From Sphagnum compactum (taxonomy: Eukaryota): DNA of 64,000 bases. The notes below the pieces were generated by a model, which worked only from the letters and a program-made list of their open reading frames with translations, was not told where the DNA came from and did not search any database. Both the position numbers and the translations under genes were made by a program. Below, piece after piece: positions 1-64,000 of this stretch; the first letter of the stretch is position 1; the number at the start of each line of letters is the position of its first letter. The stretch covers positions 33,656,213 to 33,720,212 of the forward strand of contig OZ234493.1 of assembly GCA_965153455.1 (NCBI GenBank). The letters run 5' to 3'.

Positions 1-1314
1 ATTATATATGGCCACTACTTCTTTCGAACATGGTCATTTTTTAAAAACATTATATATGTAATGAAATTTCATTATGAAGAACATTCCTTCGAGTGTGATT
101 ATAGGTATAAGTGCATGGTTACATTGGTGATTAACAAAGGCAACCTTATTGTAAATTGAATTGGTACTAGAAATAAAATTTAACAAACCGTAATGGTGAA
201 TTTAACCCATTACCATGTGCAAAGTGGTTTGGAAAATTTTCAATTTGGGTTATTAAGTTGATGTTCACCATTTACAACAAATGTTGTCATTATCTTTTTC
301 ACCACAACATAACTTTCCTTAGATTAAGTAAATTTTAAGATATTCAAAATCACAAGAAATTTGATTGGATGTTAAAATCATCACATGAACATAATCTTTC
401 AATTTAATTCACATAACCTATTAAATTTCATTATGTATAATGTGTGGGTATACATAAAACATTCTAAGAATTTTTTAAAAAAATTTGAAAGCATTTATTT
501 ACATAGGAAATGTTATCATCAATCAAAAGGACCTTTCACCATTTGCGTACAAACCTTTTATAATTCAGATAAAAAACCTTTCATACTTTACATTGGGGAA
601 TGCTTGTTCTAATTTGTTTCCCTTTATTTTTAAATGTATGCCTTCAAGATTAGAACCATTAAATTAAAGGATACCTTGATAAGCAAGCTTGAACCTATAA
701 GACAAGATGACTATGGGGTTTGTCATCTGGACTTTAAATTTGTTTAATATTGTGTATTTTATTTAATTTAATAGTAAATTGATAATATAAAAAAAATAAC
801 TTGATCTTATGTTGAAATAAAAATATTTGACAATGATGATTGATTGTTGTACAATCATTTTTTATGAAAAAATCTAGGCCAAAAGAAAAGTCCTACATCA
901 TGATTTTCTTTCCTCATCATAGTTCCTAGTTGCAAACATCAAGAATTCCACTTTATCAATTAACTTGAGAGAGTTGTTGATTAACACTTGTAAGTAAATG
1001 ACTTGGAAAATTTGACCTAGACGTATTAGATATTTAGTAACATAAATTATGAAATGATGATGATAAACCTTAAATACAATCTACACAAATTGTTGAAATT
1101 CCAAAAATTTGGGCATCAATAAATTTTAAATGAATTTCTTAACTTTGAACATTTCAAATAAGTAATTAGATATTTTTGGCATTATAGGAAATAATATAAT
1201 AATCATTGAAATTGAAAAAATATTATGGTACATGATCAATATGAACCTTGGTGTCCGTACACAAAATAATTTTCAAAATCAAATCAAATCAAGGTGTGCA
1301 AAATCTTAGAACAA

Positions 1315-1610
1315 ATGATTTTTTAATGACAGATTCTCGCCAAATTTTGACCTGAAAAATACAACTTCAACTAATACCAAGGATTTTTTGTGGAAATTGA
1401 CCCAAATTTGCCCACATTCTCAAGGGAAAACAATTTCCAAATCACCAAATTATTATGGTAACTTCTAGTAGGTAGCCAAGAATAGAGAACGATCATTTTC
1501 CTTTTTCAATTTCATATCTGGTATATAGCCAAATTTGGATAAATATTTTTTCTTGGTCATTGCTAGTTTAGCTACATCACAAAATTGAAAAAAAAAATAT
1601 ATCACTGCTT
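1315..1610 (+). mobile_element. MITE family copy
   Basis: Shares CGCCAAATTTTGACCTGAAAAATA...GGTAGCCAAGAATA...GCTACATCACAAAATTG with 30588-30855 and 41246-41534. Ends approximate. Confidence 0.68.
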
Positions 1611-2610
1611 AGAACCTTCTTTAAGATGCTAAGTACTTGCTTATGAATACAGCTCAGCCAGGGTAGGCCCAGGCATTTAATTCTCAAAGGTGTTGTAGGG
1701 ACCCAAAGTGAAATCTGGTACAGTACGTGTGAGGCATGTGAGGTTTGAATTTGAACAATCTCTCCTTTGGAAGAATCAAATATTATAAAATATGTGGAAA
1801 GATTTTGCTCTAAAATGGGCAGATCATGCAACCAATGACTCGCTTGTGGACCCACAAGGGCAGTACAAAGTATGATTTAGCAAAATTGATTGTCAGGAAT
1901 AAGCCAGCCAGACAATGACTACCAACCACCTTTTGCCTAATTAAAGAAGAACCAATTCAGTAAGGGGCTCTCCTCCTATATTTCTGTTGGTAGAGGACCT
2001 TCCTTTATGTTTTCATCAAGTTCACTAACTTTCAGATTAGGCAGAGAAATTAGTCATCACTCTTGTTTTAAGAAAGGAAATCAGTATTAGAGCAGGACCT
2101 AAGTTCCATAAACCCTAAACCTGACATAGACCTGCAAAAGCCCTAAACTAATAACTTTGTGCCTGGTAGATATGGAGTGGCCCATTCTTTTTGTGAACTC
2201 AGGTTTGGGCATCTTGTGTCTGGTTAGGTAAGTTGGTGGGAGGTAGGTTGAAAAAAAATGGTGGATAAAATGGAGATAATAATAAGAAGAAAAAGGCCAA
2301 AATGAAGGCCATCTTAGTTTGTACTCAGTAATGTCTTTGTACTTGGTGTTTTTGAAATATGTTTGAAAATTTCATTTTCTGGGCTGCCCAATAAAACAAT
2401 GGTACCCAGGTGATCTTGCATCTCAAAGGCCTGTCTTATCTGCTGAATGAAGATAAACCAGTATAGTATCTTGTACACAACTACGTTAAGAGAAGCCGTG
2501 GGAAAAAAGGAGTTTGGAATTAGCAAGTAAGGTCTAGGATTGGAGTAAGTAGTTTGAATGGCTGGTGCAACCTACAGCTGACCCACCATAATCTTGGCAA
2601 CTTGTCTGGT

Positions 2611-2714
2611 TTGGTACCACCTCAAGTGATCTAGCTTTCAGCCTATTGCCAACTTACTGGGTTGGTACCACCTCAAGTGACCTAGCTTTCAGCCTATTGC
2701 CAACTTACTGGGTT
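2611..2714 (+). repeat. 51-bp tandem duplication (2 copies)
   Basis: TTGGTACCACCTCAAGTGA(T/C)CTAGCTTTCAGCCTATTGCCAACTTACTGGG at 2611 and 2662. Confidence 0.9.
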
Positions 2715-2758
2715 TGTTGGATATATGGTGAATATTTGTGGGTAACCGGCGGTAGTTC

Positions 2759-3075
2759 CAGCCTTTCTCGTACTGGTGAAATTTTGCCAAAAAGCGGAAT
2801 CAAAAATCAACAAACTAAAAAATGATATGATTTTGGAAGGTTTCAATTGCCAAAAGTGAGGAAACGAAAAGGTTAAATTGCCAAAGTTCTATATTTGGAT
2901 TTCAGAGTGTACCCATGAATGTGAAAGGTTGAATTCAAAAATATATATCTTTCATATGTTGTTTATAGGCAGATTTGGCTAAATGTTCCAAGGGATGACC
3001 ACCATTTTTTTCTACGTCTTCCTATGGATGATTGCCACTTATGCTACATAAAAGAATTCCTGAAGAAAACAGTGG
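2759..3075 (+). mobile_element. MITE of a related subfamily
   Basis: Homologous to about 46672-46975 (ACTGGTGAAATTT...CAGATTTGGCTAAAT..GGATG..CACCATTTTTTCTAC). Ends approximate. Confidence 0.62.
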
Positions 3076-6000
3076 GTAAACATAGAGCTAAGAAAAAACT
3101 GCAAGAAAAGCTTACACAAAGAGCTTGTACCTGCAATAACATGATTACAATAGTTTTGAATGCTGTGTCAAGAGCTGTTAGAATTCACAAGTGGTTTAAA
3201 ATTCTTCCAAATCTTTACACCAGGTAAGGATCTTGAACGGAGGGGTCCTGGGAAGGAATGTGTGTCCTGTGTTAGGCTCTTGCCTTGTGCCAGGCCCTCT
3301 TCGTAGCACAGCCCTGCTCTCAGTCATTACCATTATTTCATCCTACAAATGACCAACCGGATGAGATGCTTGTTCTAGGCCACCCAAGAGAGCTAGTCCC
3401 CAGCAATGCACTTGTTGAACAGATGTATGTGTTTTCTGGGGTGTGGCTCACAAACCTTCCTCATGCTAGCTCTAAGGTTTTTTCCTTTGTATTTGAAAAC
3501 ACCTAAGGGCGAGGAAGATGCTTCCCTCAATTGGAGGGGTCTTCCACTATTTTGATGCAAACCTTCCATCATTCAAATGCATGTGCCTTTTGTTCAAATG
3601 CATACATTTCATACTTTACCAGACCTGCTCCTTAGGCCTCCCCTAATTTTCAAACCTAGACCTCGAAGGCTATGCGCCTCAAAGCAGGGGAGGCCCTTTG
3701 GCGTAGGCCTTCCCCTATGTATACATTTGGGCCAGAGTGAACCAGCATCCACTAGTGCACCATGAAGGATGGAATGTATTTGGATAGGAAACATTTTTTC
3801 AATGTATTCTTGTCCTGTAGCTAACTAGAACCCATTAGTGCACCATGAAGGATCTGGGGATTTTTTTTCAAAGTTTTCACGCAGGTCCATTGGTGAGGAT
3901 TCCCAACATTAATTAGCATGAGATGGCAATTGTCTTAGGTAGGTTGTAGCTTTTTCTTTAAATGTTGATACAAGTGACAAAATAAGAGGTGCCTAGCAAG
4001 TCATTTTATTTCTGGCTATGTATTGCCAGAGCTCTGGGGAAAAAAAGGCTTGATTCCAATGCAAATGAATCACCTTTCAACCCCCTATGAACTGCCCATA
4101 ACCTTTGAACCACCCATGTACAAGTATTGTTTTTGTTGCTGCCCTGCCCAGCATTATCCCACAAGGGGTTGTCAGAGTTAGTGCGGAGACCAGTCTCCCT
4201 CTGACTTATTATATATTATCCTACAATGGAACCCATCTAAGTGATAGGAAGCTGCAGTAGGGACTCTTATAACATGTAGATTGGAGAAAATTAAATAAAC
4301 TAGGGCCAGTGTTTCTAGTTCAATAAAGGAAGAAAGAAATTTTAATCTAAATTCTTATACCATGCTCCTTTCACTTGAATCTACAGTTGCTACAGGATTT
4401 TGTAGGATATTTATCTCCTTGCCATCCCTACACATTTAATTTGAGGAATAATTGCCTGCAAGTTGCATTCATGTCACAAAAACAAATTCTATTTGCAAAC
4501 TTATGTCTTGAGAGTATAAGTTTTTTCTATCATTTAAAGTTATTTTAACAGTTATATTGAAGTCACATGTACCTACACATGAGTTCAAATGTCTTCCTCT
4601 AAAGGTTAAACGAATGATAAATTCTTTTCAGAAAATTTTTAACATATATTCTCATCTTAGGTGTTTTGAGCTATCAAAGAATATCAAACCCAGGAATTAT
4701 TTATTGAATATTAGCATTTAATTTGGTCAATCACATGGGATAACCATTTTATGTAACTCCATTAATTGAATTGCCCACTATGAGTGGCTACTTCAAAGGC
4801 ACCTAATGTTACCAATAAAGAGTGCAGGGATCAATTAATACCAATTAGGGAACTTTTTTCAATATTGTGATTAAAAATTTGGAAGTTTTCCACGAAATAG
4901 AAAAAATATTCTAACGCACATTAGAAAACCCAACTTTACAAAAACAATCTTTATTTTTTTCAATAAAAAACCAAAAAACTATTGAAAAAAACTGATATCA
5001 ATATTCCCAAATATTGAGTTCAAGTATGTATCATTCTTACTTCCTGGAACGAAAAGTTATCAGATTAAATGGCATTAGGTACAAGCAAGCAAATGGCGAA
5101 TGACTCTGCCCTTCATGGCAAGCTCAAAACCAACAAACTGTTTCACAATGTGAAGTTTACCGAAACCTGGACTCACAGTTCACACTGACACCTGGTGAAC
5201 AATCCTCAAAGTGTAGACGCAAATGAAAGCTACATATCTCAGCTCTCCCTTAGAAGCAGCTCGACCAATAGAAACCAGATTCTTTTGGGTTTCTGTTGGG
5301 ACACCCGTGCGCGCCCCCTAAGCAACTAGTGGAGAAATTTGTGTCTGAACTTGCATTTATATTCTACCAATTCCACGTTCACGTGCTATGTTTTCATCCC
5401 GTTCCTATTCCCAAATCAACTGGCACTGCTGAGCATGTTCACGTTCGAGCAACTTCACGTGTGCATGTTGCGGCCTGCTGTTGGCGGGTCGGTGAAATCG
5501 TGAAATCATGACCTCTGTAGCAGAGTTCCAGTGATTTTTTCTCCTTACAAATTTTGTCGTTTCTCTACCAGGAAAAAGGGGAATTTTTAAAGTTTTCCTT
5601 TCCTCTTTCTAGTGTAGATCTGGCTAATTTTGTATTAAACATTTGTAAAATGTAGGCAATTGCTTGTACAATGGTAAAATTAAATAATTATATAATTTTT
5701 GAGGTTTTCTCAGACAAGTCCAGCAACAGGCATGTACTCCATGTGCAAATTGATGATAGAAAATTGGGGAGGGTCGAAGTCCCCTGTCGGTAGCGGGAAT
5801 GGACTTGGTGAAGATATATACATGTACGAGGGTGATGACTGTTGAAGCCATTTAGCCACGTGTGAACCACAAATCCTTATTATCTAGGAATTATGCCTGT
5901 AATTAATCTAGTTAAATTTAGTTAATCTAGATTGACCGTTTACTATAAACTTACGGAGAGCAAGTCCTTCCATAATTAGAGGTTCTATGTACGGCGCCGT

Positions 6001-7694
6001 CGCTCGTCAAGGGGGGGCTCGACAAATGGAAGTATTCATTTCTCATGGCGTACCCGTTCGCTCTTGAACTTCCTTAGTATTAGAGGACTTTGTATATTGC
6101 AAGACCACATTTGGACGTCACTAGCATCTCGTAAGCAAGTGCTCCGTGTCACAAAACTTTTTCAAATCTCCTCAGAATATATCTTAAAACAATGAACCTG
6201 AAAGAATTTTTCATATCAAAATTTCAAATCGAATTTATGGATTACAGCCGTTTGAAAATATTCATGCACCTCCAAAATTGTAAGCGCTCATCATGCATCG
6301 TCGACAAACAAAAACGCAGTTAGTTAATATTCACTAATGCCGTATTTTAGTATCGAATAAATTAGTAAAGAATCCGTTTTTGCCTTCTCGGATCACATGT
6401 ATAATTTATGAACGGTTAGAACTTGCAACTCGACGTGAAAATCACCTGGAGATATAAGCTGGAAACTACTTATAATTTGCACGCAATTAACTCCTTTTCC
6501 GTGGACTAAGAAATGACCACCACGCAGTTGTTTCTTAAAAACTATCAATCCACTGTTAAATTTGTTTATGGTTGCAGCGCTCACGTTCTTCGTACATCCC
6601 CTTATAAATCTACAGCTAAGGCATGCAGGAAATGAACGTCACTAATGGCTTTGAACATTAATTGGTACCTTAATTCTTTCTTCTGTAACTTCAGCAACAT
6701 TAGTCCACACGCTAACTTTCCTTCGCTTAATTAGTGTCTATTCATCTCTCTAGATCTCGTATTTCAAGAGTCCAGGTGCTAATTCACCTGAATTTAGATC
6801 ACTCTAGCTTGCGCCTATTGAAATTAGTCTGTAACTGTGCAATATTTAATTACTTGAATCTATATAAAATTTTATATAGTAATTCTCGCACAAGAACATC
6901 TTATAAATTTGTTCTAGACATATACACATCCTTCACTAGTCATAAAACATGCTTGTAAAAGAGTGTATGTGTGTTTTTGGGGGCTAGCTAGCAAGCTTTT
7001 ATAAGCCGTTGTGAGGAGTTAGTATAAGATTAATACAAGAGCTTTTTGTTCCTGAACATCATCTAGTGCAACACAACCACACTAATCCAGTATTAAAACT
7101 CATAAACTTACTTTTTTAATCGTCTTCCTAGAAAGAGTTTCATGAGCATATATGATCAATCCACGTACCAGGAACGCTCTACTACATATCAAAATGGTTC
7201 AGCTTATATGGTGAACTAGTATATATACCATTCCCGCAATTGGACTACTTACAAGCCGGCTGTGAAGATTATATTCAAAAAAGTTGTCTCAAAATCCAGC
7301 ATCCCTCTACATGCGAGAGAAACTGCGTAAGTGCTGATCAGCTGTCTTGGAAACATAGCTGATTATAAGACGCGTGCTGCAAGTATCAGTATTTTTTTGG
7401 TTCTGGAATATTAAGATAAATGTCTTCAAAGAGAATCAGCTAAGGTGGAGATCTGGCATCCTAGTCTGGAAGAATAGAAATTGCAGCTGATCCAGAATGA
7501 CAACAGATTGACCCACTAGAGCAGACATTGAGCTCAGAATTAGGAATAGAACTTGACAGACCAAGACTTCCAAGGTGCAGTCGGATCCTGCAGCTGCACC
7601 ATGCAATATGTGTCGCATGATCAAGCTGTTGTAAGTTGTTGACAACCGGCTGGATCACGTCATTTGCTTGTTGGCACCATGACCTACTGCTGGC

Positions 7695-10600
7695 CTAATC
7701 CAGTGGACGAAGGATCTGTAGCAATACAGGATCAAAGGGTAGGTATGGTCGACCTCCAATGAGCACACCAGCAGGCTCATCAAAGCGTCCAGTTGCTGCC
7801 GAGTTATTTGGCAGATCGTCAGCAGCTAGTGCAGCAGCATTGTTTCCAGCAGCATCAACTACTAGACGAGCTATGATCTGCAGTGGATCATCGGCCTGCA
7901 CATACCACGGTAGGATTAATGGCGCTGGATTAATGAGCTCAAAGTCTGTAGTCGGCTCCACGTCATGCAGGTCGACTACCTGCTTCTCCCAGCTTATGGT
8001 TACTGAGGTTTCATGTAGGTCATCATCATCATCAGCTGCTAGGAGCTGGACACACTGATCAGATGCAGTACTTCCGGAAGCTGCTGGAATGTCTGTGTGG
8101 TTGATGCCATTCTCTGACATAGTGGCATTCTGAATTTGTAAACAAACAATTACATTTCCTGGACCTCTCCTGGACTCACATCAGGCTCAATTCACACTGA
8201 ACCCACAATGTCAGCCTGCCAGAAGGCCATCAGTCGTCTTGGGATTTTACATTGTCTTGAAGAAATTGTTTTAGATGGATCAAGTAGCATCCCTTTGAAG
8301 TTTGAACGCTAAAAGAGGATGACATAAAGCATGAATTAGTACCTGCTGCAATGTCTGGTTCCGTGCCCCAGCTGCTGCAGCAGTGACTCCTGCTGCAACG
8401 ACGTCCTTCTTGCGAGGAGTATATGGCTTTCGGGGGGTTTCAGGAGCACCTCCTACAACGGCGCCCTTCTTCTTGCGAGGAGTATATGGCTTCTTGGGGG
8501 CCTTCTGTTTGCCCCGTCCCCTCTTCACTTTTTTCTGAGCGGAAGGTACTGGAAGTCCAGCATCTGTAACATACCAAACACATCAGTTATAACTTACAAC
8601 TACATAGTATCAGAAGGAATTATCTTGGGAAAGGGAAAGTTCAAAGGACATTACAGTGTAGTACTTGACCTGAAGGCTCATAGCTTGGTGGATCATCATG
8701 TGGTGCAAGCCACTCACCGATGGCAGCTTGCTGTGCTGTAAATGGCAGGGTCCGGACAAAAAATGTGTCTTTGATCATTTGAGTCATGTCCTTGTTTTCT
8801 TGCACGGCTTTGTCGTAGACAGCTCTGCAATCAACCATCACTTAGGGCAACAATCAGTCATGTATCCCATACGAAAGCTAACTTCGTTGTGCAGCTGATC
8901 TACATGTATGCCATTTCTCTTAGATGATTCTAAGCTCATATGTACATGTGTCTTTTGATTGTTGCTTCATATCTCTGCAGTTTAAGAAGCAGACTTCCAA
9001 GATTCATACATACTGCAATTGTGATCACAGCACACATTAAGAAGGTCTAGAAGAGGACCCGAAGCAGAAGCTAGGGTTCCAGCTACTAAATAGGGTTTTC
9101 ATGAGAAAATATTAAGATCATAAGAAAGGAAAAACAAAACTTGATTCAAGCTGCATGTCAAGAACTACAGGAACTCATGCATGATCTGCAGGGTACCTGG
9201 CTGCTTCTTCCTCGGTGCTGTATGAGCCGACGATTTCACCAAGCGGACTGCCAAAACAATAAATATTCAAGATCACCAATAAGAAGTTCTTCCAGTCAAT
9301 GGTCATTATAAGTATCTCATGACCACATGTAATTCCTCACATGCTGATGATGACTCACAAACCTATGTTTGTGTTTTCGTCTCATGAGTTCAGTTGCACT
9401 AAAGGGGTCAACATTGCACAATGCAGAATACAGACTACTAACAAGAGTACACAACATTCACTCATGATCACTGCAGTGTCGATAGGAGAGAAATTCGATG
9501 TGCAGCATGTGGTGAAACATAGATTCATGCATATTACACGCAGGAATGTGTATGTTTACCTCCTCTTCCAGTTCTCCCCGTAAGGAACCTCGAAATTTCC
9601 ATCCTTTATCTTCGTCATACAAGGGTATGTCCATACAGCACCAGGTCCCTTGCTGTCTCCTCTAATGAACAGAGCCATTTGGTCGTTGGTGAGAAGCTTC
9701 AGCTGCAGTGAACAAAACCACGCAATGAATGAATGAATGAATTCATCAAGCTGTACTTTCAGATGGATCCCTCCATGCAAACATCATGTCATTCGTGTTG
9801 CAGCAGATCATCTCGCAACCCATGATCCAATTACATAGTTGTATAAACCAGTACTACTTAGAAATCAAAGGATCAACGAGACTTCTAGCTAGGACCCTGC
9901 AACCATGATAGAAAGATATCAAGGAAGAAGAGCTCTCATAAGAACATCAGAAACTGCCAGCTACAAGCTTTCTGTACCAAACCTGCATTGCTGCTTACCC
10001 TTCTCACATCATCGTCGTATTGTTGAGCAGGCTTGAAGTTGATACGATCCTGGAACCCCTCGCCTCTCAGTAAAAGGGCTGCTTTGTTGTAAGCGCTGCA
10101 ATAAGACCACACATGATCCATGAGCTGCACTCAGACAACAGCATAGGCAATTGTTGTTACAGCTTGTTCAGCATTCTCACTGTCATTCATGCATGGTGCA
10201 GCACGACAATTCACAATCCAGCAGCTGCAGCTGGTTACTAGTTCATGAAGAACTGCTGCTTTAATGTATGGTATCCTAGCCAGCTCAAGAAGCAAAACAG
10301 TACTCCAAAAATTAGGTCTCGAAGATACACTCGAGTATCTAGATGTGTACCTTGCAGCTTCTTCCTTGGTGGCTGATGCACCTGCATCCAAGATCAACAA
10401 GCAAATGCAAACAGAATGAGATGGAAGACATGATGAGCAGCAACAAATTGACATCCTCTACAATCAAAAGAGCAGCAGCAGCTGGTAATGAGAACTTTCT
10501 GATCGAGCTTGGCATGCTAGAAGTTAGAGCAATGTACCGAGATAGGGGTGTTTATGCGACTCCACATCAGCAACGTCCGTAGCTTGCGCGCCAACGTCGT

Positions 10601-11297
10601 CGTTGGCGGGGAAATCACTTTCACTGCCATGGTCATGCAACTGCAGCTGCTGAAATACGGCAGCTACTATACCAGCTTCATAGACGACACTCGACAGGGA
10701 GGGCTCATAGTGAGTGACATCTTCCATCTCCCGGCCACCCACTGCATCACCCATATTCTCTTGCACCATCGACAGCTGGTGAGGGTACTCACGATCGTAG
10801 CGGCGGACTGGACCGCCTTCGTCGACAGCCATCATCGAACGCTGCTGGGTGCTGTCTTCGCACGGGGAGAAACGCATCAGCTCCTGAACACAAAACTCAC
10901 ACATACATCTTCCTTGAGCGTTGACAGGATCAGCGCCTTGCAATGGTGTCGTACCCAGGTTGACGTTGTTGCCTTGGTCTTCATCGTTTCCATAATGAGG
11001 AGGAACTGCAAAATGGAAGGCGGGGTCCATGGGATACCAAGCATATGTGGGCCGTGTAACTTCGGACATCATGGCTTCTCTGAGGAACGGAGGAGCACGA
11101 CCTGGGCGAGAAATTTCAGGACGTGATTGCAGATGAATTCCTGGCAAATCCAATGTCGAGCCCGGCGCCAAACCAAAAGCCCTTTGAAAGCGCTCAACAG
11201 TCTCCGCATTCGCCGGCATCTGTCCGAAGTAGAGCTGCACGCGGTCTTCCTGCATCCCACTGTCGACGTTCGGAACCATGTAGAGATCTGATTCCAT
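7695..11297 (-). CDS. Paralogous euAP2-like gene with an internal in-frame deletion (no NLS, no N-terminal half of AP2-R1), about 614 aa, 8 coding exons; functional gene or young pseudogene
   Basis: Exons, all GT-AG and in frame (1845 nt): 11297-10538, 10381-10351, 10095-9999, 9702-9560, 9247-9197, 8824-8718, 8563-8343, 8129-7695. Homologous exon by exon to 33641-37846 ([63 protein letters not shown]). No stops or frameshifts seen. Confidence 0.78.
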
Positions 11298-11529
11298 TCC
11301 TTCTATCTTTCCACCTGAGAGGCAAGAAAGTCAGTGGTGCTGCTTCGTGAGATAACAAAAACAATTGTTCCCAGAACTTCAGACCTACTCCATGCGATCT
11401 GGAAGGGAAGAAAAAGACACATACCTGTGCAAGGGTCAAAGGAAAGAAGACGATCTGAAAGCAAACGGAAACTCTAGTGAGTTACTGCACCGCACAATCT
11501 CACAGAAAATGCAGCCAAGAAACGATAGA

Positions 11530-11612
11530 TCGCGAGAAGAGCGAGAAAGAGAGAGAGAGAGCGCGAGAGAGAGCGAGAGCGCGAGAGCAAGGAAAGAGAC
11601 AGAGTGAGCGAG
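11530..11612 (-). promoter_or_regulatory. GA/CT-rich tract in the putative 5' leader or core promoter of copy A
   Basis: (GA)n-rich run upstream of the CDS, conserved with 38565-38625. CT-rich leaders and GAGA (BBR/BPC) elements are common in plant genes. Confidence 0.5.
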
Positions 11613-11810
11613 CTTGGGGTCTCGCGACTTTCGCGGCGATCGAAGGAGGACAGCCGGGACTTCTTCGGGTCGGTTTGGTTGGTTTCTTTTAGGGTTTGTT
11701 TCTTCGGGTCGGCGGCCTCGGGTACCGTTGGTTCTCAGTCAACGAAGGTACTCAACTGGTCAACAAACTGGAGACGTCCCCAACTGAGGTCCAGAACAAT
11801 GTTAATAATG

Positions 11811-12129
11811 TAGTATTGGGCGGTTCTCAGATATAAGCCGGTTATCTCAAGGAGAATCAATGGTTCCAAATTAGTTGAGAATCGCCTTCCCAAGAACCAT
11901 CTCGGGTATCATTTGACCTCAACTTTGGTACTCAAGTCAGATATTGATTGGACCACTAGGTTCAGTTCTCAACCTACCACAAAAAGTGGAGCTTACTTTT
12001 TTTTGGTAGTTCTTAAAACATTTTATACAAAAAGTCTTAAGAAATTTGGGGGCACAGGAGGGGATGTTCTTAAAATTTATTTTAAGAACTAGAATTGGTG
12101 ATGCTTAGAGAGAGAACTGCCCAACATTG
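11811..12129. mobile_element. Related MITE upstream of copy A
   Basis: TIR-like ends TAGTATTGGGCGGTTCTC...GAGAACTGCCCAACATTG. No clear TSD. Confidence 0.6.
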
Positions 12130-13829
12130 ATTAAAAACTGCCCGTTTCAATTAGTATGAACTAAACTAGAATTGGTTCAATGATTTTTTTAATTGGAAGT
12201 GAAATTGGAGCCTGATTTTATTTCTTAAAGAACCAGATGCAGAACTGGATTTCTCAAATCTATTTATTGTGAAGCCCAAATCAGAACCAAGACTTTTGAA
12301 AACATTGAACAATGTTTTTATAGAAAAAACATCTGGCAAGGGAGGTTAAGTGGCAGTTCCGGTCTGGGTACTAAGAACCGAAGTGAAACTAGGTCTAATG
12401 TTCACAACTGGAACCATAATTCTTTTGGGTTATGAATCTAGAACCAAATTCCTAGTTTCATGTATTGTAACCAAGCCGGTCATGGTACACTTAAGTGCTC
12501 AATGCATAATAACTTCTTCATCATGCATCCATTGTAGATGGACTACAAAGACAAGTTCTAGCTTAGATCTTGGTGCACCTAGAGCTTTTTGGATCATGCA
12601 AAATGGGGTTGGTTTGAGTGAAAGATGGCTAACAAAAGGAAGGGTGATCAAAAGTTCTCAAAAAATCTAGTTGGATCAGAGAAATTGCTATGAACATGTG
12701 TTGTCAGCCTTACAACCTATAACAAAAGCCTGAATGGTAATTGTTGGGACCTTCAGCACCACACCAAACTGGATGGATGTTGAAAACAAACACATTCTTG
12801 CTAAAACATTGTTTACTTTCTATTTATAGCTGAGATTTTGATTAGAAATAGGGCTCGTGAATCAATGGTGATGGGATTGTTGTTGTTCCATGAACCATAA
12901 GTTTGAGAATGTTAAAAGGTGTCATCATGTGTCTCTGGGTGTGGGTGTTTCGTGATCATGAAAAGTTGGCCTATTTCACCCCACAATGCATGTTAAGAGC
13001 TTTGATGGTGGACCTTGTTGGGGAGCTCCAATGTCTTGGCTAGCTTTTTGTGGTGCAATGTTCTTCATGATCTTTTGGTCCGTTGTTGTTGAACAAGTGG
13101 GTGATGTCATTATTATGAAACATTTCACAATGTCTTTGCATATTATAGTAGTCAAAACCCAAATAAGTCAAATTCCAAAAAAAATTCACTTTTTGGTCTA
13201 ATATGATGTGATGTTAGAATATATTTGTGCCAAAAATATATATGTTATAGCGTTTTAAAAAATGCAAATATATTCCAAACATGATTGAAATGGATTTTAG
13301 TCTTTGTGAAATTTGTAATATCTATTAAACATTATGATTCCATATGATTAAAATAAGTTTGTGAACCATGTGAAAAGTTTGATAATTATCATATCAAAAA
13401 TGGGTGTTTTTGGGGGTGATGACCATAAATATGTGATAAATTAACATTTTGATAAACTATCATTTTTAAGTGGAAGATGACAAGATATGTGAGGTGGATC
13501 ATTTTTTAAATTACATTTCAAAAAAATTTTGACTAATTAATTCAAACCCAAACCTAGTGTAATCCAAAAATAGAAATAGGTTTTATTATATTACATATAC
13601 CATAAATATACCCATTATTTTTTCAAATAATATTAGATGTCATTAACTTTGTGAAAATCAAAATATGAAACCCAAACACCAAAAATGAAACCCAAAATTA
13701 AATGCAACACATTTTGTAGAAATATACTTTACATACATGTAATGAAAGTGCCCAAAATGGCCCCCCTGTAGTGTGCTTTCACCTAAGTCCAAATGTTATT
13801 GAAATGTTAATCACGTTCCTGTTCCTGCC

Positions 13830-14185
13830 TTATGTTCATCACATTTTTTATTACTGCTCATCACTTTAATGTTCATTGTGGTTTTTTTGTTTTGTTCATC
13901 ATCTTGCTGTTCATGTTTTGTCCTTTGCAAGTGTTCATCGCCTTAATGTTCATTGCGGTCCTCTATTGGTGTTCATTCTCTTGATGTTTGTCATAATCTT
14001 CTATTGATGTTCATCACTTTGATGTTCATTGTGGTCTTCTATTGTGCTCATCACTTTAATATTCGTTATGGCACTTTGCTAATGTTTATCCCCCTAATGT
14101 TTGTCATAGTACTTTGTTAATGATCATTGCCTTGATGTTTGTCATGTTCCTAAGTTTTACAAATGTTCATCAACCTCATGTTTGG
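13830..14185 (+). repeat. Degenerate tandem repeat (TGTTCATCACTTT(G/A)ATGTTCATTGTGGT motif)
   Basis: Recurring TGTTCAT units. Confidence 0.65.
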
Positions 14186-14959
14186 GTGTAGTCACAATCC
14201 AACAAGCTATAAAGGGGGTCAAATCACAAAAAACAGGGTCAAAATTGGATAAGTATTTATGTTTTGCCATTTAAAGCCATGGCAATCATAGCAAATTATT
14301 ACTTTTTCATTCATATGAATGTCAAGGAATTCAAACCAAAAATCCATTTGATGAAATTTTAAGTTTAGGTTTTGATTCAAGACCTTTAAAACTGAACTTT
14401 TATGGTGTCAAATAGGAATCAATTTTGCAAAGGATTTTCAAAAGGACTCATATAATAAAACACATTTGGTGGAAAAAAAAGAAAAGATAAAGACTTATTA
14501 ACCACATTGAAAAAATAATTATATTCTAAAATATGTGGAATTCTAAAATTTCAAAAAAAATTAAAAACTTTTCAAAATTGATCTAGAATTTTAGAACTTT
14601 GAAAGTCCTTTATCACATATAAATGAAGTATAATCTACATGGTGTTAAAAAACTTGTAGTTTATTACAAAAGAAAACATAAAAATGTATAAGTTGAATTT
14701 TTGGTTACGATTTGAGATTGTTATCGTTTTTATAAATAGAACATTGAATTTACAAAGAATCACAACACTTTCAAATTTTCATATTTATTCAAAAATGATA
14801 AATAAAAAAACTTGTCATGTACGGGAATAATTATAAGCATTTATTAAATAACAAATTGCAAAAACATTGTTCCAAAATTCATTCATATCAAAAAAAATTT
14901 GGGAGAAAAAGACATGCAAGTCTTTTTTTAAAATAATCATGTTAGTTCATTGTATTTTT

Positions 14960-15380
14960 TTGCACCCATTTTCCATGTTTTTTCCTTTATTGCAAGTCAA
15001 GATCATCCTTTCCCCTTCTGCCCATCACCCCCAAATATTCCCAATTAACTTTTTAAACATTGTAGTTTTATTATTTAATGTGATCCTTCATTGCCATCTT
15101 TGTTAATCAACATCATGTTTTCCATGTTTTGTTTTCTATTTAAGTCAAGTTCATCCTCCCCTGCCTTTGCCCCCCCCCCCCCCCCCCAAATCTTCCTAAC
15201 TTGTCCTCCAAATGTTGTGGAACACTACAACCTTACTATAGTGTGACTTTTTACTACCATCCTTGTTCATTGACATCATGTTTGCCATGTTTTGTTTTCG
15301 ATTACAAGTCAAGCTCATCTTCCCCCCTCCATGCCCCCAAATCTTCCCGGCTAGTCTTCCAAATGCTATAGAATGTTGTA
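14960..15380 (+). repeat. Three diverged tandem copies of about 150-165 bp
   Basis: CCATGTTTT...AAGTCAAG.TCATC.TCCCC...CCCCAAAT recurs near 14970, 15120 and 15285. Confidence 0.65.
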
Positions 15381-18300
15381 ACATTGCTACAATGTGACCC
15401 TTGGCTACCATCCTCTCCCTTGCCCATTACCTTGTCATCGTTTGAACTATTTACAATAGCCCAAATTCACACTTTTATACCCTAGTGGATGTGCCCTAAA
15501 ACCTAATTGATAGTATTGGTGAAAGTGGTTTCCAACGTCTCTTATTATTGCATGGTAAACCACGATGCCAAAAATCATGCCCTTGCACATTTGTTTGCGA
15601 CCTTGTATTCTATTCATTCAATGGTTGTCAGCAAATATATTGTTTTCCTATGTCACTTGTCGTCCCTTTCCCTTCACCTTTCTTTGTTAGCCTTTTCCAT
15701 CATTACCTTGTCCAATTTTTTTTCCTTAGGATTACTAAATGCTCATCAAAGTTCACAACAATAGAACAAGAATAATCCATTAGTGGTTCATTGCCCCTAG
15801 TTTATTTTATAAGTAGTTAAAGTAAGGCTAGTAAATTATGCATGCTCAAGGCATTTTTGGTCAAGTTTATGCAGCTTTGGTTTTTTTTTTAATTACTATT
15901 CACTAGAGCTAATTAACTAGATTGACTATAAATTCTTGTGATACTACCATTTCATATACCTTAACCTGAGTTGAAAAGGTAAAATGAGCATGTCTAATCC
16001 AAACACATGAACCTACTTTATTGATTTCAACATGACGTGGGAACCGTGTCCATCCAAAATCAGTAGATGGTGATTGGTGTTAAAAATTTCACCCCACTAC
16101 AAAAAATCATAGTTTTTAGAAAGGTTCAACTTGACCAAAGTGTTCACATTGACCAAAAGGATGTTCATTTTGGCTAAAGGCATGGAACATGAAAAACACA
16201 TGGTTATTTAAGTTGGTTCTTTTGACTGAAATGATCATTTTGACCAAATGTTAAATTGTACATCTAGTCAAAAAGGACAATTTTTTTAAATGGTTCATCA
16301 AGATGCCCATGGCCTAATCAAATAAGCCATATTGAATGGCCATGTTCAGTCAAATATATTATTTTGGTTAGTTAGCATACTTGCTATGCTTACTAAAGTA
16401 TTACCTACCTATAATATATACCTACCTATGTTTTACCTATACCTACCTACTACCTACCTACATACCTACCTATAATTTACATAAGTAGGTAGGAGGCCAT
16501 GGTGGTAAGGTAGGTCATGGGTGGGTGAATAAGTAGATACTTTGTATTTATTTATTATTTACAATTTATATTTACAAATTGAGTTTTTTTTTAATTAATT
16601 TTTTTTGGCTGCCTAATTTTTAATCCAATTTGATTAGTCAAAAAGACCATTGGTTTGACATTGCTTGATGTTGGGAATACTCAACAAATGATCACCTAGT
16701 TGAAAAATGCATTCAACCATATACCAATATAGTAAATGAGTTGACTTAATTAATAATTATCATAATTTTACTTAAAATATTAATCCCAATTGCAACAGAG
16801 TTACAAATGACATGAGGTTGAAAACCTTTTGGTAAAAAAGAGCATATTCTGCTAGTGTCTATTACATCAACATTTAATCTTTCTAGCTTCACATGCTTCA
16901 ATTTCATATTTGCATTTTGTTGTTCATGAGGAGGAGACATAGTGCTCATAGCTGAAAGAAGATGGAGAGGAGTTGTGAGACATGCTTTCTATATAAATGG
17001 ATTTTCCTTTGGCTAAGTAACTTGTGCACACATATGATATTTGGAGGGAAATGCAAACCTTAAATCTTTTAGATTTAGGAAAATCATTGAGTTGTGTTCC
17101 CATTCTTTGGTGAGGAATGTGTTTATTGCATATTTAAAGATCTTATTATGTTAAGGCATCCTCCATTTACTGATAGGAATTAATGTTTTTACAAGACACT
17201 AGAAATCATCGACTTTATGGTCATTTGGGCTCATTTGCATGCCCCAAATTATGATAACCCACCCCCTTCGACCAAACATTCCCATTTTTTTGTTACCCCA
17301 ACTTTCCCATATGGGGCACTTTCACCCGTTTCCATACATTTTTCCCCCCATTTATGTACACAATTTTTTTCATTAACAAAGATATTACTTCTTCAGTCTA
17401 GTGCTACATCTTGCCCATGACCAAACAGGTTAAATAAAAAGTCCTCATATTTGCCTCCAAGCATGATCAATAACAGGCCCAATATTATGCAACACCACAC
17501 TCATGACCAAACACAACCCCATTTTTTATGTACAAAATCATCTTAATTGTGCATGGCATACATGCTCATTATGGAACACAACCTTTTTAAGGTGGGACAA
17601 AATGTCATAACAAAGAACACAAAAGTTTGTGATGGTGCGTTAAGCCATAGGTGGTTTTGTGTCCAGCCAACAGTGTTTGACTAACCTTTGGTAGGCTAGG
17701 TTCTGAATACAAAGGGTGTCCCATTTGTAGGCATGTGTACCATGATGGACTTGATTACCCTACAACAAGTTGGAAGCATGGTTTTGTTTTTTCAAATTCC
17801 TCAAGAAGGTCCACTAGCCAGGATCCCCCATATTAAATGGCGACTGTCGTATGTGGGCTGTAACATTTTTACATTTAAGTGCTGCTATAAGTGACGACCT
17901 AGGAAGTACCTAGGTCAAGATGTGGTTAGTTTAATTTTTAAAATATTTTTTAATGACAAAAAAAATTTTAAAATAACTTTTTTGGATTTTTTTGCGAAGT
18001 TGCAAAACTTTTCCCCAAAACAAAAACTAGTTGGATGGTTGCTTCATTTCTTTTCAAAAAAATTAAAATGAAAATATTATTTTTTATGTAAGACTTTAAG
18101 GAACAAAAAAATATATAGTACAAAACAGGAAAATTTGCAAATTTCAAGGCTCCTCTAAATGTCTACAAAACTCCAAATCATAATGCAAACATGGGTTGTG
18201 ATTCCTAGATTTCAAAATAGATTTCCGAAAACAAACTTTGGTCACCTAGATGACCCACATGACCATCTTACCAATGATTGTTTTTTCAATTTTGTAATTT

Positions 18301-18817
18301 GGTCAAGGTGGCAATGATCAAGAAGTCAATTTAGCTGATTTTTTTTATGAACATGAAAGGAAAAGAAATTAAACATCTCTACTTTTTTTGAATTTTTAAA
18401 TATTAGGCAAAAAATTTCTTTCAAAAATTCATTGGATTTGCAACAAAAAATGCCCAATAATTAGTAACATGCAAAATTTTGCACCCAAAAAAATGGCTAC
18501 CTCTTACAACTTGGATTATAAATTTCCCGTACGTTGTGCTCAAACTCATTAATTGGGAGAAAATTTCTAATTTCTAGAGTTAACATGAAAATCTTATTGA
18601 TTTTTATCAACCTCTGAATAGGTAGTCATTTTGCAAAATGGTAGAATCCCCATCCACTTCAACATTTAAGCAACACCCCATGGTTTGCCAAGTTTAAATC
18701 CCATTTACTCTTGTTCAGTTGATGTTAGACACAAACATTCGACCCATTCAAGTATCTAACCATGTTGCAAATATGGGTTAGAATATGGAACCCATCTCAA
18801 ATTAGTTGTGCACCAAC

Positions 18818-19098
18818 CAACACTTTTTTTTTTCAAAATTTTTCCATTTTGTGAAATTTTTAAAAATAAAACAAAACTTTATCAAATATCGCCTTTTTAA
18901 AAAAATTACCAAAAATGGATAAAATTTTCTAAAAATCACCATGTGTTTCTACTCATTGTTCAAGCAAGTAGCCAGGATATAAAAGGATTTTAATAAATTT
19001 GTACTTTTATAGCTAGTCTATAGCCAAATGTGACTAAATCTATTTGTGTATGATTACCGATGTGACAACATCACAAAATTGAAAAAAAATAAATTTAT
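18818..19098 (+). mobile_element. MITE present only in duplicate A
   Basis: Flanked by a CACCAAC duplication. The paralogous site near 44065 is empty (TGTGCACCAACTAGAC). Confidence 0.65.
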
Positions 19099-21086
19099 CA
19101 CCAACTAAACACCAAATTATTGGTTATGTGAAAATTAAAAATCTCCACACTTTGGAATCATGTGTGCATTATATGACATAATCAATCATCAACAACAAGC
19201 AAACATTTTGAAAAGGGAACCACCCGCCTATAAGGACTTGTGTTTTAGTTTTGAAAATGCCTACATTATTTATATTTATTTTCTACAATGATACCATACC
19301 CAGCTAGTGGTTGGTCCCACCAAGTATCATGAAAAAATAAAATAAAATAAAAATGATGCACGTTGATTTTTATGCCATGTAATGCCTATGGTAGTGGGCA
19401 TTATTGGAATCAAGCCTCCTTGCACTATGCCAAAACATAGCAAATATGAATACACCCATGACTAGGTTCATAATAATAAATACTATTCATGACTACATGA
19501 TTATGTAATGAACATGAAAATGTAAATTATCCATTAATTGTATTTTTTTCCCAATCATAAATCCTATGGAATATGTTGTATATTTCAATTTAATCTAACC
19601 ATTTGATAGATAGGTAAGAGTAGGTAAGTAGGTAGGTAGGTAGATAAGACTAAGTACATAGGTAAATAGGATCCTTTTTTTTTTTTGGTGACAAGCCTTT
19701 TTTATTGGTTTGTCACAAAAAATATTTACACTTTGAATATATTTAGTGCATGTATTGTGAATAGATTAATATTTTTTCATCTAGTTATATATTTTACAAA
19801 ATTAAACTTGTTGACAAAGATATGGGATAAATTTATAACATCATCTCACATCATCTTTTGTCCCATACAAAAGTACCCAACTTTGACTATTGTCTTTTTC
19901 ATAGGTTTTTGTCCAAATGAAAATAAATTTCATTCTTAAACATTTTCCCAAGATCTACACATCTTTATGAAAATTTCAACCAAAATATCAAGTAATTTGA
20001 CCAAAAATGCATTTGGATTTTCACCATTTCATACATTTGAACAATAATGATATCTTGAAGACTTTTTTTTTTCATAAAAAATGATTTGTAAATAAACATA
20101 TTTAAGGCAAAAGTTCTAAATATTATAGTGTATTAGTTTTTTATTTGTGCACTAATTATGTGTTTGATCATCTATAAGCTTATAATATGCTTACTAAGTA
20201 CATATGTCTACCTTCTAGATCTTTTCCCTTCTAGATGTTCATGAAGAAGATTTTTAGTCACATAGTCTTATCCATTAAGACTTTTAGTCATGTAGTCATA
20301 TCCATGGTTACAAGAATATGACTAAGCACAAAAACATGACATATATGATTATATGAGCAAAAAATGGTTATTTATCATATTTGTTTTAATCATAAATGTC
20401 AAATTTTGGCATAGAGTCAGTTTCGCCTCATGTGAAGCCTTATTCTGGTAATACCTAAAATGTTATTTCACATTAAAATACCTTTGTGCAAATTGCAACC
20501 TTTACGTTACTCACTTTTCAAATATCTTCCCCTAGTTTCATGCAAGTTTGACATAATCCACATTTGTGACAATCTAAATATCAATTGTGGCAATTAATGT
20601 TATTCATGGCTAGGAGAATTCTATTGTAACTCAAACATGGGGTTCTTTGTCATGCCCAATCGTAAACTATTCCAAGGTTTTTCTTTGTACTTGAAAGCAC
20701 TTCCCAATTCAAAGGATGCATTTGTCAATCAACCTTTTGTTCTTCATTTGCAAACCTTCCACCATCCCTAAGTTAAACCAATGTTGTAATGTTATCTAAG
20801 GTGCAACCTAGGTATATAGTACAGGTATGAGTATCCCCTCTACATTATGCAAATTTGCCATAAGCCCAAAGAAGTATTATGAGGGTCATTGTTGCTTCAC
20901 CACATGCCACAATCACAATATAGTTCATAAGCAAGCCCTTGGAAATGCCTTTTTAAAAAAATGGTGTTTAACAAAAGAACCCCCTTCAAATACAAGCTAA
21001 TATGAACTTATTTGGGTTGTTAACTACACCTTTAAATTGATAATCAAACTAGAAGTTCAATCCAATTTCTAGTTTGGTTCATGTAA

Positions 21087-21998
21087 CCAAAACCATCTCA
21101 TCAAAGACATCCCAAAATTTGTAACGAAGGATTTGCATCCCCAAATGAATGCCCCATCCAAATAATGCAACAACTTTTTATCTCGTTGGATTTAAAGGTG
21201 CTGGGAGTGGGACTGTAGCAATCCTTGGTTACAGTCACGAATGCTAATGATGTGAAAGTGGAGACCCTAAGTGAAAGTGCTTGGGAAAGTTCATTGGCCT
21301 CTATGTTCATGGAATTCCCAAATTTGGGAACTTTTGAACTTATTAGTTTCAAGATGCCAAAGATGGAAATGGACAATCTCCAATCCATGAGCTTGTCAGC
21401 AGAACAAGTTGCAAAACAATTTGGAGTGGGTTTGAAAGACTTCCATGGAGATCACTTCATTATGGTGAATGAGAAGGAACAAAGCAACACGTTTTATCCT
21501 CTTATATGGAAGGTGGCTAAAGAATACAAGGCATTCAAACAAGGTAATCTTCATGTGACCGAACAACCTTCAGAAGGTGGATCATCTACAGGAGCTTCAT
21601 CAAGTGGAAGCATTCAACAAGGAAAAAAGGAAGGTGAAAGTGTACAAGGTCGGTCAATATTCAAGCTAGCAACTTGGTGGAAATGGGGGAAAGGTGATGA
21701 AAAGAATGATGAAGACAAACCACTAAGTGGGGATCCACCACCTGATTCTGGACCTTCAAGTGAACCAGAGAGGGTTCCTCCTATATTCACAGTGAATGTC
21801 TATCCAGAGGCAGGGCGCAGATTCTGAGATGCCGCTGAAATTCCACCACAAATTAGGACAGCATCTATCAAGCCTAAGATGAGGATTGAGTTTTTTCGAA
21901 ACAAAAGCTCGTCTAAATTCCTTCGTGTCACAACACAAACACAATGCAATCTTGGTCAATTTGCTACCCAAAATGACTTCGGCATTAATACAAGTTAG
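21087..21998 (+). pseudogene. Disrupted fragment of an unidentified protein-coding gene
   Basis: One frame stays open for about 300 codons apart from two in-frame stops (TAG 21216, TGA 21825) and includes the 200-aa ORF 21225-21827. Composition is protein-like. The segment is absent from the paralogous interval (about 44365-44660). Confidence 0.5.
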
Positions 21999-23071
21999 TA
22001 GAGGGTTTGTCTCCCTTACTAAAACTTTCATAAACAATGTAGTGCCCTTGAAGCGCATATTCTAGAATCCACAAAAGGCAAATTAGTAATTGTTTCCTCA
22101 TAAAAGTTGATAATGGGATGATGCATCAAAGAAAGATTTGCTTTGCACCAATTACACATTTGCCCAACAATTGCAACTCTCACTTGTGATTTGCAAATTT
22201 GTCCAAATGGTTACTTTGGGGCAAGTTTGGACCAATGTTGTGCAAGTATTGAGTTTTAAAAGAACATATTGTCCCAATTATTATAACTTTGGTTACCCCT
22301 TTGGATAAGGTTTTCAATTTTTTAATAACTCTTCTAAAAACTTTGGTTATAATTTCGTTTATTTCTTGCAACTCATGATGATTATTGAGTATGAGATTTA
22401 AAGTTGTTGAAGTGGACGCAATTCTGAATATGGTTAGGATTTAGGGTTACGGTTTCAAAAGTTCTCATTTGATGACTTGGATTTTATCATTTGATTTTCC
22501 TACACATCATACAATGTAACAAAACTTACAAAATAAATAAATAAATAAATTTAAATGCATATTACATGTGAGCATAATGCAAGGTATGTTTATAATAGAA
22601 ATGATGTAAAAGTTCTTATCTATAGCTCAAAGTCTTAGCATTCTATAATCATCTATAAGATGATTTTTTATTCAAAATGATGAAGAAAACCTTAAACCCT
22701 CATAGTACTTAATTAAAACAATGAAATTAGGGCGCCTCGATGGTTTCCTCCACTGAAAATAGGCAAGTAGAATATTTCAAGTTTTACCTTAATTCTACCA
22801 CGATTGGTGATTTGTAGCTAAGGCTCCATCAAGTTCTTAATATTTAGATCCAATTAGGTCACATTTTTATAGATGGATCTAGAACCACCAATTTTAAAAC
22901 TTGGATCTGGGTTCCTGCACAACATTGGTTTGGACTAGCTTTGTGCAAAATTTTATTAAATTTTTTTTAAGAACCATGATTACATACCAAAACTAGTTAT
23001 TTGATGTTTTGACAATCATGATTTGAAATTTAAAAACCGCCCAAGACTGGTTAGGACTGGTCTGTTAGGAC

Positions 23072-23914
23072 CAGTGCTAGCCAATTCTCATTTTTTACCC
23101 GTTAATAGGTACATGGACCTCTAGTTCAAAATTTTGAAAAGAAATTCAGAATTGCAACAACCATCCTTTAACTAAAACTGGAACCAAAACCTGACTCTAA
23201 ATTCAACACATCCAGCTTTCGATTCTGAAAATTTTTAATTTAAAAAATAACTAAAAATCTAAATTGTAGAAATAAATTTAATTTTTCTATTTTAAATAAT
23301 TTTAATTTTAAAATAATTTTAAATCTTAAATCTTAAAAATAATTTAAAATGAAAAAACGAAAAAATTACATTATAGAAAATAATTTTCATTTTAATTATT
23401 TTCATTTTAATTTTAATTTTCTGACTAGGGCTAGAGATGTTGTTAGTTTTGAATAATGACAGTAAAACGTTGTAGAATAATAATTTGGGGGTGGGTGACG
23501 TGGTTATGAGGGATGTAGGTCTTACTTTTGGGACATGTCTCAAGCATGCAATTTCTTTTAGGAAAATTTTAAAAATTGGTGAGCTTGGACACATAGTTGA
23601 TATTTCATTGACATATTTTATTGGTGGTACAGTGCTAGTCAAAGGAAGAAAATAAATCAGTTTTGGGTTATGAGTATGTAAGTAGAACTGGATCCAGTTT
23701 AGAACCAGATCCGTCTAGGAAGTTGTTTTTAAGAATTGGGAACCAAGGTTCATGAAATGTGAGGGAACCAAATCCAAAACTGGACCAAAGGTTCTATCAA
23801 AAATTTCAAAATCCTGCAACTGGAACCAGAAGTTCTTTCAAATCCTTTTTTAAAAGTTGGAACTGGAACCAAAGGTTTTCTTGAAAGGTAGGAACTAGGA
23901 ACCAGCCAACACTG
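23072..23914. mobile_element. hAT-type MITE
   Basis: CAGTG...CACTG ends, perfect 8-bp TSD GTTAGGAC, internal GGAACC repeats. Confidence 0.75.
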
Positions 23915-25989
23915 GTTAGGACCAGTTTTGTCTAGTTTTAGTTTTTAAGGAGAACTTTCATTGCAGTTTCCTAGTCTTCAACAAAAATTGATGAAACATT
24001 TGGTTTCAGTCCTATCTAAAAAGAACTATGGTGCATTCACACTTGATGTTAAGTCAGTGTGAAATGAAAATCTAGGTGGCATACTAAGTGGCACCCAATG
24101 TTAATTGAGTGATAGCTTAATGTTAAGTGAATTTTAACTTAACATAAAACGTTCATGGTAAGTAGGTGTAAGTCCTAAATAACTAGCTTGGTGGTAAGGG
24201 ACTCAACACTAGAACTGGTCCAGGTCATATCAGCTTTAAAGGACACTAGGGGACAATACCAGAACTGGTCCAGTTAAGAAACCCAGTTCCATCCCTCTAC
24301 ATGGAGCTTGACATTGAAACTATTGTAGCTACTACCATCATTCAACCAATGAAAATTGGCCACCTGAATAAGAAGTACACTTACTTGCAACCTTTTTAAA
24401 AGAAAAAACCAAAACGAAACTTATGTGCCCAGAAAAGAAAAAAAAAGGTACATAGAGAACCCTAACCAGTGCTTTGTTTTTCAACAAATTTTGTCATCTT
24501 TTTTACCAAAAACTTGGGAATGTTTTTGAATGTTTTTTCTAGTGTAAATTCAACTAGTTTTTTTTTTTTTTTGTAATCCAAGTTTTTGACATGACAAAAT
24601 TGAAATAAAGAACCCTAACCATAACCTATATAAAAACGGTTCAGAGGCTGATTCTTGTTTCAATATCGGTTTCAACTGGATATCGATTGTAGTCCTGGTT
24701 TCCAATATGAGGCCAGTTCCAATCTAGGTTCAGTTTCCCCATAACTATAAACTAATCTACGAATTGAACCCAGAACCAACCCACACTAATTACCCCATGC
24801 ACTCATATGGTAGGTTGTTTGAATGATATGATTTCACATTAATACTGCAATACACATTTATTCCACTTGGTAAAACTCTGAATGTTGCAATACACATCTT
24901 CAAAGCCATTTCTGCTTTAAAATTGGTATGTATGAAAATTTTCACAAAGTGCTGGGTTTCATAAATTTGAGAACAATCAATTATCTAAGATGATTCTCAG
25001 AAGCCAATTGTCAGATTTGTCTATTAATCACAAAAGCCATTGTCAAAACAAGACAAGCAAGACAAGCGTTAGGTTTTACAAGCAACACTGCTAAGAAAGA
25101 AGAAAAACCTTAAAAGCTTTGGGTGCTTCGTATGGTTTGTGTTTTTCCCAAGGTTTTGATTCCACAAATAAACTAAGTAATCCCAACAAGCTAGGTTTTA
25201 TTAAAAAGAAGACAAACATTCAAATATGGCCATTCATACAAATGTAATTTTTTTCTCCTTTCATCTTGACATTTTCTCTTCCTCTTATTTTTAAAACTTT
25301 AATGCAATTGTTCAAAAGATTAATTCAATAAGGCATTAACGAAGGGGTTTGTTGCAATTGTTGCAATTGACAAACATCAATTAGAGCCCAATGTACTTGT
25401 TCAATCCAACCATCAACTATGCACAAAAGGATAAATGCCCATTGTCATTTTTGAAAGTGGTGCATATTTTTGAAAACTTATGTACTTGGTTGCAATTGCA
25501 ACGACCAACTTTTTTTTTGTTTTCACAAGAAAAACCCTAAAATCTAACCACTACTCAAATCAAGAAACTTTCTCTACTACCTAAGAACCCATTATGTTTG
25601 GGAAAATGAACATCCAAAAAAAATTCAAAACCTTACCCAAAGATTTCCAAAAAACATCAATAGAAATTACCAACCCCAAAGGATTTTCCAAAAAACAATA
25701 ATCACACAACACTAATAATAACTGGCCAAAAACAACCAACATTGGTTGGTTATTGTTTTTTAATTTGAAGAACCAGCCAAGTCCAAGTTCAGGTATCAAT
25801 AACCCATCATAAAAAATATATATTTAAAATTTGATAAATAACTTACTTGTTTGGCATTGAATTTTCAAATTTAATAACCTACCTAAATGACATACTAATT
25901 ATCATCCAAATAGGTCGTCAACCCAAAAATATTAAACATGTTTATGATACAAAATAGGAATATGCTTCTACATACAAAAAATTATGCAA

Positions 25990-28140
25990 GGTATAAAACT
26001 TTTGGAAAAAGCATTATGATCCCTAAACCTAGGTTGGTAATGAATCAGTTGTGCAACTTGGATTTGCAAAATGCCAAAAATTGAACCACCACTCATCTCT
26101 TACACTACCAAGGACTTGTACCACGGCAATCTCAACCAACTTGAAGTAGTTTGAAAAAGAACATGCAAGCACTCAACATGTTAAAAGAATGCACCAAAGG
26201 CACATAAAAGGATTCACATCAAGCAACTTAGCCTTGGCAACACATGCATATGATTTCATGTTCAATTTGAACATAGATTGTTGAATGTCAAGGGAAGTTG
26301 CTAACAAAACCTCAAGCACCCATACATACTATTGCTTATGTTTTTGGGGTTGCAAAAGGTCACCTTAATCACATCCAAATGCTTGCAAAAACTTTCCTCC
26401 ACATCAAACTATAACTAATGTTGAGGGTACACCACATCTAAATTGTCCATGATGCCATGAATAAGGAATCTCCCTTGCAATTATGTAACAGAGCAATTAT
26501 TAGCAATCCACATCCATTTTCTAATTCATTTCAATGCAAAACAAAATGTTTGATGAACAGAACCAAAATAGACAAATTGAAAAAAAAAAAGTTAGGGGTT
26601 AAGGGTGCAAGCACATTAATAGGAACCACAAGTGATTATAACAATTGCTTAATTTTCACGTTTTAGTGTCAAACATTGTATTAATGTTACAAGTGATTCA
26701 AAATCATTCATGACAATGTTTTTAATATATTATCGAAATATGTGGTATGATTTGGATTGAACTTAATGATAATAGAGTTTTCAACACCATTCATTCAACA
26801 ACTATAACTAATGCTTATAAACATTATAATGATTCATATTGGTGACCCGAGATTATTTAAACATATATTTATAATGTAATTATGCAAGATTTTGTAAAGT
26901 CACAAAAAAAATTGATGATTTTTTTCAATGAGAATACATTGAAAACATTTTCAAATAAGCATTCATTGAAGGGACTCTTGTGGTTCTTATTATCCCATTT
27001 GCACCCTTAGGCTTAAACCTACACATTTTCTTTCCACCTATGTGATGGATGCAACATAAACATCTTTTGTCCCATATGAAATTTCACAAGTCTACAAATT
27101 ATAATCAATAGCCCAAATGTGTTGTTAGTTCAAATGCTAGGTGTCCCATGCTCGTGTTCAAACATGTCATCCAATGCATGATTATTGACTTGTGTTTAAT
27201 ACAAAACATAAACTTGTAAACATCAAATGCATCAAACTTGAACCTCATGTGTGGGTTTGAATATAATTCATAGATTTTGCCTTGGCATACTTTTGTTGTG
27301 ACCATGAAATCACAAATTACAACATCCTACAATTGGTTGAAATTAATTAAGTTGTGGATTGATTACAACAATGAAAGAATGGCAACAAGCCCCAATCAAA
27401 TTTGCACACCATAAAGAAGATCAAAGTTTGCCTTTGCCTTATCAATGGTAAGAACATCAATGGGAATCTTCATCAACAAATTATGTATTTTGGCATACCA
27501 CATTGGGCAAGGGACAACATAAATATCCGATGGGTTTTGACATTCTTTACACATGTTGACTCCATAAGCTTTGCAAGCTTCATAAATTCCAAACACCTTT
27601 TGGGCCTCCTGGAAAAACAATTGTGCAAGGTTGGAAGCAAACCTTTAATTATGTTGACCATTGACAAATGTGATAAAGTTTGAATTGCAAGGTTGGTTCT
27701 ATGAACCATACAATGAAGCCCCATGGAATGTGGAGCCCAATTGTCTAAAATATGTCAAATAACACATGACCTACTTTGGAATATAGAAACCCCATCAACA
27801 CCAAATGTCATAAGCCTTTTTAACAATCAAATCTTTTGTGATACCTCCTTCATGCATGAAGGCTTTGCATAAGGACTTGAATAAGATTATCGACACTTAA
27901 TCCAACCACCATGCATTCACGGAACAAGAAGATTGATATTCGCAACCAATTTTGAACCACATAAACATGAATCGACTCTATTGTCAATTGTACTAACCTC
28001 ATCACAAGTAAATGACAAATAATAGGCTACTCCAACATTAGATTTTGTGACCACCAAAATAATGCCATGGATATGTGGAACCATAACCCAACCAAAAATA
28101 TATGTCTAATGCATGTTGGGGTTTTCCTCAAGATTCACAA
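25990..28140 (-). mobile_element. Degenerate hAT-superfamily transposase relic (ZNF862-like type)
   Basis: Minus-strand fragments: CDEVSTID, FGVDGVSIFQ, GLHCMVHRTNLAIQ, FSRRPKR..KNVKT, and C-terminal dimerisation-like YFKLVEIAVVQVLGSVRDE..KSKLHN near 26050-26150. Many stops and frameshifts. Confidence 0.8.
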
Positions 28141-30587
28141 AATCAAACAAACCTACTTAACATGCCTACCTTGCCTACCTATTTGGGTAGGTAGGTAAAT
28201 AGGAAGGTACTTAGCCTACCTACTTGCCTACTTACCTAAATATTTGTTTTTAATATTTTAAAGGCCAAAATTCGTATGTCATGTTTCAAATTTTATTGTG
28301 CCATGTGGTAGCTTCTAATTTGGCCATGTGTATCAATCTCAAACCATCTAATTTGGATGAAGAAGATAAAATGAGCTTTTAATAATTCAAATTACATATA
28401 CCCCACCAATTGTGGTAACTAGTCAATTGCAAAGATATATATGGTTGATCAATGAATGGAGAAGTATATGGTTGACTCGATACTTCATCCATGTCGACTG
28501 TGCTAACATCATGCTTAGTCACCATTTGCAATTAATGTTGGTTACAACTAGACTTATGCATTTCATGGAAGTGATTTACAACTAGTTTCTAGTCATAAAT
28601 TGAAATCACAAAATGACCTTTTCTTGACCTTTTGATTATAAGTAGTTGTTAAATAGAGGTGGTTGTGTTCCCTTAAAAAAAAATTTAATACACATCATTT
28701 GATAAATTAGGTAATGTTTTAAAATAATACCCTTTCAATAAAGTAAGTTAGTTAGCAAGTTATTAGATTGCAAACTTAAAACCCTAATCTATGTCCATGA
28801 TGTCACTACTTGTTTGTATACCATCATGTGGTACTAAAGTTGAGGAAATTAAAAGCTAATAGGAAATCAAAGGACCAATTTTTAAAAAATTGGACACAAT
28901 TTCAAATTAGGATGTATTGTTGGCAAATGTGTTAAGATTAATGACAAATAATTTCACTTGAATTCTCATAACATAAAAACATCCATGGTTTTTCATAAGG
29001 TTTGCAAACCGTGTTTATAAATCATTTTCAATGTGGAACATTTGCACCTACAAATAGTGTCTTTTTTTTAATCAAAGGATGATAATAAAATGGCCTTGAG
29101 CACCTCTAGATAAATGAGTTTTATATCACAAAATATTCATGGGCATATAATCATTATATATCATAAATTTGTTATCAATGATCATAAAGTAAATGACTAT
29201 TTGAAGTCATGGTCAATGGTTGAAAAGAACTTTAAAACTTCATAAAGAAAGCAATAAGTTTTAAGAATTATAGGTGAAGGTTAATTATAAGCTTTGGAGA
29301 CCTATAAGGAAAATGGATATTTTCAAAAAGTGTTTGTGTAGGAGGATTGTGAATGAATATGCATTGTTCAAATAAGGTGATAATTTTTTTTGTTCATACA
29401 CAAATCATATTTGTTTTTTAACTAATTTGAATGTGATTTTATACAAAACTTTTGTCCAAAAAGAATGGATATCTTTTGGTGAAAGTGTAGGGTTATAGGC
29501 CTTTCAAACTATTTCCACTTGTAATTTTTTTCCTTTGAAATCAAAGGATGATATGTTGTAGAAATCTATTTGTGCTCATAAACTTCTGCCTTGTAGAATT
29601 TGCCAAAGAACCTAAGTTCACATCCTACCCTCCTCTCTCTTGAATCTACAGCTCCCACATGGTTTTGTAGGATATTGTCCTCATGTATTGGAAAGGACTT
29701 CCTGGCACAGAGGACTCAATTGCCAGTTCAAGGATCCTTCTACTGACGGCTTGCAAACCTTCCACACCATTTGAATAAAAGACCTTTGGTGCTTTCTGCT
29801 GGGGAGGCATCATCCCATGGGCCTCCCCTAATTATTGGCCCTATACCCTTGGGCTATGGCCATTGAGGCTATGACCCTCAAATTAGTGGAGGCCTGGGGG
29901 ACCAGGGCTTCCCCTCTACATTTTCTATCATTTAGAGTTATTCTAGCAGTTTTAATTTATTGGGTCACATGTGCTATACATGAGTTCAAATGTCTTTTCT
30001 AAATGGAAAAAGAATGATGAATTCATCGTGAAAATTTCAACATATATTCTCATCTTAGGTGTTTTAAGCTATTATTGAAGAATATCAAACCAAGAAATTA
30101 TTTTGAAAAGATTAGCATACATAATTTGGTGTAGAATAACCCGTTTTATGTAACTCCAGGAACTGAATTGCCCACTAGTGAGTGGCTGCTCCAGACAGGC
30201 CTAATGACTTGCAAAAAAATCCACAGGGATCAATCGACACCATTTATAATTATTTTCAAGAAAATTGTGATATCAGGAATTTGGTGATTTTTTCCAAAAA
30301 AAGTCCGATTTAAATTACAAATAAAAAAATGCGCAGTTTTTTGTCAAAAAATGACTAAAATTGTCACGGCAAGAAGACTACAGATATCAATACCAAAGAA
30401 TATTACAGTGCCGTTGAGACAAGTACATATATATAATTTAAGAAAAAACCAATTCCAGACATATGCTAGCAAAGATTAATCACTCCCAAATATTGTGTGC
30501 AAGCATCACATCCTTAATTCCTGGAGCAAAGTTATCAGATTAAATGGCATTAGGAATTGGAAGCAAGTGTCTCATGACTTTGTGGCC

Positions 30588-30855
30588 TAGTGTTTTTTTG
30601 ACAAAATTTCGCCAAATTTCAACCTGAAAAATATGATCTCAACCTATACAATGGATTTTCCATGGAACAAATGACCCAAATTCGACAGATTTCAAAAGAA
30701 AACCCAAGTCACCAGATCTTTATGATAAGTTCCAGGAGGTAGCCAAGAATATAGAAGGGTTCAGGTTTCTTTCTACTTTCATATCTAGTAAGTAGCCAAA
30801 TCTGGCTAAATCATCTTATTGATGGTTGCCACTTCACAAAATTGCAAAAACACGG
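30588..30855 (+). mobile_element. MITE family copy present only in duplicate B
   Basis: Homologous to 41246-41534; absent at the paralogous site near 5100. Confidence 0.7.
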
Positions 30856-33640
30856 TGACTCTGCCTGGTATGGCACGTTCAAACTTCAAACCAAGATGTT
30901 TTGAGCAGTTAAAAATAGGAACCGTTGCACATGTGAAGTTTCCCAAAATTAGTTGACTCACGATTCACAACAACACCTGGTGCACAGTCCTCAAAATGTG
31001 GGACCAAAAGAAATGTCCAATGTACACGTATCCCTAGTCAGCTGTCCCTTAAAGGCAGTTCCCCACCCGAAAACGAGATTCTTTTGGGTTTTTGCCGGGA
31101 CACCCCGTGCCATGCGTGCCCCAAAAAAAATTAGGGGTATAATTTATGTCTCAACTCGCATTTATGTTCTACCAGTTCTATGCCCACGTGCATATTTTCA
31201 TCCCAAATCAACGAGCACTGGGAGCACTGAGCAAGTTCATGTGCAAGCAGTTCACGTGTGCATGTTGTGGGCTGCTGTTTGTGTATTGGTCAAATCATGA
31301 GCTCTGTAGCAGCGTTCCACTAATGTTTTTTGGCCTGGCACAAGTTTTGTCTTTTGCCTACAGAAACAGGGAAAGTTTTTAGATATTCCTTTTTCCTTTC
31401 TAGCATAAAATTTGGATAATTTCTTTTTCTTTTGCGAGAAAATTGGAAAAAAAACTCAACATCAAAATTTTTAAAACGCTATCCTGTTTACAACTACAAA
31501 TAAATGATTACATGCAATTATTGAGTTTTTCTCAGAAAAGTGCCACAATAGGGATGCCATGCACTGTACGTGTATATCAGCATTGGTGAGATAAAATTAG
31601 GGAGTGCCCTTAATTAGCAACAAAGCAGTGCAATTCACGTAGAAGTTAGTTTGATACCACAATTGGGTTCCTGATAAAACGCTGGCGGTGTCAAATCTGG
31701 TGATTCTGATGAAGTCATGCGCCCAAAGCCAGTACTGTTGGTGTCGGTAAGGAAACAAACTTAATGAAGATGTATACGATACGAGGGTAATCAATGTTTA
31801 TTGAACGGAGCCATCGAGCCACGCGTGAGGACAGGCAGCTGTTATCACAAATGATTGATTATCTAGAAATTATGTCTCTAATTAATCTTTATGAATTTAC
31901 CTCTAGATTCACCATTGCCGACAAATGTACTGAGAGAGAATCCTTTGAGTAGTATGATCTACTTCATAATTAGAGGATATGTGTACGGCGCCGTAGTTTA
32001 TCATAATTAGCTCCGTGTACGGCGCCAATCGGTGATTGGCGGCAGTAATGGAGCTGTCCATTTCTCATGTCGTATCCTCTCGCTCTTGAACTCCCTATTA
32101 GCGGACTTTATCACGAGACCACATTTGGACGTAATCCACTGCATCTCGTAAGCAAAACTTGCGTTTCAATCAAACTTTTTCAAATCTCGTAAGAAAACTA
32201 CTTCAAAAATGTTCTTGAACCCCTTCGATTTTATAAATTACACAGCCCTCTGCATATATATATGCTCATCATGCATAGTGTCAACAAGAACAACGCAGTC
32301 GGTTGATATTTTCGCGTTGAGGGAGTTTAGTGTCGAATAAATGACCATATAATTCGTGTTTGCGTTTTCGAATCACATCTATGAACTTAAAGGGAAACAA
32401 TTTGCAAACTGTCTGAAAATCAGCTGTCTGGAGTAATCACTAATTTGCGCGTAGTTAACTTCTTTTTAGTGAAGTATGAAGTGATCATTTTCGTAGTCCA
32501 CTAAAAGTTGGTTTTTTAAGATCATCAGTTCACTGCCAAATTTGTTGATGATTGCAGCGCTCACGTTGGTAGTACGTGCCCTTATAAATCTACAGGATGC
32601 AGGAAATGAATGTCGCTTATGGCTTTTGAACAGTAGTACGTACACTAAGTCTATCGTCTTCGGCTGGAACGTCAGCAATACTAGTAGACACTCTAATCTT
32701 ACTTTGATTAACTAGTGTCTACTTCATCGCTCTTCTAGATCTCACATGACAGAAGTCCAGGAGCAATGAAATGTGTTTAATTCATCTTTCTACATCTCAT
32801 TTGATAAGAGTCCAGGTGCAACGAAATCAGGCAGTAACTGCGCAATTCCTTGAAGCTGTAAAGTTTCCGTGATAGAATCTGCTTCGTAATTTCCACACAA
32901 GAACAATATCTTGTAAAGAAGTTGTATATCAAGTCAGAGACATCTACACAACCTACGCTAGTCATAAAACATGCTCTAAGCTGTTGCCAGGAGTTGTACA
33001 GATTAATAGAAGCGCTTTTTATTCCTGAATATCATCTAGTGTGCATTACAGAATTTTAGCAAGCTATTGCAACGCAACCACATTAATGCAGAATAAACAT
33101 TATTACAAACCATCTTAGCGTCTTCCTATAAACGAGTTTCATGAGCATGTATCAGATCAATCCAAGTACAATGAACGTCTACTGATACTGACATCAAAAT
33201 GGTTCAGCCAATATAGTGAACTAGCATATATTATTCGCGCTAATTGGACTACTTCCAAGCCGGCTGTGAAGATTTCATGTAGAAAAGTTTCTCAAAATCC
33301 AGCATCTCGCTACATTAGAGAGAAGCTGCTGTATTGATCAGCTGTCTTGAAAACACAGCTGACTTTTTGGGTTCCGGAATGTTTTAAATGTGTCTTCGGA
33401 GAGAATCTTTGAATGTAGAGATCTGTCATCCTAGTCTGAAACAATAGAAACTGTAGCTGATCCAGAATGGAAACAGATTGACCCACTAGAGCAGGAATAG
33501 CACTTGGAACAGAGCAATACTTTCAAGGTGCAACCCGATCCTGCAGTATGTGAGACAGGATTTTGACAACCAGGATTTTCTTGTCGGCACCTTGACGAGC
33601 TGCTCAGGGTCTAATCCTTCGGACCAAGGATCTGCAGCAA

Positions 33641-36600
33641 TCAAGGATCAAAGGATCGGTATGGACGAAATGCACTGGAGACTCCACCTCCAATGAGCAC
33701 ACCACCAGGAGCTTGGACAGTGCGTGCAGTTGCTGCCAGCTTAATTGGCATTTCATCAGCAACTGGTGCAGCAGCATTGTTTCCAGCAGCAACAATTACT
33801 GGACGAGAAGACGGGAGCACTGGATCATCGGCCTCGACATACGACGGTACGATTATTGGCGCTGGATTGAAGAGTACACAGTCTGGAGTCGGCTCCATGT
33901 CCTGCACGTCGACTTCCTGCTGCTCCCAGCTCATGGTTACCGAGGTTTCATGTTGGTCATCACCATCATCAGCTCCTGGGAGCTGGACATACTGATCCGT
34001 TGCAGTACCCCCGGGAGCTGTTGAAACTTCTGTGTTGTTGGTGGCATTCTCCGACATAGTGGCATTGTCCTGAATGCAGAAACCAAACAATTATCTTTCC
34101 AGAACCTCTCCTGGACTTACATAGGGTTCAATGTAAGCCTGCCAGAAAGCCATCAGTCCTCTTGGGATCATACATTGTCTTGAAGAAATTGTTTTAGATG
34201 GACCAAAGAGCATCCCTTTGAAGTTTGGAGGCTAAACGAGAATGACATAAAGCATGAATTACCACCTGCTGTAATGCCTGGTCATTTTCTGCTGCAGCAG
34301 TGGCTCCTGCTGGAACGACGTCCTTCTTCTTGCGAGGAGTATAGGGCTTTCTGGGGCGTTTAGCGGCAGCTCCTGCAGCGGCGGCCTTCTTCTTGCGAGG
34401 AGTATATGGCTTCTTGGGGGCCTTCTGTTTGCCCCGTCTCCTGGTCACGGGTTTCTGAGCGGAAGGTACTGGAAGTCCAGCATCTGTAACATACCAAGAC
34501 ACAGATAAATCTTTCTGAAACTGTGTTTTGATGGAGAATTAGGGAAAGTTTAAAGGACTGTAGCTGCTGTACTTGACCCGAAGGATCAGATAGCTGTATC
34601 AGTGGTCGACAGTGTTGGAGGTCAGTCAGGCTGCAGAGAATTGGTGGATCATATATGTGGTGCAAGGCACTTACCAATGGCCGCCTGCTGTGCAGTGGTT
34701 GGCAGAGATCGCACAACAGATGTGTCTTTGATCAATTGGGCCATGTCCTTGTTGTTTTCTTGCACGGCTTTGTCGTAGACGGCTCTGCAATCAACCATCA
34801 CTTAGGGTAACATTCAGTCATGGTCCCATAGCAAAGCTAACTTCCTTGTTCAGTTGATCTACATGTATGCCATCTCGCTTGGATGATTCTAAGCTTATGT
34901 GTAAGTGTTTTCGATTGTTGTCTCTATCTCTCTGCAGTTTAGCAAGCAGGTTTGCAGGATTCATGGAGACTGCAGTGATCACAGCACATGATAAGCAGAG
35001 GAACTGAAGCTAGGGTTTCAGCTACTAAGCTAGGGGTTTGATGAGAACAAGGATCATACCAAAGGAAAAACAGAACTTGATTCAAGCAGCTGTATGTGAA
35101 GAACAGCAGGAACTCATGCATAATTCTGGTACCTGGCTGCTTCTTCCTCGGTGTTGTATGAGCCCAAGAGTTCACCCACCGGACTGCCAAAACAAACAAT
35201 AAACGAAATGAGCAACAAGAAGTAATTCCAATCAATACGCACCATCAGTATCTCATAACCACATAATTTCCTACAAACTGATGATGAACACCGAATCCCA
35301 TGTTTGTTTCTTCCACCCATACGTTCAGTTGCACAAGAGGGATCACCATTGCACAATGCAGATTGCATGAATCTACTAACAAGAGTTCACGACATTCAGT
35401 CATGATCACTGCAGAACGGGAGAGAAATGAGATCTGCAACATGTCGTGAAAGATAGATTCATGCATGCAAATTGAATGGCATGTGTGTACCTCCTCCTCT
35501 TCCAGTTCACCCTGTAAGTAGCCTCGAATTTGCCATCCTTCATCTTCCTCACACAAGGGTATGTGGACACAGCACCAGGTCCCTTGCTGTCTCGTCTAAG
35601 GAAAAGAGCCATTTGGTCCTTGGTGAGTAGCTTCAACTGCAATGCACCAAACCCCACCCAAATGAATGAATGTGTTCATCAAGCTGTACTTTGCACATGG
35701 ATCCCTCCATGTAACATCATGTCATTCATGTTGCAGCAGATCTCATAACCCATGATCCAACAAGATAGGTATAAACCAGTACTCAAAAATCAGAGGATCC
35801 AAAGTTCTAGCTAGGATCCTGCAAGCATGATAGAACGACATCAAGGAAGAGGAGCTCTCATGAAGAACATCAGAAACTGCCAGCTGCAACCTTTCTGTAC
35901 CAAACCTGCATTGCAGCTTACCCTTCTGATGTCATCTTTGTATTGTTGAGCAGGCTTGAAGTTGATACGGTCCTGGAACCCCTCGCCTCTCAGCACAAGG
36001 GCTGCTTTGTCGTAAGTCCTGCAATAAGACCACAGATGATCCATGAGCTGCACTCAGACAACAGCATAAGCAGTTGCTGTTACAGCTTCTTCAGCATTCT
36101 TAGTGTCATTCATGCATGGTGCAGCACGATAATTCACAATCCAGCGGCTGCAGCTGGTCACTAGTGCATGAAGAACTCCTGCTTGAATGTATGGAAACCT
36201 AGCTAGCTCAAGAAGCAAAACAGCAGTCCAACAATTAGGTTTCGAAGATAGACTCGAGTATCTAGATCTGTTGTACCTTGCAGCTTCTTCCTTGGTGGAT
36301 GATGCACCTGCATCCAAGATCAGCAAGCAAATGCAAACAGAATCAGATGGAACACATGATCAGCAGCAACAAAATGGCATCATCTACAATCAAAACACCG
36401 CAGCAGCTGGTAAAGAGAACTTCGTGATCGAGCTTCGCATGCTAGAAGTGAGAACAATGTACCGAGATAGAGTTGTTTGTGCGGTTCCACATCATCAACC
36501 CTGCACAGCATGCCACACAAAAACATACATGTCGCATCATGAGCAGATTTACAGAGGAAGATCCAGAACGTGTCGGATGAAACAATCGTCAAGACCAGAG

Positions 36601-37846
36601 AGAACCAGCACTGAGTGTTTTTCGATCTACAAGAGGCCGGAGGTACTTACCAGATGTGGGCTTCCCATCGACCAGTGCGTTGGTAATGCGTTACACCCAG
36701 AAACTCAGAGCTCTTGGAACGTGGTCCGCGCCGATATGAAAGTCTTTGCTTTTTTTTCACCGGCGGAGTCGCTGGGTCGACGACATCAGTTGTGATGCCA
36801 GCAGCAGCATCAGCTGCGGGATCATGATCAGCGACATCTGGATTGCACAGGGTATCAGAGTTTCCATGACTCGCAGCGCTTGCAGCTTTGGACTTTCTAG
36901 GCTTCCTCTTCTTCTTCTCACCGGCAACAGGCTGCTGCAGGACTGCTGCAACGTCCGCAGCTTGCGCGTCACGGTCGTCGTCCGCAGGGGAATCACTTTC
37001 ACTGCCATGGCCATGCAACTCCAGCTGCTGAAATAAGGCAGCTACAGTACCCTCCCCACCGCGATCGCTTCCTTCTTCCATGACACTCGACAGGGGGGGC
37101 TCATCGTGAGCGACATCTTCAATATCCCGGCCACCTCCTGCATCACCCATACTCTCCTGCACCATCGACAGCTGGTCACTGGGGTACTCACAAATGTATC
37201 TTCCTCGAGCGTCGACATGATCAACGCCTTGCAGTAACGTGTTACCCGTACTACCTTCGTCGTCGTCGTCGTTACTGTTTGTCACTTCGGCTGACTGCAT
37301 CGCATCGACATCGTCAGTAACACATTCACTGCCGTTCACGTCTTCCGAAGATGGCTGGTAGACAGCTGCCTGAGGGATCATGATGCCATCTCCGGAAGCA
37401 GGAACGCCTGCTGGCTGCCCATTATAATGAGGAACTGGAAAGGCGAAGCCGGGGTTCAGGGGACTCCAACCATATGCTGGCAAAGTCACCTCGGACATCA
37501 TGATGTCTCGACTCTGGAACGGAGGTGGGGCGCCGGCATTCGCAGCATGAGCTGCTACTGCAGCAGTATGTGCTTGCCGATGAATTTCTGGCAGATCCAA
37601 TTTCGAGCCCAGCGCCAAGCCAAAACCGCTTTGAAAGTGTGCAATCGTCTCGGCGTCGGCCGGTATCTGTCCGAAGAAGAGCAAAGCCGGCAGTGCGTAG
37701 AGTGGGACCGGCATCGAGACATGAGCTTGAGGAGCTGCAGCTGCTGAGGCAGTCTGCTGCTGCACCCGATTCTGGTCCTCGACCTGGACGCAGTCTTGCT
37801 GCATCCCACTGTCGAGGTTCGGAACCATGTTGAGATCGAAGTCCAT
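33641..37846 (-). CDS. Divergent euAP2 (APETALA2-like) double-AP2-domain transcription factor, full-length copy, about 771 aa, 9 coding exons
   Basis: Exons read by eye, all GT-AG and in frame (2316 nt): 37846-36651, 36500-36463, 36307-36277, 36018-35922, 35636-35491, 35183-35133, 34784-34675, 34483-34266 (alternative in-frame donor at 34263), 34069-33641. Peptide MDFDLN...[73 protein letters not shown] matches the euAP2 pattern [53 protein letters not shown]. The 31-nt and 146-nt exons and the intron phases match the conserved euAP2 layout. Confidence 0.9.
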
Positions 37847-38564
37847 CCTGCAAGGCATGAAAGTCCGGGGTGCAGCTTCGTGAGATCACCAAAACAATTG
37901 TTCCCACATGATCGATGACACTGCACACGACTTCAAAAGATTCGCAGAACTACTCCATGCGATCTCGAACTGAAGAACGCTACACATACCTGTGTAAGGA
38001 TCAAAGCAACGAAGACGATCTGAAAGCAAACAGAAACTCGAGAGTTGTTCAAGAGTTTGTTGCGACCACAAGCAGTAAGTGTAACCGCCTCCAACAAACC
38101 TGCAAACAAACACACAAACAGAAGAGAGTTGATCACTGCACATGTAGTATACGATGTCTGACATGAAACTACACATCTGCATCATGCATTAGTACGACAG
38201 TTCTTCAAACACCGGCCTTCTGCAGAAGTTCTCCCAAAAGTTTGAGACCTGTGCTAACAGCAAAAGTTTGATGCAATCGATTGAGAAGTTTATACGCGAA
38301 CCCCGCTACTCACCTCTGAGTCCACGCACCCCGATGGCCTACAACCCCTGCAAGCGCTCGAGACACTCAGTGTAGGTACTACAATGATCGGAAAATACAG
38401 CAGAAGCAGCAGGAAGCAAAGCTTTAGTACTGCATATTGAAAAGCTATCTTTAGAGCAAAAAAAAAACAGTAGTAGTGCTCAAAAACTCAGATCACCATG
38501 AAGAGCTCCAACTGCACCACACAATCTCACACAAAATGCAGCCCAGAAACGACAGATCCCAAGA

Positions 38565-38625
38565 AGAGCGAGGAGAGAGAGAGAGAGCGAGAGAGAGCGA
38601 GAGCGAGGGAAGAGACAGAGTGAGC
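38565..38625 (-). promoter_or_regulatory. GA/CT-rich tract in the putative 5' leader or core promoter of copy B
   Basis: (GA)n-rich run inside a block (38510-38795) conserved with 11484-11796. Confidence 0.5.
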
Positions 38626-38796
38626 GAGCTCGGAACCTCGCGACTTTGGCAGCGAGCGAGGGAGGGAAGAAACCCGGGATTTCTTTGGGTCCGTTTCTTC
38701 GGGTCGATGTACTCACTCGGGAACCGTTGGTTCTCAGTCAACGAAAGGCACTCAACCGGTCAACGCACTGGCAACATCCCCAGTTGTGGTCCACAA

Positions 38797-39150
38797 CAAT
38801 GTTGGGCAGGTACCCACTTTGGCAAGTAAGAACTGCCACCGGTTCCAGTTAGTAAGAACTGAACTGGAACTGGGTTGGAATTGGAACAGGAATTGAGCTT
38901 GGTTTTGTTTCTTGAAGAACCAGACCAGTTCCGAGTTGTAATTAGGTGTGGAGCCAGAACTGGAATTGATATTTTTGAAAAATAAAAGTGACTAGAATGT
39001 GGCCAACTGGCAATCAGGGTTGAAGAACTGGACCTGGAACCAGAGTCCTAGTTCCATCAATGTGTGAAACTGGAACTGAGATAATACTAATTTATTTTTT
39101 AGAACTGCAACCGGAGGTTCATCATAAAAGTAAAGAACCGCCCAACACTG
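38797..39150. mobile_element. hAT-type MITE directly upstream of the full-length AP2 gene
   Basis: TIR CAaTGTTGGGC...GCCCAACACTG, perfect 8-bp TSD GTCCACAA, internal GGAAC(T/C) repeats. Confidence 0.85.
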
Positions 39151-41245
39151 GTCCACAACCGGCAATGTACTAGTGAAAAGTAAATATGGGTGACTTGGGG
39201 ACAAACACAAACAGTTAGTAACTTAGAACCAGAAGCAGATAGAAAAAAAGTTACATTTTGGTTCTCTCTTTGCCTTGCATAAAATATGGTGATTACGCAC
39301 TAGAGAACAGGCCATGAACTGCAGATTCTACCAGGTATCCCCTCACTGAATAGAACCTGAATAGAATCTCCCCTGCTTGCAACAAGAGGGGTGGAGGCTG
39401 GGACCTAGGAGCTAATAGGCTACTAGGCTACTAGGCATTGGGGAACTTTAGGGTTTAGGCCACAAAGTTGATAGGAGCCTGAATGGTCAAGTTTGTAGAG
39501 ATTGGGGGAACTGATTCTGATGTTTTTGAGTTTTCATTCCGTGTTCAAGATTTTATTGAGAGTTTATTAATAGCCCCAACTGCAACACATTAAAATTAGG
39601 TGGGATGTTGACTAGTGGACATGGTGGTTAATCCTTGTCTAATAATGTTGTTTGGTTGTTTTCGCTATCTTTTTTTGGCTTCTCTTTTAACTATGGAAAT
39701 TGTATTGAGACATATCAATTTTACTCCATTGGCAAGGTTCAATTTTGCTTTGCACTAATTGGATTTTTCTTAGTCTCATTTTTAATATGCTTGCTTTCAA
39801 GGTTCCTTTTTGCATTCTTATCCCTTGTACCACATGAGAAAAAAGTAATCCATCAAGATCTCAGATGATCTTTTCTGCACTCCTTTGTTTTTTCATGATC
39901 TCGGCTGATTTTGCAAGTAAACCACATTATGTTACAAGTTTTATCTTGAGCAATTATTCATTTTGGTTTTGGCATTGCTAACTTAGATGAAGATCCAACA
40001 TAAAATGTTTCCTTGGCATGTTAAATGCTCTAAAACTTTTATTTTTGTGTATCGAATATTATTGTAAAAACAACTTATGCCTAAACCAAAGTTCAAATAT
40101 GTATGAAGTTTAATACATATTTGTCCTTTAATTGTTGGACAAGGCAAACAAATTAGTTTCTCAAATTCATTTGAATATTCAAGAATATAACATAGAGTAA
40201 CAACTTTTCAACTCCAAATCTGTGGCATTATAATAATATGTTAAGGTTACATCAAGTCTTGCTCCCCAACATTAGCATACTCCTTCTAGCAAACATGTGA
40301 TCATGGCAAGTAGCAAGGTGATTAGAACCATGACACCTTACTAGACAATTAACAAACAACAGTGTCATATGGCCATTAAGTTGTCATAACATTCCTGCAC
40401 TTCATATGGTTCAACTTTGTGTTACAAGTCATTTGCACTCAACTTCTTGATTAGTTGTAATTGATTTGGGCAACCGCATAGTACTACATGAGGCAGTTTC
40501 TACCACTTATTAAGTGGGTAGCCATATTACAATTTACAAGTGTGGGAAGATATTTTATTTTAAATTTTATATTTCTGAAAAACTAATGTAATATCTAAAT
40601 GGTAAATTCACAGTGCTTGGCTTGATTTTTTTTGTATTTCATAATGCATGAGCATGTTCCCTTTTTGTTTGGTGTATGACGTTGTGGTTTTTAAAGTTGA
40701 AATTTCATGTTCTTGTACATGTTATTAAGCATTCAAAAACCAACTAGATTGTGGACTCTTAAATTATAATTCATTATTAAAGTAAATGAACAAATATTCT
40801 AGTAAGAAAGGGTGGGTAAGTTGAAAGACCAGGAATGGTTTCGTTTTACGATGAAGGGAAGTTGTATTGACAAGGATAGTGTGGGGTTTCATTTGAACCA
40901 TGCTTCCTTTCAAGCACTCACCCTAGAATCTTGTGTTTTCATCCCCAAAGCAATTCAAATCATAATTTCTAACCATGAAAATTTGGCTAGGAATCCAACA
41001 AGTATGTTTCAAAACTTTTTCATAGCCCATGGGTAATATATATTATCCTTCGAAAGTGGGCAATTGCCGTGACATTGATCTCATTAAAACTACAAATTAT
41101 TAATATGAAAATTGTTGGTGGGTATAGACGTCAACTTTTGCAAATGACAACTTTGCAAGGAAGAAATGAACTTGAAGACTTTCAAATAGGAATGACTTGA
41201 AAAAGTGTTTTAGGCTTGAGAAGAGTGAAGCTTGATTGTGAAAAG

Positions 41246-41534
41246 CAGTATTTCTTTTACTGGTGAATTTTCGCCAAATTTCGATTTGAAAAATATGATT
41301 TCACCCTATACAAAGGAGTTTTCATGGAAAAATTTATCCAAATTTGCCAGATTTTGAAGATTATTTTTAAAAAATCCCCAGATTTTTATGATAAGTTTCA
41401 GCAGGTAGCCAATAATATAGAAGGATTCAGTATGTTTTTAACTTTGATATCTAGTATGCAGCCAAATTTAGCTACATTATTTTGTGAATGATTGCCACTT
41501 TGGCTACATCACAAAATCATTAAAAGAAACCCTG
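41246..41534 (+). mobile_element. About 290-bp hAT-type MITE of an abundant family
   Basis: CAG..CTG ends, TSD GTGAAAAG/GTGAAAAA. Homologous to about 1320-1610, 30588-30855 and the inverted copy 41821-42099. Confidence 0.75.
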
Positions 41535-41820
41535 GTGAAAAAAGACGTTCAACAAAGTTATTTTTATTGTAGCAAATTTTGGGGGAAGTGCTTGGGATTC
41601 TTTTATTTCATTGTAGTGGCTTGATAAATGCATACTTGGTTCTTTAATGATGAGTACTTACATTGAATGTGCAGCTTAGAAGGTGGAGAACCCTTTCAAT
41701 GCAAGGAACATTTACTGAAAGTGTGTTAATGAGTACTCTTTTAGACTCCTGAACAACATAGGAACGACATTTGGTGTGTTGCTTGTTTCATGTTGATTTT
41801 ATGATGTAGTTTGTTTCAAT

Positions 41821-42099
41821 CAGGTTTTGTGATGTAGCTGAAGTGAGGACCATCCATAAGATGATTTAGCAAGATTTGGCTACATTCTAGATATAGAAAA
41901 CAGTAGAAAAAACCCAGAATCTTTTTATATTCTCGGCTATTTCTACTCTAACTTATCATAAAATCTGGAGATTTGGAAAAAAAATCTTTGAAATTTGGCA
42001 TATGTGGGCCATTTTTTCCATGAAAAATCTCTTTGTAAAGGTTGAAATTATATTTTTCAACTCAAAAGCTGATGAAATTTCGCCCCAAAAAAAACACTG
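41821..42099 (-). mobile_element. hAT-type MITE, inverted member of the same family
   Basis: CAG...CACTG ends, TSD GTTTCAAT/CTTTCAAT. Confidence 0.72.
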
Positions 42100-45000
42100 C
42101 TTTCAATGGCTTCAAAATGTTACAAGTTTTGAAGGACAAAGATCATCATCCAACTGATGAATTTGGTGAAAGTTTGAGATTCTTTCTTTCATACATACCC
42201 GCTTTGGACTTTCATGAATCAAACATGACTCAAAATGCAATGGTTAGTCTTTTAGCCAATGCTTACATATTGAAACATCTTGCTTCTTTTCTCTACATAG
42301 GCAAATGCATACATACTCAAGGTGGCTCATTGCTAGAACAAAACTCGCTCAAACTTTAGTTTTGCATATATTTCAATAATTTGAGGATGTTTACATCATT
42401 TGGTGAATATGCATCTCATTTACTTGTAAAGAACCAATAGAATATTTCTAGTATAATTGGAGGGCACCTTAACCTTGGTCTAATGTCTCCCTCAAAAGAG
42501 GATGGCACCTTGTGTGTAAGGATCCCCAAATTGACAAACCTAAGATGTCGGCATAAAGTTCATCCTCTCCTATCCTACTTGACTTTTCTTTCCGTGCTAA
42601 AGTTGTCTTTCCAACAAATTTCAAAACAAATATTGCACAAAGTATAATCATTCGGCACTCAAATGAATTTGCCCCATCTGGTATTTCTTTTAAAGCTCCC
42701 ATTCCTTTATGTCAGGTAAATAAGGCCACTCAAAGAATGAGTCCCACGCTCAGCTCCCACCTCAATGCATCCCCATAGCAGCCTTGTTGTCCACCATTCC
42801 CCTACACATGCTATAACAATTCAAAGAAAGCCCATATGGTTTATTTGACATGCATTTTGATATAAAATTGAATTCTATATGAAGACTTTAGTTTAGCCAA
42901 TATTTTCATTACAACACATTGGAAGTTTGGAAGTTGGCATCTCAATTTCCTTTCAGAAAAATAAATGTAAACATATAATTTAACCTTTTGTATATGGGAT
43001 TTTAGAGGACAAGGAAAAAACAATTCTAGCTAACAAAGAAAAACTTGCAAGCAAATTTCAAGGCTATTGTGGACTTCCACAAAGACTCCAAATCATATAT
43101 ACAAACATCGGTTGTGATTCCTAAATCAATCCCACTAAAGGTGCTCTTCCTAAAGTAGGAAGAGCAACTTTGGTGATCTGGATGACCTGGATGACCCACT
43201 TACCACTGGGCTTGTAAATTTCCCATAGAGCTTCAAAGTTATTTTTAGGAGAAATTTTCCAATTTTTAAAGCTTTATTGATTCTTATCAACCTCCACACA
43301 TTAACCATACCTATTGTGCTTTGCATTAATTAGATGAGCTGCCTCACAAGTTCAAGTTTTTTTTTTTGGCAATGAAACAATTTGATTTGCCCATCACTTT
43401 TTTAAAATGAAACTATGGAGGCTCCCCAATATAGAAGGTTTTATTTTGAAGTATAGAGTTTCTCCCCCTTTGGCCCACCTATAAGGTAAAGGAGAACAAC
43501 ATTTCATATGGGATTAAAGTGAGGTGCTATTGGGAATTCTTTGGGGCACATGTCAGGAACTTGGGAACTCTTTGCTTTGACACCCCCCCCCCCCCCCCCC
43601 AATCTAAAAAACAAACAAATAAATAAAGCTTGCATGGAAAGTGGACTGTCCACTGTCCAAGAGGAAAGTGAACAGTGGACAATCCACCGTCCACACTTGA
43701 AAATAAAAAACCACCCTTTCCCGCCCCCCACACTCACAAGAGAAAAAGGAAGGCCCTTTCACTTCATGCAACAACTTCTCATTGGTTGCATAGAAATTCT
43801 ATTCGTAAAATTGGCTGCCACTATTTTTGGCCTGGCGTAATAGCCCTTCCTAAGAACACCCTACCTATTCAGTCGTTTTGAAAATGGTAGAATTCCCATC
43901 CACTTCAAAAATTAAGGAAAAACTCATGGTTAGCCCAGTTTTTATCCCATTTACTCTTGTTTGGTTGATATTAAATATAAACATTTATGCCCCTTCAAAT
44001 ATAACCAATGTAACCATGTTCCGAATATGGGTTTGAACTTTGAACCCATCCCAGTTCAATTGTGCACCAACTAGACAGGAAGTTATTTTGTGACCATTGC
44101 AGTGTTCACCTTTCAAGTTTCTTACCCTGATTTTATGCAACTTTGACATAGTCCACATCTATGATGGTCTAAATATGGATTGTGGCAATTGAAGTTGTTC
44201 ATGGCTAGGAGTACCCTCTTGTAACTCAAACATGGGCTTCTTCTTCACCTCAAACGTAAAGTACTCCAAGGTTATTTTCTTTGTACTTGAAAACACCTCC
44301 CAGCACGGAAGACATATTTGTCACTCAACCTTCTGCTAGTCGGCTGCAAACCTTTCACCATCCAGGTTAAAACTTAGAACCCTTTTGTAGTTTAAGATGG
44401 GAAAGGCCTGCTTGCTCAAGTTGGCCATCCTTAATTTTGGGCCTATGCCCTCAGTCTATTCCTCTGGGGGGCCTTCCCCTCTATGTAAAGCATCCCCAAT
44501 GACATTCTCCTTTGTTACTTTAGGTCCCCTTACAAGGCAGAATTTCCAATGTAGATGGTCAAATGTTAGCTGCTCATTAGGAAGTCCTCAAGCCATCTAG
44601 TGCAGGTTTCCCCTAATTGAGTGGTTTCTCACAAATACAATTTTAGAACAAGTTTTGTCCCCATTACTAAAACCCTCAAGTATCATGTAGTGCATTGAAG
44701 TGCACACTTCAAAATCCATACCATAGTAAATTGCTAATTGCTTCCTAATAACAACTGTTGACAAGGGGATGGTGCATCAAGGAGAGCTTGGCTTTGCACC
44801 AACCACACATCTGCCTTACAATGGCAACTGTGCAAATGCATCCAAACGGTTGCTCTGGGCCAGGTTAGGACAAGTGTTATGCAATTCTTTGAATTTGTTT
44901 AAGAACCATGGTTACATACTTGAACCAATTCTTTGACGTTTTGACAGTCACAGTTTGGGTCTTAAGAACACCCTGATGACTGCCAGGGTCTGTTCTTGAT

Positions 45001-46671
45001 TCCTGTTTATAATAACTGCCCAACACTTGTTAGGACTTAGGACAAGTGTTGTCCACTTCTAGTTTTTAAAGAGAACCTCCAATCCCAACTCATGGTTTCT
45101 TTTAAAAATTGATAAAACATTTGGTTTCAGTCCTATCAAAAAAACTGTAGTTTGATCGAACCTGGGCTTTGGTTTCAAACCTTTTCATCAACATGTGCTT
45201 TTGTTTCGGACCTGGTTCTTCACATTCCTAAAGATCCAGTTTCAAATTCTTCCACAAAAAATCCAGACCAGGTCCAGTCAGGAACCCAGTTCCACCTGTT
45301 TAGCCTTGGGTTAACCAGCACGCACAGTTGCTACCATGGTTAAAACCCCAAAGTCCATTTAAATTGTTTCTAAATACTACAAAACTTCCATGCTTAGACT
45401 AAATCAGGGTTAAATCTAACCCTTTTCGGGCTTAACATGGCTACTAAGAGGCCTCACTCAAAAAAGGTGAAGGTACCAACATGGTTGCTAGTCCACCCTG
45501 GCCCACTTGTCTACATTAAGAGCCTGACAATGAAAATATTGTAGATAATAACTAGCATCATTCAACCAATGGAAAATTGGCCACCAGAATAAGTACGCTT
45601 AACATGCAACCTTGCAAAAAAACCCATATCTGCCTAGGGGAAAAAAAGTACATAGAGAACCATAACCAGTAAAAGAAAAATCAACCAAAAACTTTTGTCA
45701 TTTTTTTGTCAAAAGCTTTGGAAATAATATTGAATTTTTTTTCTAGTGTAAAATTGACTATTTTTTCTATTTTTGGAAAAAATTCAATTTTTTGACATCA
45801 AATTTTTCTTTTAAAATACCCTAACCATAACCTATATAAAAAAGGTTTGGAGACCAATTACGGTTTCTCCAGAATTTTGAACTTATGGTCCCCATAATCA
45901 TACATGGTTGTCAGGAGGCATGGCAACATGCCAATGGACAACCACACACAAGTTATAACTCATAATTCGGGTGTGCGGAGACATGTGAAGCGCCCTGATA
46001 CGCCATTGGTCTGTCATCATAACTTGTGCCATTGACAACCGGTTTATGTCCAGTAACCCACAGTCCATAAATTAACCTAAGAATTGGACGGGAACCCCAA
46101 CACTAATTATTACCCAATGCCCTCACATTGTAGTTTGTGTGAATGAAATGATTCCACTTTAGTAGTGCAATACACATTAGTACAACTCTGAAATGTTGAG
46201 AATTGTTGGGAAATCTCCTTAGCACTACCTGTTTGGTTTACAAATAGCAGAGTATTTGTCTTGAATATTTCAAACCATTATGTTCGGTGATTTTTCCTCA
46301 AACAAATTGACACATTTTGTTGGGAAGAAAACTGGAAAAAATCTGGAGCAATGTGTTTTTCTAGTGTGTAAATTAGACTATATATTGAAATTTGGTTGAG
46401 AAAGATCTTTTTTGTAATAGACTAACAGGATGTTGTGTATTTCTTTCCAGAGTTACTATGGTCACATTCTACCTGGAACTCACCATATATAATTTTTGTT
46501 ACTCTAGGCTGCAACATCACCAATTTACTACAGAATGACCTCTGTTGTGCAGATTCTGTGAAGTAAGCCTGCGCATCTCGACCAACCCTAAAACAGGTGC
46601 ACCTTGAAGAGGTCTGTTCTGAGGTGAAGTGGCAAAATCGGCCAGGCCTCGGAATTTTGTAGGGATAAGTA

Positions 46672-46975
46672 GCAGAGTTTTTTAAACTGGTGAAATTTCG
46701 CAGAGAAGTGAAATTTTAAATTTTAAAAATCGAAAAAGAAGTGATTTTGAAGGTTTTCAGTTGCTAGAAGTGAGAGAAAATTGCCAGATTGGGATATTGG
46801 GTTTTCATTGTGTAGCTAGAAATATAGAAAAAAGACTAAAGATTTGTAATTTATTTGTGATTTATAGCCAGATTTGGCTAAATCTTCCTAAGGATGGTCA
46901 CCATTTTTTCTACATTTTCCTATGGACAATTGCCACTTTAGTTACAAACAAAAATTGACAATATAAAAAGCACTT
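46672..46975 (+). mobile_element. MITE of a related subfamily
   Basis: Homologous to about 2759-3075. Confidence 0.62.
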
Positions 46976-47429
46976 ATAACTTGGTTAGTCCAGTGTGTCT
47001 AGTCCAAAAAAAACCCTCTAAAATGGCAAACTAGAGAAAGGATTCTATGTTACTAGAGAACAGGCCTTCACCATTGAAAGACTCCAGAAATTTGCTCTTC
47101 GAAATAAAACAAAGTATATGATCTTGTTCAGGAAAAACATTGAAGACCTGAATCAATCACTACACATCTTCTAAGCCCTTTGGGTACATATGAAAACCTC
47201 CATATCTTTCAAAAGAAACTTATGTTTCAAGCATGAAATATGCTTACCATGGGTTGCATATCTTCAAGGACCTTCCTGTCTTTTGCATCTTTCCATATAT
47301 ACTTGCTCCCAGTCCAGAAATGTTCATGCAGGCTCAACAATTGATATATTGTTGGTCTGGTACAGTGTTGGGCAGGTATCCAAAATGCCCTTGGGTATCA
47401 CTCAGGTATCGCAATATGAACCTCTGATT

Positions 47430-47945
47430 TGCTGGTTTGTTGCACCCTGGTGCTTTGTTTCCTGCCTTGCTGCTTCATTTTGTTCTGATGTTTCATTTTG
47501 TACCTTGGTGCTTTGCCCTAATGCTTTGTCATGCCTTGTTGCTTTGTTTCATGCCTTGCTGTTTTGCTGCACCTTGTTGTTTCGCCCTGTGCCTTAATGC
47601 TTTGTCTCGCCCTGTTACTTCACATCACACCATGCCCTGCTTTTTCATTTTGCAACCTGCTGCTTCACCTCGCCCTATTCATTTTGTATTGCACCCTGCT
47701 GCTTCCCTTCCCACCCTATTATTCCCCTTCGCCTTATTACTTTGCCTTGCCTTGTTACTTCACCTTGCCCAACTGCTTCACCTCACCTTGTTGTTTCACT
47801 TCGCCATGTTGTTCCCCCTAGCCCTACTGCTTCAACTCACCTTGCTGCCTCACACCTGTAAGGTACTTGCTACACTTTCTCCCCCCTTGTTGTTTCGCCC
47901 TGTTGCTTTGCTTGATGGCTTGCCCTATTGCTTCACTTGTGTCAA
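47430..47945 (+). repeat. Degenerate short-period C/T-rich repeat (CTTGYTGYTTCRCC), possibly internal repeats of the adjacent hAT element
   Basis: Low-complexity periodic motif that produces spurious Leu/Cys/Pro-rich ORFs in three frames. Confidence 0.65.
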
Positions 47946-48739
47946 CTTGTAACCCCCCCCCCCCCCCCCCTCCCCCATTTTTCTTGATTGTAGGTGAAGG
48001 AGCTTGGAGCATCCCTAAACCTTTCAACTTGGTAAGTCCTACCTTTTTTATTTTTTTATTTTAATTTTAATGATGTTTTTTCTTCTTCTTTTCTTTCATT
48101 TATGTTATTCTCTCTTCTGTTTTTTTTTCTTTTTGTTTTACTTTTGTTCTATGTGTTTTGAATATTTCGTTTTGTTTGTCTTTGTGTAATGTTTTTATTT
48201 TTTACATGATCGGTTTTAATCAAACAATAAATCTCCCTTCATTTTTTGTTAATCATGATGAAAGAAAATAGTGAAGAATTTTGATCATTTTTGAAACCCT
48301 AAACCTCATTTCTTAAACCTTTTAACCCTTTTTTTTTTAGTAAATGCTTAGGTTTTTTGACTAATTTTTAAACCCTAAACTTCCTATCTTAAACCTTTAA
48401 CCCTTTGTTTGTAAATGTTTTGATCTAATCATCTAGTTTTGTAATTTCCCAACTATAGATTTTGGAACAAAAAAATATTTATTTTTACCCTTAGCTTTGG
48501 GTATATCCTTGAAAATTTATTAATGGACCAGTCTTTTGCAAATGAAAATAGAATATATTCTAATAATGAGACAAGTGAAATATGCATGAATCATGTAATT
48601 ATGAAAGAAGAATCTAAAGGAAACCTAAATGTGCAAATTGGAAACCTGAATGTGGAAACTAAATGAAACAGAAATGAAGAAAAGGAATATGAAGAAACTA
48701 TAATTTGAAGATTAACCTTAAAAAGTTACATGCTCAAAA

Positions 48740-51362
48740 AATAATTTGGAGAACTCATGGAAAAACATCTTTATGTTGGAGATTTTATTATGTAAAATGA
48801 TAATGCAACAGTTGATCTTCAAAATGCACAAATCATGCATGTATATTTTGTCATAAAAATCTAATAATCGTAACAAATCCAAGAACACAAGCAAGGAAAC
48901 GATTTTTTTTAACTATAAAACAAATGGAATAACTTCTGTTTAAAAACATGTGGATGTAGATAATATGTTTATTGCAAACAAATTTGAAGAAGAAATGAAT
49001 AATCTAGTCAAACAAATAGAAGAAAGACATCTTGCAAAAAAAAGAGTAAATATAATTAGAGGGTCAATCTCAAAAAAAAATTACTATCAAGGATTTTTCC
49101 CAAAAAAAAAGATGTGACCAAAATAGTTAATTTTATGTTCATGTCCAAAGCTAAATTTCCTTCCAAAAGGAAGTTTTCACAAGAAATGTTACTAGGGCTA
49201 ATGGAGAAAATAAAGCAATTACATGTTCTTCCTACATTGGCATAATGTCATTTTGCAATGGTTAGCTTTGATTTATGGATGTCCAAACGAGCTTATGATG
49301 TGTTTGCTTTAATTATTAACTTTTTGGGGAAGGAGTGCCAACCAAAGCATGTGACTATTAACTTATTCAAAGCTATAGAAATTATAGGCTAAACCTTGGT
49401 TAAAAGTTTGATAGATTTGCTAGATTAGTATGGGTTGAGGAAAAAGGTAATTGCTTATGTCAAAGATGAAGAATTTAATCTCAATGCCATGACTTATGCA
49501 TTGAAATCTATTATGAATTATGAATCTTTGGGTTTGGAAGAAAGCTTCCAAAGAACTTGTTTTGGGCACGCCTTTTCAAAGGCATGTCAATATGGCACAA
49601 CAAAAGAAAAGGTTGGGAAAAATCTGAAATATGTTTCCATTAAGTCTCCTCAAACAAATTTGCAAAAGTGCATCACTTGGTGTAAAAAATCTGAGAAGGG
49701 AAAGTAGGAATGGAATATAAGGTTTGTGTTGAAATTAGAACTCAGCCAAGGAAATTGAACAATCCAATGAAAACCAAGTATTCTTTTGTTTTTCAATATT
49801 TTTTTGTTGGTTTTTAATTTTTTTACTTTTCAATTGAATGAAAATTTTAACCATTTGTTATTCTATTTTGTAGAATTGCTAATAAGATTATTATGTTTCA
49901 AAGGGGATTATAATTCTATTACAACAGACAAATTATTGTTAGGGTTACTAGTTGAGTGCCTCCACCTCTGACTTAGCAAATTTGTCAGATTAGTGGATTG
50001 TCTTTTTCAAATTGTTTTTCCTTATGCTTTTAACCAATCACACGGTCATTGGATACTTAGTGATGCATTACACTTTACAATTTTGATGAATTTAAATCTT
50101 AAAGAAAAAAATCAAATTGTTCCTTCATTTGAAAGTTTGATGGAAAAAAATTTAGTTATTGCTGATGAGTTGGTTATATTGGTGTCTAATATTAAAAAGG
50201 AATTTTGTGGTGTGTTGCATTATTTCCTTTCATTTTTAATGAAATATGACAACCAAAAAACTCATAATACGATTTTTTTTATGCTAGAACCTAGGATTAA
50301 ATTTTTTTGAATAGTATCCTCATTTGTTGCACGGGAGCGAGGTGTTAATCTTGTTAAGGAATATGATAGGAAGTCTTTATATCGTATGTTGGTCAAATGT
50401 TATGAACATTTGCATCCTTTGATAAGGTCAAATGGGTCTTGGCATACTAATGTGTCCATTTTTTGGTGTCACAAAGGCAATTTGGGGGGTTACCTTTAAG
50501 TTTGGTATAATATATGTTGGAATATCATTGAAAATTATAGAAGGGACTCATTTAACTAATCTAAAACATTTGTAGAATCAAAATTGAAAATTTGAAAGTA
50601 AAATGCTATCATTTCATTACAAGGTGAACTTTTAAAACAATGTAACATCTCTTGTCATAGTCCATAAAAAACAATTATGGACTTTTACTACATAATAAAC
50701 ATGTGTGAAACTTTTTTAAAAAATTTATAGTATGATTGTGAAGGTATTGTAATGTTAAAATAAGGGCTTACGAGTAAGTTTAATTTTTAATTTATCAAGA
50801 TTATGTAAGATAACCAATACTCTATAAAGTCCAAGAGTTATTAAAATGGCAAAATTGAGGATTGTTGTTTTGTAAAAAATGACATTATTACCCTAAATAA
50901 AAATGGTCAATTATAAAAATTGAAAAACCCATGTTTTTGTTTCTAACTTTTCCTTTAGCTAATCAAATTGAAACATGTGTCACAATTTAGAAACTTGTAA
51001 ATTTAAATTTTAGGTATTCCATTTGCCTCTTACATTCAAATGGACAATTTTACGTTTCCAAAACACTAAACATTTGAATTCAAAATTCAAAAAAAAATTT
51101 ATGGACTCCAGATGTGCCACTTTTGATACCACCTTAATGTGCCAAGACCCAAATACAAATGATGCTGAAGTATTTGAAGTCCTAAAATATTTGAAGTATT
51201 TGACGAATTGATATTTATAAAATAAAATTGGCCTAATGACCCTAGAATAAGATGTATTTCTTCATTTAATTTAATAAAATTCCTTGAAAGGGATATAAAT
51301 TTAAAAAAGGAATTAGAAGAATTTGAAGGTGACTTTGAAAGGGATGAAGTTGTTGAAGTATG
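48740..51362 (+). mobile_element. Degenerate hAT transposase relic with BED-finger-like N-terminus, interrupted by a MITE
   Basis: Fragments YKTNGITS..KHVD, SFDLWMSKRAYDVFALIINFLG, RKKVIAYVKDE..NLNAMT, CFGHAFSKACQY, MLEPR and C-terminal ELIFIK.NWPNDPR. Frameshifted. Confidence 0.78.
50434..51150. mobile_element. 717-bp non-autonomous TIR element inserted in the hAT relic
   Basis: Terminal inverted repeats GGGTCTTGGCAtAcTAA ... TTAAtGTGCCAAGACCC, with AAAT on both flanks. Confidence 0.75.
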
Positions 51363-53136
51363 AAAATGGAATAAAAATGAATTTGGTTATGTTTTAGAAA
51401 ATCGGTTGTAAGATCACTTGTGATTTTTTTATTTGTAAGAATAAAAATTAAACCAATAGTTTTTTAATGTTTAAATATAACTTTTAATTTTTCAAAAAGT
51501 ACTAATCGATTGGTGAAAATTGCCAAATGGTGATTGGTTGTTCTCAAATTTATGAGAACCAACATTGTGGGAACCAGTTAAATGTTTTGTAAACATATGG
51601 ATACTCTAACTTGGTGCATAAATTTATTTTTTCAATTAAAGAAAGAGAACTGAAACCTTTTGTTATCTTAATATGAAAACTAGATCCGATGGGTATTAAA
51701 AAAATTTGATACCCACCTAGCATTGGTCTAATATCAACTTTTGGATAAACCAAACTAATCCTGAACATTACAAAGGGATGATTGTTATTTTGTCTACATC
51801 TTCCTTTATACATCTTCAAAGGGATGATTACCACTTTGGTTGCAAACAATAATTCATCAAAAAAACACCTTTGGGTACATTTTCAAAAAAATTAGACCAA
51901 CATGGTCCTAGTATGAGTTCATTTTGACACTCTTATACTAGCCTTTTGATATATTGAGTCCAAGATCATTTTTTTGGTTGGTGTGAGACAAGTCTATACC
52001 AAATATTGAGTATTTCAATATTAAAGTGGTATAAGGCCGGTATTACCTCATTTGTTACTAGGGTGATATCCATACAAGATTGGTATTGCCTCAGGTCATA
52101 CCAACATGATAAGGTCCTTGGACCAATGTTGATACCAAGCACATGTTTATTTAACAAATCAAGATTGGTAAAAACCTATCATCCATTTTTAGAGCAAATA
52201 GAATGACTATAAACTAGCCACTATGCTTCAACCATAAAATATATCTCAAAATTTAGAACCTGATTCCTATGTGACATGCCTTCCACTTACACTTAAGAAA
52301 TTGTTTTAAAAACCAACCCTTTGGTTCTCACCCATGTGAAAACTGATATTGAGAACCAATCTTTGTTCATTAAAATAATTTTTTAAAAAAATTGGCTTGG
52401 TTTCCTCTTAAAACCTAGATCTAGTTCTCAGGCTCTTGATGATGTAACCATTAGTTTAATATTAATTTAGGCCATTGTGTTGCACACCAAACAAATAACC
52501 AACCCCAATTTTGAAGCTTTAAGAAGATGAGACATCTAAAGTCTATTAACACAAGAGCAATTCAAGCACTAACGAATTACTAATCACCTTTTCACTACAG
52601 AAACAAAAGCTCAAAGGTGCTTGAAACAAATTGTTACACTCCAAATTTGAAAAAGGGACATAGATGTTGATTTCTTCAACAAAATTTTTAATTACACCTG
52701 CAACTCTATTCAAAATCTTTCACATTTAAACCAATAATCACAAAAATGCAGAGGAAAAAATGAAGAAAGAAAGGAGGGAAAAATTTTTTTGCTTACAATT
52801 TAGTGGTGTTTGACTTGGATTTCATGATGGTGGATCATTAGTTGTTATAATGTTCCGTTGTCAAAAGTAGCAAGTTTTTTCGAGTCTCTACACACCCTCT
52901 TCCCTTCCTCTCCTAGACAATGAATGAACAACACATCTTGCCCCCTTACCCCATCCCCCTCTAGGTATTAGCTGTCCCTATAAACTTTCTCCTACCTAGG
53001 TTTTCAAAATCTATTTTTTGGACACATTTATTTTAGCAGTAGGGATGAGCATTTGGCTTACTTTATCTTGCTTCGACCCTACTAGGTGGCTAGAATTTGC
53101 AATTGAACCCCGTAATGTGAGATTAGGGCTTACTAC

Positions 53137-56076
53137 CACTACTACCAAAGTGGGGTATAATTTACTAGCTTAAATCACTATGGGACCTTAAAAGTGAAGT
53201 AACTTCATTGCATTTTACTGATTTCACCTAGTGAAAGTTATTTAATTATAATATCACTATGTAGACATCATGTTTCATTTCTAGTTAACATAATTCAGTA
53301 TTACAATTTATTATAACAAATAGGTTTATTTCTATGTTTTTAAAAATATTCTATTTATGTTACTTTATGATATACCCTATATTATTTTAAGCTACTTTAG
53401 TTATTCTAACTTATATTTTATGTTATTATATGCTATTATAAATTATTGTACCCTAAATTATTATATGTTATTTTACCTTAAAGTATCTTAACTAGTTTAT
53501 TATAAGTTTTTAAATTATTTAAAATAAAATTATTCAACTAACTTTAGGCTATACCTTAGGTTATTTTATTTTAAATTAATATGTGTTATATCAAGTTATA
53601 CTTTAAATTATTCAAGGTCATTCTACTTAATGTTGTTATAAATTATTTTATACTAAACATAATAACTTTAAAATAATCTAAAACAAAATATAATGACCTA
53701 AGGTAAAAATAATTTAGAATAGAAAATAATAACCTATGAAAAATAATTTTAAATACCCTACAATATAATAACTACCAATGGCCTATGATATTATAACATA
53801 GAATGTCAAATAATAATTTATAATACAATAATCACCAATAGTTGTAATATAACACATAATAACCAATAATAATTTATAATATAGTAACCATTAATAACCA
53901 TTAATAAAATAGTCATCAATAAAATAACCACCAATGGCTTACAACAGAATAATCACTAATAGCCACTAATAAAATAACCACCAATAGCCATTAATAGAAT
54001 AACCACCAATAACCATTAATAGAATAACCACCAATAGCCATTAATAGAATAACCACCAATAGTCATTAATAGAATAACCACCAATAGTCATTAATAAAAT
54101 AACCATCAACAACCATTAATAAAATAACCACCAATACCCATTAATAGAATAGCAACAAATAACCATTAATAGAATAGCCACCAATAGCCATTAATAGAAT
54201 AGCCACCAATGACCATTAATAGAATAGCCACTAATAGCCATTAATAGACTAATCACGAATAGCCATTAATAGACTAATCACGAATAGCCATTAATAGACT
54301 AATCACGAATAGCCATTAATAGAATAACCACTAATAGCCATTAATAGATTAATCACGAATAACCATTAATAGAATAACCACCAATAGCCATTAATAGATT
54401 AATCATGAATAACCATTAATAGAATAACCACCAATAGCCATTAATACATTAATCACAAATAACCATTAATAGAATAGCCACCAGTAGCCATTAATAGAAT
54501 AGCCACCAGTAGCCATTAATAGAATAGCCACCAGTAGCCATTAATATAATAGCCACCAGTAACCATTCATATAATAGCCACTAATAGAGTAACCACGAAT
54601 AGCCACCAATAAAATAACTACTAATGGCCATTAATAGAATAACCACCAATAACTATTAATAGAATAACCACCAATAACTATTAATAGAATAATCACTAAA
54701 AAACATTAATAACCACTAGTAGAATAGGTACCAATAGCCATTAATAACCACCAATAGCACTAATAAAACAACAACCAATAGCCATATATTATAATTGTTT
54801 AGGATTGCCAAAAATAATCTAAGGTGAAATAATTTATAATAAACGAAAATAACTTAAGGTGAAATAATTTTCAATAGCCAAAAGTAACTTATAATAGCTA
54901 CAAGTAGTCTAAATTGAAATAATTTATAATAGCCAAAAATAACATAGAATAGATAAAAAAAACTTACAATAGTTGAAAATAGCCTAAGGTGAAATAAGTT
55001 AAAATAACCAAAAATAATTTATAATAACTGCAAGTAGTCTAAATTGAAATAATCTACAATAGCCAAAAATAACATAGAATAACCAAAAAAAACTTACAAT
55101 AGCTGAAAATAGCCTAACGTGAAATAAGTTAAAATAACCAAAAGTATCCTAGGGTGAAATAACCAAAAATAACCCAAAGTAATTGAGAATAACCATAAAT
55201 AGCCGTAAATAATGTAGGGTGAAACAATTTAAATTAATGAAAAATAATCATATAATAATTGAAAGTAGTTTAACATAGGTAATATTATTATATTAAAAAA
55301 AAAATCCATTTACTAAACTTTTTTTTTTCAAAAGAATGGTCATTGAAATGATCTTGAATAATGATATTCAACTTTTTTTTTGTTCAAATGATTTTAAACT
55401 TTCAAAAGGAAATAAACGCATTATTGAATTTTTTTAAAAAGTAAACTCGAATCATTTCATTTGAACAAAATCTCAAAAAGACATTTGCAAGTTTATGTTT
55501 TTGTAATGTTTAAAATGAAGTATTCAATAAATAGAATGTAATGTAACATATTATCACAACAAGTGGGGTGGTTTGATGGTAAAGATGTTTGCCCCCAATT
55601 CAAAGGTCAAGGGATTAAACCTCATGGGTGGTGTTGTGTGTGGTCAACAATGGTATGTTGACCGAATATTCTCTTATCGAATTCTTAGGTTAGGTGCCTA
55701 GGTTGATTATGTGGCCTACCTACCTACCTAGGTTAGGTTTTTAACCTAGCGTAAGTAGTGACACATGTTAATAAATAATAAGCTTTAAAAATCATGAAAT
55801 TATCAATAATATTATATATTAAATAATTAAAAATTAATTAATTTCCATACTGGTTAGTTAATTAACTAGCAAGTGAGTGGTTTGGTAAATTTGTATTTCA
55901 CTTGAGAGTAACCTTGTTTCACTAGGTACTAGTGTACCTAGTGAAACAAGTCATTGTCTGTAGCAACTAGTCCCCGTTCACTAGGGGGTTAAACAATTTC
56001 ACTAGGTAAAAATGTCCAAATTCACTCAAAAATTTAGTGAAACCCATAGTGAACTAGGATGCATTTCCTAGTAGTG
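53137..56076. mobile_element. Non-autonomous CACTA element (2940 bp)
   Basis: Termini CACTACTA...TAGTAGTG, 3-bp TSD TAC on both sides, subterminal TCACTA/TAGTGA repeats. Removing it restores RNVRLGLTTDGV. Confidence 0.9.
53940..54720 (+). repeat. 25-bp minisatellite, roughly 30 copies, consensus CCAATAGCCATTAATAGAATAACCA
   Basis: Directly visible tandem array with variant units such as CGAATAGCCATTAATAGACTAATCA. Confidence 0.92.
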
Positions 56077-57839
56077 TACGGATGGAGTTAAACCATATAG
56101 TGAAAAGAGTTCTATCTTGTCTACTTGGCCAAATCTGTTTTTCAATTATAATCTCCCACTATGACTGGTCATTAAAATCTTTTTCATCATGCTAACTTTG
56201 ATTATCCTTAAGAAGGAGTAGGTGAAAATGCATAATATTTCAATGTATACATGGCGCCCTTAATAGAAGAGCTGCAAATGTTGTGGATGGGGGGTTGCAG
56301 CTTATGATGTGGCAAGGCCTAATGGGCAAAGGCATTTCACCTTAAGAGCGATTCTTATGTGGACTATCCATGATTTTCCAACATATAGGCTTATGGCCAT
56401 ATGTGTGCACCAAGGCTACAAAACTTGTCCAATTTGTGGGCCAGATTTGACATCTCACCATTCTATGGAGTTGGGTAAGGTTGTATATGAAGGATTTCAT
56501 CAGTGGTTGGTGAGAGCTCACCCATATCGAAGGAATCAAAATCGAACTCACTTTAATGGGAAAGAAGAGCATAGGAGTAGAGCTGAGCTGTTAACAACTA
56601 GTGACATATTAAGGCAAGTAGCAAAGTATGAAGAATGGTTAGGAGCTAGAAACACACTAAGTTCAAAAGGCAATCCATCCAAGATTAATGGCATAAACTG
56701 TCGCACTGCCTTTTATGATCTACCTATTTTGAGGTACAAGTTACATTCACCAAATTTTATGAAGTGTGGACCTTACTATTGAAGTCATTAATTTCAAGAA
56801 TCTAATTTCAATGAATGTAGCTCTTAATATCACCTTGGTGGTTATCATGGAATTGTAAGTGGACCATTTAATTTTAAGAATTTGGGAGGGGCATTGGTGG
56901 GTCTTGAGATCTTTGTGCTTGTTTTCACCAGTGTTGCAGTAGAAAATGGGGTAATGATGGGAAACATATGTCTTTCCTATGACCATAAAAAATGGGGGCA
57001 TGGTAACCCTCAAAATTTGTTCCTGTAGGTTGAAGTTGTGATTAGGCAGTGTGGATGACACAAAGGCCAAATTGGTTGAAGGCTTAATGGGTTTTGTAAC
57101 TTGTGACCTTCAGGGCATAATGTCTCTATTAATGGTGTTATAGCCCATCTTTTCATTAATTGTAAATAGGGTGCCATTTGTGGGTTGAATGTATGCTAAT
57201 TGGTTTTCCATGTATTGACATGGCATCATTTATTGATTCGGCACATTTTGGATGTGATGCACATCGAAAAAAACATATGTGAGAATGTGGTCTGCACCAT
57301 ATTCGGCCAGAAAGACACTATCAAGGTATGGCATGACATGTAAACTAATGGCATTTAGCAACATTTATGGCTAAAACAACACCCAAATAACCAACACAAA
57401 ATCTTGAAACCATATGCACCATATGTCCGTACAATAGATGACTTGGACTTTTTTTGTTGAGGATTGGTTGAATGAAACTTCCCATAGATTATGGGGCTTC
57501 ATTAGCTAAACATGTGGTAGATAAGAAATTGAATTCCATGAAATCACATGATTACCATATGTTGATGTAACAAGTGTTGCCTTTGTGCTTGTGGGGGTTT
57601 ATGGCAATGGAACCATGGATGGCCATTATGAGCTTTAGTCGTGTCTTTCAACCGGTTTGTTTGAAAGTTTAGAACCCTTTTGACATTGCAAATCTACAAA
57701 AAGGTGTGGCAATTACACTTTCCTTATTAAAGAAAGAGTTTCTTCCACCTTTCTTTGATATAATGACACATCCATTATTACATGTAGTAGATGAACTGGA
57801 TATTTGTGGGCTGGTTCATAACAAATGGATGTATCCAGT

Positions 57840-58731
57840 TGATGCACCCCCAAATTCTTTGATTGACTCAAATGCGAATCCCAAAGTGAAAATATCAGAA
57901 GAAGGAGTTGGGGTGCACTCCTTTGTTTGCAGCATTTCGGGGGTAAAGGGGTGTTTTAAAGCTCCAGGATGGGCACTAAGATGAGTGACAAGTAGGTCAA
58001 TTATTCATATCGATTTGCACAAACCAAAGAACAAAGTTGGTTAGAGCATAGTTGGAGCACTTTTGGTGTTCGAATGAACCATGGGCATACACAGACTCAT
58101 AAAATTCACCATAGTCTGGGCTTGGGGGAAGCCACCACCTTCCCCCTTATAGTATTCTCTGTGATTTGTCACAAGGACTACACCCAAATGATGTTTTTCT
58201 CGTAGCTTCCAAGTCAAGAGTCCCAAAATTCCCAAAATTGGGACTTTTGTCACTTTGGGCGCCCATAACTTCTTATGCAAACCTTCAATTGAGACATACT
58301 ATGAAGTGAAATTGTAACTTTCGTCGAACTTTCCCACGGTAGGTAGCACACCCCCTACACGCACATAAATCAGGACGATTCTTGACGTTTAGTGGTCGAA
58401 AGTCAATTTGACACTTTGATTCATGGCCTTTCTTGTGACCATAACTTGTGTTCTTAGTACTCAAATGAATGATGCAACCCCATTTTAGACATTTATGTCT
58501 TAAAAACTTTTCAATGGTATAAGAAAGTTTTCAATCCAATGGGTTTTGATCTTTCAAATCGCTCTTTGAAAATTCGGGAGTCCATTGGGAGTCCAACTCC
58601 CAAAATGGAAGTCCACTTGGGAATGTGTGGGCTCAGTCCTTCACACTCTCTCACACTCCTGGGTTGCACTTCCGGCCTGCACCTTTCCATGCCCTTGCTT
58701 CGGTCGCGAGCCCAAGGCTAGTGTCGTGAGA
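57840..58731. mobile_element. About 0.9-kb solo-LTR-like insertion
   Basis: Interrupts the transposase at WMYP|MER. Flanked by CCAGT/CCAAT (5-bp TSD, one mismatch). Starts TG and ends GTGAGA, probably a mutated ..ACA. Confidence 0.7.
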
Positions 58732-59405
58732 CCAATGGAGCGAATAATGAAGGTTTTGAAGGGTTATGTTCGTTTTATGGCATAACTTGAAGGGTCAATG
58801 GTTGAAGGTTACATGTTAGAAAAGATGCTAGGATTTGTGATTGGATATTTGCATGAATTTGAACATGTGTCCAAAAGAGTCTGGGATGTAAAGTGTGAGC
58901 CATGGATTATAATATCATAAACTGTTAAGCCTTAGTTCCAAAGTTTTCTTTAGTATTAATGATTTGAATCATGATAAACCTCCAAGTAATAATTATTAGG
59001 AGTTGGATTAGCCTTTGGATATTCAGCGTAGAAGACTCTTTTATTGATGCAAGGCTTAGTTAGTTTTAGGACCTAGTAAACCTTTTTAAGTGCATTATCT
59101 TTTTATGTTATAAAGAAGGGAAAGGGGATGTAGAATTAGATGTGATTTATTGATATATTGGGAATACAAGCCCATAACTAACAAATAGCATTTTGCCATG
59201 ACAATATTAAGTTAGTCTGTAGAATAATCTTCAGGCACGAATGATGTACTAGAAAGATTTCTAGGATGCAATCCTAATACATCGTTATTTAGTTTTGACT
59301 TCTATCAGACGCTTAGATAGAATCAAAATCAAACTTAAGTATTAGCATTTCCACCTGAGTGCCTCAGGTGAATTATAAATTAATAAACAACTTGAAGGGA
59401 ATAGG

Positions 59406-59819
59406 TCACAATTGCAAAAACTCTAGAATGCGACGGATGGTGCGAGCTAGGTATTCGGCTCGATGCTCCATGGAAAGGGGGTTAATTGGGCCTCGTAGCC
59501 AACGGTAATGGCCATCACCGGGAACCCACGTTCGATAATGGAGACGGACATTATCATCTTCACATTGACACTCTTCAAACCTTTCTAGCGCGGCTCCACG
59601 AGCAGGAATGAATTCTAAATAGATTGCTAAAGCATGTGGGTTAAGAGACAATCGACGATCCCATGCCGAACGATCGACTCGAGTGCGCACCACTTGCCTG
59701 GACGGTTCTTCTTCGCGCGGCCGTTGAGAAACATTCACGTCGAACGGTGCTTCTTCAAGCTCTTCCTATTCTACTGGTGCAACTAGAGGATTCAAAGGCG
59801 TAGCGACATCATCCGCCAT
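59406..59819 (-). pseudogene. Small orphan ORF (137 codons, one in-frame TAG at codon 18) inside the LTR-like element
   Basis: GC-rich frame MADDVATPLNPLVAPVE*EELEEAPFDVNVSQRPREEE...RRILEFLQL. ATG context GTCATGG; TAAATAAAAA lies about 85-90 nt upstream. Confidence 0.5.
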
Positions 59820-60719
59820 GACTAGTTCTCACCTGCATCAACAAAAAACCAAGAAGGTAGCGGAAACAATGTGGTACTTGCATTCAGAAGGGGTCGAGGC
59901 TTTTTATTTAACAAATTAGGGTAGGCGAAAGTGTGGGAGTGACGGCGGAACCTCATGAAGACTCGAACATCCTAGATCTAATGGATTCATCAAACCCTAA
60001 TTTCGACGGTGGATCTAGAAGTATGTGGGGGTTTTTTGTGATGCAAATTTAATTCCAATTTACTATGTACTACATAGTTAATTAGTGCATGGTAAAATAA
60101 ATAGGTAGGGATATCAAGAGAGTAAATGGTACACGGGGATGTTAGTTCAACCATTGAATTAGTCAAGTAAGAATTCAAGGACGTTTACTTGTTACTATCG
60201 ATAAATTATCCTAGTAGTTAGTTACTTGAAGTAATTAGGATGAAGAAGTAAGATGTAAAGGTCAACGGACGGAGAGGATAAGGATCAAGCTCAAAAGACC
60301 TCATCAAGATATCCAAGATAAGGGGAAGGATGAATCCTTCAATCCCATTAGTCATGAGGATTGTCATCCTATTTGATTGGAGGATGGAATATTTCTTGTG
60401 TCTCATTGGGCCCAAGAATTCTCATCCTAAACTCAATTGGATGGCAATTCATTCTCAATTCTCACTGGCTCTTGAAGGATGAGGAGGCCATTGATTGGAG
60501 CAAGGGATTTCGAAGCTTTCATTGGACAAGGGGAACAAGCCTAAAGAAGGTCATGGAGGCTTACCAAGGGAGAGGATTTTTGTGTGTATGGGAAGAAGAA
60601 AAAAAGAGAAGGTGAAGTGTGAGGAAGGATTGAGTTCTTATGTGTGGAGAGGTGTTCATGAAAAAGGGTGTGCAAGAATTAAGCATGGAAGGAAGTTGTG
60701 TGTAGCAAGTACTTGTAGC

Positions 60720-61085
60720 AAAGCCTCTGGAATTTTGGTTCAATTAGTTGTTTCTCTCAAATCCACCGTTGGATTTGTGTCAAATTTGAATCAGTCTTAG
60801 TTTGAAAAGTGTAGAAGCTTCTCCTAAAATTTTAGCATCATCGGGCTTGCTGTAAGGGAGCTACACTGGTTGGAAGTAGAGGGTGTTGTAGCGGAGTTCA
60901 TGGAAGGATTTCCATGACATAAAGCCTCTGGATTTTTGGTTCAATTAGTTGTTTCTCCCAAATTCACCGTTGGATTTGTGTCAAATTTGAATCAGTCTTA
61001 GTTTGAGAGGTGTAGAAGCTTCTCCTTAAAATTCAGCATCATGGGCTTGCTGTAAGGGAGCTACACTTGTTGGAAGTAGAGGGGT
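60720..61085 (+). repeat. Direct repeat, two copies of about 165 bp, period 201
   Basis: AAGCCTCTGGA...GTTGGAAGTAGAGGG starts at 60721 and again at 60922. Confidence 0.9.
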
Positions 61086-64000
61086 TGAATTGATTATTTT
61101 TTCCCTCAATCTAAGCAAGTGGTTCCTAGTTCCAAGGCTTGACTCTTGATAAAAAGAAAACAAAAGAAAAACTTTGAGATTTTGTAACATGGCTCCTTAT
61201 ATTAGCCTTTCAAAAATTCAATGCATGTTAGATTAGAAGGTTGTAGGTAGATATTATGACAAATAGAACGGAAGGGTTCCAACCATCAAGCGTGACATTG
61301 AATTGAACATCAACATACGGCTCCTTCATATTCCACCATGGTGAGTTACATTTCTCTCACAATGTCTTTGTATTTTCAATTTGGACACAACGCATTAGAT
61401 CCTTAGTGAATTTCATTACTTACCTTGAACCACCTTACTTGTTAGACTACAACTACATAGTAGTTCCACTTCCAACCGGGTTTTTGTGAGTGCATATCTT
61501 GATGATGAAGGTGTGCAAGAATTCCTCACATAAAGGAAGAATGAATTTTTGGAAAAGTATTAAAAGGTGTTCCTACAAAAGTTGTGTTTAGTTCCATTCT
61601 TCAAGGTCTTGCACATGAATATGTGTTAACAAACATGGGCCCATGGATATAATGAGTTCCCTAATTTCAACCATTGATATCTATGATTTAAGGGGTCCAT
61701 TGTCAGCTCAATTGTGGACCCTAAAATGGTAGCTGTGGATTAGGTTAGATTGGGGGTTGTTATTGTGTGTTATTTAATTGCTGAAACCCTAAATCAACAT
61801 GCATTGTCAATGGATTATGTTAGATTGAGGTTTGTTATTGTGTGTTATCTAAACCCTAAACCTCAATATGCATTATCAGGTGCTTAGATTGTGTCTTAGT
61901 TGCTTATTAGGTAAATATGTTAATGAAATTTTTGGTTTTTCAGCTCCAAGTATCCAAAATTTCCACACATGCCTCTATTATTTTGTATTTATTTAACCCC
62001 TAACCCTAAGCATTTCTAATAAACTTGAGGCATTTTAAACCCACAAAAGGCATATATTTGATTAGTCTATTAAATTTTGATCAATTTGCACATTGTCAAT
62101 TGAGTTTCAAACACCTTAATGTACTTGATGAATGCCATGTACTTAATGATACCCTATTTCCATATGTGGATTATCATGCTTGTTGATTTTATTATTAGTG
62201 TAAGGAAGTTTAACCTATGTTTGGTTGATTGGTACAACTTTAATCATTAGGTACTTCATCAAGTAATCCCTATCTTGTGGGTTTTTTAAGGAATATAGGG
62301 ATGAAAAGGCTAGCATTGAGGTTGGGAGAGTTGAATTTGAAATGGCATGGCTATTAAACCCTATAAGTGCCCAACCTATGATATTTCTGTCACATTTGAA
62401 GGAAATTGATGTGATGGCTAAGTGGGTGAAGGATGTCATTCAAACCCATCAAGGTGTTAGTACTTCCCTTATAGACACAAATCTTTTAATGCTTTCAACC
62501 CTTCCAAGTTTCACTACATTAAGTTACAAAAAAATGAAGGCATACGAGAACCACTTTAGAGTGGGTGATGAACAAACTAATCTATTAGTTACATATGACT
62601 TTGGTGTTGCATCTATTTTCCAATAATCACCAGGCAATGAGGATAATATGCTTGGTCAAATCCAATATGTTGGGACCTTGAACCAGATTTTGCAACTAGA
62701 TTATGGTCCCATGTCTTCATGAATTATGTTATTTAGTGTAACTGGGTGAAGAATGGGACTGACAACAAAGGCAACCCCACTTATAAACGAGATGAAGCAG
62801 GTTTTCTACTTACAATTTTCTATCATTTGCTGCATGAATTTAATGAACCCTTTGTTTTCCTTTCACAAGTTCAACAAGAGTTTTTTTGGAATGAGCCAAA
62901 GATACCTTGGTGGAAAGTTGTACTTGGGAGGGAGCCTAGAAGTCAATGGGTTGTTGTACACACGTATGATGACTGCATTGAGATGGGCTAGAAGCTCTAA
63001 TAGACTTTCCAAATTTTAAAAAGTAGTAAGACATTGGTAGGTGCAATAGAATTGAATAGAGAAGACACTCTCTTGGTTGCTTAGGCCCTACATAGAAGCT
63101 TGGGGGTGGACAATGTGACATGATTTAAAATCTAGACATTTGTAAAAATCATTCTAGATTTTTTTATTACATTATTCATTTTAATTGTCATATTTGGACA
63201 ATTCAATTTAGATTGTAATGAAATTTCTTTGTTGCAACTATGTGGATATTGTAGCCTTTTTTGTGGTTTGTAGTTTTGTTATGTAAGTTTCCAATATTTA
63301 GTATTTAAATTAAACCTCTTATCTACAATGTATTTTCTTTTGTTTCTAGATCTTTTTGAAACATGAGTTTTTAAGTCCTAATTAATCAAAACCTTATTAT
63401 AATTAAGGCTTGTGATTGTTTGTAGCAATCCATGGCTAGTTGTCCACTTAGTGGATAATTATGTGGTAGCTAGGACACAAATATATGGTCAAACATATGT
63501 CATTGTCAAACCTTCCAAATGATAAGAAATATTTAATGGACTCATGTCAAGTAGCTAATCTTTATCCATGGTTTTGCCTATGCAAAAAACACCCATAATC
63601 AATAATAGCATGGTTCAAGAACCATGAATTGTAGTAAATAAAACTGATCGATAAATCTATTTAATTAATAATAATTCATTTTAAAAAGTAATGTGTTCTA
63701 GGTGGTTTAACATGGTTCTTTGTATATATGGCTGAGTATACTATTATAGTTGTAAAAACAAAGATAATAGTTACAAAAACAACTATGATATCATCCATGT
63801 ATGGATGTAATCAATATTGAATGACATAGGACTCCTTTCCATCTACATTTTCAACTAAAACCTGGGCAGTCGTAACCTATAGTCACATATAGGACTACCC
63901 ATTAGTTTTAACCCACTTGTAGTTGCACATGCAATTATACTAACTTGCAACTCCATAGACATGTAGGATTGCAATATTTGTTGTCACAAAATCAGTTTAT

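What the first reader, a model, noticed from the sequence alone, without database searches (positions are those of the whole stretch)
7695..11297. Intact-frame euAP2 paralog lacking its DNA-binding start, NLS and EAR motif: candidate decoy partner of the neighbouring full-length gene
Seen: relative to copy B, 453 bp (B 36495-36947) are missing at junction 10569/10570, with GTTG microhomology at both ends. This removes 101 codons (the KKKRKPRK and [15 protein letters not shown] basic stretches and [21 protein letters not shown]) plus the 150-nt intron 1, and fuses exon 1 in frame to the 38-nt exon. MDFDLN has become MESDLY. All seven downstream exons, their GT-AG sites and the frame survive despite many substitutions, and the total length change is a multiple of three. 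Known: those beta-strands contact DNA in AP2 domains, and DLN motifs recruit TOPLESS. Inference: this may be a selected non-binding or non-repressing antagonist, making a linked regulator/decoy pair rather than a dead copy.
Basis: partly seen in the sequence, partly recalled or inferred. Interest (0 to 1): 0.78.

Follow-up and report, generated by a model that had tools for sequence, protein, structure and literature searches.

The report
Old truncated AP2 gene copy in Sphagnum
A peat-moss AP2-type regulator gene has a neighbouring copy that long ago lost part of its DNA-binding domain and its repression motif yet still reads as an open gene in several species, although I found no sign that it is switched on or acts as a decoy.

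Summary
On the minus strand, copy A (7695-11297) lacks 453 bp present in copy B (B 36495-36947). These are 303 exon bases plus the 150-nt intron 1. The loss is in frame, has GTTG at both ends, and all GT-AG sites are intact. B is an annotated Sphagnum compactum AP2 protein.

The deletion is not an assembly error or a recent accident. The same junction and the MESDLY start occur in A-type proteins of S. tenellum, S. jensenii and S. troendelagicum, and in DNA contigs of two other organisms.

The evidence on function is split:
- For a kept gene: no frame-breaking indels and no stops in four gene lineages, where neutrality predicts several.
- Against: A's former DNA-binding region evolves about 3 times faster than B's, with omega near 0.9 on the A lineage (my estimate). 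Changes are spread evenly along the protein. One relative carries a premature stop. A polyA RNA run of the same species label gave 0 reads. No gene model of 424 aa or more was found for A in S. compactum.

Verdict: an old truncated paralog under relaxed constraint. The decoy role is untested, and "no NLS, no DNA binding" is overstated.

The parts
7695..11297 (-). Copy A, whole coding span. Exons: 11297-10538, 10381-10351, 10095-9999, 9702-9560, 9247-9197, 8824-8718, 8563-8343, 8129-7695. It encodes 614 aa.
   Evidence: open frame, 7 of 7 introns GT..AG, one stop at the end; orthologous annotated proteins in three other Sphagnum species.
10570..10574 (-). Deletion junction (10569/10570) with its microhomology. 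The 5 bases match both edges of the 453 bp that B has and A lacks.
   Evidence: Bridged by contigs of X9, X12 and X18.
11271..11288 (-). A codons 4-9, DLYMVP. This is the broken counterpart of B's DLNMVP (DLNxxP-type EAR motif).
   Evidence: MESDLY is present in 6 of 6 A-type sequences that include the N-terminus. The motif definition comes from the abstracts of PMC6283911 and PMC9956375.
10351..10538 (-). What is left of AP2 repeat 1 in A. It comprises the ..HKHPYLG end of the fused exon (10538 upward), intron 10537-10382, and the 31-nt exon encoding ASATKEEAA. Together with exon 10095-9999 it keeps only the helix half.
   Evidence: WRI1 structure 7wq5 aligns to the A-type protein only from chain position 41 on.
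8718..9702 (-). Linker and second AP2-like repeat of A (exons 9702-9560, 9247-9197, 8824-8718).
   Evidence: in the ortholog P0004 this part is modelled as strands 324-327, 331-336 and 347-352 plus helix 355-369, pLDDT 67-87; best fold matches are WRI1 and AtERF1, none at E <= 0.001.
8343..8563 (-). Exon 7 of A. It holds the retained basic repeats ([30 protein letters not shown]). These are a possible nuclear-localisation or nucleic-acid-binding stretch.
   Evidence: In run X12 one repeat unit is lost by a net 75-nt in-frame change at 8369-8447.
7695..7820 (-). C-terminal tail of A (the last 41 residues plus the stop codon), invariant among the three A-type sequences compared.
   Evidence: longest invariant run is 41 columns, permutation p 0.042. 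One search shows one change (R to P) in S. jensenii copy 1.
8670..8717 (-). In-frame alternative donor 48 nt downstream of the exon-6 donor. Read through, it gives GEWLAPHDDPPSYEPS, the very insertion present in the annotated A-type proteins of the other species.
33641..37846 (-). Copy B, the full-length gene, 771 aa. Exons: 37846-36651, 36500-36463, 36307-36277, 36018-35922, 35636-35491, 35183-35133, 34784-34675, 34483-34266, 34069-33641.
   Evidence: 100% identical to P0001, an 'unnamed protein product [Sphagnum compactum]'. Pfam AP2 PF00847 scores 43.9 bits against a cut-off of 33.3.
36495..36947 (-). The 453 bp of B that A lacks. It comprises 303 nt of exon 1 (two basic clusters and the strands of AP2 repeat 1) plus intron 1 (36650-36501). 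Its placement is shiftable by the 4-base microhomology.
4523..24641 (.). Left unit of a direct tandem segmental duplication. Its partner is 29921-45847. A and B sit at equivalent places in the two units.
   Evidence: self-blastn, 72-86% identity blocks in the same order.

Best explanation
Copy A is an old, in-frame truncated tandem paralog of a Sphagnum AP2-lineage transcription factor.

Shown:
- A 453-bp genomic deletion removed two basic clusters, the three DNA-contacting strands of AP2 repeat 1, and intron 1.
- The N-terminal DLNxxP repression motif was lost by N to Y.
- Both changes predate the split between S. compactum and the S. tenellum / S. jensenii / S. troendelagicum group.

Inferred:
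- Since then the reading frame has been kept open by selection against frameshifts and stops in most lineages.
- Constraint on the former DNA-binding region has gone. The protein now evolves evenly at about the pace of the unconstrained parts of B.

Most likely reading: A encodes, at best, a weakly constrained and partly dispensable protein. It cannot bind DNA the way B does and cannot recruit a co-repressor through the lost motif. If it acts at all, it can only act by competition, through what it keeps. That is the shared N-terminal motifs, the second AP2-like repeat, the basic PYTPRKK repeats and the conserved C-terminal tail. In S. compactum it appears silent in the one tissue sampled.
For: 1. 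The junction and MESDLY start are shared.
- 7 of 7 A-type sequences carry ..TDVADVE(P/S)HKHPYL.. (P0004, P0005, P0050, P0052, P0057, P0047, P0055).
- 3 of 3 other runs that cover the place have the junction.

2. The A clade is monophyletic and sister to paralog D, which keeps repeat 1 and MDSDLN. SH-aLRT is 100 for A and 95 for A+D in the quick ML tree.

3. The frame has been kept.
- Between A and B, 12 of 12 unambiguous coding indels are multiples of 3, against 12 of 34 in introns (Fisher 8.6e-5).
- Within the A crown there are 5 in-frame protein indels and one net 75-nt in-frame change in DNA. No frame-shifted segment was seen.
- Neutral expectation is 3.9-11.8 frame-breaking indels.
- At DNA level, 6 of 7 indel places in non-coding parts of X9/X12 are not multiples of 3, and none lies in the CDS. 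The expectation for the CDS is 3.7, P 0.024.

4. There are no stops in four gene lineages with 98 variable columns of 529. The expectation is 4-5 stops, P(0) 0.007-0.02.

5. All 7 introns, plus the splice sites of the 5'UTR intron, are intact in A.

6. Constraint on the domain is relaxed.
- Variable columns are 46 for A against 14 for B of 226 in the domain part, but 16 against 14 of 103 in the last exon.
- Polarised changes are 39 on the A side against 7 on the B side, binomial 1.8e-6.

7. The second repeat is still modelled as an AP2-like fold.
Against: - Amino-acid-level constraint is not detectable. Pairwise A/B omega is 0.77 overall, 0.55 in the domain part and 1.48 in the last exon. Splitting by the 39:7 polarisation gives about 0.9 for the A lineage. 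That figure is my arithmetic and assumes equal dS on both branches.
- Variable sites among A orthologs are evenly spread, with dispersion 0.9-1.06 and p 0.14-0.37.
- Of the 14 coding differences shown for X9/X12, 5 are synonymous and 9 are not. This does not differ from neutrality (p 0.26-0.38). Seventy further differences were not shown.
- X9 carries GAG>TAG at codon 518.
- The S. balticum-like A copies (P0005, P0057) lack 28 aa between a GT and an AG present in the window. This may be a predictor's way round a lesion. Their exon-6 donor also seems changed, inferred from G to D in the protein.
- With 1 or 2 lesions counted, the stop test weakens to P 0.03-0.11.
- A_comp itself has changed residues that all other family members keep, for example R264S in EEAAR, and has lost two of six cysteines of a CxCxxC pair.
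- There were 0 polyA reads.
- No S. compactum model of 424 aa or more was found for A.
Confidence: 0.45

Rival explanations
1. Unprocessed pseudogene. The deletion killed the gene. A is transcriptionally silent and decays slowly. The open frame in S. compactum and the tidy gene models elsewhere are survivorship, predictor artefacts, or the result of too little elapsed time.
For: - Omega is about 0.9 on the A lineage in the former domain (my estimate).
- Substitutions are evenly spread.
- Exons downstream of the junction differ from B (3-17.5% per exon) about as much as the introns do (8.6-29%).
- There is a nonsense codon in X9.
- The S. balticum-like copies may hide a lesion and have a changed donor.
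- 0 of 11.9 million polyA reads were laid, and the only RNA-library contig is unspliced.
- A is absent from the S. compactum proteins found.
- S. fallax has consecutive locus tags for D and B with no A-type member listed.
- The sister paralog D is itself heavily shortened, so the family shows birth-and-death turnover.
Against: - There are no frameshifts in any of four gene lineages, although 3n indels accumulate at about the neutral expectation (5-6 seen, 2.2-6.5 expected). The expectation for frame-breaking indels is 3.9-11.8.
- There are no stops in those four lineages, where 4-5 are expected.
- At DNA level, non-3n indels occur only outside the CDS.
- All splice sites are intact in the window.
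- The RNA result is flagged by the tool as 'no test', because the organism's presence in the run was not shown.
Confidence: 0.38
2. A is a positively maintained decoy or antagonist of its neighbour B. It is a non-binding, non-repressing protein that titrates B or B's partners and forms a linked regulator / anti-regulator pair.
For: - The frame has been kept, as described under the best explanation.
- Protein accession numbers suggest that A lies beside B in 5 of 5 annotated arrays. This is my inference from the numbering: S. tenellum 730/731; S. jensenii 758/759 and 921/922; S. troendelagicum 398/400 and 497/501.
- The EAR-motif loss is fixed in 6 of 6 sequences.
- The first 13 residues are unchanged in four of the six A-type sequences compared, and the two S. 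balticum-like copies differ only at residue 14. The last 41 residues carry a single change.
Against: - No interaction surface is known or conserved above background.
- To my knowledge, which I did not check, AP2-lineage factors are not known to need dimerisation.
- The region that would compete for DNA evolves fastest.
- A nonsense allele removes the conserved tail in one relative.
- No expression was seen.
- Adjacency is what any tandem duplicate shows.
Confidence: 0.15

Closest known systems
APETALA2 / TOE-type (AP2-lineage) double-AP2 transcription factors
   Same: - B's nearest named relatives outside mosses are APETALA2, APETALA2-like and RAP2-7-like proteins.
- It shares the [22 protein letters not shown] strand block, the linker ..LTK..(F/M)...LRR.S.G, and an N-terminal M-x-DLN motif also seen in the Citrus, Oryza and Rhodamnia proteins.
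- The solved double-AP2 structure WRI1 7wq5 matches B at E 3.5e-19.
   Different: - The whole moss clade (Sphagnum plus Physcomitrium P0010) has an atypical second repeat, YP(C/G)V.K...K(F/Y)EA.Y instead of YRGVT.HK.GRWEAR, and 4 extra residues in repeat 1.
- The AASSGF stretch of the flowering-plant proteins is not present at the aligned place. I recall that stretch as the site of microRNA control.
- A additionally lacks the repeat-1 strands, two basic clusters and the DLN motif. Pfam finds no AP2 domain in A-type proteins at E <= 1.
microProteins and other dominant-negative truncated paralogs of transcription factors
   Same: A arose from a transcription-factor gene by loss of DNA-binding parts while other parts were kept. 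It would have to act by competition or titration.
   Different: - microProteins are defined as single-domain proteins under 20 kDa that dock onto a compatible domain of their relatives (abstract of PMC9638782).
- A is 614 aa and keeps no known protein-interaction domain.
- No interaction has been tested.
Unprocessed (duplicated) pseudogenes in tandem arrays
   Same: - It is a tandem segmental duplicate.
- It has a domain-destroying deletion.
- It evolves faster and more evenly than its neighbour.
- No reads were seen.
- One relative has a nonsense allele.
   Different: The open frame, the canonical splice sites and the indels that are exclusively multiples of 3 persist across species.
Sphagnum paralog 'D' (P0009 cluster: S. 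jensenii, S. tenellum, S. balticum, S. fallax, S. troendelagicum)
   Same: - It is the sister of A in the tree.
- It shares derived states with A, including LLTNDQ in S. jensenii, LRGDSKG, AVWTYP and VRTL.
- By accession numbering it lies in the same array.
   Different: - D keeps the repeat-1 strands, part of the basic cluster and MDSDLN.
- As annotated, it has lost about 250 N-terminal residues and the last exon.
- Its crown branches are short (0.003-0.056), whereas A's are 0.02-0.047.

Membership tests
AP2/ERF superfamily, double-AP2 (AP2) subfamily | Two AP2 domains detectable by the family profile (Pfam PF00847) | tested here: not met
   For A-type proteins, P0004 and P0005 give 0 Pfam families at E <= 1. 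Only a colinear remnant is left: WRI1 7wq5 matches at E 0.0025, starting at chain position 41. B (P0001) meets the feature, with 43.9 bits against a cut-off of 33.3 in 2 stretches.
AP2/ERF superfamily, double-AP2 (AP2) subfamily | Three-stranded sheet plus helix in each repeat | tested here: inconclusive
   In the AlphaFold2 model of P0004 (mean pLDDT 45), repeat 2 shows strands 324-327, 331-336 and 347-352 plus helix 355-369 at pLDDT 67-87. Repeat 1 shows a helix only, at low confidence. Foldseek best hits are WRI1 (E 3e-3) and AtERF1 1gcc (TM 0.64 over 49 columns), with none at E <= 0.001. The S. compactum protein itself was not folded.
euAP2 lineage (APETALA2/TOE) | Closest named relatives are APETALA2/TOE rather than ANT/PLT/WRI types | tested here: met
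   All named hits outside mosses that carry more than a generic label are APETALA2, APETALA2-like, AP2 or RAP2-7-like. The search was made with B, not A.
euAP2 lineage (APETALA2/TOE) | The microRNA-controlled AASSGF-coding site near the 3' end. That this site defines the lineage is recalled, not checked. | tested here: not met
   The motif is present in P0011 and P0042. At the aligned place the Sphagnum proteins read TAAAENDQ (B) or TAAAAGARNQ (A). No nucleotide search for a microRNA site was made.
EAR-motif repressors (DLNxxP type) | A DLNxxP or LxLxL motif (abstracts of PMC6283911 and PMC9956375) | tested here: not met
   A reads DLYMVP, in 6 of 6 A-type N-termini. B, C, D and E read DLNMVP. 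Other LxLxL matches in A were not screened. Binding to TOPLESS cannot be tested with these tools.
microProteins | Under 20 kDa, a single interaction domain, binds its larger relatives (abstract of PMC9638782) | tested here: not met
   A is 614 aa. No interaction domain was identified. Binding was not tested.
Pseudogene | Frame-breaking lesion or loss of splice sites | tested here: not met
   There is none in the window copy. One nonsense codon was found in run X9, and there is a possible hidden lesion in the S. balticum-like copies.
Pseudogene | No transcription | tested here: inconclusive
   0 reads were laid from about 12% of a polyA RNA run with the same species label. The tool marks this as 'no test', because the organism's presence in the run was not shown. 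Only one lay was allowed, so B could not serve as a control.
Pseudogene | Neutral substitution pattern (omega about 1, even spread) | tested here: inconclusive
   A-lineage omega is about 0.9 in the domain part (my estimate). Changes are evenly spread. The shown differences are 5 synonymous to 9 non-synonymous. Stops and frameshifts are nevertheless depleted.

The most novel reading that the evidence does not exclude
A-type genes are a Sphagnum-wide, selectively retained class of AP2 'half-factors'. They lack the EAR motif and the repeat-1 strands, but they keep the second repeat, the basic repeats and a conserved tail. They sit beside their full-length relative in a conserved array (E - D - ? 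- A - B). They would act as stage-specific competitors that relieve B-type repression. That would be a linked repressor / anti-repressor cassette in an early-diverging moss lineage.
Probability: 0.15. Interest if true: 0.7.

Novelty: new variant of a known kind. Interest (0 to 1): 0.4.

Why it matters
If A-type proteins are made and act, they would be an example, in the AP2 family and in an early-diverging moss, of a transcription factor turned into a competitor by one in-frame genomic deletion. The deletion removed an intron and half a DNA-binding domain, and the copy was kept next to its parent for the whole radiation of the sampled peat mosses.

If they are not made, the locus is a useful calibration case. 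Here an open frame, perfect splice sites and tidy gene models in five annotated genome copies coexist with near-neutral protein evolution. This shows how annotation can carry a decaying copy as a normal gene.

Either way, the array of four or five paralog types (A-E) shows rapid birth-and-death turnover of AP2-lineage regulators in Sphagnum.

Tried and rejected
Steps that led nowhere:
- The whole genome is not held. Other copies such as C and D, and the A loci of other species, could not be read as DNA.
- Pfam on single exons gave nothing, because the domain is split over exons.
- RNA run X22 laid 0 reads. The tool calls this no test.
- The metatranscriptome X18 gave only an unspliced contig over 10263-10635, two 151-nt pieces at the 3' end, and short pieces that run on into B- or C-like sequence. 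This does not show transcription. Unspliced paralog pieces in the same library suggest DNA carry-over.
- Earlier findings of this scan: nothing was found by place or by sequence.
- The literature search 'Sphagnum' + 'APETALA2' + 'transcription factor' returned 42 papers, of which 10 were listed. None concerns this family by title or abstract start. I read no paper beyond the listings.
- The careful ML tree did not finish in 300 s, so the quick tree (SH-aLRT only) was used.

Explanations rejected:
- Assembly error. The junction is present in three other runs and in seven proteins.
- Retrocopy. All other introns are retained.
- Recent gene conversion from B as the reason for the open frame. A sequences of four genomes form one clade on a long stem. 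Old conversion is not excluded, because A/B divergence is uneven along the gene, at 8.6-29% per intron.

Corrections and steps not taken:
- My first use of P0002 as B's ortholog was wrong. It belongs to a separate B-like paralog (E). The rate comparison was redone with the true cluster members, and the result did not change.
- Complex prediction was not used. There is no defined pair of domains expected to touch, and a negative result would carry no weight.
Full report
**What the window is**

Exon 1 of copy B finds a 771-aa 'unnamed protein product [Sphagnum compactum]' (P0001) at 100% identity on a 36.96-Mb contig. Its sequence equals my spliced model of B. The window is therefore peat-moss nuclear DNA (taxonomy). 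Both genes are on the minus strand.

**Check of the observation**

blastn of the two loci and a global alignment show that B 36495-36947 (453 bp) has no counterpart in A. The break in A lies at 10569/10570, with GTTG at both edges.

The gene models are:
- A: 8 exons, 1845 nt, 614 aa.
- B: 9 exons, 2316 nt, 771 aa.
- Every intron is GT..AG, 7 of 7 in A and 8 of 8 in B.

The missing stretch is the last 303 nt of B's exon 1 plus the 150-nt intron 1. The 303 nt are 101 codons holding [23 protein letters not shown] and [21 protein letters not shown]. In A, exon 1 runs in frame into the counterpart of B's 38-nt exon. MDFDLN has become MESDLY.

**Not an artefact and not private to this genome**

Contigs of three other runs bridge the junction: X9 at 10459-10643, X12 at 10459-10645 and X18 at 10263-10635.

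A search with A's fused exon found A-type proteins in S. troendelagicum (P0004 628 aa, P0005 600 aa). The cluster listing added S. tenellum (P0050), S. jensenii (P0052, P0057) and metagenome ORFs (P0047, P0055).
- All 7 carry the same junction peptide ..TDVADVEPHKHPYL...
- 6 of 6 with an N-terminus start MESDLY.
- P0004 and P0050 differ at 1 of 628 positions, and P0005 and P0057 at 5 of 600.

I therefore count four gene lineages: S. compactum, the S. tenellum type, S. jensenii copy 1 and the S. balticum-like type. The statement that the last three belong to another subgenus than S. compactum, and that S. troendelagicum and S. jensenii are hybrids, is recalled and not tested.

**Family context**

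The window holds a direct tandem segmental duplication, 4523-24641 against 29921-45847. Sphagnum has at least five paralog types:
- B, full length.
- E, B-like (P0002/P0089).
- C (P0003, same S. compactum chromosome, not in the window).
- D (P0009 cluster).
- A.

In a quick ML tree the Sphagnum genes form one group next to Physcomitrium P0010. A is monophyletic (SH-aLRT 100) on a long stem (0.18) and is sister to D (95). D keeps the repeat-1 strands and MDSDLN. The deletion therefore happened on the A stem, after the A/D split and before the species split.

Accession numbering suggests the order E - D - ? - A - B in the annotated genomes. This is my inference.

Outside mosses, the nearest named relatives of B are APETALA2, APETALA2-like and RAP2-7-like proteins. 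These also start M-x-DLN. 'AP2 lineage' is therefore fair. The moss clade, however, has an atypical second repeat and lacks the AASSGF stretch of the flowering-plant proteins at the aligned place.

**What A lost and what it keeps**

Lost:
- The repeat-1 strands, two basic clusters, and three further N-terminal segments of 34, 47 and 6 residues.
- The DLNxxP motif. The motif definition comes from the abstracts of PMC6283911 and PMC9956375. That AP2 recruits TOPLESS through such a motif is recalled.

Kept:
- The helix half of repeat 1, the linker and the second repeat.
- The basic [20 protein letters not shown] / [10 protein letters not shown] repeats.
- A cysteine-rich CxCxxC pair that B lacks.
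- A C-terminal tail.

Pfam no longer sees an AP2 domain in A-type proteins. WRI1 7wq5 aligns only from position 41 on, whereas it matches B at E 3.5e-19. An AlphaFold2 model of P0004 is mostly low confidence (mean pLDDT 45), but it folds the second repeat as three strands and a helix at pLDDT 67-87. Its best fold matches are WRI1 and AtERF1, none at E <= 0.001. 'No NLS' and 'no DNA binding' are therefore not established.

**Tests of selection: signs of relaxation**

- Pairwise A/B omega is 0.77 over 566 codons (dS 0.235). It is 0.55 in the domain part and 1.48 in the last exon.
- Exons downstream of the junction differ from B (3-17.5% per exon) about as much as the introns do (8.6-29%; 15.3% overall).
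- Of 48 A/B amino-acid differences in the domain part, 39 fall on the A side. These are 5 shared with D, 21 on the A stem and 13 private to S. compactum. Seven fall on the B side and 2 are unresolved (binomial 1.8e-6). With equal dS on both branches this gives omega of about 0.9 for A and about 0.15 for B. That is my arithmetic.
- Among four genomes, variable columns for A against B are 46 to 14 of 226 (domain), 36 to 25 of 200 (N-terminus) and 16 to 14 of 103 (last exon).
- Changes among the three A sequences compared are evenly spread, with dispersion about 1 and p 0.14-0.37. The exception is an invariant last 41 residues (p 0.042).
- Of the 40 differences shown for X9/X12 (70 more were not shown), 14 lie in the CDS. 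Five are synonymous and 9 are not, including GAG>TAG at codon 518 in X9.

**Tests of selection: signs of retention**

- All 12 unambiguous coding indels between A and B are multiples of 3, against 12 of 34 in introns.
- Within the A crown I see 5 in-frame indels in proteins and one net 75-nt change in X12 DNA. No frame-shifted stretch was seen. The neutral expectation is 3.9-11.8 frame-breaking indels.
- In X9/X12, 6 of 7 indel places outside the CDS are not multiples of 3, and none lies in the CDS (expected 3.7, P 0.024).
- No stop occurs in the four lineages, where 4-5 are expected (P 0.007-0.02). Counting the X9 stop and a possible hidden lesion weakens this to P 0.03-0.11.

One caveat applies. 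Three of the four lineages are predicted proteins, which cannot show a stop. A lesion would appear as a skipped piece, and one such piece exists. Twenty-eight residues are missing in the S. balticum-like copies between a GT and an AG that are present in the window.

**Expression**

A polyA RNA run with the same species label gave 0 reads on 7200-12000, out of 11.9 million reads (about 12% of the run). The tool marks this as no test without a control stretch, and only one lay was allowed.

The only RNA-library contig over the junction retains two introns.

No S. compactum protein of 424 aa or more comes from locus A. The A-type clusters hold no S. compactum or S. fallax member, while the S. fallax D and B genes have consecutive locus tags.

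**Weighing**

The deletion is old and shared, and the frame has been protected in most lineages. The protein evolves almost freely, is broken in at least one relative, and shows no transcripts here.

I read A as a relaxed, partly dispensable truncated paralog (0.45). The main rival is a slowly decaying pseudogene (0.38). It would need expression, a partner and a phenotype, and none of these was testable here.

**Comparison and novelty**

Truncated transcription-factor paralogs acting as competitors are a known kind (microProteins; abstract of PMC9638782). A fails their size and domain criteria. I found no paper on this Sphagnum family (listings only).

I rate it a new variant of a known kind, of moderate interest.

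Noticed in passing
window 33605-33670 (minus strand): Copy B in S. compactum ends 10 codons earlier than its orthologs. It reads ..RSFDP, then TGA, then LLQILGPKD and a second stop. S. fallax and S. jensenii B proteins, and all A-type proteins, run on through ..LL(P/L)QILRP.D. The full-length neighbour therefore has its own small C-terminal truncation.
   Followed up: partly
window 4523-24641 and 29921-45847: A direct tandem segmental duplication of roughly 20 kb. Blocks are 72-86% identical and lie in the same order. A and B are equivalent members of the two units.
   Followed up: partly
window 10850-10900 (A codons about 133-150): A- and C-type proteins carry a CxCxxC..CxCxxC cysteine pair that B has deleted. 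The S. compactum A copy has lost two of the six cysteines (SPCEDS instead of CPCEDC). Run X9 has Cys at one of these places. The stretch is modelled as short helices at pLDDT 73-78 in P0004. It may be a metal-binding motif of unknown role.
   Followed up: no
window 8670-8717: The first 48 nt of A's intron 6 are open in frame and end at a second GT. The annotated A-type proteins of the other species include exactly this stretch (GEWLAPHDDPPSYEPS). The real donor in A may be the downstream one, which would give 630 aa.
   Followed up: partly
window 56309-56782: An ORF with a Transposase_21 (tnp2 family) match, E 2.5e-21. It is probably a DNA-transposon remnant.
   Followed up: no
window 53908-54711 and 54845-55201: An A+T-rich tandem array with a 25-nt unit, about 27 copies at 86% matches. 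It is followed by 130-nt repeats.
   Followed up: no
window 11534-11613: A CT/GA-rich simple repeat in A's upstream / 5'UTR region. The read-laying tool skipped it as a repeat. The 5'UTR intron's GT and AG are conserved between A and B, but A has 16 extra bases between the acceptor and the ATG.
   Followed up: no
proteins P0009, P0075, P0077, P0078, P0081, P0083 (not in the window): Paralog D, the sister of A, is annotated at 425-429 aa in five species. Its N-terminal region is much shortened and its C-terminus reads into what is an intron in A and B. Yet its crown branches are short. It may be the better candidate for a conserved short AP2 variant.
   Followed up: partly
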